A stretch of DNA of 64,000 nucleotides from Klebsormidium nitens (lineage: Eukaryota > Plantae > Klebsormidiophyceae), in the NCBI GenBank assembly GCA_000708835.1, contig DF237216.1:54660-118659 (forward strand). The letters are read 5' to 3'. Below are positions 1 to 64,000 of the stretch, one piece after another. Made by a program: the position numbers and the translations under genes. Each line of letters starts with the position of its first letter. Positions within the stretch are counted from its first letter, which is position 1. The notes beneath the pieces were generated by a model that was not told the origin of the DNA, did not search any database, and worked only from the letters and a program-made list of their open reading frames with translations.

Positions 1-769
1 ACTTCTTCCAGTTCCGAAGGCCATGACTCCGTCACCCCCCCATCAGACTGGGCCACCTCCTCTGCATGGGTTTCAAACTGAGGTTCCGCGATCCCCCCGG
101 AAGCATCCCCCTTCACAGTGACTTTTATCGGATTAGCCAGACTCGGCTCAGAGTAACCAAAATGCTGCCCTGTTGGTTGGTACACGTAAAGCAGAGCTGC
201 AATTGCGATGCCGGTGAACACAAACAGCGCTTTGCCCCGACACAAGCAGCCCAAACCGCAGCAAACGTTTCGGGGGGGCGGCTTCCCGTTATAGCGGTGG
301 GGCCGAGGCACCCCCCGGAACGCCATTGTTAGGGCTTCCAGCTTAAACCTCTTCGTTTGAGTCTCTTCAACGGATCTGAAATCGGCAAGCCACAGCAGAT
401 GTAATCCTTCTGCAGTTCAACTGTCTGCACATACGATTGCCTGAAAGTGAGAAAGTGCATCCAGGTGTGCAAACTTGCAGAAGCAATTTTCCAGAGGGAT
501 GAGCAGAGGAGCAAACGCCGCATTCCCAAGCCACATGCGGGCTCTAGGATCAGCTCCTACTACTAGATCAGCTCAGACCTGGAGGAAACGCCTGCCGCCC
601 TGCCCATCCCAGCCGCGCACCCAAATCCAAAGGACATTGGTCCTTTCTGTCGTGCAGCAGCATGGGGGCATTCAATATTGGCGCGGATTCAAAAATCAGC
701 TTGCTCAGGAGCCCCGCAGAGCCCCGGGTACTTAAAAGGAAAAGTTAAAACCTTAACCGAAAATGATAC

Positions 770-838
770 AAACCATTTACCGGCTTCTCGTACCCAATCT
801 AACCCCGAAGCTAACCCCAAGTGTGCCTCGGGTGCTTA
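770..838 (+). repeat. Dispersed ~70-bp repeat, copy 1 (CTAACCCC-rich core)
   Basis: aaaccatttaccggcttctc...ctaaccccgaagctaaccccaa...gggtgctta aligns by eye with the reverse complements of 44533-44605 and 62382-62442. Confidence 0.55.
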
Positions 839-1159
839 AATCGTTGTCAAAGAAAGATCTGAAAATTGAAACAATATGTAGGGCCTACCGTTGGGTTTGA
901 GCACCAAGTCAGCTGATCAAATCACCCTATCTAGTTGCTGTTTATGCAAGCCGTGGATCATATCCATCGACGCCTCTTGTGAAAAGCTTGCTTGCAGCCG
1001 ACGCAACTTAGCGCCGATTCTTAGCCGTCAAAAGCGCAAACTATGGTCTTGATCCTTATCGGACGGCGCCAATCCCTTCCCCCCTGGACACTGGTGGCCC
1101 TTCCTTCTCAAGTTTCCTCCGGCCATTGTGCTCTGCAAAGGAGAGCTCTGCATTCATAA

Positions 1160-1568
1160 GGCCGTCCGAACTTGATTGCCGGTTTCCTGTCCCCGACCGA
1201 CCCAAATTTCGAGAAATGTCCGAGTCGGCTGATATAATATTTTGGTTTTGAGATGCAGAAACACCGATATCCTTCACAATTTGAGACGTATGGTCCAAGT
1301 ATGAGGCTGCATATCAGCCGCAACCAAGCAAAGTCAATGCTCTGGAAGGTTGGTACCGGTGTCCCAGACTCAAACTTCTACCTGTCTGCGGCACACACAA
1401 CAGGTACCAACCGGGGTGCCTCTTTAGAAGTCAAACGGGCCCGGTAACGCTAATATGGGGCAAAATAACCCTTACCATTTTTCCCAGAATATTTATCAAA
1501 TCCTTCCGACCGACCGACCCACCCCTGGAGGGGGTGGACAGGAAACCGGAAATATAATTCGGACGGCC
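1160..1568. mobile_element. PIF/Harbinger (Tourist-like) MITE, 409 bp
   Basis: 33-bp terminal inverted repeats: GGCCGTCCGAActtgattgCCGGTTTCCTGTCC at 1160-1192 against the reverse complement of 1536-1568, 29/33 identical. Flanked by TAA at 1157-1159 and 1569-1571. A TAA/TTA target duplication with GGCC-starting TIRs is typical of PIF/Harbinger. Subterminal CCGACCGACCC motifs occur at both ends; no convincing coding capacity. Confidence 0.8.
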
Positions 1569-2086
1569 TAATATTCGAGACCTTGGAGGGCCATTTTCAG
1601 TGGGAATTTACAGACGGACGAAGGAGGTGCATTTCATGGGTGTTTAAGCTCGAGGGTATTGCGAATGTCCTTCCTCTCGCACAATTAGCACCTCTCCGTG
1701 GGCTTACCAAGCTTGCCGTCCGTTGTGCACTGTTCTCTGTGGTTACGTCAGTAGGGTTTGGTAAAAGGAGTCGCCCTTGCACAGCCTTTTGTGTGTCGGC
1801 CTGATAGTGAGGTGAGGATTGCACCTGATGCTTAATCTTTACTGCTTGATTCTCTCATGCTAGATGCTGTACGTCCAGTTGATTGGCTGCTTCATTGTGG
1901 TGTAAAGAGGTGATTCTTGACTCTGCGTTTCTTGTGGTCCGTCCGCCTGATTACTCCCCGTTTGCTAGAAGTGGCTTGTTTGGGTAATGAAATTCGGAGC
2001 TTTCTTCTGAGCTCTGCTCAACATCGTGACCTTTCCGCATTGAGAGGCACCAACAATCTGCAAGCACTTGAAATTTGCACAGGCAA

Positions 2087-2900
2087 CCCCCAACGAACGA
2101 ATCAAAGAAGGCACTCAACCACGCGTATGCTGGCTCCTGCTGTCAGTGAGAATATTCTCGGTTTGCTCTGCAGGCTCACTACCTGGTGTGATGGCTTCTG
2201 TTGCTGCAAAGCATGCTGGCTCGCTCCATGTCCAATGCTGGGCAAAGCAGCCTTCTGCCGTAGAGGATCAGAAGCTTTCATCTTCTTGGGAGCACGCTGT
2301 AATTTCGTCCGGAGCCAGCAGGAAGTCGGTGTGCAGAATGCAGGTGCGGTGCAGACGGTCTATCCTCCTCCATTCATCGGTTGGGCCACTTGCTGGCAAG
2401 TTTTGAGTACACTGCACATACACGCGCTCGCATATGGATTTTGCTCAAGTTTGTGGTCAGCGTGCAAGGAGGAAGTAATGGTGGGAGTCAAAAGCGATTG
2501 CAAGGTACACACAGCGGCCAGAGATAGTAGGAAAAGCAAAATCCTTAGCAATTCGACTCGCCATTTTGAGCATCAGGGCGTCAACTCCTGGCCTCTGTCG
2601 AGTACACTCAATTGCTCTTGTTCCAGATTATGGACGTTGCTGAACTGGATTCTTGATCGGCCATCTCTTGGCCCCAGATCAGATCACCTACTTTCACTTG
2701 CTGTTGTGCAGGTGAGGGGTTGGGGCCTCCCTCTGAATACGTTGGGACCGCGTATTCCGCAGCCCCGAGGCTGCAGGCGAGCAGTCGTTTCATGCGACGC
2801 TAGGCAGCCACACAAGTCTGGTGCTGAAGTGAGCAGTCAACCTCTGTCCTGGATTTGGTTTCCTGACAAAGTTTGCCACGCTGAGCACTTAAGGTTATGA
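2087..2900 (+). pseudogene. Decayed, spliced transposase-like fragment, possibly KDZ (Kyakuja-Dileera-Zisupton) type
   Basis: Segments in different frames read GVMASVAAKHAGS (~2185-2220), VMVGVKSDC (~2476-2503) and GEGLGPPSEYVGTAYSAAPRLQASSRFMRR* (~2712-2803). These loosely follow the KDZ order G..A..CxRHG / YDIxC / GxGxxDGExxERxWS...TRxM. Stops and frame changes are present and the similarity is weak. Confidence 0.3.
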
Positions 2901-3436
2901 AGTAACAAGCATCAAGCATAGCTGCTTGATACATCTGCAGCATTGAAGAGTGGTGCTGCCTGCAGAAAGCAGTCCAAGCTAAATTGCTTCTAAACACCAA
3001 ACAAACTGGCATGCATTAACGTTCTGATTGAGGCTCTGATTTTCAAACAGCTGCTCAGCAATCTGGTGCAAGTATATTTGGGGTTTCTGACTCTGGGGAC
3101 GGGAAGCAATTTTAATTTACAGACTCTATATACCCCACTCTGCTATCAGAATTTAGGGCTTAGTAACTCAAGGTGTATCAGTTGAACCCAAAATGCAAGG
3201 CCCAACTCATTCCTGATCATGATACAGTTTCAGAGGTCAAGAAAGCCGCCGCGTCAAATCATTTGTGTCAAACTGTGTTCCTTGATTATCATAACCATTG
3301 CGTTCAGAGCACGTATTTGCCGGCGGAAGGACTCAGTTCATGATTAGCAAACCGCCAAGCAATCATGATGTTTTGCCAATGTCACCAAACGAAGAAAACC
3401 ACCTCACTCAAGGCTTTGGTTCTTGTGCTTCTGCAG

Positions 3437-5992
3437 CTTCCTGAGAAGCGGAGCCGGGGCGGCTTCCGGTTGCAGAGTGTTGCGTGGCTTCCCCTTGTGT
3501 TGGCCATGGCGTCAGAGACTATGACCGGCGAGATCCATGTGGATCCTAGCATGGATTTCTACACCGACTGGCACTTCTCGCAGGAGTTCATCAAGCACTT
3601 TTGTAAGCGAGGCCTACTGCCTCAGCCTGAGTTGTTGCCTTTCTAAATTGGATGCATTCCTCGTAGCAACTTGCCTCCAAAACCGACTGGCACTTCTCGC
3701 AGGAGTTCATCAAGCACCTTTGTAAGCGAGGCCTACTGCCTCGGCCTAAGTTGTTGCCTTTCTAAATCGGATGCATTCCTGACAGCAACTTGCCTCCAAA
3801 GTGCTGTTGAAGAACAGTAAAGCAGATATGCAGGCAACTGTCTCCCAAATCGAGCAGTTGGAGAAGGGCTTTTTGAGTCAATGAACTCCTCTGCATTCAA
3901 CTACTTCGGAGTGTTTGAGACATGGCTCCTGAAAGCCCTCGGTTTCTTGCTTCAACCCTTGTCCAAAGCAACAGGTTAGCTGCTATGTATATGTTATCCA
4001 GGAGCCAAACTCGAAGGCCCAGATGTATGGGGAACCCACACCAAAAAGGAATGTCAGCAGTTGCACAAACTCGTTTGACTCTGGACCTCAATTTGTTGAC
4101 TGTTGGAACAATGGTTGAGGCCACATCCAAGGAAGCACCGCCGTCGAGAGCAGACTTTGCTAACTAAAGTTCTTGGGTCTCTGACGAGGGGCGTTGTTTG
4201 GTGTGCAGATGTCGCATTCATTTGCTGCTTCTCCTTTGGGTGCGTGTACTTCGGCTCCTTGAAGGTAGGTCCTCCCTGCCAAATGGGGCAGCGCACCTTT
4301 TGATTCCTATCTAGGGCATCTTTAGAGCAAGATATGCCATCCTGTTGCAAATGCTTTCTTGCAAATCGCAATCTAGTTGCGTCCATTTCCTCAAATGTTG
4401 CTTGCCAGTCTGGTTTTGATTCTCATGCTACCTTTGTTCCGCTTGGATAACTCCCTTGTTGCTAGATTTACAGCAACTGTGCACTTCGCATCAGAGTCCC
4501 GCAACTCATGGCCTTCTTGGCAAGTGTGCTTGAACATTCTCGTTACTCTCTGTGACTCTGGACGTGTCAGTGTCTTCGACGTCTTATTTCTGTAAGGATG
4601 GTCAAAAGGCCTTTGCTTTCAGCTTCCCAGAAACCAGCCAGCTTTAGGAAATGGTATTATGACCGCCAGTAAGTCTGAGCACTTCGTATGCATCAATTCG
4701 GACCGATTTATGCATAGGCGGTTCCGCTGGCGATCAATGACCAGTGATCTCAATGGGACGGTTGCCGCAGTATTCCTTGCTTTGAAAAGTTGCAGGTCGT
4801 TTACTGATTGAGCCTGCTGCCTTGTGAAACATTACAGTAGACGGGCACGGTCTCTTAAGGTGGTGGTGCCCGAACTCGACCTTTAGCAGCCTGCAAAATC
4901 ACCCCCATGAACCGTTTCCTTGCAGGATCCCTTCTATGAGGGTCCTGAGTCCGGCTACCGGGAGGACGGCGGAAACGGAACGGCGCACTGGTTCTACGAC
5001 GTGGTAAGTCGCCTGGCCAAGCGTCTTGGGAGCTCCGTTGCCCTCTACATCTTGAAAGAATGGGAGGCGTTCTTTTGATCGTCAAGTGCTGAACAGATAG
5101 GGAGAGACCGCTCTGCCAGCACTCCGCCTACTTGCAACTTTTTGAGGAGAGCCTCGTCACTTTCCAGTCTGCACTTATGCAGTACATGTCGACGTAGGCC
5201 GCATCGACCTAGTCGGTCCCACTCAGTATGCGACATGACGTAAGGTCCGGCATTTGATTGGGCCGCGTGTCCAAACCTCCATGTGTCGATCGCAGACCGG
5301 GGTCCGAGCCGCTTCAAATATGATTTGATGCTTAGCGTCATTTTATCGTCATCTTTTGACCTTCTGGAGAATCGGACGGCTCCAGTAACCAATGCGTGCA
5401 TCGAACGGTTTATCGGGCTACCTACATATTCATAATTTGCTCTTACAGATAACTTCCTAGCTACTTGGCTCATCTATTCCTACACTTATCTCTACCCTTA
5501 TCTCTCGTTTCCCTCTTCTTTTCCCCTCTTTGCTTTTACTCTTATCTCTCTTTTCCTCTCTATCTCTTGCCCATCTCTTGGCTGTGAGTTGGACCCCACC
5601 TCAGAATGAAGGTGATTTGCGTTTTCGCAAGAGCAGTTCTAACTTCTATTAGCAGCATATCATCAGGCTGAATATCGTCCTTTTGCTCTGGACCTCTTTG
5701 TGGGCGGCTTCTTGAAGCTCCCTAACAACCTTTTTGGAGAGACAGACCGGCACTGTTGCCAGTCTGCATGTCGCGAAGGAGAGGAACTTCAGGTCCTTCT
5801 GTACTTTGGAGATGAAGTATGCATGTCGTCTTCTGCAGAAAGAGGAGGAGGAGGAGGCCAGCCGGGAGCAGCTGGCGAAGCAGGTGCTTGCGCTCGAGAT
5901 GGCGCAGAAGGAGAAGGTGGTCCGGCAGCTGGAGGAGCAGCTGACCGTCAGAGCCGATTCTGCGGAGCCCAAGGAGACTGTCTCATCCTTGT
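3437..5992 (+). CDS. Orphan spliced exons of unknown product (partial, possibly pseudogenic)
   Basis: AG/GT-bounded, stop-free segments: 3437-3602 (LPEKRSRGG...DFYTDWHFSQEFIKHF), 4926-5003 (DPFYEGPESGYREDGGNGTAHWFYDV) and 5839-5992 (KEEEEEASREQLAKQVLALEMAQKEK..., coiled coil). The last two join in phase 0. The first cannot join directly, so other exons are missing. Confidence 0.4.
3563..3800 (+). repeat. Tandem duplication, 2 x 119 bp, spanning an exon end and GTAAGC donor
   Basis: accgactggcacttctcgcagg...acttgcctccaaa starts at 3563 and again at 3682, with few substitutions. Confidence 0.95.
5045..5473 (-). mobile_element. 142-codon ORF inside a + strand intron, possible non-LTR retrotransposon fragment
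   Basis: YEYVGSPI resembles the LINE RT 'FxYLGSxI' motif and LSIKSYLK...IDTW resembles the RTE-like 'LS..TK..LY....ETW' segment. It is bordered by a CT-rich tract at ~5475-5580. Weak. Confidence 0.25.
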
Positions 5993-7548
5993 GTAAGTAT
6001 TGGTTCCTCATGTTGTTCTCATTTCCAATCTTGTCCCGGGGCTCCGGACGGCGTCACAAGGTGTCGCTGGTATTGAAATATACGAGCTTACTAAGCTATC
6101 CGATTAGTTAGTGTTCTCAGCGGGTGTGCTTAACTGCTGGCACCCTTGGAGAGATACGAGCTTACTGTGCTATCCGAGTGGTTAGTATTCTCGCCGGGTT
6201 GGCTTGACTGCTTGCGCCCTGTGAATTGTCCAGACTTTCTCGACAACATCGCTGCAAAGGCGGTTTGTTTTTCACCAAAGAAGAAGCGGCGAAAAATGGT
6301 ATCGTGGAATAGGCACAATTCCTTGCTCATGTTTCTGCTGTGCGGTTCCAAAGCGTAGCACGTTTCCGGGAATGGACGCAACTCTGTTTATGCCACTGCC
6401 TACTGACAACCACCCGACCCATGTTGGTGAAAACGTGCTTCAACCAGGACTCGCTTGATGTGCTTTCGACATACTTTTGTATATGCTGACTTGTTCTGCG
6501 TCGCTTGTCACATTGCAGGATGGCCTAAATTGTCTGCGAATGATCAGGTATGCTTGCATGTAGAATCAGACCGCGTTGATTCGGGTTGTACATCACATCT
6601 TGATAGGTCGCATTGCTCGCACTCTTGACGGAGACTTGGAAGCATCTATCATCCATTGACGGTTGCTTTGACGCCGCCTACGCAGATGAAGCTGTGGTTT
6701 CACTTCATATTCTTAGGCGCTAGCTGTTAAAGCATTGAACTGTATCCGGCCACGATTCAAGGTTGTCTTAACTCTTGGAAATCGACTCTCCAATTTAGTA
6801 ATCTTCAAACTAGCTAGACATGCCACGACGGCTCAGCAGTGGTCCAAGTTATCGAACCTTGCCATGCCCAATGAAAGGGGCCAACTTGACTGCAGTTTCA
6901 ATGGGTATAATCTGTAATCGACATTGGGTCATTGTCGCCACGTATGTAACAGTGTCACACCAGGCCGCCGAGGTAGGATGCATATACTGTACAGATCGGT
7001 GCCAGCAGTCTTTTTACATTGTATGCTATGAAGTAGTAGACCATGCTGGTCCCAAGACTCTGCTTACTGTGCTATCATAGTATCGCTAGAATAATGTGAA
7101 GCTAATGATGGGCTAGGGGCCTTATTGCTCAGAGATATACATACATGCCAGGACACGCGTACCTAGCTACATCCGCGCATGCACAGTTGTAGTCGAGCAT
7201 GACGATCATGCTCGCTTGCTCATGACGTACCTATATATCACAGTAGGGCGGGGGCATAGTGAGAGCAAGCCGCATGCGACCGTTACTGATCGATGCGCTG
7301 CGGCCCGATCAGCCTGACCTTCAAGGCTTACTTCCCAATCTTTTAATGACCGCATGTCATAATTGACACCCTATATAGCGTTAGGTTCGGGTTGGACTTA
7401 GCATGGGTTTTCTGATTGATTGACTATCCGGCTGCTGACGGGCACTGAACTGCATGCCATGATGCGCTCACTGGCTCCCGCAACCCAAAATCATGCGACT
7501 GCAAGAAGTGTGCCGCCGGTTCAAACAGTAGTGATCTCGATCATGAGC

Positions 7549-10500
7549 CTACTCTTGCTGGCCCACAATCACTACGTTTCTAGGCGATATCTCGGGATCG
7601 AAGAGGGGAAACATTCGCACCCCACCTTTCGACGCAGTTGATCTCTGTCCCTTTCCTAAACTGCCAGTGTACAGCTTTCCTTGCTCTGGAAGTGACGCGC
7701 TCGTACCCTCCAAGCACTCGTTCATGTACATGAACCGGTCAAGTAAAATCAGTGACTCTAAGGGTCCCGCCATGGCCGTCCGAAGGGTCCAAAAGGGTCC
7801 GACGAGATCCTGCACGGAAAGAGCAGCCGTGTTGAAAAGCTTTACCGTGGATCTCAATGTTCGATCACTCCTTACCCTCGATAAAAAAAAGGATGGAGAG
7901 GTCGTCTGTGTACATTTGCTCTGCGGGTTTGGGTCAACTGCGCAAGGGAAATAGTTGCAGCCACCTTCCGCTCTGAGAACCGGCCACCTTTACAGGGTGA
8001 GAGAGAGAGAGGTACAGGACGACCATTGATGTTTATGGTCACGCAGGGAAAAAAAATCAAGCTGATAAGTGAGGTCCCGTTTGAGAAACGGACAGCTCTC
8101 CAATGAGGCCGCACAACGTTCCTCATAAAGGGTGCATCAGAATCCGAGATTTCCAATTGCTGGAGTTCAGAGAACGCTTTCTCGAGAATCTCCCAAAAGA
8201 AGCGTTTCACCATACTTGAAAATGAAGGATCGGTATAAATGTCAATTCACAGCAACAGATAGCCTCCGCACACGCATCCAACATGGAATTGAGGAGCGAC
8301 GGGAAAGCTCACATGAGAAAACAAACGAGGAAACTCGATACAGTCTTCGTTGACCTAGAGCGCGTCAAACGGCCTGAAGCACCTGTTCAAGTGCTCCGCC
8401 CAGAAGAGACGCGGTCAAGCGAACCCTCTTACCTTTGACGAACGGAGAGACTCCCAGACGTCCCCGATCTCGTTCTCGCTCACTTCCGGCAGGCCCAGCC
8501 GCTGCAGGGAATCCCTCGCAAACTCCACAAAGCGCGCGCGCTCGCTAGCGCGCTCTGGGGACGACCTTTCGTCTTCATACACCCGGGAAGACGCTCGGAA
8601 GCTCGTTTCTAGGGGGCCTGCTTCCGCTGCTACAGGTGTCGCTTGGCCGGCTGAGTCGGTCCGCTTTGACGAGGGACCAAGAGAGGACGGGAGGGTGTGA
8701 TCGGAAATCAAGTCGGTGTCAGACGGGCCAATTTTGACGATTGAAGATGGCGAAGACCCCACATGACTGGACCTCTCTTCCTTCAACCTATCGTTTGCAA
8801 GTTCGGGACGGCACTCTGAGTGCACTCCCGGGCTCGCGTCTCTATTCTCAGCTCCACTCCCGCTCTTTCTAATATTTGCACCGTTTTGGCTCGCTTTTCG
8901 CTCCCCCGCGCATGCTACACTAGTCTCGTGTTTGCTTCCCTCAACCCCTTTGGCAACCCTAGCCGAGCTCGTTTCTTCGTTAACCGAACAACCGTTAATT
9001 GGGGGTTCGCTAGCCGGGGCTTCGCTGACCAGGGGTCCACTAACCGGGGTTTCGCTGACCGGGGTTGCGCTAAGCGGGGCTGCGCTAACCGGAGTTCCGC
9101 TAACCGGTCGCTTCTTCTGCTTCCCGAGCACCGGCTTCGTCGCCCAAACGGCCGGGAAGTGCCTCGCAAGGAGCGTCTGGAATGCTGCCCTCAGCGTGTG
9201 CTTCGTGATGACGTCAGCGAACCCCGCCTCGCTCTGCGCGCGCCACCTGTCAGCGCTCTGGCAGGCGAGCATCCGGCCGTTGATTCCCAGGCCCCCAAAC
9301 CCCGTGGCTTTCACCGCCGCGCTGAGCGGAAACCCGTATCGCTGGTGTGAACACGCCCCGGAAGAAGGTCCCACCAGCCCCGACGGTTTACGGCTTGCGT
9401 CGCCAGGTTCGGAACAACACCCCGGGCAACTTTCAAGGGCAGACGTATCCTCCTGAATGTCCGGATGTAAGGATTGGGGGGTTTGGGGAGGGCCGGGAAG
9501 GGCGCTATTGCCACAAGCTGAGGGCTTTTGGGAATTTTGAGACCGACCGTTCTCAATAGTGTCCGAAGTCGTGGGAAGACTTCCGGATTGACCGTTCTGC
9601 ATAGCGTCCAAACGTTTCCGGCCGCTTTCGGAAGAGCTATTCTTCGGACGAGCAAACGGCTCCCGCTTATCGGTGCATGGGTCACACTCTGGACGGTCGG
9701 ATGGATTTCGGACGTTACCGGAGGAGCCATGTTGGGGAGAGGGTGAAGAATGTCCGCCGCTTTCGGACGGGCCATTTCGCAGACTGTCGGACGGCCCTCG
9801 AACGCTTGCTCGCAGGTTGGGGTTGGGGCGGCCGGTTGGGTTAGGGGAGTTTCCAGACGGAGGTTCGCTCGAGGCTTCGGTGACCAAGTTGTAACAGCAG
9901 CTGACGACGACGACCGCTTTCACGCTTGGGCACGCAGCAAACGTCCTGCAGGATGACGTCAGCAGGATGATGTCAGCAATCATTAACTCTACTAGTCGAT
10001 CAGCGGTCGGAAAGTGCCGGGTGGTCATTGCGGATATCATCTCGTTCTCCTCGCTCAGCGAATGCGGGGAAAATAGATGTCGCCGAAAGGGAACTTTTGA
10101 CTCTGTGCAGATTAGGTGGGGCTCCTCGCCGTTTACAAGGCGAGGAGCGTTTGCTGCTTAAAGCAAAATCAGGTAATTGACGACGACAAGAATGCTGGTA
10201 TGACTGGATGCACCAGATCAGATCTCATGATGATTTGCTGGAGGACAACAAAAAGCGGAAAGCTCCTGGATGCCGCTGCAGGCACGCGAGGTCGTTCATT
10301 ACATTCCGAACCAACGACCAGACAGAGATAGATGCACAAACAAGTACACGGGGTCCTGGTGACGAGAGGCCTTCAATTTACCATTGGAACGTACTGGACA
10401 GGATGGAAGCTTGACGTCCCCTCAGTAGACGCAAAGTCATCCCTTCCTTAAACACCAACACTCTTTCAAAAGTTCATATGCCGCGCACTGCACTTAGAAG

Positions 10501-12789
10501 CGGATAAGAAACAGAAAGCGCAAACCCACCTGAGCATGCTGGCCGAGAGATCGCCACACGCGTGGAGTCCAGCGAGCACCACCGGGCCGTCCAGTAAATG
10601 CTCCGCACCCCGCTTCTCGTGTCCATCTCCTATCCTCGCAAGCTCCAGCCTAAGCTTTTCTAACACCGCTCCCGCATTGCCGAAGTCAATCTTTGACGTC
10701 ACTGCGATGGGCCCCTCGAGCAACCCGTCCTCAGTCGCTGACGTCCGTCCACTCTCCCTGACGTCATCCCGCTGTCTTCTGGATCGCCCTTTTCTTGCAC
10801 CCCCCGTTTCATTGCCATGGCTAATTGTATCAAAACCAAGTCCTTCAGCCGGCTCTTCCTGAAAGAGCCCGTTGTCGTTATGAGGGGGGATAGAATTGCT
10901 GGTGGCGAGCTTCGTTTCTCTTGCTTTGCGACGGAGGTTGCGGAAGTACTTCGAGATCGACCCCGAGCGCTTCTGCATGACGCCAGCGTGACCGGGGGCG
11001 GCATCAACCGCAATGACGTCAAGACCGTACTGGTAGTACAGGACGTTGGACAGGTAGCCCTGTAAGCAAAATAATCTGTTCAGATTTGACCGTGGCATCC
11101 AAGCTTCGAAATCATTCCCTACTCAACCAGGACGTTGGCAGAATGCGTTTGACTTGGACAAGAAAACGACCACCAACTCCGAATCAAATCTGGGCAGCAA
11201 ACGGATGCGGTCCCTGCCACTGCTCGAAGAGGGACGCCGCGACAAACTACCAAGTACCTGTCGAAAGTCCTCTTCTACCAGTGTGTCTTGGGCTGTATGC
11301 CACACCATGTCTCAGAATCTCAGAACTGAATGAGGGATTCATGAGGAGTCGACTCGAGATTCCAACTTACCTCATTCCAAACAAGGGGCCAAAAAATCAC
11401 ATAAAATAGGGAATTCAGAAACAGCCATACCTGGCCAGCACCAATATCGATTACAGTAGTAGCTCCTGCCTCCTTTGCAACCTTGGCAACCAGTGCCGCC
11501 AGTGCCGCCACCTCGTGCCGCTTCTTTGGGCTCATTCCCTGAGCCACCACATGGTCCAACTCCACAGATTCGGGGGGGTCCTTTTGACCTTGACCAGGAG
11601 GGGGGGTACCAGGTGGAAAACCGGCAACCGGACCAGGGGCGTTCTGTGGTGCCTCGTAAGCTTCTGCGAGTTGAAGGACCCCGTGTTGTGACTGTAGAGG
11701 GTTTGCATCTGGAGGGGGGGTTTCAGTATTGAGGTTGGGTGGGGATGTGTCAGGAAATGACAGGGGAAGAGCGGTTGTGGGGTCGCGCTTGAGGGAGAGG
11801 CGGTGCGCAGTAGAGATGAAGCTCTGTAGGGAGAGGGGCCATTCGTCCTGCCAAGAGAGGGGGGCAGAGATGTGGTAAATTCAAGGCTTGCCTTTCCATT
11901 CGAGATTGGAATGGAACTTCCAGATCATTTGTGAAGTACAGATACAGTTGAAGATCTTTATTAAAAAACAAGATGATAAATTCTGAAGCCCCAGTATGCC
12001 CCTCTGACAGACTGACTGCAGTGATTGATATGCTACCCCCAAACATAATTCAAGCAGCCAGGATGCTTCTTCCCTCTGTGGCTAGGGGAAAGCGCCGTTC
12101 GAAACTATTACAGTAGCTGCTCCATGTATCTGCTGAGAGTTATGTGATTGCCGACTATGGATGTTCAGGGCAACTCTCAAAATCTCATATAACCACCACT
12201 CGAAACCGCCACCATCAAATGCACCACCCTTCAGAAGGGCGACTAGAGCCACGGTCTGCCACTCAAACTCCCTCTCAATCTCATATCACGAACTTCATTA
12301 ATGTCGTCAGGCATCGCATATCACGTTGTGTCCTCCCAGGTCTAACCTCAAAAGTTGTAGATTGTAAGAAAGAAACATGCTTCTATTTTGTTATGTGCCC
12401 CGCCCCCTGCACGTGAGTATGTAATTCTGACACGAAATTCCCTGACCTCTAAGTCTAAGTAGAAACCTCGCCACTGCACTGAGTCCATGACAGCGTTCAT
12501 TCTTTGAAGGGGTTTCAGTCCAGATCGAGAAACAGAAGCGGTGGTTGTTATAATGTTTCTCCAAACATACCTTGATCATTCCAGCGGGTATGTGGAGAAG
12601 GTCGGATGTGCGGCTCGCCTGCAGTGCTACCATCCACTCAGTTGGAAAGATGTCGCGGAGAGGCCCATTGAAGATCTCTACTACACTGCAATCCCACTCG
12701 TCCCGATGATCGGCTAGACAGGTAACGAGCTCCTGCAAGTGCTCGAGAAGGCCCTGCATTGTAATTGCTTGGTGTCTGCTCGAAGTCAT
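7549..12789 (-). CDS. METTL25: METTL25/RRNAD1-family (Methyltransf_32-type) SAM-dependent methyltransferase, ~979 aa
   Basis: Exons 12571-12789, 11431-11847, 10530-11059, 8433-9945 and 7549-7809 all have GT-AG boundaries and consistent phases. Family motifs: GMSPKKRHEV, VIDIGAGQGYLS, LAGLHACGDLS, VSCCYN, HTLRAAFQ, FWTLR...LESLILLDR, LFDPEISPRN. Confidence 0.92.
8995..9112 (-). repeat. Coding 15-bp tandem repeat (PVSGT/PLSAT/PVSET-type pentapeptides) in METTL25 exon 4
   Basis: About 7 degenerate units of ggggttcgctaacc type, translating as PVSGTPVSAAPLSATPVSETPVSGPLVSEAPASEP. Confidence 0.8.
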
Positions 12790-13160
12790 TGCTTCGAGGA
12801 TGCTCTAGCGGCCATCATGGCGGTTCCCGAACAGCCCCAGCTGCCAAACCGTCCAGACACATGGAACTCCACACCTCAATACTGGCTTTTGATTAGCGCT
12901 TTTCTTTCAATTGGAGGATAGAAGTTTGTTGCTCAAGGTGAAATATGGAATGCAATGCTGCTAGCTAGCAGTGTCACAGTACGGTCGGTTAGGGTATAAC
13001 CCGCCCGGCAAAGGCCGAGAGCAACAGCCACGCTGAGCAATGAAACCCCAAAGCCCGTTAACTCTTAACCTTATCTTTGGAGAAAATAAGGTGCAGAGAG
13101 AAACAGCTGAAAAGAGGAATGTTCAGCTGAGACTCAGAGAGAGAAACACTTTCTGCAGGC
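12790..13160. promoter_or_regulatory. Putative bidirectional promoter between METTL25 and UAP
   Basis: Head-to-head start codons about 370 bp apart; inferred from the gene arrangement only. Confidence 0.5.
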
Positions 13161-16100
13161 ATGGCGCCCGCTAGTGACCTCCCAGGCGTGCCTGCCACAC
13201 TTGCAAATCAGTTGCAGCAGAACAATCAAGAGCACATTCTCGATCATCTTTCAGAGTTCGAGCCCCCGCATCAACAAGAGCTGATTCAGCAGCTGGAGGG
13301 CATTGATCTTGTAAAGTTGGCCCAGATCTTCCAGGAGTCCATCGCTCCTGCACTACGAGCTGAACATAGCAATCAGACGGGAAGCTCACAAGAAGTTGCA
13401 GAGATACAGCCTGTCAAGAATGTGAGCACAATCAGTGGACGTACAGATGCGGAGAAGGAAAGATGGAACAAGCTTGGGTTGGAAGCGATCGCAAAAGGAG
13501 AGGTAGCTATCTTGCTGCTAGCGGGGGGTCAGGGGACACGTTTGGGAAGCGACGCCCCCAAGGGGTGTTTCAACATTGGGCTGCCTAGCAGCAAAAGCCT
13601 GTTTCAGCTGCAAGCAGAGCGGATACGGCGCTTGCAAGAGCTGGCCACTGGTGGTGGCGAGAAACGTGCCACCATTCCTTGGTATATTCTAACCAGCCCC
13701 TTCACGCACCAGCCGTCCCAGGCGTTCTTCAAGGAGCACAACTACTTTGGTCTGCCAGCTGATCAGGTGAGCTCAGAGTGGGGGTGAGCTCAAACAACAG
13801 CTGACTTTGCGAGCTTGATCCGAGCGACTGCGGTTTTGACAGTCGACTTGATTCACCTCTCACCTCTATACAGACGGATCACTCTGTGATCTGAGCAAGT
13901 AACATCCAGACAGTGGACTCAGTCCTCCTCTTATCCCTCACCTCCTACATCAACAGGTCACTCAGATCATCAAGCTCTCTGTAACGACCCCAAGGTCTCA
14001 GAGTTTTGCCGCTGCTATCTCTTGTCCGCTGATTCCTTGTGCCCCCACTTTCTGTTCGTTCCTCAAGTCTCGAAGTCCTGCCACTGCTATCTACTGTCCA
14101 CTGATTCCTTATGCCCCCCCGGCAGGTCATCTTCTTCCAGCAAGGCACCCTCCCTTGCCTCGACCGCACTGGCCGCCTCATCCTCGCCACCCCCTCCACG
14201 CTCGCCACTGCCCCCGATGGAAACGGGGGGGTCTTCCTTGCCCTCAAATCCTCCGGCTGTCTCGCCGACATCTCTCGTCGGGGGGTCAGATACATCGATT
14301 GCTTTTCAGTCGACAATGCGCTGGTCAGAGTGGCAGAGCCAACTTGGATCGGACACTGTATAGAACGGGGGGCAGCAGCCGGGGCTCGGGTGCTTAGGAA
14401 GGCGCACCCCCAGGAAAAAGTGGGCGTGTTTGTGCAACGTGGCGAGGGGGGCCCAGTCGAGGTGGTGGAGTATAGTGAGATGGAGCCAGCACAGGTGGCG
14501 GCGACGGACCCAGAGACGGAGGAGCTGCGGTTCTCCTGGAGCAACGTGAGGGGATGTTTAAGACTTCCTTGAATACGAATTATTCTGAGACGCGCTGGGG
14601 CTCTTTCTTTCAAAAGGGAGTTTCAACTTCAACTTCGAGCTTCAAACTTCAACTTCGAACTGTGTACTTGATTCCATTGGAAGCAATGTGTTTTGGATTT
14701 TATCTAGCATGGTTTCATCCATCTTATTGGGCCCTGTTGAGGACGTACTATGATCTTTCATGAAGAAGCATAACGAAGAGTCAGTGGTGGTCATGGAAGG
14801 AGTAGAATGCGTTTCATTCCTGCTCTGGCATACCAGGCTGAGTCATAAAGCAAACTGATGTAGTAGTCACTCTCATATTATACGCAGCTTCGTCTCATCA
14901 CTAACCTGAACTGCGAAATTTTGCAAAGAGAGTCCTTTCATCACGTATGACCTTTCTTCTTTTGAGCTAACTCAAAAAGTCTACTTGTACTGATTGCACT
15001 GGCCTACCTCGCAACCGCTTTGCGCATGTCTCCCTCTTCACTCCTTCGTACACAATGCATCCTTCTTTGGAAGCAACTTCCCTTCTCAGACTCTGCAAGC
15101 ACTGACCTTCCCGCACTTTTTCCGGCCGTCAGATTTGCATGCACTTCTTCACGACGGCCTTCCTGGCGCAAGCTGCGGCCGCGCTCGAGCAGAGCCGCAA
15201 CTACCACGTGGCCTTCAAGAGCATTCCCTCAATCACCGGGCCTACTCCGGGATGCAAGTTGGAGCAGTTCATCTTTGACGTGTTTCCGTTGGCGGGGCAG
15301 GAGGTCGCCCTTCTCGAGGTGAGGCAGATCCTGCCAAGATATGAAATTTTTGTCGTTTCAACCACGCTTATATTGAGAGGAATAGGCATCTATGGTATGG
15401 AATCGTTGGAAGGGAGGACCCGACTGATTGATACTGCAGCAAAGCAACAAGGACTGCTGAAACAGAAACAGTCCATGTTAAAGAGAATGGTGAGAACACT
15501 TTCCATTCAAAGGCCCAAATCTTCCAAAAGATTGCTTACTGCCTTCTGGTTTGCATCCGGATGCAAAATGGTGCTCTTCATGGAAAATGGTGGAATAACG
15601 TTTCATTGGCAGACTCGTTCCGGTAGCGGGAGCCAGTGCTGTCTGACATGACGCATCTTGAGGAAGCGCGAAAAACCTGAAGGAGAAAAAGTGTTGTTTG
15701 AAAGAGAGAGCCAACTTCCGGGGGGACTGAAAGAGGCGGGTTGAAAGGAGCAAGTCGAGCCATCGACGATGCCACCTCATAGTACTTCTTATTGTAGACG
15801 AGTGACTGGCTTCTCTTTTCTGTTTTGAGAGTAGTGGCAGAGGCGTGTGGGACGTATCTTCTCATAACATACACGGAAGGGATCGAAGAGGAGAGCCAGT
15901 GACGCTCAGGCCAAGACCCAAGCGATCCTCCCTGTATAGAGGGCGATAGGAAACGCTTTCCGATGACCATGGGATACTCGCATCGGCAGAGGCGGTGCTT
16001 TTGTGTTCAAACAGTGCTTTCGGCCCGGAGTGGCATCACTCCGCAATTTTGAATTGCAGTGCAGTCAAAGCAATGAACCTCGCAGCCAGCCCCAATCCTG

Positions 16101-16431
16101 CTTACCAGCTACGACGGGCACCTCGATTTCTATTATTCACCGCATCGAGATGTTTGAACGGTCTCGTTTCTCCCTGCAGGTTGCACGAAGCGAGGAGTTC
16201 TCCCCGGTGAAGAACGCACCCGGTTCTCCTTCAGACTCGCCAGACACGGCACGTGCCCACGTGCTAACGCTGCATAAGCGATGGGTGGAAGCGGCGGGCG
16301 GCCAAGTTGATGTGCAGCCCGGAACTGATGCGTCGGGAGTCGAGGTGTCCCCTCTTATATCGTATGCTGGAGAAGGGTTGGCAGAGTTGGTAGCGGGTCG
16401 TAGTTTTGTTGCCGGCAGGGAGATCATATGA
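13161..16431 (+). CDS. UAP1: UDP-N-acetylglucosamine pyrophosphorylase, 487 aa
   Basis: Exons 13161-13766, 14126-14545, 15133-15318 and 16180-16431, all phase 0 and GT-AG. Motifs: LLLAGGQGTRLGSDAPKG, PDGNGG, FSVDNAL, KVGVF, VVEYSE, KLEQFIFDVF, EEFSPVKNA, EVSPLISYAGEGL. Confidence 0.97.
13990..14120 (+). repeat. 71-bp tandem duplication of the pre-acceptor region in UAP intron 1
   Basis: tgccgctgctatctcttgtccgctgattccttgtgccccc (~14008) against tgccactgctatctactgtccactgattccttatgccccc (~14079). Only the second copy is followed by CAG and the exon. Confidence 0.8.
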
Positions 16432-17099
16432 ATGATGCATGAGATGGTATCTGAGTTTCAAACATTAAGTTGAGCTTCTGAAGTTGAGATATTGAAGCAT
16501 CTCAATTAATAGTTGAGGGCAAGCTGGCAGTGCTACGTGAAATAAAGCTAAAGCAGCGGGTGCAGATAAAGTCAAAGATGAGTATAATAACGGCAAACAT
16601 CAAGTTCGTCATGGTTTTGATCCTGCCTGTAGCGCGCATCGCCGTCAAGCATCTTACAACAACAAAAGCACTAGACCTTACGAACCGATCTGCTCGCCAT
16701 TCATAGAATGCTATTGTGCACTGCACATGCGTGACAAGGCGTGACGGCCGTCTAACTTGACATGAGAGGCTGCAATCTCGCTGTTCCTGAAAACGTCATG
16801 CCATGCATGTATGTCACTATGTCTGTATGAAAATTCTTGGGACGCGTTGGCAACTGGTTCAATCGGTTCATATTCAGAGCAATAAGCAACTAGGTAGCTT
16901 GGCCCTGGCATTGAAGGCAAGTATGACAAAGTTAAAAACAAGACTCTAGCTCTAATTGAGAACCTGGTCGGGCAACAGGATTTGAGCAAACATGACTTTG
17001 CAACAATCTGCAAAGTGTAAATTCAAGCGTCATATATGAACTATGTGCACAACCAAGCTTTTATGCATAATGTCACGCCCCAAAATCAGCCTCGACTGC

Positions 17100-17915
17100 C
17101 TAAGCTCCCTTATCCCAGGGGGCCTTTTTGACCGAAGCTTTCACACGCGCGTCTCTGGCTGCCCATTCCGCCGCACGCTGCTGGGCACGCTGCAATTCTG
17201 CCGCTTCTCGCTCCATGACTATAGCTTTGGCGTGCACCTTCAAGAGCTCTGCTTCCAGCTTTTTGACGGCTTTGTTCACAATCTTTGTACTCTTAGTGGA
17301 ACAATAGTCTCCGGGTGAGGAGCGATCCAATTCGTGGAGAAGGCCCAACAGCCAGCGGTATGAGGCAGGCGCCGCCGGTTGCGCTCCCTCAAAAGCTGCC
17401 TGCTGGCGCCGGAACTCCGCTAGAACAAGTGGCCAGAGCTCCTGTGAGCCTATGGCAATGTGCAAGTCTTTCCGTTCGGGGTTCCTGTAGGCACCAAAGA
17501 GCCGCAGCAGAAAAGTTGCGAACTGTTGAAGCTGTTTGTCATAGAAGACTATTCTACCACCTAGCACCGACAGCTCCTCTGCAAAGGCCTCCGGAAACTC
17601 CTTTTGGTGCGATTCCCAGCACTCAAGGAGCCGCGCCGCATGGGCAGCCAACTGCAACTCTCGTTTCATCTTTTCCTCTTCCGTTATTTCCCAAAGGTAT
17701 GGGCCGCTCCATTCAGCCACTTCACGGAGAACCCACGCAATGACGACAGAAGGAGCGGGTGTGAGGTCGTCAGTTGCTGTGTTCTCTGCTCCAAAATCTG
17801 TCCCTTGACAGGTGTCAAGAAGCTCCAAGTTCTGTCCTTTCTGCACGTCCTCTGGAGAGATGCCGTCAGCAGGCGGCGGCCTGGCGGCTCCGAGACAAGA
17901 GCAAGCGACGCCCAT
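17100..17915 (-). CDS. Unknown MGxxC...KAPWD family protein, copy A (intact, 271 aa, single exon)
   Basis: Starts MGVACSCLGA. Shares PSVVI[AS]WVL, QLxAHAxRLxxCWE, AFAEEL, LHIxxGSQELWP and KKAPWD with four other copies. The start is assigned by homology within the longer ORF 17100-18125. Confidence 0.85.
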   Translation of the reverse strand: MGVACSCLGAARPPPADGISPEDVQKGQNLELLDTCQGTDFGAENTATDDLTPAPSVVIAWVLREVAEWSGPYLWEITEEEKMKRELQLAAHAARLLECWESHQKEFPEAFAEELSVLGGRIVFYDKQLQQFATFLLRLFGAYRNPERKDLHIAIGSQELWPLVLAEFRRQQAAFEGAQPAAPASYRWLLGLLHELDRSSPGDYCSTKSTKIVNKAVKKLEAELLKVHAKAIVMEREAAELQRAQQRAAEWAARDARVKASVKKAPWDKGA

Positions 17916-19165
17916 CGCGTCCAGAGCGGAACAAAGACATGCAGCTTTTGCCGAGGGGAGATTTTGCAAGCATGGCCGGCGCGTAGCAGCCGCGCGCGCC
18001 TTACAACGGCGGGTTTGGAGGATCAAGATTCGAGGTTCATCGTTCGTGGAGAACCGCGGGCGGCCGGCCGCGGTAGGCGCGAGCCAGCCGACGCACATGC
18101 GGCTGCGCGTGCGCCTCGACGCCATTCGATCACATCACTTTCATGTTGTAAATAACCTCAGTTGCGTTTACGCGTCATGCCAGATATCTGGCCATGAGCT
18201 CGCCCGCGTTGTTGCAGAGCGTCTCTTCCTACTTTCTGACTTTGTCGCCTTTCTGACGATGTATTTATTGAGGGCAAAGGTCGGAGAATTTGCGCCGACG
18301 TTCATGCAAGTATTAGTTGATCTTGAACCGCCCATCGTAGACCAATTGCACAATATACGGAAGTCGATATACGCAATACATTGAAGGTTGGCTTCCTAGC
18401 AAGGAGTACTCTAGCATGCATAGAATTGGCGAGCAGTTAAATGTTTCCCTCCTGCCGGGCCGTGCAGGTTGGAAAGACGCTACCTTCAATTACTATTATA
18501 GGCAAGCACTTATGGTTTGAAACTTCTTAATCCGGAAGCTTTGATCGATTACGATATACATGTTGGTAAAGTGCGGAGAAGTTGTCACAATCAAGGTAGG
18601 ATCCAGAGTTCCGCATGACATTCAGTGTCAATAGCAAGTTTGTTATACGTGAGTGCCGGAGAGACGGTTCGCAGGAGCTCAAGTCTCTTTGTCCGTTCAA
18701 AAGCTTGGGTCCTGAATTTTTTTGCAATGATGATATAGAATAAATCCTCGTATCTGCCTGAATACATTTGTTCAAGGTGCCTCGATCGTGCAAACATAGT
18801 GATGAGATTTGCAAACGAAAAGGATGACGACAAGGCGTGACGACTGTCCAACTCGGGGGTCTGCTACAACGCTTCGATCCCGTGCTCTCATCAAACTTGG
18901 ATTGCGGTTCCGCAGTTCTGAAACGGTCGTTCATGCATTAATGCATGATAACATCTCGGCCATTCGCAGCTAGTCTGGTTTTCTTTCCAAAGAAGCTCAG
19001 CAACTAGCAGATACGAGACGGAGGACTTTTCTCAGGCTCTGACTCTCCGGGCAAACAACTTCAAGCAAACGACTCTGCGACAATTTGCACACACTGGTCG
19101 ACGAGAGCAACTACGTACAATCGTCATCGTATTCTGCTTCAGTGCACCGTATGCCCCTACTGACA

Positions 19166-19986
19166 TCACGCCATTCCCTCCACTGCAGGTGCTTCCTTAT
19201 CCCAGGGTGCCCGTTTGAGCGGAGCTTTCATCTGTGCAATTCTGGCTGCCTCTAGCTCTCCCATGGCTTTTCTTTCCATCTCGATAGCTTTGGCGTGGAC
19301 CTTCAAGAGCTCTGCCTTCACTGGTCTTATTGCTTTCCACACAGTCCCTGAATTATCAGGGTAAAAACATGCGTTGTACAGAGGCAAGGAGCGATCCACC
19401 TCCTGGAGAAGGCTCAGTATCCAGCGAGTTGAGGCCGGCGATGCCCCTTCCGCTTTCTGAGCTGCCTGATCATGCTTCCGGCGGAACTCCGCCAGTAGGG
19501 GAGGCCAGAGCTCCTGTGAGCCTATGGTGATGTGCAGCGTGTGCAACGTTTCCCCCCAGCAGTATTTGTTAGCGCCAAAAAGCCGAATCAGAAGATGCGT
19601 GACCTGACGGCATGCATCGCGGCTTGTGTCATCATCACCACCTTTGAAGGGCACTGACAGCTCCTCTGCAAAGGCCTTTGTGAGTTCTTCTCCATGCTTT
19701 TCCCAGCACTGAAGGGGCACTGAAGCAGCCGCGCCGCATGGGCTGCTAACTGCAGCTCCCTCTTCAACTGATCTTCTAGCCGATTCCAGTCAGCCACGTC
19801 ACGGAGGACCTACGCAATGACGACAGAAGGAGCGGGCGTCAGGTCCTCCGCTGCTGTGTTCTTTCCTTCAAGCTCTGTCCCTTGACAGGTGTCAAGAAGC
19901 TCCCGATGGCCTTTTTGCACGTCCTCAGGGGAGATGACGTCAGCAGGCTGCGGCCCCTCTCCCAAACGGGTGCAGGACGAACCCAT
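19166..19986 (-). pseudogene. MGxxC...KAPWD family copy B, disrupted
   Basis: Starts MGSSCTRLG. TGG to TAG nonsense at 19810-19812 (VVIAW in copy A) and an 11-bp frameshifting insertion at ~19706-19725. The 3' ORF 19166-19720 is open and ends LKRAPWDKEAPAVEGMA. Confidence 0.85.
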
Positions 19987-21560
19987 CTCGTCCAGAACGT
20001 GAACAAACACACGGTATGCTGCGGCATGTGATCCGTATCAACCGCATGCCAGACCGGCGTGTAGCACCGCGTACCCGCGCGTGGGGGTTTGAAGGTTTTT
20101 AAAAGAAAACCTCTGCCTGCGCGGCCGGCCGCGGCAAGCGCGTTTGACATGCGACGCGGCCGCCGGCACACGTCCCCGGGGCCGGCCGGCCCAGGTTGGG
20201 AGCTGCACGCCGTCATGCCTGGTACTATAAGAAGCAGGCAGAGGTCTCGCAGAAGTTTGCAGACGTTCGATTTCTACTTTCAGAGCAAGATCGTTGAGTC
20301 GCTTTCCGTGATCTGGCCAGTGCTCCAATTGATATGCCTCAAAAAGCCGTATCGGTTTTCAATCAGCGATTCTTTTGGGTATATGGCTGTCGCACAGAAT
20401 CCTAGAAGATTGGTTGCAGACACCTGTTGCAATGTCCCGCAGCCTAAAGCCTAGGACGACCGTCAATTGTGACCTCGGGTTTGACCAGTACTTATCGAAA
20501 CGCATTTGCGAGGGCCAACCGAAATTTTATTAGATTCAAGTACTTAAGCGTTCAAACGCCAATATGCCTCAAATTGCCCATCGACTCGTCATTTCTGTTG
20601 AGAACAATAGAAAAGGAGCAGGATTCGACTTGGGTGAGAGTAATCCGGGGGCGTCTTGATTGTTTAATGCCGGCCGAGTCACGTGCTTCCGCATGAATCT
20701 CCTCAGCACTTTATGCGAAAGGCTCAAGCTGATGGATTCCTCCGCTTCTTTTCCGAGGAGCTGAAACGTGTCGGCCAGATCTACCGGGGTTCGTCTGAGC
20801 GCCGTCAGATCGATCTGCCGGGGTGACGGAAAAGTTACTGTTGCGACAAGAGAGTGCTTGACCATTTTTGCCGGCAGCGCCTCCAAGAACATGTGGCTGC
20901 GCGCACATTGCAGCAGAACTCAACATTGGGAGCGGGCGGAATTCTCCCCGAGATTTATACGAACAATAAAGTCAAAGCTCGTGCTAAGTACGAGGATGAC
21001 AGAGCGACGCTTGGACGCAAATCGAAGGGTCGAAGTTCGTCAAGTTTGCTAAGTTGTGCGCCGAGACGAAGTTGAAACCTTTGCAACGTGGAAACGGCTC
21101 GTTTGCGGCTGTGCGTCTCAACGGTCTGGCCCCGTCATTTGCAGAGACACCACACGCTAGAGTGCATTTGAAGCGTGGTGCCTCGGAACGACGTTACAGG
21201 TACAAGGCAGTCGCTTTCATCACGATGACTAGAAGACCACGCAGTTCTCGTTACTTCGAACTGTGTCCGCGCTTCGAAGCATCCAAGTCTTCGTTCGACC
21301 TTTCATTATGACTCTCGTTGCTTTTGTAAGCCGCCTTCGTTCCGTCTTCATCACGTACATCTAGCAGCTAGCTGGCTGAAGCGTGACGGAGGTGAAATAC
21401 CTAGGTGGTTGCTGTGACGCTTCACAGGTTCTATCTGAACATCAGGATTTCCAATTCCTTCAAACACTCTTAAGAGGGGGAGCAGACCGTTCTATTTTTG
21501 CAAGCATCCGTCTATCCTCCTCGTCACCTGGTCGAAAACTTGCCCGCCCGCTCAAAAAGC

Positions 21561-23451
21561 ATGGCTACGTACCTTGTCCATCTTTCTGCCGCGCCTCGCT
21601 CTCGCCCTGCACCTCTTATGCGCCTGCGCCCTCCGAATCGCGGCGACCACCGGCGCCTCCCGCAGACTGATATAGTCGCCCCTTTCGGCTCTGACCGCCC
21701 CAGTGGCGAAACTCGCACCGCTGCCAGCGCCATCGTTAGCCCCAACTGCCACGTCGTCTCTGCTCGGCCCGGGGGGCATCCAGCCGCGTAAAACATCCCC
21801 CCCCGGGCCGGCGCCTGTCGTGACGTCACGGACCACGTTACCATCTGTCCCGACCACCCCAAAAAGCGGCCCGATCACTTCACTGGCTCCTGCCCCGGCG
21901 CCCGGCCCGAGTCCTGCTCTGGCCATCCTGGCTTCGGTCCCGAGTATCAACTCCGTCGATCAATTTTTGCGGGTAGCAAATGGCAAGCAGGTGAGCTGTC
22001 GACTTGTTCATAATCAGCGGGTGATTGTTTCTTGATGAAGCTTAATGGGGGTTCGGAGTAGGAGGCACCTCGACGTGGTGATCCCGTCTTTCGGATTCTG
22101 GAAATTCGAAGCGACGAATAAGGATTCTGCAAATATCTCCTTCAGCTAAGCAACAAAGGATCCAGCAATGAGCTATAAGTAGGAGACCAGAGCTAAACTA
22201 GGCCCCTGATCTCATCCTCTCCTTGTACTGAGGATCACTCAGCCTGTCAACGGCAGAGTGTTCAAGCTGCTTGATGCGGTGCATATATGTCTCAACCAGA
22301 CTGGGCGGCACGAAGCTACTCAGGGTTAACAAACCGGGTTTAACGTGTGGTCGTTTTGGGCGACGTTCGGCGCCTGCCCAAAAATCATGTATGCCGGGCT
22401 GTTATTCAGATGTCGGCGACCGGAAACAAGGTTGAGGAAATAATCATCTTTCAAACGGTCGAAAATGGATGTGTGTCACGGCATCGAAGTTGCTCAAGAG
22501 CAAACCCTTCCCTCTGCAGCCGGCGATCATTTTCTTCACCGCAAGTTCTTTCTGTGGACCATGCCGTGACATCAGCTCAGCCTTTGCGCGCTTGGAACAA
22601 AAGTATCTCAACATCAACTTCTTCAAGGTTGACGTCGACGCGCATAGCGTGAGTGCCTCGTTTGAAAAAGTTCTTCCGAAAACTCGAGCTGGCGACTTGA
22701 ACTCGCTGCGAGAATGAACTCGCCGCGGGAACAGATTTTTTGATTCACCCAATTTTCCCGGCCCCATCCTTTATATCTTAATTGAACCCACTTGTGCTTA
22801 TGTATTTGATCTTCGATTCCTTGCAAGGAATCATGATTCATGTCTTTTGGCCAACCTCTGAAATCGAGCGGAGACTTTGCTTTTGAGAACGGCCTATCAG
22901 CCCATGTGACCTGCTGATTGCTTCTGCAGATACGAGATACTTGAGAAGACAACTCTGATGTTTGTATGCCAGTAGTGATGACGACATGTCACTTACTTTC
23001 AAAAAGTTCTATATTCGCGACCACGCCGCGCCTAACTATTCAATACTAAAAGCGGGAGGTTTGTGGCAAATGGCACATCTCGTATGCTTGTACCTACATT
23101 AAATTGATGTAGGTCGAGCTCCCTAGTTCTCGGTTGAATTGCGGTCAGAGCCTGACAAATTGCGAGTTTCTACATCTAGGTTTTGACATTTCGTGAACAC
23201 AACGGAGTGAAAGAGATCAATCCTCGACTGCTGCGACTTTGACAATGCAGGATATTGCGCTCGGAGTGGGAATCCGCGCACTGCCCACGTTTATTGCTGT
23301 CAAGAGTGGGCAATTATTGGGCACAGTTCTTGGGGCAGATTCTAACGCACTGCAAAAACTAGCTGTCAGAATCTCCTCTACGTGGACAGACGTAGCCTCG
23401 AGATCGCTTTCTTGTCAAGCAAGAATCGATATCACTGGACTAGCTTGGTAA
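21561..23451 (+). CDS. Atypical thioredoxin (FCGPC) with N-terminal Pro/Thr/Ser-rich extension; 5' end uncertain, possibly pseudogene
   Basis: Exon ending at 21990 (...VPSINSVDQFLRVANGKQ), exon 22520-22648 (PAIIFFTASSFCGPCR...FFKVDVDAHS) and exon 23251-23451 (DIALGVGIRALPTFIAVKSGQ...), all phase 0, together give a complete Trx fold. Upstream, the frame has TAG at 21673 and the ATG at 21561 is out of frame. Confidence 0.8.
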
Positions 23452-24704
23452 GCCTCCCTCGGCCAGACGCCTTGGCCAGACGCAAGCATAAAATTCCAAG
23501 GATCTTTTCAAATGTATGAAGAGAAAGACTTCTTTTAGACACATTTCAGATGAGGGAATCAACTCGAAGACTCTAAGGAATGATACATTTGAATTATGAC
23601 TGATCCCTCTGCATTACCTGCTCCACACGGAGAAGAACTTCAAGCCTCCTGACGCTTGATGCCAGGCCAGAATACAACCTCAGAAATCAGAATAGCCTAT
23701 CAATTAAGGAAGCTCGGTCGTCCTTGGGCTGCCTGCATGTCACTACTTGGTACTTGCATGACAAACCTTGTACTTGGCATTTCCAATGCTGAGCGCAATT
23801 CCTTCCGATTCTTGAAGCAGACAAAAAGCACTCAAGCTTCAGTGCCCTTGCAATTCTTATGGACCGTATCATGAAAAGTCGAGCAACTCGGTCTTCCGAA
23901 CGGAAACGGATGCCCGTCGTCACTTTTGGCTTCTCGTCTTTGGGTCCACTTCCGGTTGTTTCTTTGCGTGCGGAACGTGTACTTCTTTGCTGACCGAGCG
24001 TCGTGAAGCTGATCTTAGAATCTCTGGACAGGTCCAGACACTCGCGGACAGAGGATACGCTAGCAACTGATTACAGCTCGATGATGACTGGGTAGGACAG
24101 CAGCCGTAAGAACCGTTTCCACGTGCTAAGCAGCTGCTGCAGAGCTTGATAGGATATAAAATGTTCTGAACACAGGCGCTTTTGCCTGGAATTTAATGCC
24201 TTACACGTGCATAAAAAACAATCCAAAATGCGCCTGGGCCCGGGGTTTGAAATGCGGCATCATGACGCACATTCGTCGCGGCCGCCTTGGCGCCCAAGGG
24301 GCGCCAGATGTGCTCGCGGCAGATTGTCACCAGATGGACGCCACATCTGCCACGCATCACTCACGCACCTGATATTTGTTGATTCACGTCATCGATTGAC
24401 GCCACTCATGCGCCCAACGAGCGTATGCCACGTATGCGCTAAGTGGGCGGAAACTTTCTATATTACTTTGGTGCCAATGGCAGTCAGGGACATGAGGACG
24501 TGTGGCGCCTAAAAAGCATCACTTAGCTGGGGGGTTACTTTGTGATGCAATCGTACATCGCACGAGAATCTCAACCGAGCACGGGCCATTTCACGTGCCC
24601 TTGGCCAGAGCGACATGGGCAACTTCGAGGACTTCGAGGTCACTGGTCTCAGGATTTTCAGAAGTAATAGCCATCAGTATCCGTGGAAACTGACAGGCGA
24701 TTGA

Positions 24705-27700
24705 TCACTTGTCGGAAGGCTTCGGCGTGGTCGGCGCAGGGGTGGTCGGGGCAGGGGTGGTCGGGGCAGAAGTGGTCGGGGCAGGGATGGTCGGGGCAGG
24801 GAGGATTGGGCTAGGGGCGGTCGGGAAAGGCGTCGCAAGCGCGGTCGTGTTTGCTGCACAGGTGCAAGGTTGCCTTTTAAGGGTCAGATGTTAGCCGCCC
24901 GTCAGCCGTTTGAGTGAATTCTGTCAATCTTCTTTTCGTGACAGCCTTCTCAGGAAGCAAAGGCGCGGATGGAAGACTTAGACTCTAAAGGTGTGGTTCG
25001 TTGATCTTCGACCATTTGAATGTAAGCGTGATGCGTGCGGCCCAATGAGTTGACAAGCTGCCTTAGAAAGACCGGATGAAGGCTGGCAGGACAAGACGTC
25101 AGTAGTGAGTAATCCCAAATCGCATCCGCTTCGCAGCAGACTCGAGTCCCTGATCGTGGGCTGCTCGCTTGTAGATTGTCGGGCAATACTAGAGCGGTCA
25201 GACTCTTGAAGATGCTTTCCTGTCCAGAAGGTCCGCCTTGGTTTGCTTACAAGGTTCATCAGAATTATGTGAGAACTTTAGGTTTAAGGAAGAGATAGCG
25301 TAGAACTTCCTCGGGAGGCAGCATCAGCCAAGCTGAAGCCTGAATACGTTTTGATATCGAGCTCAATCGACGAGCAGTGCAGGTTTCTGCCTTTGTCTAT
25401 ACCGCTCAAAGTTCTTCTCATCACTTTCATTGACGAGTCCCTCTGTAGTTGCAACAGGGGTAATGAGCATTCGGTTGATTTCTGATGTACTACACGAATC
25501 AATGTTTCGAAAATAAGATTCAAGTAGAATGTGCAAACCTTGAGAATTAGCTTGACACGCACTTACCAGGACACAAGCCAGCATTGGCTGTCGCTGTTGG
25601 GTAGATATTGATCACAGGAGCGCCGGTATAGTTGTATGCGCAATATACTGATGCTTTGAAGTCGGGGAACTGAGGCCCATACACGAACACAAAGTAGAGG
25701 CAGGCAGCCCCGTAGAAGGTAAGCGGGGGAGCCCCCCTGGGGTATGAGGCCAACAGAGGGCACGAGTTTGGAGCAACCGTTTCTGCAAACAGAGACATAC
25801 ACCGGGTTCGATTTACTCAAGCTGATTGAGAAATATAAATGGAGATGGAGTTGAAAAGAAATCCGCGAAGTGAATGTACTTCATAGCGCCAACAATGGTA
25901 ATGCAACGAGTGCCAAGTCAGAACCCCAGAAGCGGCCGCAGGTAGGCATTCAAGGACGAGGCGGAAGACGAAGCGAAGTGGAGTTCCTGGGTCCGTTTAG
26001 AAAGACTCGCTGATCAGAAGAACGGCTGGTTAGCCTAGCCCAACTCTGGGGGCCTATCCACCTGCCAGACAAGGGTTAGTTCTGGTGAGGCATCGTCTCT
26101 GAAGCATGCTGCAGGGAAAAAGTTTTGAGTCTGTGTTACATTGAAGCTAGGCTGCTACTCATTCTGCAGAGTATTTTCCGGCTGCACACTTAGAGGGTCG
26201 TACGTGGATCTAACACTACGTATGGTAAGACCGTTTCAAGATCAGATGAAAGAACATTGGGAACTTGTTTTAACTCCGAAGCTTCATCTACAAATAAGAT
26301 GGTTTGAAAAGTTTCACTCAGGAGGTCACCACTGGCACTGATCACAAACCCAGCAACGTTCAAAATTTCCCTGAAAACGTAAACGCTGAAACGGTAAGAA
26401 CGGTTCTGTGTTCAATAGCGCTTGGCTTTGATTGGAACACTATCGCCCAAACGGGTCCTCGATCGGCCCAAAACACTATAAGCGGACTGAACACAGTCCT
26501 AGGATGCAGGGTGACCTGGTGGTTTGTGTGGGTACGAGCTGCGCGGAGCAGGCAAACCTTTCTTCAGGTTATATATTAAGCGAGGTCTTATTGACGTTCA
26601 ATAGGCAGCTTATATCAACTTGATCGAGAAGGACGCGAAAACGGGACGGAGAGCAACTGGCGAGAGCAACTGAGAACTGACCGGGGCAGGCACCCGGGGG
26701 CGTTGGAGGATTTTGGAGGATACCGCTGGTGTCGTAAGTGCAGGGTACTACTCCGACGGGACGGCCGGGTAGAGTTGGATACGTGAAAAGGCAGTTTATC
26801 TGATTCCACGGTTGCCCTTGCAGCCGTTCAACGGGCGGGCACACGGACGTCCAGAGAGCTGCGGTTTCAACGGAAGACAAAATCAGGGTTAGTCGATGAT
26901 CAATGGTTCTTTTGGATTCATGCTTGATCGAAAGCGACGGAGTAAGCGGGCCGTTTCCAAATGCGGGAAAGATTCGGAGCGGCAGAATGCATAACGAAGC
27001 AGGAAGATAGAGGTATGATTGGTTTTGCGCGTGGAAAACTTCGATAGGGTCGGTCGTGTCCAACGGATGACAGAAAACGTGAGGATGCACTGGAGTCACT
27101 GCCGATAAGAGCCTTACCACGTCTGATACACCGGGGTAACTAAAAAGCTGAGCGCGTTTTCAGATTACGTCTTGAGGCCAAACCAACTTTGCGTCCGGCC
27201 GTGAAAGTATCAACTTAGAACCCAGCGTTCCAAGATTTAAAAAGGCTGAAGTACCCACGGGGTGTTGGTGTAGGTACCGGCATCGGAGAGAGTGTCAGTT
27301 GGGTCTGCAGTGGCTTGCGTTGGGCGACGCTGGTCGTGTGGCCGGGGACACTTCCCGGGCTCGAGAGAGAGTCTTGGTCGGACCCGGTTGCTATCACCTG
27401 GGCATGGCAGGAGGGATCAAGCATACTCTATTTTGCAGAAGTGTTTCTGGCAGAAGAAATTCAAATGTTAAAGGGTTTCGATACCAAGCTCGGTTGAGCT
27501 TGGCTCAATCTCCCTCCACTTTGAAGTCAGCTGGAGCTCCTTGATGCTTGTTTCATGCTTTTGAGTCTGAGCGGATCCTAAGGTGTCATGCTTCGAAGCA
27601 GAACAAATCGAAACAAGGACTGGATGTACCGTCATAAAAGGTACCTGGTATGAATCGTCGGCCCTTTGGAGCGCAGTAAGTTGGAGCGATGAGGTGCCAC

Positions 27701-28085
27701 AAACATTTTAAAGGAATGATGAGGCTGGCTAAGCGAAAGTGGAATCATTCTCATCTTGCCCATCATTCAGGGATCTACTACAAAGTTCCTTTGAAACCAG
27801 GATCCGGTAACATTTAAGCTTGACTATATCAGGAAGAGTTTGCAATATTAGGCATACCATACCAGGTTTACAAGTACTCCCGAGACACAGAAGAGTACCT
27901 TAGAGTTGACGGTTACAGATCACGCGACAAAAGAGGACGAAATTCATCTGTCTCACCTTACTCAGGTATAACATAAGAGATGTTTACAGAGATCGTTGAA
28001 GCCAAGTTCTCCTCACCTTGGACCTCTGAACAAGGAAGAAAAACAGGCAGACAAAGACAAGCGAGGAACAGTAGAGGAGCGCCAT
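24705..28085 (-). CDS. Secreted protein, 249 aa: signal peptide, two 4-Cys modules and a PAPTT mucin-like tail
   Basis: Exons 28017-28085 (MALLYCSSLVFVCLFFFLVQRSK), 27259-27397, 26682-26858, 25567-25782 and 24705-24853, with phases 0/1/1/1, GT-AG boundaries and no internal stops. Confidence 0.8.
24718..24832 (-). repeat. Coding 15-bp tandem repeat (PAPTT)
   Basis: ggggcaggggtggtc-type units on the + strand, translating on the - strand as PAPTIPAPTTSAPTTPAPTTPAPTTP. Confidence 0.9.
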
Positions 28086-28431
28086 GTACTACGCGCGCGC
28101 AGCCTAGCGGCGGCGCCCGGAAATGACGGAGAGGTGGCGCCTTGCTGAGGGAATGAAGTATCGATCAGGAGTGTGCGAAACAAGCGGACCGGGAAGGCAA
28201 AGTGAAAGACAAAGCTTGAAAGACGTGCAAGTGTTTATGCTCTGGCGAAAGACTCGCTGAGACAATCTGGGCGCCGGCCGAAATTCGGAGAACCTGGCAG
28301 GGACGACCCTCGTCAAATCACTCTTGCATTCGTCTACAAAGCAACCCCTCGAACCTGATCCATACCAGAACTACTTTCGGGCATCTGGTCTCAGCACAGA
28401 GGGACCGATCGATTTGTGGCTGTGGCTTGAC

Positions 28432-28473
28432 TCGAACTCCAAGGATGTGGATCGAACTCCAAGGATGTGGATC
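28432..28473 (+). repeat. Perfect 20-bp tandem duplication
   Basis: tcgaactccaaggatgtgga at 28432 and 28452. Confidence 0.9.
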
Positions 28474-28973
28474 TTCCGGTTGACGACTGAAAACTTCGAG
28501 GAGTCTCGACTCTTCTACAACCTGGCTAGGCTCCCGTTCAGAGACTAGGTAAGTTCCTGTGCAACACGCGTGCAATCCGCAGCTACTTCATCTTGTGACT
28601 CGTCTTAACCTTGTGCGATGATTGTTGAGGTCTCTATAAGAAGCCTTGGATTCCAAAAGTCATCAGCGTGGCAGGCGGTTAATAGTTACCCAGCAGCTAG
28701 AGATCCGAAAGAATCTGGATCGCAACCTGAAGCGCGCACTTTACGCGCGCTTGCCGCCGGCCGCAATAAACGGGCAACGCGCGTCGGCCTGCTTCAGCTT
28801 GTCGCGGCCGGCTGCAATTCGAACTTTGAAACCTGCAAACCCGCCGACCTGGGGCGCCCGCGGGCGGCTACGCGCCATAATATGCTGTTTCATCAGGTCG
28901 ATCCATCTTCTTCATTGCCAGATCATTCTACTTATCCCTAACGAAGAAATGAGTTTGTTCACATTGTAAGAAC

Positions 28974-29812
28974 ATGGGCCTTTCCTGCTCCTGCCCCGCT
29001 TATGCTGCAGCGCAATTGCTGACGGCGTTGCTCCGGAGGACGTGCATAAGGGCGAGAATCATGGTTCTTGCCAAGGCGCTGGAGCGCCGAAAGAAGAGAG
29101 AGCTGTAGCCGTGGATCTGAAGCCCGCTCCCAGCTCCGTCGTCATTTCTTGGGTCTTTGATGACGTCTTCAGGAGCAAGTGGGGACTGAGCAGAGAGGAG
29201 AAAGAAATGCGCGAAGTTCAGTTGGAGGCACATGCTGAGCGGCTGGGGAGTTGCTGGGAAATGCATGGTGACGATTTCACCAAGGCTTTTGCGGAGAAAC
29301 TCATGGCACGTGTAGAATCCATATTCTGCACAGACAGCCAGCTGAGGGAGGTTTATCCATTCCTTGTGGGGCTGTTTGGTGCTTGCACAGGCGGACTAAG
29401 CTTACACGTCACAAGGGGTTCGCAGGAGCTTTGGCCTTTTGTTTTGGAGGAGTTCCGCCGGAAGCACGAGCGGTTGGCTCGAGGAGTGGAATGGGCGGCA
29501 CCTGAAACAACGAACTGGCGGCATCAAATCCTCTGCGTCCTCCATCATCTGAATCACTACTCAATACTTTTTAGCAAAGAGGAGGGTTCTACCGAAGCGC
29601 CAAGCGATCTAAGAAGAGCAATCGGAAAAGTCAGATCAGAGCTGTTGATTGACCAGAACAAAGCAGAACAAGAGCAAGCGGACAAGAAGGCAAAAGAGGA
29701 AAGGGAAGCCAGAGAAGCGAAACTCAAGGCCAAACGACAGCAGTTCAAGGATTCCTTGAAAAGAGCGCCTTGGGACAAGGAAGTAGCTGTAACAGGCCAG
29801 GAGAAGCCGTAA
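28974..29812 (+). pseudogene. MGxxC...KAPWD family copy C, frameshifted near the 5' end
   Basis: Starts MGLSCSC. There are 62 nt from ATG to the GAG-GAC codons against 57 nt in copy D (+5). The remainder (ORF 29042-29812) is open and closely similar to copy D. Confidence 0.8.
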
Positions 29813-31501
29813 AGAAGACCAACTTGAAGAGAGTAGGGTAGGGAGTATGCTGTACACAGGAACAGCTAGAGATTGCTCATGACGAGCTGGCGCTTGAGGT
29901 CCTATCAGACCGGTCATCTTATTTTCCAATTGTGTCGAGCAGACGTATACAGCGCAGAATTTCCGTCAGCTTTGGACGGATTGAGATTGAATCATCGCAG
30001 CCGGCAATGGTGACGTACATGATGGGCATGCCGTAAAATTTTATGCCTCGCGGCTGTCCATGATGCACGCGTTGGACGTTGTAACCAGGTGCCAAATCGC
30101 TTTAATTTCACGGGTGCCCCTGCAACCCGGAACCGCATTGATTTTTACGTGCCACGTGCACAACGGATTCCTTGAGTTGCACACTTTCAGATCTTACGTT
30201 TCATATGCCAGTGCTAAACCGACCTTGGACGATGGATATTTATAAAAGGAATTGTATACTTTGATACTTATCCCCTAGAATAAGACCGCAAAGCTAAAAG
30301 CACGCACGGCTTTTGGCATATTGCTGCCTGAGTGGGCATCCGCAGACTGATGTGAAAACGTTCATTGCTGTCAAGGGTAGGCAGGAGGTGGGAGAAGTTA
30401 TTTGTCTAGATCTCAACGCATCGCAGAAAGTAGCGGCCAGCCTAGCCTGAACCTTTCTTCTCTTAAAGCGGTCGTTGCTAGAAGGGATGGATAGGCGTTA
30501 CTAAAAGAATCTTCGCGCACCCTTAAAAAAGTGCTCCAACTAATCCAAGAGAGTCCGCGAATCTTTTCAAATGTACAGAGGAACGTGTGCTTCAGACACT
30601 TTGTAGATCTGAGAATTAGCCTATAGGTTTCGAAATCTTACACGGGTTCTGAAACGAGCAGTCTGAGATTTCTGATTGACCCCTTAGCAATCTGAAATCG
30701 CTGATTGACCCTTGTAATTGCAGACTTGCTCCGTATGTGTACCAACTCCAAGCCCTATGACGTCGAACCCCAATAGACGCGAATACCAGACTTCGGATCG
30801 ATATTCAAAAAGAAAGCTCATGCGTCCACTTTTTGCCTGGTTGTCGATCCTGCTACCTGCATGTGAACGCTTGTGCATTGACCGTTTCCAGTGCTGAGTG
30901 CACTCCTTCCGACTTTGAATCAGATGCAAAACAGCTAAACGTGGGGTGCCCTTGCAGATTTTAGTGAATTGTATTGATGAATCTCGACCCCTTCGGCTTT
31001 TCCGAACGTACGTGGGTGAAAAGCTCTTTTTCGACTTTGACTTTCCGTCTTCGGGTCGATCCCCTTGGGGTCGAGAAACGGTTCACAGTTCTGCACGTCC
31101 AAAATTCGACGAGGCTAAAAATTCACAAGCAATTGAGCACATCTGCATGGAATGAACGGCTCAAAGAAAGGTTCCTTCGAGAACGAAGAGACAGATGTCC
31201 TGTCTGGTCCTGTCGGCACTCGCGCGGCCCGTTCGCGCTTGCGCAAACTGCGCGCGCACTTGCCGCCGCCGGCACAGCTGGGCAACCCGCGTCGGCCTGC
31301 TTGAGCTTGCCGCGCGCGGGGCCGCGGCCGTTGATCCTGCACTTTGAAACCTGCAAACCCGCCGTTTTGGGACGCCGCGGGCGGCTACGCGCCATTGTAT
31401 GCTGTTTCATCAGGTCGATCGGTCCATCTTCATCTTCAGAATTTTCAAGTTTCTATCCTCAACAAGCCGGAAGGGCGTGAGTTTGTTCACTTTCTACAAA
31501 C

Positions 31502-32353
31502 ATGGGCCTTTCCTGCTCTTCCTTGGGCGCTGGCGCGAAAAGTGACGTCATATCTCCAGAGGACCTGCATAAGAAGAACGTCCCTATTTCTTGCCAAGGC
31601 GCTAGTGCAGAGCCGAAAGCAGAGAAAACTGCAGCCGTGGATTTGAAGCCCACCCCCTCCGTCGTCATCTCTTGGGTCCTTGATGACGTTTTTAGAAACA
31701 CGTGGGAACTGAGCAGAGAGGAGGGAGAAATGCGTGAAGTTCAACTGGAGGCTCATGCAAATCGGCTGTGGAGTTGCTGGGAGATGCACGGCGACGAATT
31801 TGCTATGGCTTTTGCCGAGGAACTCATGGCACGTGTAGAATTCATAATGTGCTCAGACAGTCAGCTTAGAGAGGTCGCTCCTTTTCTTGTGGGGCTGTTT
31901 GGTGCCTGCACAAGCGGCCCAAGCCTCCACATCACAAGGGGTTCGCAGGAGCTTTGGCCTTTTGTTCTGGAGGAGATCCGTCGGAAAAACGAGCGGTTGG
32001 CCCATGGAGCGGAATGGGCGGCACCTGAAACAACGGACTGGCGGTACAAAATATCTAACTTTCTCTTTTATCTGAAGTACCACTTGATGCAATTTAGCGA
32101 AGGCGAACAGTCTACTGAAGCGTCAAGCGATCTGAGGAAAGCAATCGACAAGGTCACATCAGAGCTTAGGATGGAGCAGAAGAAAGCACAACAAGAGCAA
32201 GCGGACAGGAAAGCTGAAGCGAAAAGACTAGCTAAAGAAGCGGAGCTCAAGGCCAAAAGAGAGCAGTTCAAGGCCAAAAGACAGAGATTCAAAGATTGCT
32301 TGAAAAGAGCGCCTTGGGACAAGGAAGAAGTGGCGGGCGAGGAGAAGGCGTGA
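31502..32353 (+). CDS. MGxxC...KAPWD family copy D (intact, 283 aa, single exon)
   Basis: Continuous ORF MGLSCSSLGAGA...LKRAPWDKEEVAGEEKA carrying all family motifs. Confidence 0.9.
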   Translation: MGLSCSSLGAGAKSDVISPEDLHKKNVPISCQGASAEPKAEKTAAVDLKPTPSVVISWVLDDVFRNTWELSREEGEMREVQLEAHANRLWSCWEMHGDEFAMAFAEELMARVEFIMCSDSQLREVAPFLVGLFGACTSGPSLHITRGSQELWPFVLEEIRRKNERLAHGAEWAAPETTDWRYKISNFLFYLKYHLMQFSEGEQSTEASSDLRKAIDKVTSELRMEQKKAQQEQADRKAEAKRLAKEAELKAKREQFKAKRQRFKDCLKRAPWDKEEVAGEEKA

Positions 32354-33808
32354 GGAAGATTTGCATACCCAAAGAGAGGAGAGTAGCAGAATGCCATACG
32401 TAGGAAAGCTAGATTCTTCTGACGGCTTGTGGTCTTGCTAGCTAGAGTACCACTAGAAAGTATATTCTGCAATCATATAGTTATACGAAGCATGGCACAG
32501 TACGTACGGCGCAGATTTTTCCGTTCCAATTTGGTGGACAAAAAGTTGCACATCGATAAAGTTTGGTGCATGATGACGCCACTAGTGGGCATGAACTTGT
32601 CAGAGATCAGGCGATCAGGGCGGCACCCAACGTCTGATTGTCTCATAAGAATAGTGCCGACGTCGAAACCCCAAGCCTCATGGTCATGGCCATGATGACT
32701 TGCAATCTCCACCTGCGTTTAAATCTTTCTCGCGTTGTGCAGACTGGGATTTTGAGTCAACTTCAAGAATGCTTGCAATGTGGCCGAACAAAAATATCTC
32801 GAGAAATAAATTGTGTAATTGAGTGGAAATTAGTAATGCGCGAAAGTGAAAGCGTGCACGGCCGTCAGCCTGTCTCACCAGCCGTCGGGGTTACTTTCGC
32901 ATGGGCGGCTTGATAATACAAGGCTTCCTGTCATTTGATGTGCCAGGGGGACGGAGACGTGAACGCGGCAATGACATGTGGAGGCATCCTTGCCTGAGAT
33001 TTCAGATTCGCATTGGTCTACCATGCAAAAAACGATTAGTCTGGTCGAACCTGTACCACAGCAATTTACGTCTTCTTTTATAGAAAGGCGTTACATAAGC
33101 TTTGACTCTAGACCTCTTCAGACGAATCGAGAAACTGTTTAACCAACTCCACGCCAAGCCAGGTTCTTATCCTCCCCATCCATTTGATTGCTGCATGATG
33201 TCACGTTTTGGCGGTTGCAGCTAAGCGTGTCAGAATGCGTCTCTCAAAGCGTGACTCAAATGCGTCTCTCAGAGAGTAGTATCAGATGCCGAATAGCTCA
33301 GATCTAGGTGCCGTCACATTCAGATGACATGACATGGATCTGAAAGACTCGTTTGTGCCGGACGAACTATAAAAGAGATGATATCTTTCGCGCGCGGGAT
33401 CGGTTGAAGGCGTCGAAGGCGGTGGCCCCCTCGGGCTGGAATTGGGCACTCCGGCTTTCACGACATGTTGAAGGAGGTTCAGAAGCCGCAAACGACTCTG
33501 GAGCGAGTCTGTCCATATGCTTGGAATAGACGACCCTATTTAAAGGGTTTTTCAGGAGACAAAGATTACTTTTCCTTCTCGATCGAATTGGTTCTACACA
33601 TATCGCGCATTAAGGCGCGCACGCGCGCGCTCTGTCATGAGTGGGCCCGGGACTCCGCCGACTCGGGCCGCCCGCGGCCGACAAACGCGCCATGCCATCT
33701 GGTCGAAATCCGTCGATCTCGTCTCGTATTCGGATCAGTGTGTTCTTGAAGAAGCAAAATCAAACGCGTGATTTGTTTTTGTTTTTGTTCACCTTTCACG
33801 GGGTTAAC

Positions 33809-34574
33809 ATGGGCCTTTCTTGCTTCTGCTTGGGCGCTAGCGCGGGGTCTGCTGACGGCATAACTTCGGAGGGAAAGGAAGCCGCAGCCATAGCAGATCC
33901 AGCGCCCGCTCCCTCTGCCGTCATCTCATGGGTCCTAAGTGACGTCCTCACTAGTCCATTTCCAACCCGGTATCCAGCGGACGGATGCAGTGTGGCTGCT
34001 TGGTCAGTATGAGGCCCATGCAGAAAGGCTGAGAAGCTGCTGGAAGATGCACCCGAAGGATTTCCCCAAGTCTTTTGCCAATGAGCTGATGGTGTGTGTA
34101 CAAGCGGCGCACAATCAGCACTACCGCGGCCTCAGCAACCTCACTCATTTCCTGGTGCGGCTCTTTGCTGCTCGCCCAAGCGACCCAGACTTACACATCA
34201 CCAGAGGTTCGCACGAGCTTTGGCCTATCGTTTTTGAGGAGCTCCGCCGGAAGCACAAGCAGCTGGCCCGAGGAGCGGAATGGATGGCACCTGAAACGAC
34301 GAGCTGGCGGGAGAACGCTCTTGAGCCTTTTCTCCGTTATATGGAGTCCGCACTACCTAATCGCTACGAGGAAGTTCCGAGCCGTTTAAGAAACACAGTA
34401 GAAAAGCTCACAGCAGAGCTGTCGACTGAGCAGACAAGAGTGAGAGAAGCGCGGTACAAGGCCGAGAGGGAAGCTCAGGACGCGCAATACAAAGCCAAAC
34501 TGGAGCAGTTCAAGGCTTCTGTGAAAAAAGCGCCGTGGGACAATGGAGCATTGGCAGGCGAGGAGAAAGCATGA
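33809..34574 (+). pseudogene. MGxxC...KAPWD family copy E, frameshifted
   Basis: The MGLSCFCLGA frame stops at 34012. Homology resumes in another frame (YEAHAERLRSCW...VKKAPWDNG). WVL to EAH spans 82 nt, not a multiple of 3, and I found no GT-AG intron that restores the frame. Confidence 0.8.
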
Positions 34575-35746
34575 CGCAAATTAAACTTGAAACCTGGTGT
34601 AAGCCTGGAAAGAAGTAAACTGTTTCCATGAACAAACTATCTGTCATGACACTTGTGTCATTTGTGGAGCATATATCGCCATTATTCTTTGAGCATGGTA
34701 TCGTCAGAGCAGTGTCTGTTCAGCGTCGGTTGAAGGTTGGAAATAGCTGAGATGTGACGATAATCATGGTACGTTGTATAAGTGTTAGCGTGGGTCTTGA
34801 CGTAAGACATCTCGCTTACCGGTGTCTATGTACGGTATGCCATTAGATTTTTAGTCAAGAGACCATCGTGCATGACTTCAGGTCTTACATTCCGATTGGC
34901 TTGTTCATTGCGTAGTGCCATGCGCGCAGATCGGAACCTTTCGTATGTTGAAGATCTTACACATTTGCACAGGTCTGAACGTAGGCGCGTTTCAAGTGTA
35001 GTACGTATTCACGCCCGGCGATATCTTATGCAAACATTTGTACATATCAAGTTGATTTTCAATGGAAACAATTCAATGAATGCGCCACTGCTTTCAAACT
35101 TTGAATATATATGCGAACCGCGGCGGCCGGGGGGACCGGCTCGGCAGACTGCGGAGCCCTCACGTCAAAAGGCGGGTGCGTATAACCACAGGTCGGGCCT
35201 GCCAGATCGGATCAGCCGCCGTACTCACGTTGGCAAGCATCATATCTTGTACCACTGCCAGCCTACTAAGAATGGGCCCGAGGCTTCTCAATCTAGCTCA
35301 GCGACAATGACAATCTAAAGGCTTCTTTGCAAGCTTCGAGTTTAAGTCCGGTTTCATTGAAGACACGGCTGATTGTTTATCGCAGTTGCTTGTGATTATC
35401 TTCATACAGAGTCCACCGTTTTACATGAAATGGCTCCCTAACACATCGTTCTTTGACAAAAAGCACCCTAACGAAACTTTAGCACCGTTTCACCCGATTC
35501 GACTCGTGACCGCCATTTGGCCCTTGTTACACCGCTGGCAGTAAAGCTTAAAACGGCTTCCTATTCAAACTTTGCCTCTAGCTGTAAAGTGTTGCATATA
35601 GACATGTAACTTACACTTCGCGCTACACATGGGACACACGTAATCTCACAATGCCGCGATCTGGCACCTATTGACTCTCAAATGACGTTGTCTGACCTAT
35701 CAATCCACGACTAAGGCGCACTGGACGACGGAAACGCATCTTTTTC

Positions 35747-38700
35747 TCACGCGGCTGCTTCGATCGGCCTTTTCACGGGTCGTCCGATCGGCCCGGCGGG
35801 AGAGGGGCCTCGAAATCCAGACACGATTCGATCGTCAACGCTGCAAAACCGAAACGAAGACTCGATTCAAGGCCGCTGCATGCGCATTACGAAGCGTTCA
35901 GAGAAACATGGGCTCCCTTGCAAAGACGTCGCTGTGAAAAAGGGGTTCTTTTCTTTCCTCGTCAACATGTGCAGGAAAAAACAAAACAATTATGCAGTGG
36001 CTACCTCTTCGCATATAGCCGGTGATCGAAAGTTCCGTATCAAGTGATCTCAAGAGTCCGCGGAGTCCTGGGAAGCTGATATCTTTGCTGGCTTAGTTAA
36101 ACATTCTGTGTAGGTCCTATTTTTGGATTGCAACTTCGCTCAGCCTTAGGTGGGCAACTGAAAACGTCGGTGCCAAATTGTCAGTGAGCAGTTCAAAGAA
36201 CAGAAACCGTTCTTTAAGCGTAAACCGTGATTGTCTCGGAAAAGCACGGTAGCTAGACTTGCTGCGATAAGATGATTGCCGATGAGCGGAAGCCCACGCT
36301 AGACCACATTTCAGACTAGGACTGCCTACTACTTGTTTCATGAGCACGAGCTCCATAAAATCGTAGAGGAAGTTCAATGGCAACGAAAGGAGTAGACTTT
36401 GAAAAGGAAGAAAGGGAACGTACCACCAGTGAAACGGGGCCGGCCCGCGCTGCCTCTCCAAACAGAACACGCAGAACTTGCACGTCTTCCGAAACCCCGC
36501 AAACCCCTCCCTCCGACCGGTCGCGGCCGCGAAGTCCTTCAAAACCCCCTGCAGCCCTGCCATCTCGAGCGGCGTCAGCTCCCGCCTCTGACGAGCGTCG
36601 GCCAACGCGGGGCCGCCGACTGCCACGTGTCCTGGGGCCCTGCCTGCCACGTGTCTCTCCGGGTGCTGTACTCGCCTGGGCGCGAGCGCCTCCGCGGCCG
36701 CGTTGACTGCTGACGCAAACATGGACGCTGAGACGATCTGGGGGGGCTTCGGTGGGGGGCTTCGTGGGGGCAGATGCGGACTGCGCGCGCCGTCGAAATG
36801 AGCTTGCTTTGCCACGTGGCTCGCTGAGATTGGTCGTGCTTCCGGTGCTGGATGTGCTGGCGAACCGAGCGGCTGTCCCTGGAACTTCGAGGGGTGCGGA
36901 CGGGCTTCGACGGAGTGGTTTGAGGGGTGGGGAAAGGCGTCCCTTGACTGAACTGACTGCCTTGGTGCTCGCGGATGCTGACGTCCCCAAGACGAGAACG
37001 TGACCTCATCAGCAGCTCGTTGTTCCGGCATCCGGACCTGCCTCGACTGAGTGCGTGGGTCGCTTTGCTCTTGAGGGGAAGGTGAAATTCCGTGCACTGC
37101 TCTATTGTGGATGGAAGAATGAACTGGGAAATAGCTGGTTGTGGGGGTGTCTGCTTTGGCTGCGGAAGTTGAAGCAACGGGGGGAGATGGCCTCTGAAGA
37201 ATGGTCACTGGCTTGCTTGTGCTGCCGGATGGTTCAGAATCTTCAGGGCTTCGAGAAACCTTTGCAGGAGTAGCTGGGGTACTGCGCTCAGTAACGAAAT
37301 CGGTCACCCTTTCCAGGAGCACTGGCCTCGGCATATGCGCTGTTCCGTTGCTCGAAGATGTCTCCTGGGGTACTGTTCCGCCGCTGACTTCCGCTGGCGG
37401 ACTCTGTCGTGGCTCAGGAGCATCCTGGTCGGGGGACTGCGGAGAGGGCGGACGGAAAGCCGGAAAAGCAGGCAATGTCGAGACCGGGGACAGAGGCTCC
37501 TTCGACTCGAGTTTCGCAGGCCGCTGATCCGTTTCATCGGACGGCTCCTGAGCCGGGTCCTCGCTCCTGACGTCGTCTTCGTCGTCCACGTCAGCAGCAC
37601 GTCTGCGGCCGGCGCCCTTGCGGTCCTTCTTGGGGCGCTTGAGCGAGATGACGAAGTGCGCGTCGGTCTCCTTGGCGTGGATCCGCAGGACGATGCCGAA
37701 GTTGGTGGCCTCGCTGATGTTGAGCTTCTGGCGCCGCTCCTCGCCGCCCACGCTGCGCTTGTACGCCAGCACGGCCGACAGCTGAGCCGCGGGAACGCCT
37801 GCGAAATTGAGTGAAATGATTTGGGGAACTTGGTGACGTCATCGTCGCGAGAACGGCAAAAAAGCTGTGCCATCCACGGCAAAGTCTGCGGAATATGCAG
37901 GCGACGCTACCGGCCGCCCATGCTGCGCTTGTACGCGAGCACGGCGGACAGCTGGGCCGCGGGAACGCCTGCGGAAGGAAAGGGCTCATCAGGGCACTAG
38001 GTGACGTCACAGAGAGGTGGAAATCGTATGCAACAGCGACGTCTGCGGAATGTGAGCTTCTGTGCTATTCGTCGCTGGAAACGTGGGACGCCTGCCACAA
38101 TGATGTATTCTGTCAGGTGTTTTCATACAGCGGTGACCCGCAAGACCAGCGCAAAGTGCGGTGACGATTTATGTGCGCCACAGGCAAGAAATGCAAGATA
38201 CCGTGCGCCAAGAGTGCAAACGTTCTTGTTCGTTGAATGATGTGACCGTCCGACAGATCCGGAGTTCCGAAAAGGCAAAAAGAGTGAAGGCCAGGTAAAA
38301 ACTGTTCAATGTGTAACCCTGATTGATCAGAAACGGAGTAAAATCGCAACGATCTCCCTTTGAATATTTCAGGCCGTTTGCGGGGCCCAATTGAGACCAT
38401 CCAACGAATTGTCTTCGACAAGTGAACCTGACAATGCCACCCAGCTGACAACACTGTGAGAAGGAAGGGCCTCTGTGAATGTTTGATCAGCGAATTGGAA
38501 CCCCCGAAAAGCTCTAACTCAGTGCAAGGAGTACAGATATTGAGCAAAAGCGGGACAGATAATATTATGCGTCGTACGTGTAGGCAGTTGGAGACTGGAA
38601 AAAACAGAAGGGAATTTGTGCCCTTACACATGTCATATTTGAGACGTGGCCAAAAATTCCCTATGAGGCGAATGCCAAAGAGACAATTGTCAAAGCATCC

Positions 38701-39283
38701 TCAGTCGAGAAAGAAAAAAAATATATGGGAAAAGGATGTTGTACCAAACTGCAGCAACCATTCTCGTGAACCTCAATTGCACAGAAACAAGAAGCTGGCT
38801 GATCATCACCACAAGGCGCAAGCCTCACCTGTTTTCTGTGTCATCAGTTGCTGAAACCGCTTGAAAGTGAGTGCCGAGTATATACCCAGTTGACCCCTGA
38901 CGTGCTCTTGCTCTCCATCCGAGTAGATGCTGCACCAACAGATGTGAAGTATGTTTGTTTCTGGATCAATCGATATTACTTATATGGATCTGGCTAGTAG
39001 CAATTGTAGAAAGACAGGGTCAAACATGTTGGCTATCATTTTGTCCTTCATATATCGTCTCCATGAGCTGGCTGGAAGATACATTCAGCAGTCTTACGTT
39101 TTCAAAAGAGCTGAAAAGAAGCTGAACAATCCAAACACTTCATAGAAGAGCTGCAAGGAGCTAGACAAGAAACTTGCAGAAGGATGGCAACAGAGAGCAA
39201 CTTCCTGAAAGCTCAAGGTGATGTGAAAAGATGAAGATGGAGCGCCTAGCTCACCATGGCAGAGGGGTAGCAAACCGCTCCAT
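35747..39283 (-). CDS. Conserved plant protein of unknown function (DUF7138-like), 532 aa
   Basis: Exons 39255-39283, 38829-38929, 36424-37798 and 35747-35840 with consistent phases. The N-terminal PCIYSDGE...TFKRFQQLMTQKTG...FVISLKRPKKDR and C-terminal CKFCVFC...FHWCVDD...GFRGPSPAGPIGRP match my recollection of a land-plant family (FPVxFxDGE...DFKxFQ / FHxCVxD...GFRSPAGPIxRP). The Pfam name is from memory. Confidence 0.8.
37914..37971 (-). repeat. Intronic duplicate of the acceptor and first ~55 nt of exon 3 of the DUF7138-like gene
   Basis: cag|gcgttcccgcggcccagctgtccgccgtgctcgcgtacaagc at 37968 mirrors the used acceptor at 37798, 170 bp away. The intronic motif ggtgacgtca is also duplicated. 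Confidence 0.9.
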
Positions 39284-39700
39284 TGGAGTGATGGACAGTT
39301 CTCCTCTCTGTAATGAGACAAGTTTAAGACTATCAGCGGCCGGGTGTATCTCGACCAGCTTCAATTATGACCAGGCCCCACCTTTCATGAAAGTTGGTTT
39401 CAGATTCAGTATGAGCCAACCTCTTTCATTAGACAAGCATATTTCAACCAGAGACTGGCACCATTTGCAACCTCTTGTACAGGTCTTCTCTTTAAGGTGT
39501 TACACCACAATTGTGCGCTCTTAAAAAATGATCTGTTTCACTAATAGACAGCTCATGGAAGATTGCAAGACGCAAGAGAACCTCCGCTCATGAGGAAGGA
39601 GAAGACCAGTACGATCAAAGCTGATCAGTAAGCAACCCGTGTCCCTGCCAAGCATTCCTCTACAGTCTGGCAGAAAGCACCTTAAGGAAATTTTCCAAAA

Positions 39701-41190
39701 ATGAATCAATTCAACAGATCATCTGGTCAGAGAACAAAGCTTGCTGAATTCTACCCATTGATGCATTTCCTTGCCTTGATGGCCCTCAAGGGTTTTCTGG
39801 ATGATGGATTTTTTCAACAAGCAGTGAGTCTTTGCCTTGATGGCCCTCACGATTTTCATGGATGATAGATCATCCAACAAGCAGTGACGATCGGTTCTTC
39901 AGGCTAGTCAGTCAGCCGCACATGAGCACTTGGCCAATGACAAGACCAGTAGGTTAACCAGCCCAGCAAAACAGATTTCCTCTTAGCAATCAGATCAAAA
40001 AGTAGTGGTCCTTTGATCAATGCTGAGCTGAAATCAATTGTTGAAGCATGAGGCAGGTGCACTGAAACGTGTCTGTAGTTTGTCAGCTGTACCATTAGGA
40101 CTTACTACCACCTTCATAGTTTATTGACATTGTCACAGCTTGATCTAAGATAATCCCTTCACCCTTCTCTTTAGTACAAGGAAACATCCATCGAAAGGTT
40201 TTCCAGCGGCAAATTGTTTGAAGAGCACAACCGCCACTTGATCACCGCAATGCTGATTGAAGCAATGCTCAATGGGGGCAACCCAATGATGATCAGTAGT
40301 GTGGATGCGACAAAAGTAAGACTCGCCTTTTAGCCTCAGATCTTCGTTCTCCTAGTGGTAGTTGTGAGGATGGCGGGCTGTCATGCACTTGCTTGCTTGG
40401 GGTCAGGCGCGTGTGCTTTTCAAACCAATCCGAGCAGCTTCATGCGCACTCAGGGCTGCGCCAGCTCAGGTTAGCGCCCAGGAGAGCATCTCTTCTGGTG
40501 CCGGCTACGTTTTAAGCTCCCGCTTCAACTTTCAAGGCTGAGCTGCTCAAATTTGCGAAGTACAGAAGAGGCATCTGCTCAGCGGCCGCCATTGCGGAAG
40601 CAGGACGTCCGTCCTTCTCGAAGCTCAGCTTGGTGTCGGAACCACCCTGCTGACATCAGCCAGATCTACGGATGTGCACCGTCCGATGAGATTGTATACC
40701 TGATTCGACGGTTGTCGCTGGTTCGGCACCACAACATTCACCGGACGTTTTACGCTTCAAGTTTCAAATGTGCTGGGCACGGAGCGCCGGTCTAGTTGCC
40801 CTCTTGTTTTGGACTCATCCAGCTGATGTGGCACCCCGAGTCGCCCACGCAGTCGTGCGTCAAGCACCACCTCATCGGCGCGCTGATTCCAGAGTAGCTG
40901 ATGGGGTCCTTGACATCTTCGATTCAGCGTCGCGACACACACAGTCCTTTCCAGCTCAATCGTTTCAGGCTCAGGCTAATTGACGAGACTGGTTTTGGAG
41001 TAAGCTTGGTTGATCACAAGCTTACAAGAGGTGTTCAAAAGCTTTACAAAGGGGGCGCAGGCGGTTGATCAAGAAGCTCGCCAGCGGCGACAACAAGAAG
41101 CCCACCACCAGACACAGCATGCATGCCTGCCGACTACGCCTGAGTTCCTGGAAAGTGATAGCTATGGCGCTTCACGATCAGCAGACGCAT
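39701..41190 (+). pseudogene. Decayed spliced coding fragments, possibly transposon-derived
   Basis: Phase-0 exon-like blocks ending 39824 (...LKGFLDDGFFQQA), 40175-40315 (YKETSIERFSSGKLFEEHNRHL...PMMISSVDATK) and ~40408-40470, followed by frames with stops. Confidence 0.3.
39771..39887 (+). repeat. 61-bp tandem duplication spanning an exon end and GTGAGT donor
   Basis: ttgccttgatggccctca...caacaagcagtga at 39771 and 39832. Confidence 0.85.
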
Positions 41191-43596
41191 AGAGCCCATC
41201 GTCGGAGCAAAAGCATGCACTCAGCCCCGCCCGACTGACGCTCAGCTGGGTGCTAAAAACAATGCCACGTCAGCATCATGGCGGATGTGGCGGACTCTGA
41301 TTAACAGCTGGATGCGCCGCAGCTCAATAGGACTGCAGCCATTTTCGGATTTCTACACAGGGCGCGATTGCAGGCATGTGCATTCCTGAATTTCAGGTGC
41401 TTCTGCTCGTAGTCCTCGTAATCATACTGCTCGTCCCCATCTTGCTCCTCCTCTTCTTCGTCCTCTCTCCCATTCTCCTCCTCGTAATCTTCGTTCTGCT
41501 GCCGCTGGTCTACTTGCTCCGGCAGGCGATCCTACTGGCGCGCACACCGACGGTCCAGAAACAGTCCCTCGCTCTAGTTCTGGTTGTTTCGTCTCTGCTA
41601 GCGGTGATGTCGCTGCTTAAGGAGTACCATCTGGCAGTGAGCAAGATGCACTCGAAGACGTGCGGCTTCAATGTCAGCTCGTCAAACTCTTCGTGCCAAT
41701 GGTTGATAGCTAGTGACTCCAGGGGGTTTCTAAAGTAAAACAAGTTCAGCCATCTTAGATGTGACGAACAAGCTGTCCAGCCGCCAATTCAGGACCCTCA
41801 AAAAACATTTCTAGCCCACGGAATAGATACCCAGATAGCTGTCAGAAAGGTCTGGGCTCCAGGTAGGAAAGCCCGGTCTTGAACTGTTCCGGTCAAATCG
41901 ATCATTCCGCAGAAACTCTAGGGGTGCACGAAAGCGGCGGCACCTCGCTTCAAAGGGCTTCAATCCCCTTTTTGATGTGCTTTTGATGGCGTCTAGTGGG
42001 CCTCCGATATGAGTGCAGTTTTTTAGCCAAGGGAATATAAAGGCTTAGTTACAAAGCTACTTCTGTGGAGCTCTTGAAAAGCCCACACGGCCATGTTGTT
42101 TTTGTTTCGTCCAAATTAACGCTTTAGTAAGATCATTGCCAATCGCAAATTCTTGAGGGTCGTGGACCACAATCTCTTTAGGACCCATGCACATACAAGG
42201 ATTAGTAGGACGTTGCAGACCGCGCGGCCGAGCTTGCATCAAACTTGAAAACCACGTGATCAACCGAAGCTACTAGGCCGGCCGTACAGGCTTCAAACGC
42301 TATGCAATGATATACGCTGTCAATGACCTTGTCCTGTTTTGGTAAATACAATTATCGTGCAGCTAGCAGGAGAGCGCTTGCCCTGCAGCATGTTTGTAAC
42401 TTCGAAAAGCTAATCGCTACAGAAGTGACGTCGCGATTGCATCTCCTGCAATGATGATATGTAGATCGATGATCGACTTGACCGATTGAAGTGACATGAC
42501 ATGTTGGCGCCGCCAGCTTTAACTCATGCATTCCGCTTAAAATTGCCAAAGTTGACTTCTGCATATGCATATGATACTCATTGGCTTTGCTACGTGGCAA
42601 CGAGAACAGCATGTCAAAATTGGGATTATGCCCGGCCCTTCTTGGACAAATCGCATGCACTCTCAAAGAATTGAGTATGATTGAGTGCTAAGATCATTAC
42701 ATACTTGAGTCCCATGTACGAATTGACAAGGATTCGACGGCTAGCTTCGTGCAGGAGAAAAGTGCTCTGTGACGCTTACTGCGGTGATCCTCATGCGATT
42801 GGCCTTGATCAGGCCTGTTCATTACCGATCGGGTTCGGCTTCACAACTTTGAAACTACGTCGAACAGGACATTTCCAGCTAGGCACGGGTATACTAAGTC
42901 GACCGGCCACTCCGGCTCTTGATTAACCGTTTTCATTAGAGATGATTAGTAGCATCGTCAATCAGTGCGCGCGTGGCGTTATATTTACAACACTCGACGG
43001 GGTTCTAGGGGTTACAGGAGTTGAAAGGCCTTTTGGAGTTATAGGTGTGGACACGGCCCCGCCAGTTCCGTCAGGTGACGAAGGACGCCCTGCGTATTTG
43101 GTGTGCTTACGTCAGCAGTCTGCTCGGCGATCGTACCAAAAGAATCGCAGATACATCCACTTCCTTTACACCGCAGGTCGTTGAAAGGGCTTTGCAGGGG
43201 TTAGCAAGTACGCACTGGTCAGCAGACGTCGCGGAGAACCGAGACCAAAGGAAGGGAGAATCTGAGGGCGAGGTCATCCATCGGTTTGTGGGCGGCTAGA
43301 ATTTGGTTTCTGAACAGGATGATGGGCTGGCGCTAAGAGTTTCTCACTCACGAGAATGAGCAAAGTGCTTTGACCCAAACCCACCCTCTGGAACACAGGG
43401 TTAATGATGACCAGATTACTGCGTGGTCCAAAGTGCCGTGCCAAAAAGCCCCCAAATTGGGTTAAGTCTCGTAACCTTACCAGAAGCCGTTTGGAGGGCC
43501 ATCTCGGACGGCCCGTGCGTCGCGAGGAACGTGAGACTCCGCTGGCTAACACGCGCCAGGTGCACCACCGTCTCGACCACCGCCGCAGCGTCCTGC

Positions 43597-44050
43597 AGCG
43601 TCCGAACGGCAGGAGGTTAAGGAAACCGGCGTCCGAAAGGCAGGACATTGAGTACAAGGTGTCCGAAAGTCGATAGGAAGCTCTAAGAAAGCGTCCGTTT
43701 GGCAGGAGGTATAGCAACCAGCGTCTGAACGAGATGTGGTACAGCAAACGGCATCGAATCGGCAGGCGATCAGGTAACGGCGTCCAAACCATGCACGAGA
43801 TTCGGACAACGGCGTCCAAAAGGCATAAGAAACAGACGACGGCGTCGAAGAGGCAGGCGGTTCAGCAAACGGGGTTGCAGTTTGCGAGAATTTGGAGACG
43901 AGGTGTCGAGACAGCGCTCGGCAAGGAACAGGCGTCCGAAAAGGCGTGCGTACGGAAGAACGTCAAAAAGTTCGTACGACAAGGCGTCCAAATAAGGGGA
44001 TTGCCGAGAAGAGTCCAGAAAAAGCGTGCGGTCAGGACGGCTGTCAGAAC
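43597..44050. repeat. Degenerate ~30-bp minisatellite (core GGCGTCC[AG]AA), about 15 units
   Basis: Core variants at ~43628, 43658, 43690, 43720, 43750, 43779, 43811, 43841, 43902, 43931, 43959, 43983, 44010 and 44039. Confidence 0.75.
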
Positions 44051-44300
44051 AAGGGCTCCCGAGAGGAACACCGGATGGCAAGGACCTTCATAGAGCTAAT
44101 CGCAAGAATCGATGGACGGCAGGAACTTTAGAAAAGTCGCGGAATCGGCGCAATCTTAAAACGATGCCGTGCGAGCCCAATCTTGGGACGCCCGACGGAA
44201 AAATTGCTTCTGGCTCGCCAGCTATCTGCCGGGTCCGTGTGCCCGACTCGTGGTTTACAAATCCAACGACACTGAAATTTTGAGCCAAAGTCTGCACGAC

Positions 44301-47300
44301 TCAATAACAGCACAACACAGCTTTCTGCGTGGAAGTTGCGTCCTTGAAAGCTGCGAGAATCGCCGATTGCGAGATTTTGGCCGTCCGATCGGCCAGCTTC
44401 TGTTGAACGGACGGTCCAGAATCATGCAAAGAAGGTTCCCAGCTGGAGATGAGGGTGGCAAGTGTCACGCAAACAGCTGTACAGGTTAATTCAACGAATC
44501 TTGCGTCAACTAAGAAGGTGCGTTCACTAAGATAAGCACCCTCAGGACGGGTGGGGTTAATCTGGGGGTTAGGGTGGGTGCGGGTGAGAAGCGCGTAATG
44601 GTTTTAGGTTAGGGTCATGATTGAGGTGCCCGGTGCTCCTGTATCTTAGTGACAGCAAGAGTTGCCAGTATGTACAGGTGTCCAAGGACCAAGACGTGGG
44701 TTTACGTTTGGCACGCTCACCCTCGCTTTCGGCCCCCCCGACCCCCTCCGGTTGCCGAGCGCCCCTGCAACCCCCTGCCGCGCGAGCCCCCGGGTCAGGT
44801 CGGCCAGGTTCCACCGCCACGTCAGCCCGAGGCAGTGCACCAATGATAAGCCGCCAAGTGTCACGCTGTCGCCCAATCCGGACCAGCGGGGCTGAGGGGG
44901 GCCGTTCCGTACGGGCAGGCAGAGAGCCTGCAACAGAATTGCACGATATTGGGGTTTCTGGAAAAGTCTTCTCGTGAGTTGTACAGAAAGGCTGGCAAAC
45001 CAAATCTAGGTTACCCATCTGAAACTCCGAATCTGAACCCCTGTATAAGCAGAGGTTAGCGATTCCTTAAAAGTATCTCTGCAAAACCCATATATGAAAA
45101 CGAGGCCAGAAGGAACACCTGTCGTTCGAAACGGATCCGCGGCGAGAACCCTTAAAAGAAGTAACCTGCCCAAAAGCCGGAAATGCCCATTGAAGCGGAT
45201 GTTTTACTTGCTAGCAGAAGCTTTCGACACTCGAGATCTGTGGTCCGAAGCATGGAAGGATGCAGAAAGGGCCGTTCCTCTTGCTTGGCTTTCAATTTGA
45301 ATGATGCGCCGACTTTGTCCGTCTGTCGACCAGCCTTGCAAGCGCCGGGCGCCCAGAACAGATCAAGGCATCTCTTGAGCTTCTCTTTCCCGACCAGAGA
45401 GGACGTATCACTTCGGTGCTGACACTAATATCAGATCAAGGAACACCGCAAAGGTCCCCCAGTCAGATCCAATGTGCAAAACAGCACAGAGTGCTCGTTT
45501 GAAGAAGAGAGAAAGACAATGGACAGGAGTAAGAGCAAGCTCACCAGGTGAAGCGCCGCATACAGGTGCGCGAAGTCAGCGCGGCCGCTGCCCAGCGGGG
45601 GCGCCCAGTCGGTTTGAAACGGCTCTAGGAGGCCCCGCAGCTGAACCAGAAAGTGGGCCACCAGACTGCCCGCTGATACACAGCTCCAGTACACCGTTTC
45701 TGCACACCACGAGCAAGACGCGACTTCAGACTTTCAGGGTTTGAAGTAACCATTTGGGAACGTAAAAGTCCAAGCTTGTGGCGTACAGAAGATGTGCTTG
45801 GAGATTGAATGAGTCGGGCAGCGGTTTTCGATGCTACTGTGGCAGAGATTTAAACGGCGCAGAGTGTTGCATGTGAGAGGCTTGCTATGATTGTGGCAGC
45901 GTGCAGTCTGAATGAAAGCCTTGTGAAGAATGGCGCAGCTTGCGATTGGCATCTTCTACTATCCAGGTGGCCGTTTAGGACCCCTTTTCACACCAACAAG
46001 TAGATACGTGCAATCATATGGTTGCAACTTAGAGAACATCACGTCAAACTTACCCGCTATCCGCGAACCCCTGCTGCTTTGTTGCGCAGCCACCGCGCTT
46101 TCCGCACTCAGCTGCTCGGTAACGCTCGCGAGTGCCCGGTCGATGAGCCCAGTGATCGGCGCCCCGGCGGACTCGTCCCGCCCCACTAGTTGCTGCAGCT
46201 GGCCCTCCCGCCCCGGGACGACTCCAATGAAGGGCGCCGTGCATAACACTTGCCGCGTCTCCTTGGTTTGCTGACACAAGATGAAGGTTGGGTCAGACTT
46301 AGCCTAGCAGAAGTGCGCTCGTTAACCTATCGAGATCAAGTTTGAATCAAACACAAATTGATGTTCAAAATAAGCAATAGGCTGAATGAGAACGAGTGAC
46401 AAGCACTGTAATTGAACGCGAAAGTTCGACAAGACAAAGTTCTAGGCGAAAGCAGATGAGGTTTTCGATCACTTGACCATCTACCACGCCTCCACTGAAT
46501 CGAATCCCACTTGTGTCAGCAGTCGTCACACACCTACTTTCGGACGTGCACTCAAAAAACCGCCGCAAGCTCCAGCAAGGAATAAAGAGCTCGCGATAGG
46601 CACCCGCAATACTATTACTCACAGTGGGCGGTATGGTTCGGTCTTACCACTGCTTCGTCCAACAGCGATACGAACGCCAAAAGATTCCCAATCTCTTTCA
46701 ACACTTGCAAAGCGCCCTCCAAGTTGGGATGCACCAGCAGCGGCGCCAGCCAGGCTTCCGGGCCAGAAAGGATCTCAATTGACATTCCGGTTTTTCTGGG
46801 CGGACGGAACGGAACCGGAATGTGGGAGAAAAGGGGCCGGGCGTGGCTCGGTAAGGCGACGGTCACCTGGAAGAGAAAGACGCCGTATGTTTTCGAGATT
46901 GCATTAAACAATGAAACGGATGTGGAAACTTAAACACCGAGAATCAATGCTTCGGTCCAACACGAAATGCGGAACAGTGCGAGATTGTGCCGTCTGGTCT
47001 GCACCGCTTTTTCAGGTTGAATTGAAGATGATGCTGATGGGATGGACAAAGAAAGACCTAAAATCTGCGTTGATGCGAACAGGGCCCTTTGAATCCCTGC
47101 GGACTCCAAACATATGTGCTACGAAGTAGCCCTTTGGATCTCGAACTCGGCGCATTTTACCGTTTTCACCTCTGATGAATAGCCCGAGTGGGCATTTGCT
47201 TGCTCGAAAATCACGCTGCAAAGCTGGCCTCAAACTTACCAAGTGGTCCAGATGCGCGCTCGCTTGATGCACCAGCCACGGCAGGCCCTGCTTTCCGAGC

Positions 47301-50300
47301 GCCTCCACAACAGCGTCGATGTGAGCGCCCCCCACAAATTGCGCCGAAAGATCCGCTAGCTGGGCCGCGGCGGCGTTTTCGACTGGGCCCCCCGCTAGAA
47401 AGTGGGGCTGCGCGTGCGGCATGGGCGGCCGGAGCGTTCGGATGTGGCCCGGGGAGGAGACGAAGCGCTGAGTGGCGGAGTTGAAGAGGAAGGAAGGGAG
47501 GAGGTCGGTTTGGAGGTCGGACCACACCTGAACAAAAAGGTTTACTGAGTGAGAATTCATCTTAAGAAAGTGTTGAGAGACCGTCTGAGAGAACGTAGGA
47601 ACTAGGTGAATCAAGGATATGGGTTGGGGAAATTGCTGAAGGTAAAGTCAGAAGAGGCCGTCGGATGACACCTGTGGAAAGAACAAGGAGCTTGAGTTCT
47701 GGGGTGAGAGGCTATCTTCTCTTTTCCATCAAGCTGCTTGTCAGGAATATGAACGGTTGCAGGAGATCGAAAGTTCCTGCTTCTTGGCCACCCTTGACTG
47801 ACCATTTACGTGATAGAGACACAGGATTCTGCCAGCGCTTGGGTGCCGTTTCCTTTCTTTTCCGTCCCTATCCTCCGTGTTCTGTTGATTTCCACTCGTC
47901 TGCTCCTTTAGTGCCCTTCAAGCACATTGACGGGGTCGTGACAAAGTTTTTCTACAATCGAGCGACGAAAGTAGAACACGGAGTAAGGAACTAGAAAAGG
48001 GGGAAGATCAGCAAGTCCGTTGAGGATCCCAAGGACCAATAATGTATTTCCAAAGCGCCCACCTGGGTTCCAATCCTGCTGCTGAATGACGTCATGCTGA
48101 CGGTCTCGTTCCCCTCCGCCAGGATCAGCGCAAACTCGTCCAGACACAGCTCCTTGGACAGAAGCGCATGCGCCCGCTCGAGGATTCTCATCAGCGTTGC
48201 GTGCTCCAAGAATCTGCAGAGCCCCGTGGCCTCTAGCCGCTCGAGAAGGAACTCGACGTTCTCCCGAAACAGCCGGCTGACGCGCTGGCGCAGGAGTGAC
48301 GTCACGTCCACGGAACGTCCCAACAACTACGTACAAGGTTAAGCAGATGTCAGACAATTCTGAACGCCATCTCAACTTTCTGTGGGGTCGATCTTTTCTT
48401 GGAACAGCCGGCTGAAGCGCTGGCGCAGGAGAGACGGCACGTCCACGGAACGTCCCGACTCCCAACAACTGCGTCGAAGGATGTTTGGGTTCAGAAAAAG
48501 TTCCTAGTTGCTGATGTCAAAGGTCTGGAGGTTTCGTTCTCTTGGAAGAGCCGGCTGATGCGCTGCCACAGGGATGACGTCACGTTCACCAAGCGGCCCC
48601 GCAGCTGCGGGGAGAGACGACTGAGGTTTAGGCGCCTCCCCAGTTGCTGATGGTGACGACCTTGGGACGTCAACGTCCTCTTAGGATGGTGCGTTGCCAT
48701 AGAAGTGACGTCATGTCCACCGAGCAACCCAGTGGCTGCGCACTACAGTCTGACGCTTAGCGGCTTCAATATCAACTATATCGTGACTTGCCTATCTCTC
48801 GGGATAGCCGGCTGGTGGTCCTCTGTCGCAGAAGTGACGTCATCTCTGATACGCAGACAGGCAAAGCATATAGGAGACACCAGAAAAGACAATCCGAATT
48901 TAAATGACGCGGCAGCACCTGCACGTGACTCTGCTTGAACAGCCCGAAGTAGCGCGGCCGAATCGGGGGCCGCTCCGCTTCGTCGTTTCCGGTCTCCTCT
49001 ACGCTGGTCAGCCGCTCCGCTGCCGCTAGCACGGCCGGATCCAGGATCTGGCGGGCGGCTTCCCGCTTGAACCACCGGAACGCGTGCTCGCCGAACTTGT
49101 AAACCGCTTGGTCGAAGCACAGGTCGATCTGCAAAAACGGAGGTGCGGTTCTTGACCGAACTTGTAAATTGCTTGATCAAAGCAAAGGTTGACCTGGAAA
49201 AAGCGGAGGGACTGTTCTGAAGTGAACTTGTTAACGGCTTGGTCGGAGCACGGGTCCATTTGGTCAGAAAGAGGACTGTCCTTTAACCTGTTTGTACTAG
49301 GGGTGGTCCAAGCATAAGTCAATCTGGAAAGCTGTTCTTGAAGTATGTTCAGAGTATGCATGTTCATTCCAGGGGATCGACGCTTGTACTGTCGATCTGG
49401 ACCACCAAAAAGGACTTGGAAACACTGAAGGGGCATGCAATAGGTTGAAGTGTGACGGGGACAGCTTGTTTTCCGGGTGCTGCTGGTAGCGAAAGCTTAA
49501 GATGTGTTTTTCCCGATTGCTTTTAGCGGCCTTGTTTGACACCACATGGCAGCGACTCGGTATTTCAGCCGTTGAAGGGCTGCAGAACGCGTCGAAAGGG
49601 AAAGTAGTGGATGAAACAAACTGTTGCTGGAACTTAGGCGCAAGGTTTCTACTAGAGCTAGGCTCCCTGAATGACCTGGCATGGACGTAGAGGTGGCATT
49701 CTTCGAGGGCTGATGCGAATCAACTCTTTCCGACATTCGTTTCTAAGGTTAAAAAGGTTTGGTACCAAATGCCCCAAGATCAAGTTTCGAAAAGACAACC
49801 GTCCCACGTTGTCGAACGCTTCTGAGCTTCGCACGGGAGACTTCTATTGTCTCAAGATGCCGAAGCTTAAAGGGAGCAGAGGGCATTTTGAATTCCCTTT
49901 GGCCGAGCCCGTACCTCTGCCTCTACTTCGTCGTACAGATGCCGCTGCTTGAACGTGTAGAGCGCTCTATTCGCGGCGTTGTTTAGATATCAAACGGCAA
50001 TAGCACGTTGTGATGGGTTTGCTGAATGTCCGCACCGTTTAAGTACGGGACAGAAGCTTAAAAAAACCCTTACGGTGCCGACCCCTTACCTCTGCTTCTA
50101 CTTCGTCGTACAGATGCCGCTGCTTGAACGTGTAGAGCGCGGTGTTGCCAGCGTCGTTATAGATGTCGAACGGCAGCAGCACGTTGTCGACCAGTGACGG
50201 GTTGCCGGAGGTGAGGGAGTGGGAGGCGAGGATCCAAGGGAGGGAGCAGTCGATAGGAAACTGCGAAACGAATGCTAGGATTGAGTGTCTGGTCGACGAT

Positions 50301-53300
50301 GATCCATACCCGAGATCTTCAAACATTCTCTTTAAATTATACGTTCGGAAGAGGTCTACCTATCATGCGGGAAACACCCACAATTGAAGTTACTGTTTTA
50401 CTCGGATGAAAGTTCCTTCCCCATGGTACTTGGGCTTCCTGATTTCCAGGTCGTCAGACGTGGGAGCGAGAGAGGCAGGATCTTGAAAAGCGAGCAGTTG
50501 GTTCTGAACTGTGTGAACACGGTCGAGAAGGTTTTGCAGTTCAGAGTCTATGTTTCCGGTCTGTGGAAGAGGCGAAACGGCTTGCTGATCGACTGATGCC
50601 AACTTGTTTTGAGAAAAGCGAGCAGTCCAAAGGGAGCTGCGAGAAATGGGTACTGTGAATCGGTCCTTAAAGGTAAGCATATTAAGCTTTTCTTTGCTTG
50701 CACTACAATTCCCGCACTAACAATGCAAGGTCTCAGTGACTGGGATCGTTGAACTGCGAATATGGTGATGAGATGGCACCTAGTAAGAAGGAAAACATCT
50801 ACCAACGAACAAAGCCCTACATTTATGACATTCCATGTGAAACGTTCCCATCCCGCTCCAGGAAAACCAACTCACTCCCATCGCCTGCTGACGTCACCAA
50901 CTGTCAGCCTGCCTAATGTTCTCAAATCAAGCTGCCACGTGTCCTCACCTGAACAGTTCCTGCTCTTTCTAGGAAGAACTCCCGGTACCACAGCTCGCTG
51001 ACGTCAGTCAGACGTATCAAATGGGCTTTCACGTCAAGCGCGTGTGGGAGGCGCAGGAAGCGCTTTTGCCACCGCAGCAACTCCTTGGGGGGGTCGTTTG
51101 ACGGGGCGCTGGAGGAGGGGGTCGTTCCGGCGACGAGCTCTTCCATCAGGAATTGAATGGCGTACATCTGCGCGGGGGTTGGACGTTTCATGAAATGGGC
51201 TTTATTTTGAGAGGCCTTATGGCGGTGTTGGCTCTTTCTTCGAGCCCTGCTTGCATCAGGGCGTTTTCCTTCCGCATTCAACCTGGAAGTTCTGGTGATC
51301 TAAGATCTGGGCACCCTAGCAACATCGGTTGCGGCTGTCTTTTGTTCGTTCCTTTTGCCTTTTTGTTGTCTTGCAACCAGATATGGTCAAACCATTCGTT
51401 CCCTGTCTCTCTGAAACCTCGCACATTAGCATCTTGGAAGACAACTGGTCACCAATATTTTGTCTTTTCCGTCTCCTTCCCTTTCTCCTCTTTGCTCTTT
51501 CCAATCAACTCCCAACACGAGATCAAAGACGGCTTACCTGCGCAGCCGACGGCCGTACCCGCCGCACCTCCACCGCGGGCACTTTCACACCGTTGTTCAC
51601 CAGAGCTCGGCCGTCTGGTGTGAACTCGCCCAGCACGGCCCGCAGCTGCTCCAATAAGAGCGCCACGTCGCCCTTTCTGTTATACGCCCCCATGTGGACC
51701 GTTTCTTGGACCAGGTTTTGGATGTCCAGGTAGATGCCGGCGAAGATAAGCGGCGAGAGAAGATTCAGGGACTGTTCAAGGGCACGCCCGACGCCTTTCA
51801 GGAAACCGATCACCTGCGGACAAGATTGGAGAATACATCGATCATTGGGTGTACCAGTGCGGGTTCCAATGATGATGTTCGTACAAAACATAGCCGATGT
51901 CGAAAGGCGCAAGGATGCAATTCTCCTTACAAAATTTTATGTGTGATGTGGCCAGAAAAAGTCAGTCGGTGTTTGGCTTATTCCCGGAGAAAGGGCTGTT
52001 TTAATTCGTAAGGACGAGCAAGCGGGTACCGCTGCAGAGTATGATATGGCTTTTCCTTGAGCAGGTGTTGGTAACGTCAGCCATAGCAGGCTGCCACGTG
52101 GTCCTGGGGCTTTCAACTGAACAAAGACCGCCACACCTAAGTGACAACGGAAGCAACAGCGTCTGTTCTCTTCTCCTCATGTTCAGTCCGTTCAGCGGAA
52201 CTTTTGCTTCAACATAGCCATACACTGTCCGTCTACCGACCAGGATGCTTAGCTTCTTATTCACAACCATGTGTACGACCTCTGAATAACGCCTTCTAAA
52301 ACGGTGATCAAGACTCTCCCTTCCACAATCACACCTTCCACAAGAGGCGCCTTTGTAAAAGCGCACTGCTGTCCTCACGAAACTCTCACCCTAAGCAGCG
52401 CCGTTTTCTCCTCCGGCGCGTAGTTACATTGCACCGCGCGCTCGTAGTCCGTCAGGTCTTTCGCTCGCTTCGGGTCTCGCACTGGGGCCCTGTGGGCGAT
52501 ATGTGCGTACTTCCAGGCACTCTGCTCGCAGACTGCCAGCGCGCAGTCCGTCAGGAAAGCAAGGCCCTCCAGGGTCAGGTTCACGACGGTGGAGCAGAGG
52601 GAAGGGGGCGGCGGGGTATCGCCGAGAAGCCGAATCTGCAAGAAGACAATTTTAACGCACTTTAACTAGCCGCGTTGGCAAATGGCTCGTCGGATTCTCT
52701 GTCGCGCCGCGCTGGTAGCCGAAGATGTGTGTAGTGACAGATTGCAAATGAAGACTGGCGAACCAAAGAAAGGATCCAATCCAAGCAGTAAAACAAAAGC
52801 TGGAAAGATAACAACCAGTATGAGCTTAACGCAAGCTTTGCTTTGCTGCCGCAGTTGTCGGTCCTGGAAAGAACCAGATCTTTCAGTAACACGGCGACCG
52901 GGCCATCACAGAGAACCAGCGCGATATTTTGCAAACAGTACCAGCAAACCTTGATCGTTGACGACTATTGAGTAGTCAGTCCGCGCTCACCTGATTGACT
53001 GCGGCGCCGAGCCGGCAGCAAAACTCGTCGTGGGCGATCGCGAGATCGCGCGCTTTGTACACGAGCAAATATCGCATTTGCGCTTCCGCTAGGGACTTGT
53101 CGTCTTCCGGAGGGCGCACGTCGAAGCGCTTGAAGTCAGCGAGGCGGTCGAAGTAGGGGGATAGCTCCATGACGACAGCGGCGGGCGTGAGGGGGAGGTC
53201 CCAAAACGCGGGAACGACCGGCCAACGCTGCAAAGGAAGAATTCAATCTCTTCTTCAATGCCGCTTAGGGAGTGGGTGGTGAGCGGAACAACAAAGCGCT

Positions 53301-56300
53301 TGCAGGTGGGGAGGCGGTCGAAGTAGGGGGACAGCTCCATGACTGCGGCAGCGGGCGCGAGGAAGAGGTCCCAAAAACGTCGGAACGATCGGCCAACGCT
53401 GCAGAAAAAATTGATAGAGACTTCAATATCCAGCGGGAGGAGTTTCTCACATTCTCCAAAATTCTGTCAAAGCCAGCGGTGTAAAGGAAAGACTCCAGGA
53501 AAGTCGGCAGGGCGGTCGAAGTAGGGGGAGAGCTCCATGACGACGGCAGCGGGCGCGAGGGGGAGATCCCAAAACGCAGGGACGACCGGCCAGCGCTGCA
53601 AATGATTGAAAATTCAGGAATTGGTATTGGAGGCTCTTGCATATTCCATCATAAGCGAGAGGTTTCAAAGGAAAGGCATTAGAGAGTCAGGTAGGCGGTC
53701 GAAGTAGGGGGACAGCTCCTTAACAGCAGCTGGCGGAAGGGGGAGGTCCCAGAACGCCGGAATGACCGGCCAACACTGCAGAGAGCGAGGGATTCAAAGT
53801 GTTATTTATGCTTAGTCAGTGTTTTGAGGTGCAATGGATTAGAAAAAGCGCTTTCAGGCGTGGTTGAAGTAGGGGGAGAGCTCTACTACGGCGGCAACGG
53901 GCATGAGGGGGATGTCGGAGAACGCGGGAACGACTGGCCAACGCTGCAGAGGGGAGAGGTTCTAACCTTTTCATCACAGCTGCTTAGTAAATATTCTGAG
54001 GTTTTGAGGAGAAAACTTTGAAGCGCTTGCAGGTGGGGAGGCGGTTGAAGTACGGGGAGAGCTCAGCAGCGGGCGCAAGAGGGGAGGTCCCAGAAGGCCG
54101 GAACGGCTGGCCAGCGCTGTAAGGAAGGATGTAAAACACCTTTGACTTCGAAAAATATAGTTGGTGAAAATTTGTCACTTGCGGCGGCCGGAGAGTTGAC
54201 CGAGACCGCAAGAGTCCATTGAATGCTTACTCTTCAGGAAAGGTCAAAGCTTCTTTGGCACATAGTAACCCAGGAAACAAGAGTCGCTGAGAACTCAAGA
54301 TATCTGCTCGGACATTTGAGCGGAGGAAGAGACACTTAAGAGCGTGGTCTTTCCGTTCGGAAGGAGCAATGCAACTCTGCCAACAAAAGCAGACTCCACG
54401 ACCCCCTGAATCAGACAGGATGTAACAATTGAAAGTACCCACCCGAAAGAGTGCTTGGCATCTCGTTGGGTGCAACCGCCTCCCAAGCTTGTCGCCTTGT
54501 CTCTCAGTCGGCGTGGCCAAGACTAGAAGCGTGGGGACTGCCCGTAGCAGCACGTGCCTGTCATAGCCTATGAGGTTGCGCGAGCGGCTCGGAGGCGGAC
54601 GCTCGGCTTCCAGGGTGTCCAGGCAGAAGACGAGGAGGTCCGTCAGAATGTCGTCGTAACTGCAGAGGCAGGCCGTTTGGGATCTTTATTTGACGGACAG
54701 ATCGATATTCACATACATCGTTGAGCAGGACTCCAGCGGGAACGATAAGAAGCAGCTTTTGGGTCCGTTTGATTGTGCCGGCTGTCTGCACATGACTGTT
54801 TTCACAAGCTCTTTTTCTGCCACCTCGATTGTCTTTCAACGATGCAGACCGTTTCAGCCAAAAACGTTTGAGGCATTCCTGTGTCAAAGAGGGAAGAATC
54901 GCCATTGAAGCAGTCTCGACCAGGACAAAATGCCATGAGCTTGCGACTCCTCGCCAAAGGAGTTTGACAACGCGCCACGTACTCCAGCAATGCTCGCAAC
55001 TTTTTGATGAGCGGATTCCGGGACTTTTGTTCACCAAGATTTTGAACCCCTCAATGTAGGGCCCCTGCTATGGCGGAACAAACCCAAACCCATGAATGCA
55101 GAAAGGACATGACGCCTCTCATCTAAGGCAGCAAGAGCAGTCTAGGGAACGCCTTACCTAGCTAGCCTTCCCAGCTCGGCCCTCAAGTTTTTGAGAATGC
55201 TGAAGCGAGTGGTTAAGAACACCTGCGGGAGGAAGAAGCCGTTGGATAAAGGGTTTGGAAGTTCCTTGTTGAGACTTGCGCGAGAGTATCGTTGTGCGGT
55301 CGCAACAAGTCATCGCTATTTTGTTCCAGCAATCGACATTTGGAACCATTACTGGCAGCCCGTTCTGATGCGACTTCCCAAATTAGTCAAGCGGAGGGAA
55401 ACGAGCAGGCAGGTAATGTATCAGCCGGAGAAAAGCGACAGAGTGGAAACTGTACTAAGGCAAAAACACCTTCTCCTTGGGAAGGACTGTACGGAAACAA
55501 GTTGCAGGCCGTCGAACTCCACAGATGCGCAAAGACAGGCTAACGGCAGACTGGAACGACAAAGAGGTAATTTGGTTGAGGAAGTTGGGCAAAACGAAGA
55601 GAAAAACGAAGGAGCGCCATCCTTTCAGATTCCGACTGCAATCAAGTATGCGAGAAGGGACTACAAATCTTGAAAGGCGAAGGGACCAAGGTAGCCCTTT
55701 GAAGGACAGGCCAAGCCAGCCGCGAAAGAACGACGATACGTGACAGCAGAGAACGGAAAAGAGGGGAAACGATTGGGATGCTCTACCTGTAGCAGGTCGT
55801 GGTTGTCCGCCTCGGGGTTGACGGCGTCAGGCGCGTTGGAGACCTGTGCGAATAGGCCCTTGTACCAGGCGAAGTCGGTGGCCAGGCTGGGCTTGGAGTT
55901 CTTCACACAGTCCAGTAGGAGAAGCGCGTCCAGCAGGCGCAGCATCAGCCTGGCAGAAATGTGAATACGCTCACGTTTTGTAGCCAATGTACTCTATGAG
56001 TCTGTACATGTCTGCTGCCTGACTGACAACATCTAACGGGTTCTGACTTTTCTTGTTCGCGTGTCGAAAAGCCTCCTGTGAAGTCCCCAATTCACATTGG
56101 TCGAATTGACGCCACGCGCACCTGCTACCCGCCGAATTGAAGGCTGATTCGTAGGACTGAATTCTTAGATATGTTTGTGTGGACAAGCACACGCTGAGCA
56201 CACGACTCCACCAAAACTTGAGGCTTCTCTTTAACTTGTGACTTGGTCAAAACTTGACGCTCCTTCATAAGGAACTGAGGAGTCTTTGTCCACTGCAGGT

Positions 56301-59135
56301 CACTCAGAAAACTCCCGTCGAGGGCTGTAGGTGTCTCGAGTCGGGGCTACAAAGACGCTGCGCAGCTCACCACTTGTGCGCCACAGACGGGCCGTTGATG
56401 TGCCGGCCCGGGTGCGAGAAGCGCTGCATGTCAATACATAACTGCACGAAGGGAAAACGAATGCTTAGATCCTTTCGCTTGGAAGTTGGCTCAGTCAATG
56501 CAGGCACATCATCGGTCGCTTCGCTTACTTGTCAAGCATAATGCCAACCGGTAGATGGCTTTTGAGAGTCGGTGGAAAGTATTGAGGATCCCGAGAAAAA
56601 TCACCTTACGGCTCTGAAAGAGCGTCAAATTCAAAGCAGAATTATTGCCAGACACGGGGGGCCATAGTAGCAGCCGAAACTTGAGCAAGCCCCTGAACAT
56701 TCTACTTTAACTGGATACTTTCTTCTAGACCCGGTTCAACGCGTAACTTCCCACTAGCTACAGCTAACACTTGCATGCCACGTGCGCGGTCGATCTCTGA
56801 CACGAGATTCTAACAAATACAACGAGGGTTTGATGGGCGAAACTAGTGGCTTACTTGGCGCGCGGCGCTCGCCTGGAACGTATGTACGGTCATGATGCGC
56901 TCCACCTCAACTCGGAGGATTGCAAAGGTCGCTTCGTAGAGTTGCGGATCTGGCGGCACCTGTCACCACGCACAGATAGCCATGATTTCCTGGAATTTAT
57001 GTTTTAGAGGTCCGGGCTGAATTTTGGAGCTTCGAGTCCTCTGCGCGACAAGGAGGGAAAAGGAAGTCAATCAATGAAATATGAATCATCGCTGCATGCG
57101 GCTTCAGGAGATGAAGGAGGGGCATGTGTATGTTGGTTGGGCCCTTCGAACTCCAGGAATCGGTGGCATCTTAAAATGGGGATTGAATGATATGCGCAAC
57201 AACCTGGGATTGGAGAGGACTGAGGACCATATCGATCGCTCCCAAACACTCGGGCGTTTGGGCTCTTCAGCAAGTCCCTTCTCTGAACCTCTGGCATGCT
57301 GCACTGTAATTCCTGACTTCTCCAACAGTCAGTACCCAACCTCAAGCAATAAAGCGGCCGGCTAACCTGTGGAACGACCTTCACACAGCTTCGGTAGGTG
57401 TACAGTGACGTCAGCAGAGCGTGGCCTTGTGCGACCAGTGCGTCCTGCACAAGCGAACGGCGGAACTTCGACTAGTGGACAGTTTGGAGTTTCAACCAAT
57501 AAGTGCGAATATCCTTTTGAATTGGACGTCTGACTCACATGAACCCGTCAACAAGCTTGCTGAATGAAGTCGAGAGGCCGGCAATAGCAATCATGACGTT
57601 GAAGCGGATAAATGGTGAGATGGAAACACATCGATGCAGCGAGTCGTTTTCTAAACGATGGACGGGAGCCCCTAAGCGGATAGTCGGGTTTGATACGACT
57701 GAAACGGGCAACGAGTGAGCGTGCGTCTGACAAGATCTGTTCGATGCGTCGCGAGCTTTCATATCTACTGCAAGATAAATTTCCCAGGCGAAATTGTTCG
57801 AAGAACTCAAGCTATTGAAGCATATTGAGCTTGCAAAAGTTGCGCCCCTGTAAGCTTGCAGAAGAGCAACAATGTTTGAACATGTTGCCAGGCAGGAATC
57901 ATCCGTCAGTGCAAATTTATGAAGACTCAAGGAAAAGAGTTGTGCTACTCACGAGTTGGTTCAAGCCATGAACGTCCTCTGTCAGGGCCAGCTTGAATGC
58001 CGGAACATCAGCAAAGCCTGCAAAGAGAGTCCCGTGCTGGTTTCCTACGCCCTTTGACATACCCTGGCAAAATGCTTTTACCACCTACGCGATGATCTTG
58101 AGTCGACAATATTAAGCCCTACTAGCCTTTACGGCCCAGCATGTTACTCAATTGCTAGACCAAAGTCGTTTGCAGTAAGTGAAAAGTTGCGTGTATAAAT
58201 TCCCTGATACTGGTTGACTGCACAGTTGTATTGCATGATTCATATAGAACATCTTGGTGAGGAAAAACAAGAGAAGCGTTGTGCTGAAAATGTAATGTAC
58301 GCACCGGTGGCGCTGCTGAAGCTGGACTTGTCGACCGTTACTGGATCTGCCAGCCCGTTGGGGCTCGGCTGTTCATCCTGCCAGAAACGACATTGCGCAG
58401 TAGGAACAGATTGAGGGCACAGTTGGTGGTTTTATTGTGCTTATAGATTGTTTAAAGCAATCAGCGCCTGTAGTCATTCTGTATGGCTATATGAACAGTT
58501 AATCGAAGAGTGGGACTCCCATTCGATTTAAGAAAAGCGGAAGGGGCAGTGATGCGAAAGCAAATGTGCCCACAATTTACACCAGGGGCGTTCTGTCACC
58601 AGTTTTTGGATTCACTGCGCGCTTAGCATACTCTGTCAACTTACTTTGCTCAGATTGTCCAGTCAGCTTTCCACCTCCTCACGTGACAATAATACTCTAG
58701 TTTAGAGCACTCCCTCATATTGTTTAAGGTTCAGACCCATACTTTCCCCACAAAACAGTGCCTGAACCCAAGCATACCAGAGATGCTGCTGTGAAGGAGT
58801 GCCATTATCTGAGCATGCCAGTGCTTCTAATGATAAAAAATCCCACATTGCGTCTGGCTTGAATCTCGCACCAGGGTTTACCACCAGGACTCACAGAAAA
58901 GTGCTGAAGAAGAACAGGAGCGGTGTGCTTTTCCAGCCTGCCATGTCCTAGTTTTCAGTACCCCGGGTCCGAGCAATGAGCAGGAGTTTGTCTGAAGTCC
59001 ATCCATGACAAAAATAAGTTTGATGCAAGTTCCTAGGACCAGCTAGTGGCTGCATTGCATATCAATCTTTACCTCAATTGAGAATGTCGCAAGAGCAGCA
59101 ACTGCTGCTGCAATCTCGACCCCCTCGGGCGCCAT
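44301..59135 (-). CDS. PIR: PIROGI/SRA1/CYFIP subunit of the SCAR/WAVE regulatory complex, ~1235 aa, 22 exons
   Basis: Exons 59073-59135, 58305-58377, 57953-58017, 57367-57444, 56855-56959, 56371-56441, 55787-55949, 55158-55222, 54443-54659, 52991-53227, 52390-52635, 51538-51813, 50949-51167, 50090-50260, 48919-49128, 48063-48326, 47240-47527, 46648-46866, 46054-46270, 45545-45699, 44721-44927 and 44301-44399 (3708 nt, phases consistent). Motifs: LYTYRSCVK, DMQRFS...INGP, KNSKPSLATDFAWYK, LWYREFFLE...QFPIDCSLPW, LYDEVEAEIDLCFDQ, LLGRSVD, LGDSVTLGG. Confidence 0.93.
44533..44605 (-). repeat. Dispersed ~70-bp repeat, copy 2 (last intron of PIR)
   Basis: Reverse complement aaaaccattacgcgcttctc...ctaacccccagattaaccccacccgtcctgagggtgctta aligns with 770-838. 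Confidence 0.55.
48398..48860 (-). repeat. Array of four decayed copies of the acceptor and start of PIR exon LLGRSVDVTSLLRQR
   Basis: Copies at ~48398-48468, 48535-48604, 48685-48735 and 48796-48860, inside intron 48327-48918. Confidence 0.85.
49156..49400 (-). repeat. Array of three to four decayed copies of the acceptor and start of PIR exon IDLCFDQAVYKF
   Basis: Copies translate as VNLCFDQAIYKF (49193), MDPCSDQAVNKF (~49262) and IDLCLDH (49323), plus a stub at ~49397. Confidence 0.8.
49915..50030 (-). repeat. Intronic duplicate of the 3' part and donor of PIR exon ...ALYTFKQRHLYDEVEAE
   Basis: gcgctctacacgttcaagcagcggcatctgtacgacgaagtagaggcagag|gtac is nearly identical to the real exon end at 50090. 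Confidence 0.9.
53295..54120 (-). repeat. Array of five decayed copies of the acceptor and first ~90-100 nt of PIR exon RWPVVPAFWDLPLTPAAVVMELSPYFDRL
   Basis: CAG-preceded copies start at 53398, 53595, 53775, 53943 and 54116, spaced ~170-200 bp. The functional copy starts at 53227. Confidence 0.92.
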
Positions 59136-59636
59136 TTGGCAAGGTCACGCCGATGCAATGCTAGCTGCTGAATGTGGCACCAATGTAATTTGGGACCCGT
59201 CTGAGCAAGGGACTAACAGTGCATGATGGTGGAAAGTAATACTGTCCGAATAAGCAGTTCAGAGGGCGTCCAAGTGGTTTTTACGACCTGCTGAGGAACT
59301 CTTGGAGGGTCTCCCACATCCAAAAGCGCACGCCGCACACGTACAAATGCAAGACAAATGCTCCCTCCAAATGCTGCCTCCCTGCACAGAATGTTCTCGA
59401 GCTCCCAGACTTCAAAAAGTATAGATTAGCCTTAGGTTGAAGTTAGGGTTCTTGAGTGCGGGGCACCAATCTCAAAACCCTAACCCTAATCCTGCCCTTT
59501 CCAGGTGCTCAGACGCATAAGTTGCAGCTTGCATGTGTGAACTTCTTTCTAAGGAGGGGCGCCTCAAAGCGCCATTAGACAGCTAGCTAGGGACCAGAAG
59601 CCCTTCATCATAGCAACCGTGTGGCCCCATGCAACC
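59136..59636. promoter_or_regulatory. Putative bidirectional promoter PIR/YqgF with telo-box-like motifs
   Basis: Divergent ATGs about 500 bp apart; AAACCCTAACCCTAA at ~59475-59489 and GTTAGGGTT at ~59441. Confidence 0.45.
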
Positions 59637-62600
59637 ATGCTTGACCCTCTACAACGAGACGGGTATGGTGTCGCTTGTACAGTGGAGTTTCATGTCGCAA
59701 ATTTAGACTTCGTATCAACACAACCACGTTCCGCAAGGGTTCAAGGAAGAGCGCTCCATTCATTTAGCACTCTCAGGAGCTGCACCACCCCCATCAGACG
59801 TCCAGTCCAGAAAATGAGAGGGCGCATGGGGCTACGTTTGCAAGGATCTCCGTCCAGAGGCATCTTAATATCATGCATACTGCCGCCAAAAGTATCAAAA
59901 GGGAAGGCCAATAGAGTCTGCGGGGGTGCTTTGATGCCAGCATTGGATATTGGTATGGGAGCCAGGTCAGGAAAGCGCGCATCGTCAGCTACACCTCAAG
60001 CAAAAATGTCAAAAAATGTAAGCAGAAGTACAAGTGGTAAAAGCTTTGGGAATGGAGATGAAGAGGAAGAAGTGGGAGAAGAAAGTGAAGGATGGGACAA
60101 TGGAGCAGAACAGGAAGATGAAGATGGAGAAGACGGTGGTGGAGAAGGGGAAGATGAAGAAAGGGAATATGAAGACGGGCCTTGCAACGCCGTGCGATGC
60201 CAATGTGGCTTTGACGCAGTGTATCAGCAGACACTGGGCGTCGACCTGGGCGATAGGAACACTGGGGTGGCAATCAGTTGGGGAGATGTCGGGGCGCCCC
60301 GCTCACTGCAGGTTGGCCGTTCATCAATGTCCCCTGACAGGGCCCCTCTTCTACATGAAAACTTTGTCAAAGATGCTTCTAGAGCAGAGTATGAAATGAA
60401 AATAGTTGGAATGATGCCAAGACGTGTAATGAAGCCCCCCCAAGTTGTTCGCAGAAAACCTCTGTCGATAAGTGAGGTATCAAGGTCCTACCCCGTCATC
60501 TATTTTTGCTTGCATCTTGGCTGCCACTGTACTCAGAGATACCACATCCTGTGTACCACTGAACGACTTCCGCATATGAGGCCGTGTGTATACATTCCTG
60601 GCATGAGTATAGCAGGACAGCCTTCCACTCTTTGATTGGCAGTTGTTTAGCAACAGGAACAGCAGCTTTTTTGAGAGTGCTGTCTTGGCTCCCCTGCACA
60701 GATCCTCTAAGGCCATGTTAACAGCTCATCGTTTGATAACCTTACTTGGACTTGCCATTCAGCGTTTGAGTCCATCATCTTGTTGTTGAACGAGATTGAT
60801 AAGCCTCATGCGCATCTTGCATGCAAAGTGCATCCTCTGGAGGCCTCAGAACGAACATCTTGCGCAGGTCCTTCAACTGCCTTGGGACGAGCTTATCAGA
60901 AGACTGCTCGAGCTGGCTGAGAGCGAGGGCGCAGACGAGATCGTTGTGGGTCTGCCTCTGCAACTAGGCACGGGGAACGAGTCGAACCAGGCCCGCAAGT
61001 CGCGCACCTTTGCGGTAAAGCTGGCAGCGGCTGCTAATGCCAGGTGGTGTGATTGCCGGAGCCAGTCTTTCTGCTCAGATTCATTTTCACTTCACGTTCT
61101 GCATTGTCGCATCCAAACCTATATCTTTTGCAGAAGGAAAGACAAGGTTGTAGTCACTGCGCAGATGTTTCATCTTCACCCCTTGCTGCCATGCCTGGAT
61201 TGGACACAGAGTCCTGCAATTCTAAAGCGTTCTGTTATCTTGTTTTCTCATCATGATCACATGCATGCATTGCGCATCTGTGCAATTCAGACTGGTACGG
61301 CCAAATGACAATGGTTCCTTGACTTTGGATCAGGGAGTTTGATGCTCGGTCGGGATTGTCTTCGCAGAGGGGTTCGAGTGTACTTATTCGACGAAGCCCT
61401 GACTTCTAAAGACGCCATGTCATACATGATCAAAACGTAAGTTTTCTGCTTTCCTTAAAGGTTGCAGTCATTCTGGAATGGTTGCAAACATTTTTGCTAC
61501 TTTTGCTGGTCTTTGTGGTAAGCTTAGCGCAGGGCGTTGACTGTATCGTTTTGCCTACTCGTGCGTTGTTTGATTTGGTACTCAAGATGGAGCAGAATGA
61601 TGTTGAGGTTTCTCTTCGCAGCAATATGGGCTGGATCGCGCAGAGTCTGTCTTAGTAGGGGTGTTTTTGGTTCCAACTTGCTCCGCGACTTTGTAATTGT
61701 GCTCTGGTTGACGTTCGTCTGACCGGACAAGCACTCTTACTTACAGCGTTTCTTCCTTGTGAAAAGCACACTGTCCAATGAGAGCATAACTGAGAGCCGA
61801 CTCGTAAAAAGTTCTCTATGAGTAGTGGCGGTAAAAAGTGTTGACGTGCGGCTGGATCGTATGCAGAAGGGACTAGTCAGCCAACGCTTGTCTTGTACAG
61901 GCGATATCGGAATTTGCACCTCTTCTTGCACCTCTTCAATGGTGGACTTGAACGACTGCACTCGCTCGAAAAGCCTTGTCCGCGCTCTAAATACAAGCGG
62001 TTTAGAGGTTTTGCTACCTAAGGGTGAGATCATTTCAGTTTAATGCTGGACCGTGCTTGATTCCAAATAATTTCTCGTGCAATCGGTCTTGCAGCGGAGT
62101 TAAACGCAAAACTAGAAAGGCCAATCTGGACGCTATGGCTGCAGCGGTGAGCGAAGGGTTCAGGTCATACTTCTTATCTTGCTTCGATGGTCAACCCACA
62201 TCTTAGACGCAGTGGCGAAATGCTGAGAAGCTTGTTCAGGTAAACGAAGCATTGCCCCGTTCGGGCGCCTGCGATGATTGGAGGCTCTTTCTAGTCAAAA
62301 GCCCGTCGCGTGTCTTGATGCAAAGGCCCGCTATCATAATCGAACTCAAGTTCAATATGATTGTAGGCCAGGATAATTTAAGGGACGGGTGGGATTAGTC
62401 TGGGGTTTAGCGAGGGTAGGGGTGCGGAGCAGGTAATGTTTTAAATCTAGACTTTGGTGTTGGTCGGAGCTTGTAATCCTTTTGGCTGATTTATCCTCCT
62501 AGATTCTCATGTTATCAGAGCGCACGTGTTCTCCTGCACTCAACGTACCACATATGCATGCATCGGCCTGAAGTGCAATTGATGTAAATGGGCTTAACTG

Positions 62601-62794
62601 CAGCCTTTTACTAATGCTCGCCGTTTGCTTTCATTGACCTGTATTGAACTTCAATGGGCTCTCTTCTGAGGTGTGCCCGCTGTCACTTTGTCTGGCAGGT
62701 GCTGTTAGAAACCTACTTTCGTGATGGGGGCTGCAAAGCTGAACGAGTGGCGCCGCCATTGCTGAGTGCAACACGTGGAGCACTAGGATGCTGA
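59637..62794 (+). CDS. yqgF: YqgF/RuvX-family nuclease (putative pre-16S rRNA nuclease), ~355 aa, probably organelle-targeted
   Basis: Exons 59637-60311, 60868-61043, 61368-61436, 62095-62146 and 62699-62794 with consistent phases. Motifs: LGVDLGDRNTGVAIS, IVVGLP, VYLFDEALTS, LDAMAAAVLLETY. The start codon is uncertain. Confidence 0.9.
62382..62442 (-). repeat. Dispersed ~70-bp repeat, copy 3 (intron 4 of YqgF)
   Basis: Reverse complement aaaacattacctgctccgcacccctaccctcgctaaaccccagactaatcccacccgtccc aligns with copy 2. Confidence 0.55.
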
Positions 62795-64000
62795 CACGTG
62801 GAAGGATTTCAAGAAACGGCGGGTCTTCAACGACAGCCTATATGAAGGATTGGGATAGTTTTTGATAAGCAACAAGGACTGAGGGCGGGACCCACTTGAT
62901 CTACACTACTAGCTGATTGGATCCAACTCACAATCCTTTGGAGTGTTCCATCCGATCGGCCTAGGTGTCCCTTTGAGTTTCTTAGCTGAGTCCCTTTGAG
63001 CCTCCTCCGTTGATACTGTCTAGAAAAGTCACTTGATTGCCTTACTATACAGGCTGCCTAGACGGCCGCAGCGGCCGACTGGATTAAAGGCGGCACACGC
63101 ACTTCCAAATAACAGTCCGTCACTGATCGACGCGGTTTAGTACTCGAGTCATAGGTTCGAAGGTTGGAATAAACCGAAGGCGCGGTCTAGCTAGCCCAAG
63201 GCTGCCCCGCCTGACTCAACGCCTGGCATGCCAGAGCAACTTCTCTAGATTACATCATGTCATGCGCATTTCAGACTCAAAGGGTATGTCGACGTATTGC
63301 CAGTGACATTGCACCGAAACATGAGGTAAATTCCGGATTTCAATATTCACTTGTCGATCTTTTAAATTAAAGGCTATCAGAGCGGTATGGGGCACAGCGG
63401 ATCGGACAGAAGAGACAAATGACCGCGAGCTTGATCTGATCGACACTTCCGCATTCATCTGCATCATGATGCATCTGATCGAAAGAATGTATGAACCTTC
63501 AAGAAGTTGAAGAAGACAGTTAAGAATTATCACAGGCCCGCGCGGGTCCGATGCAGTCTCTTTTCGTGTCCCCCGGGGCCAAAAGGCCATAGGCTTCTCT
63601 TGGCATACATGGACACTTCTCTTATAGCCCATGCGTATCAAAGGCATGGGGCGAGCTGTGCGGGTACAGGCAGTGTCAATGCTTTTTGCAGGGACATGTT
63701 CTTACAACAACTCAGACGACAATCTTATGACCTAGGAACCAGATGACCAAACGACCGATGCCGTACTGCATTTGCACTATTCGTCTACGCTGAAGCAGCC
63801 AACGTTTGGATCATCCATCTATGAGATGAGGATCATTACCACAATTGGCTTTATACGGTTCGGTGTCATGCGGTCTTATGTCGGTGCGATATCATGTCGG
63901 TGAACAGACTGCCGCGCTCAGGCTAACGGCGAAAATGAAAAAGATACGATCTTTCCAGGTCACTCATATGGCATGCACACATCATCCATGATCCCTTGGC

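Follow-up and report, generated by a model that had tools for sequence, protein, structure and literature searches.

A lineage-restricted family of tandem paralogs in Klebsormidium, with a predicted lipid anchor and a birth-and-death history

A 64-kb stretch of the Klebsormidium nitens genome (the window) carries five tandem paralogs of a family that is real, narrow and previously uncharacterised, and confined to Klebsormidium and close relatives. Our preferred reading, to which we assign a probability of roughly 55%, is that these Klebsormidium-lineage proteins are lipid-anchored, non-enzymatic adaptors or scaffolds whose genes are co-regulated and evolve by birth and death; the lipidation, the membrane location and the adaptor role are the parts of it that we infer. 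Among genomes used to trace the algal roots of land plants, that of K. nitens is a reference, yet much of its gene set is unnamed. New for this family are a domain plan, a lipid-anchor prediction, a promoter signature and a birth-and-death history traced through two genomes.

Searching the window by tblastn with copies A and D recovered the five single-exon homologs described in the initial annotation, each in its place, and no further copy. Two are intact, as had been proposed. Copy A lies at 17100-17915 on the minus strand and encodes 271 aa, copy D at 31502-32353 on the plus strand and encodes 283 aa; both are intronless, show no break in the reading frame and were also found by tblastn. 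The other three are pseudogenes. Copy B (19166-19986, minus strand), for which three-frame translation, the DNA itself and tblastn hits in two frames agree, has an in-frame stop at 19810-19812 in place of the Trp of VVIxW, and its frame is shifted by an 11-nt insertion at about 19704-19725 with the appearance of a tandem duplication (CTTCAGTGC..). Copy C (28974-29812, plus strand; tblastn, three-frame translation and ortholog comparison) retains the start codon and MGLSCSC, after which a 1-nt deletion near 29017 (about codon 14), scored relative to D and to the ortholog in a sister genome, breaks the frame, the remainder (29006-29809) being open in another frame. In copy E (33809-34574, plus strand; tblastn and three-frame translation), a frameshift lies between 33946 and 34005. 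A contig from an independent public run matches the E region with zero differences over 33799-34059, so the break cannot be put down to misassembly of the present record.

All three deposited gene models in the window are chimeric and named "hypothetical protein." KFL_002670080 consists mostly of copy A (100% identity over 96% of the length of A), while KFL_002670100 has copy D as its first 283 residues, with the 3′ half of E spliced on. Resolving these three mis-built models into one defined family with a domain plan exposes annotation errors of a kind that inflate or distort the gene counts of the K. nitens genome. Transcript evidence from four probable RNA assemblies comprised two short contigs, both on the broken copy E (33799-34059 and 34470-34666); within the stretch compared, which took in C, D and E, these assemblies had no contig over C or D. 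Neither the exact A nor the exact D protein was found in public assemblies, and the literature yielded no paper on the family itself, its locus tags or the run.

Across 1.84 billion representative proteins, a family profile picked up just 40 matches. All those with a name are K. nitens "hypothetical proteins" (10 gene models on 7 scaffolds), and the unnamed ones belong to a single sister genome or to a small number of environmental assemblies; searching again with a profile of a broad alignment added no members. No relative turned up when JGI metagenome contigs and a set of 2.9 million viral contigs were scanned by pattern. Likewise, hmmscan of 25 members plus A and D against Pfam-A (E ≤ 0.1) returned no family at a meaningful score, a DUF3347 hit in the charged helix (18 bits, where the cut-off is 25.5) being dismissed as sub-threshold noise. 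Profile search of PDB sequences gave no match below E = 0.25, and the ESM Atlas, queried by sequence features, gave no usable match. The family had initially been called unrecognised, and so it stays, with no Pfam, PDB-sequence or viral match. The shared motifs listed at that stage were all found and are conserved in a 25-sequence alignment in which P52, V55, L89, W93, F100 and F128 never vary, with H85, R88, C92 and W152 at least 90% conserved, among sequences otherwise 23-50% identical. C92 is replaced by Ser in two members (P0006 and P0007), and H143, S148 and E150 are conserved within the close clade, H143 and S148 not in distant members. The N-terminal extensions of P0007, P0010, P0030, P0028 and P0039 contain no Pfam domain, and given that all three deposited models in the window are chimeric, these extensions may be artefacts too.

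In plant and algal signaling proteins, a Met-Gly start with a small residue at position 6 and a Cys close by is the classical signal for membrane attachment through myristate and palmitate. All five copies open with ATG-GG, and 30 members carry a Met-Gly upstream of the PSVVI anchor at any distance, 28 of them at 44-62 residues. The PROSITE pattern PS00008, G-{EDRKHPFYW}-x(2)-[STAGCN]-{P}, which is permissive and matched by many proteins, fits at Gly2 in 27 of these 28 and in 28 of the 30 overall, as GVACSC in A and GLSCSS in D. Members of the window's clade have a Cys within positions 3-8, in place of which the MGLF[AS]AIKR clade has K/R, and Met-Gly-x-x-x-Ser/Ala is kept across deep paralogs that are only 25-30% identical. 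Upstream of ATG-GGC, the indels that separate orthologs would not preserve a reading frame, their lengths not being divisible by three, and in C, D and L001a an in-frame stop lies 2-3 codons ahead of the ATG, indicating that the Met-Gly ATG is the true translation start. No transmembrane segment was found (peak Kyte-Doolittle 19-residue score, 1.15). Thus the N-myristoylation and S-acylation signal proposed initially stands as a signature conserved across paralogs, but it does not extend to every member: Met-Gly is absent from P0011, P0013, P0017, P0023, P0028/31 and P0037, so that a lipid anchor is not universal in the family. On these sequence features, the intact copies A and D probably carry an N-terminal fatty-acid anchor.

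The AlphaFold model of copy D (m4dba2fd80131; mean pLDDT 84.8) is all-alpha, in line with the helical family first proposed. Residues 1-50 are disordered, six helices (52-64, 72-96, 98-114, 119-132, 152-168 and 175-201) form a bundle, and a final helix of 63 residues spans 206-268; the disordered linker, of about 45 residues, includes a conserved [IV]-S-P-E-D-[VL]-x-K-G motif. The bundle is predicted to be HEAT/MIF4G-like, that is, a stack of helix hairpins and not a four-helix bundle. Structural neighbors were sought with Foldseek and by exhaustive VIA-align scans of two models against 48,161 PDB chains, of which the top 50 were considered. For residues ~49-237, the best neighbors were the CNOT1 SH domain, Paip1 MIF4G and Pdcd4 MA3, with Z of 9.9-10.8 and rmsd of 3.4-5.2 Å over 127-168 residues in both models; as these scores lie within the chance range for helical models (background Z of about 13), "HEAT/MIF4G-like" describes shape, not ancestry. 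The YopO/YpkA GDI-like domain headed one list with Z 11.2, at an rmsd of 10.6-12.9 Å, and was set aside as a long-helix artefact. Foldseek gave no match at E ≤ 0.001 against the PDB or viral models (best no better than 0.03), and the ESM Atlas, searched by structure, returned generic TPR/HEAT shapes only (TM ≤ 0.45 by query).

The bundle is followed by a charged segment of 15-47 residues, depending on the member, with up to 79% E/K/R/Q/A, and by the C-terminal end motif K-[KR]-A-P-W-[DE]. In D (~225-268), the segment reaches 79% E/K/R/Q/A with 15% hydrophobic residues and is modeled as a single unbroken helix (pLDDT 95-98). What had been described as a charged coiled coil is indeed a charged helix, but its few hydrophobic residues and variable length fit a single-helix spacer better than a heptad repeat; in further members, A among them, hydrophobic residues make up 22-28% of this segment, which makes a coiled coil conceivable.

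The copies also share sequence upstream of their starts. A box1 (CAAACCCGCC) followed by a box2 (..GCTACGCGCC) lies upstream of A (17978-18017, minus strand), C (28836-28876, plus strand) and D (31354-31393, plus strand); these are the only three matches of the pattern in the window, where 0 are expected by chance, and both boxes are visible in an alignment of 14 upstream regions. A third element, box3 (TTTGTTCAC), occurs at 31482-31506 on the plus strand, 11 nt ahead of the ATGGG of D, as well as at B (19982-20007), C (28954-28978) and E (33784-33813), so that all four matches in the window (0.05 expected) fall at family starts, with six further matches at family starts in L001-L003. An RNA hairpin at box2 was considered and rejected, since by eye the flanking GGCGCG/CGCGCC pairing is lost in other copies, and the boxes are accordingly read as DNA elements. 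Such a common promoter or 5′-UTR architecture suggests that members of the window's subfamily are probably co-regulated.

Copies are orthologous and syntenic between K. nitens and the sister genome. The ortholog of A (L002:11868-12668) shows 74% amino acid identity and a dN/dS of 0.36, and that of B (L002:9204-10046) is truncated by a different stop. Several other sister-genome copies are also broken, orthologs having been inactivated independently, and the duplication that produced C and D (70% amino acid identity) postdates the split between the genomes. Together, the orthologs in conserved gene order, the duplication private to one lineage and the breaks that arose independently demonstrate birth-and-death evolution, at a dN/dS of about 0.35-0.45, as the initial annotation had surmised from its two intact and three broken copies. 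Pairwise dN/dS is 0.26-0.5, with dS of about 0.5-0.75 where both orthologs are intact and full-length ORFs in both genomes; the disordered linker and a variable stretch at ~152-244 account for most of the highest values, a weak signal. Amino acid identity is 61-74% in the family versus 79% for the syntenic neighbor. Judged by these sequence comparisons, the mode of evolution is tandem duplication with recurrent inactivation, under relaxed purifying and not diversifying selection.

Under the adaptor or scaffold reading, the proteins are soluble and about 270 residues long, and A and D would sit at the cytosolic face of a membrane through their lipid anchor, with the neighboring Cys as a putative S-acylation site and, in other subfamilies, Lys/Arg as an electrostatic second signal. 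The bundle, with its PSVVIxWVL, HAxRLxxCW and LHIxxGSxELWP motifs, would serve as a protein-binding surface, and the charged helix may hold the distal APW[DE] peptide outward as a second one.

The near-invariant polar residues H85, R88 and C92 might just as well belong to a catalytic or metal site. A membrane-tethered enzyme or metal-binding protein, in which they would lie on one face of helix 2 and form such a site with the LHIxxGSxELWP loop, is favored by their conservation of at least 90% across the 25 sequences and by the close-clade conservation of H143, S148 and E150; the replacement of C92 and the variability of H143 and S148 in distant members argue against it, as does the lack of any enzyme family resembling it in sequence or fold, and we consider it unlikely. 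A membrane-permeabilising executor of cell death or immunity comparable to MLKL, HeLo or RPW8, whose anchored bundle would oligomerise and disrupt the membrane while an arms race drives its turnover, draws some support from the lipid-anchor signal on a helical domain, from the pseudogenes in the tandem cluster and the copies gained or lost in single lineages, and from evolution faster than that of the syntenic neighbor. The initial annotation had leaned toward such a defense, cell-death or recognition role, a suggestion that our results do not bear out. HeLo, Helo_like_N, RPW8 and MLKL profiles matched none of 25 members (E ≤ 0.1), and no MLKL, HeLo or RPW8 structure appeared among the top 50 of Foldseek or of the two exhaustive PDB scans, absence from a top 50 being short of formal exclusion. 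Moreover, the model is a stack of 6-7 helices in hairpins behind a 50-residue disordered linker, and the overall dN/dS is that of relaxed constraint, so that we hold this explanation to be very improbable.

Two further explanations would deny the family a present host function. It could be a decaying family, in which A and D have merely escaped a disabling mutation so far, a view with which the three broken copies out of five, the several broken copies in the sister genome, the independent breaks in orthologs and the very weak transcript evidence are consistent. Against this, dN/dS is well under 1 at the observed dS for intact ortholog pairs, full-length ORFs are retained in both genomes, and even deep paralogs share the motifs and upstream boxes, which makes decay quite unlikely. 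Alternatively, an intronless, multi-copy, lineage-restricted family on at least 7 scaffolds, with a conserved upstream cassette on each copy, might be a selfish or foreign set of ORFs, transposon- or virus-derived, that brings its own promoter. However, the units lack terminal inverted or long terminal repeats, the copies resemble one another no farther than about 230 nt before and about 60 nt after the coding sequence, the base composition is unremarkable, no relative was found in the viral contigs or viral structure models searched, and the copies are syntenic orthologs in two genomes, not insertions at new sites; we therefore regard such an origin as the most improbable of all.

Returning to the adaptor or scaffold reading, confirmation of the anchor and of a binding partner would make the family a lineage-specific membrane-proximal module for stress or signaling networks; otherwise it is an ordinary orphan family. 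A bolder and doubtful extension is that the family is an invention of the Klebsormidiophyceae, a lipid-anchored signaling or recognition module with its own fold, in which a dedicated stress-responsive cassette (the CGCG-rich boxes 1 and 2 plus TTTGTTCAC) would turn on the members jointly and each would present APW[DE] to a common partner on a spacer helix of adjustable length. If true, this would add a new membrane-proximal pathway in an alga used as a model for how plants came onto land.

Like dual-acylated plant and algal signaling proteins with MGCxxS-type N termini, of which the calcineurin B-like Ca2+ sensors are an example, the family has Met-Gly, a small residue at position 6 and an adjacent Cys, with basic residues as the putative second signal in other subfamilies; it differs in that lipidation here is a prediction and the body is a family-specific helical bundle with no EF-hands or other known domain. 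The CNOT1 SH, MIF4G (Paip1, eIF4G, UPF2) and MA3 (Pdcd4) domains, which are HEAT-like hairpin stacks serving as protein-protein and protein-RNA scaffolds, are the nearest in shape to the predicted bundle, at Z below the helical background; sequence identity is 9-16% with no profile match, and those domains are not lipid-anchored. The predicted charged helix is reminiscent of ER/K-type single alpha-helix spacers in being rich in E/K/R/Q/A, unbroken and of variable length between paralogs, although A and other members are richer in hydrophobic residues (22-28%). Finally, MLKL, HeLo and RPW8 proteins are likewise helical, with a proposed action on membranes, and some belong to expanded clusters with fast turnover, but they differ in helix count and topology, the bundle of the present family sitting between a linker and a charged helix with its end motif.

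A tblastn search of the 64-kb window with copies A and D of the family as queries returned exactly five copies, the same five paralogs at 17100-34574 that the initial annotation had described, and its division into two intact and three disrupted genes held as well. Copies A (17100-17915, minus strand) and D (31502-32353, plus strand) are intact single ORFs of 271 and 283 aa. The first 283 residues of the deposited model KFL_002670100 are 100% identical to D, and KFL_002670080 is 100% identical to A over 96% of A's length; by these protein identities, the window sequence matches Klebsormidium nitens. Each of the other three copies carries a lesion that could be located. In B, a premature in-frame stop replaces the Trp of the VVIxW motif, and a second lesion, an 11-nt insertion at about 19704-19725, resembles a tandem duplication. 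Copy C retains its ATG and the sequence MGLSCSC, then loses the frame through a 1-nt deletion near 29017. In E, the reading frame switches between 33946 and 34005, a break that is real, since an independent public run provides a contig that spans 33799-34059 with zero differences. Adjacent copies are spaced by about 2.07 kb (A/B), 2.52 kb (C/D) and 2.25 kb (D/E), B and C are separated by a thioredoxin gene and a Cys-rich repeat gene, and no inverted or terminal repeats were found flanking the family units.

Comparison with the ORFs and their translations shows that the deposited annotation of the cluster is wrong: all three gene models are chimeras that join pseudogene pieces or unrelated exons to family members. 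In KFL_002670080, B contributes its first 58 codons, as far as the premature stop, and A is joined on from residue 13; KFL_002670090 combines C with thioredoxin exons and a 15-nt repeat that has been translated; and KFL_002670100 combines the complete D with E's 3′ half. The repeat in KFL_002670090 consists of six tandem 15-nt units (24712-24831) coding for (G-V-V-G-A)n. The cluster also has ordinary multi-exon neighbours, seen as ORF fragments with Methyltransf_32 and UDP-glucose pyrophosphorylase domains at 10466-11098 (-) and 13161-13787 (+).

The family is genuine, has a narrow distribution and is uncharacterised. A six-member profile run against 1.84 billion representative proteins gave 40 matches (E ≤ 0.001). 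All those with a name are K. nitens “hypothetical proteins,” and they amount to 10 models on 7 scaffolds (KFL_002670080, KFL_002670090, KFL_002670100, KFL_004040150, KFL_001090230, KFL_003720030, KFL_002960110, KFL_002960150, KFL_002460140 and KFL_004530160). The unnamed Logan matches that we traced to a run all come from SRR23617307 or from the three runs SRR14092358-60; the remaining unnamed matches lie on other Logan contigs or come from two JGI samples. A pattern scan found no relatives in viral or JGI metagenome contigs, and a second profile search added no members. The searches gave no Pfam family match, no PDB sequence relative and no ESM Atlas feature match. In one member on another scaffold (KFL_001090230), the FL..F / HIKxGSQELWP segment is duplicated internally, seen as two matched stretches; this could reflect a tandem pair that has fused or a genuine repeat.

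Contigs from a sister genome (SRR23617307) carry tandem clusters of the same kind, with three, five and two copies, some of them broken. In a maximum-likelihood tree, A pairs with L002e, B with L002d, and C and D jointly with L001a (support 95-100), while E pairs with L001b (93/93); L001 and L002 denote sister contigs, the final letter a family copy. The C/D duplication therefore postdates the split of the two genomes. Downstream of E lies a single-ORF gene at 36117-37772 (-), whose product of about 550 aa is rich in Pro and Ser, has a conserved C-terminal end rich in Cys and contains no Pfam domain. It is 79% identical to a gene downstream of the L001 cluster (L001:9062-10516, minus strand), and the cluster is thus syntenic between the window and L001. 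The sister orthologs of pseudogenes E and B (L001:4123-4896, L002:4957-5804 and L002:9204-10046) are broken too; in B/L002d and E/L001b the positions of the breaks differ between genomes, so that the same copies were lost independently in the two lineages.

The broken pairs B/L002d and E/L001b have dN/dS values of 0.24-0.52, at the level of the intact pairs, which together with the different break sites indicates that inactivation is recent and recurrent. For A/L002e, D/L001a and C/D, the values are 0.36, 0.35 and 0.39, and no whole-gene dN/dS exceeded 1 among the pairwise comparisons made. In sliding windows, it is chiefly the disordered linker that reaches ratios close to or above 1, and raised ratios (0.5-0.97) cover residues about 152-244. 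Family orthologs are 61-74% identical, compared with 79% for the neighbouring gene; despite this faster divergence, the family is still under purifying selection. Birth-and-death evolution, as first proposed, is supported, with broken copies in the tandem clusters of both genomes.

The putative lipid-anchor signal is shared beyond the window. Met-Gly stands 44-62 residues ahead of the PSVVI anchor motif in 28 members, and at any distance in 30; 27 of the 28 match the PROSITE pattern for N-myristoylation when it is applied at Gly2. Members of the window's clade have an additional Cys at about positions 4-7, and the MGLF[AS]AIKR clade has Lys/Arg in its place, the other classical second membrane signal. 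Indels whose lengths are not divisible by three distinguish the orthologs upstream of the ATG-GGC, and in C, D and L001a a stop precedes the ATG by 2-3 codons. Translation therefore begins at Met-Gly, even in copies such as A that have a longer ORF. These patterns suggest that the family proteins are lipidated, as first proposed; Met-Gly is missing from some distant members.

When 14 upstream regions from the two genomes were aligned, four blocks, absent from the initial annotation, proved more strongly conserved than a large part of the coding sequence: box0 (GCGCGTCGGCCTGCT); box1 (CAAACCCGCCG) followed by box2 (..CCGCGG..CTACGCGCC), together 60-150 nt before the ATG; and box3 (TTTGTTCAC), 8-20 nt before it. 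In the window, the combined box1-box2 pattern matches solely upstream of A, C and D (17978-18017 on the minus strand, 28836-28876 and 31354-31393; 0 expected by chance). Box3 followed by ATGGG matches solely at B, C, D and E (19982-20007 on the minus strand, 28954-28978, 31482-31506 and 33784-33813; 0.05 expected), with six further matches at family starts in sister contigs L001-L003. The boxes precede every copy of the window's subfamily in the two genomes and are absent from distant members. The simplest reading is that they form a common promoter or 5′-UTR cassette; we presume a resemblance to CGCG-type stress elements. No indexed RNA run contained the 28800-34700 stretch, which spans C, D and E. 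Four same-species assemblies, probably of RNA, yielded just two short contigs there (261 and 197 nt, at a depth of about 3); both cover the broken E, and neither C nor D is covered. Such contigs cannot prove absence.

Taken together, these results point, at a probability of roughly 85%, to a lineage-specific family that is functional, carries an acylation signal and undergoes birth-and-death evolution. A lipid-anchored peripheral-membrane adaptor is the most likely reading of its proteins, in which we found no transmembrane segment; the adaptor mechanism itself is put forward tentatively. The mixture of intact and disrupted copies had initially been taken as typical of defence, cell-death or recognition loci, and a comparison with MLKL, HeLo and RPW8 bundles had been suggested. 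No such structure appears in our structural-comparison or Foldseek lists, and we found no positive evidence for a role in defence or cell death. Orphan tandem families are common in the K. nitens genome.

The shape predicted for the protein is of another kind. With a 25-sequence alignment, AlphaFold gave a model (mean pLDDT 84.8, pTM 0.72) with residues 1-50 disordered, then a bundle of six helices (52-64, 72-96, 98-114, 119-132, 152-168 and 175-201), within which the LHIxxGSxELWP motif forms a short beta-bridged loop, and finally a 63-residue helix (206-268) ahead of the APW[DE] end. Across the family, E/K/R/Q/A make up 45-79% of the distal half of this helix, which is 15-47 residues in length; of the charged coiled coil proposed earlier, the charged helical stretch stands, but, in the C/D clade at least, a spacer helix is a better fit than a heptad coiled coil. 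Foldseek against the PDB and viral models gave no match at E ≤ 0.001. In an exhaustive comparison, the top neighbours were the CNOT1 SH domain, Paip1 MIF4G and Pdcd4 MA3 (Z 9.9-10.8, rmsd 3.4-5.2 Å over 127-168 residues), scores inside the tool's quoted background for helical models. The modelled fold class is accordingly a HEAT/MIF4G-like stack of hairpins for which no ancestry can be demonstrated, and its likeness to the CNOT1 SH, MIF4G and MA3 domains is one of shape.
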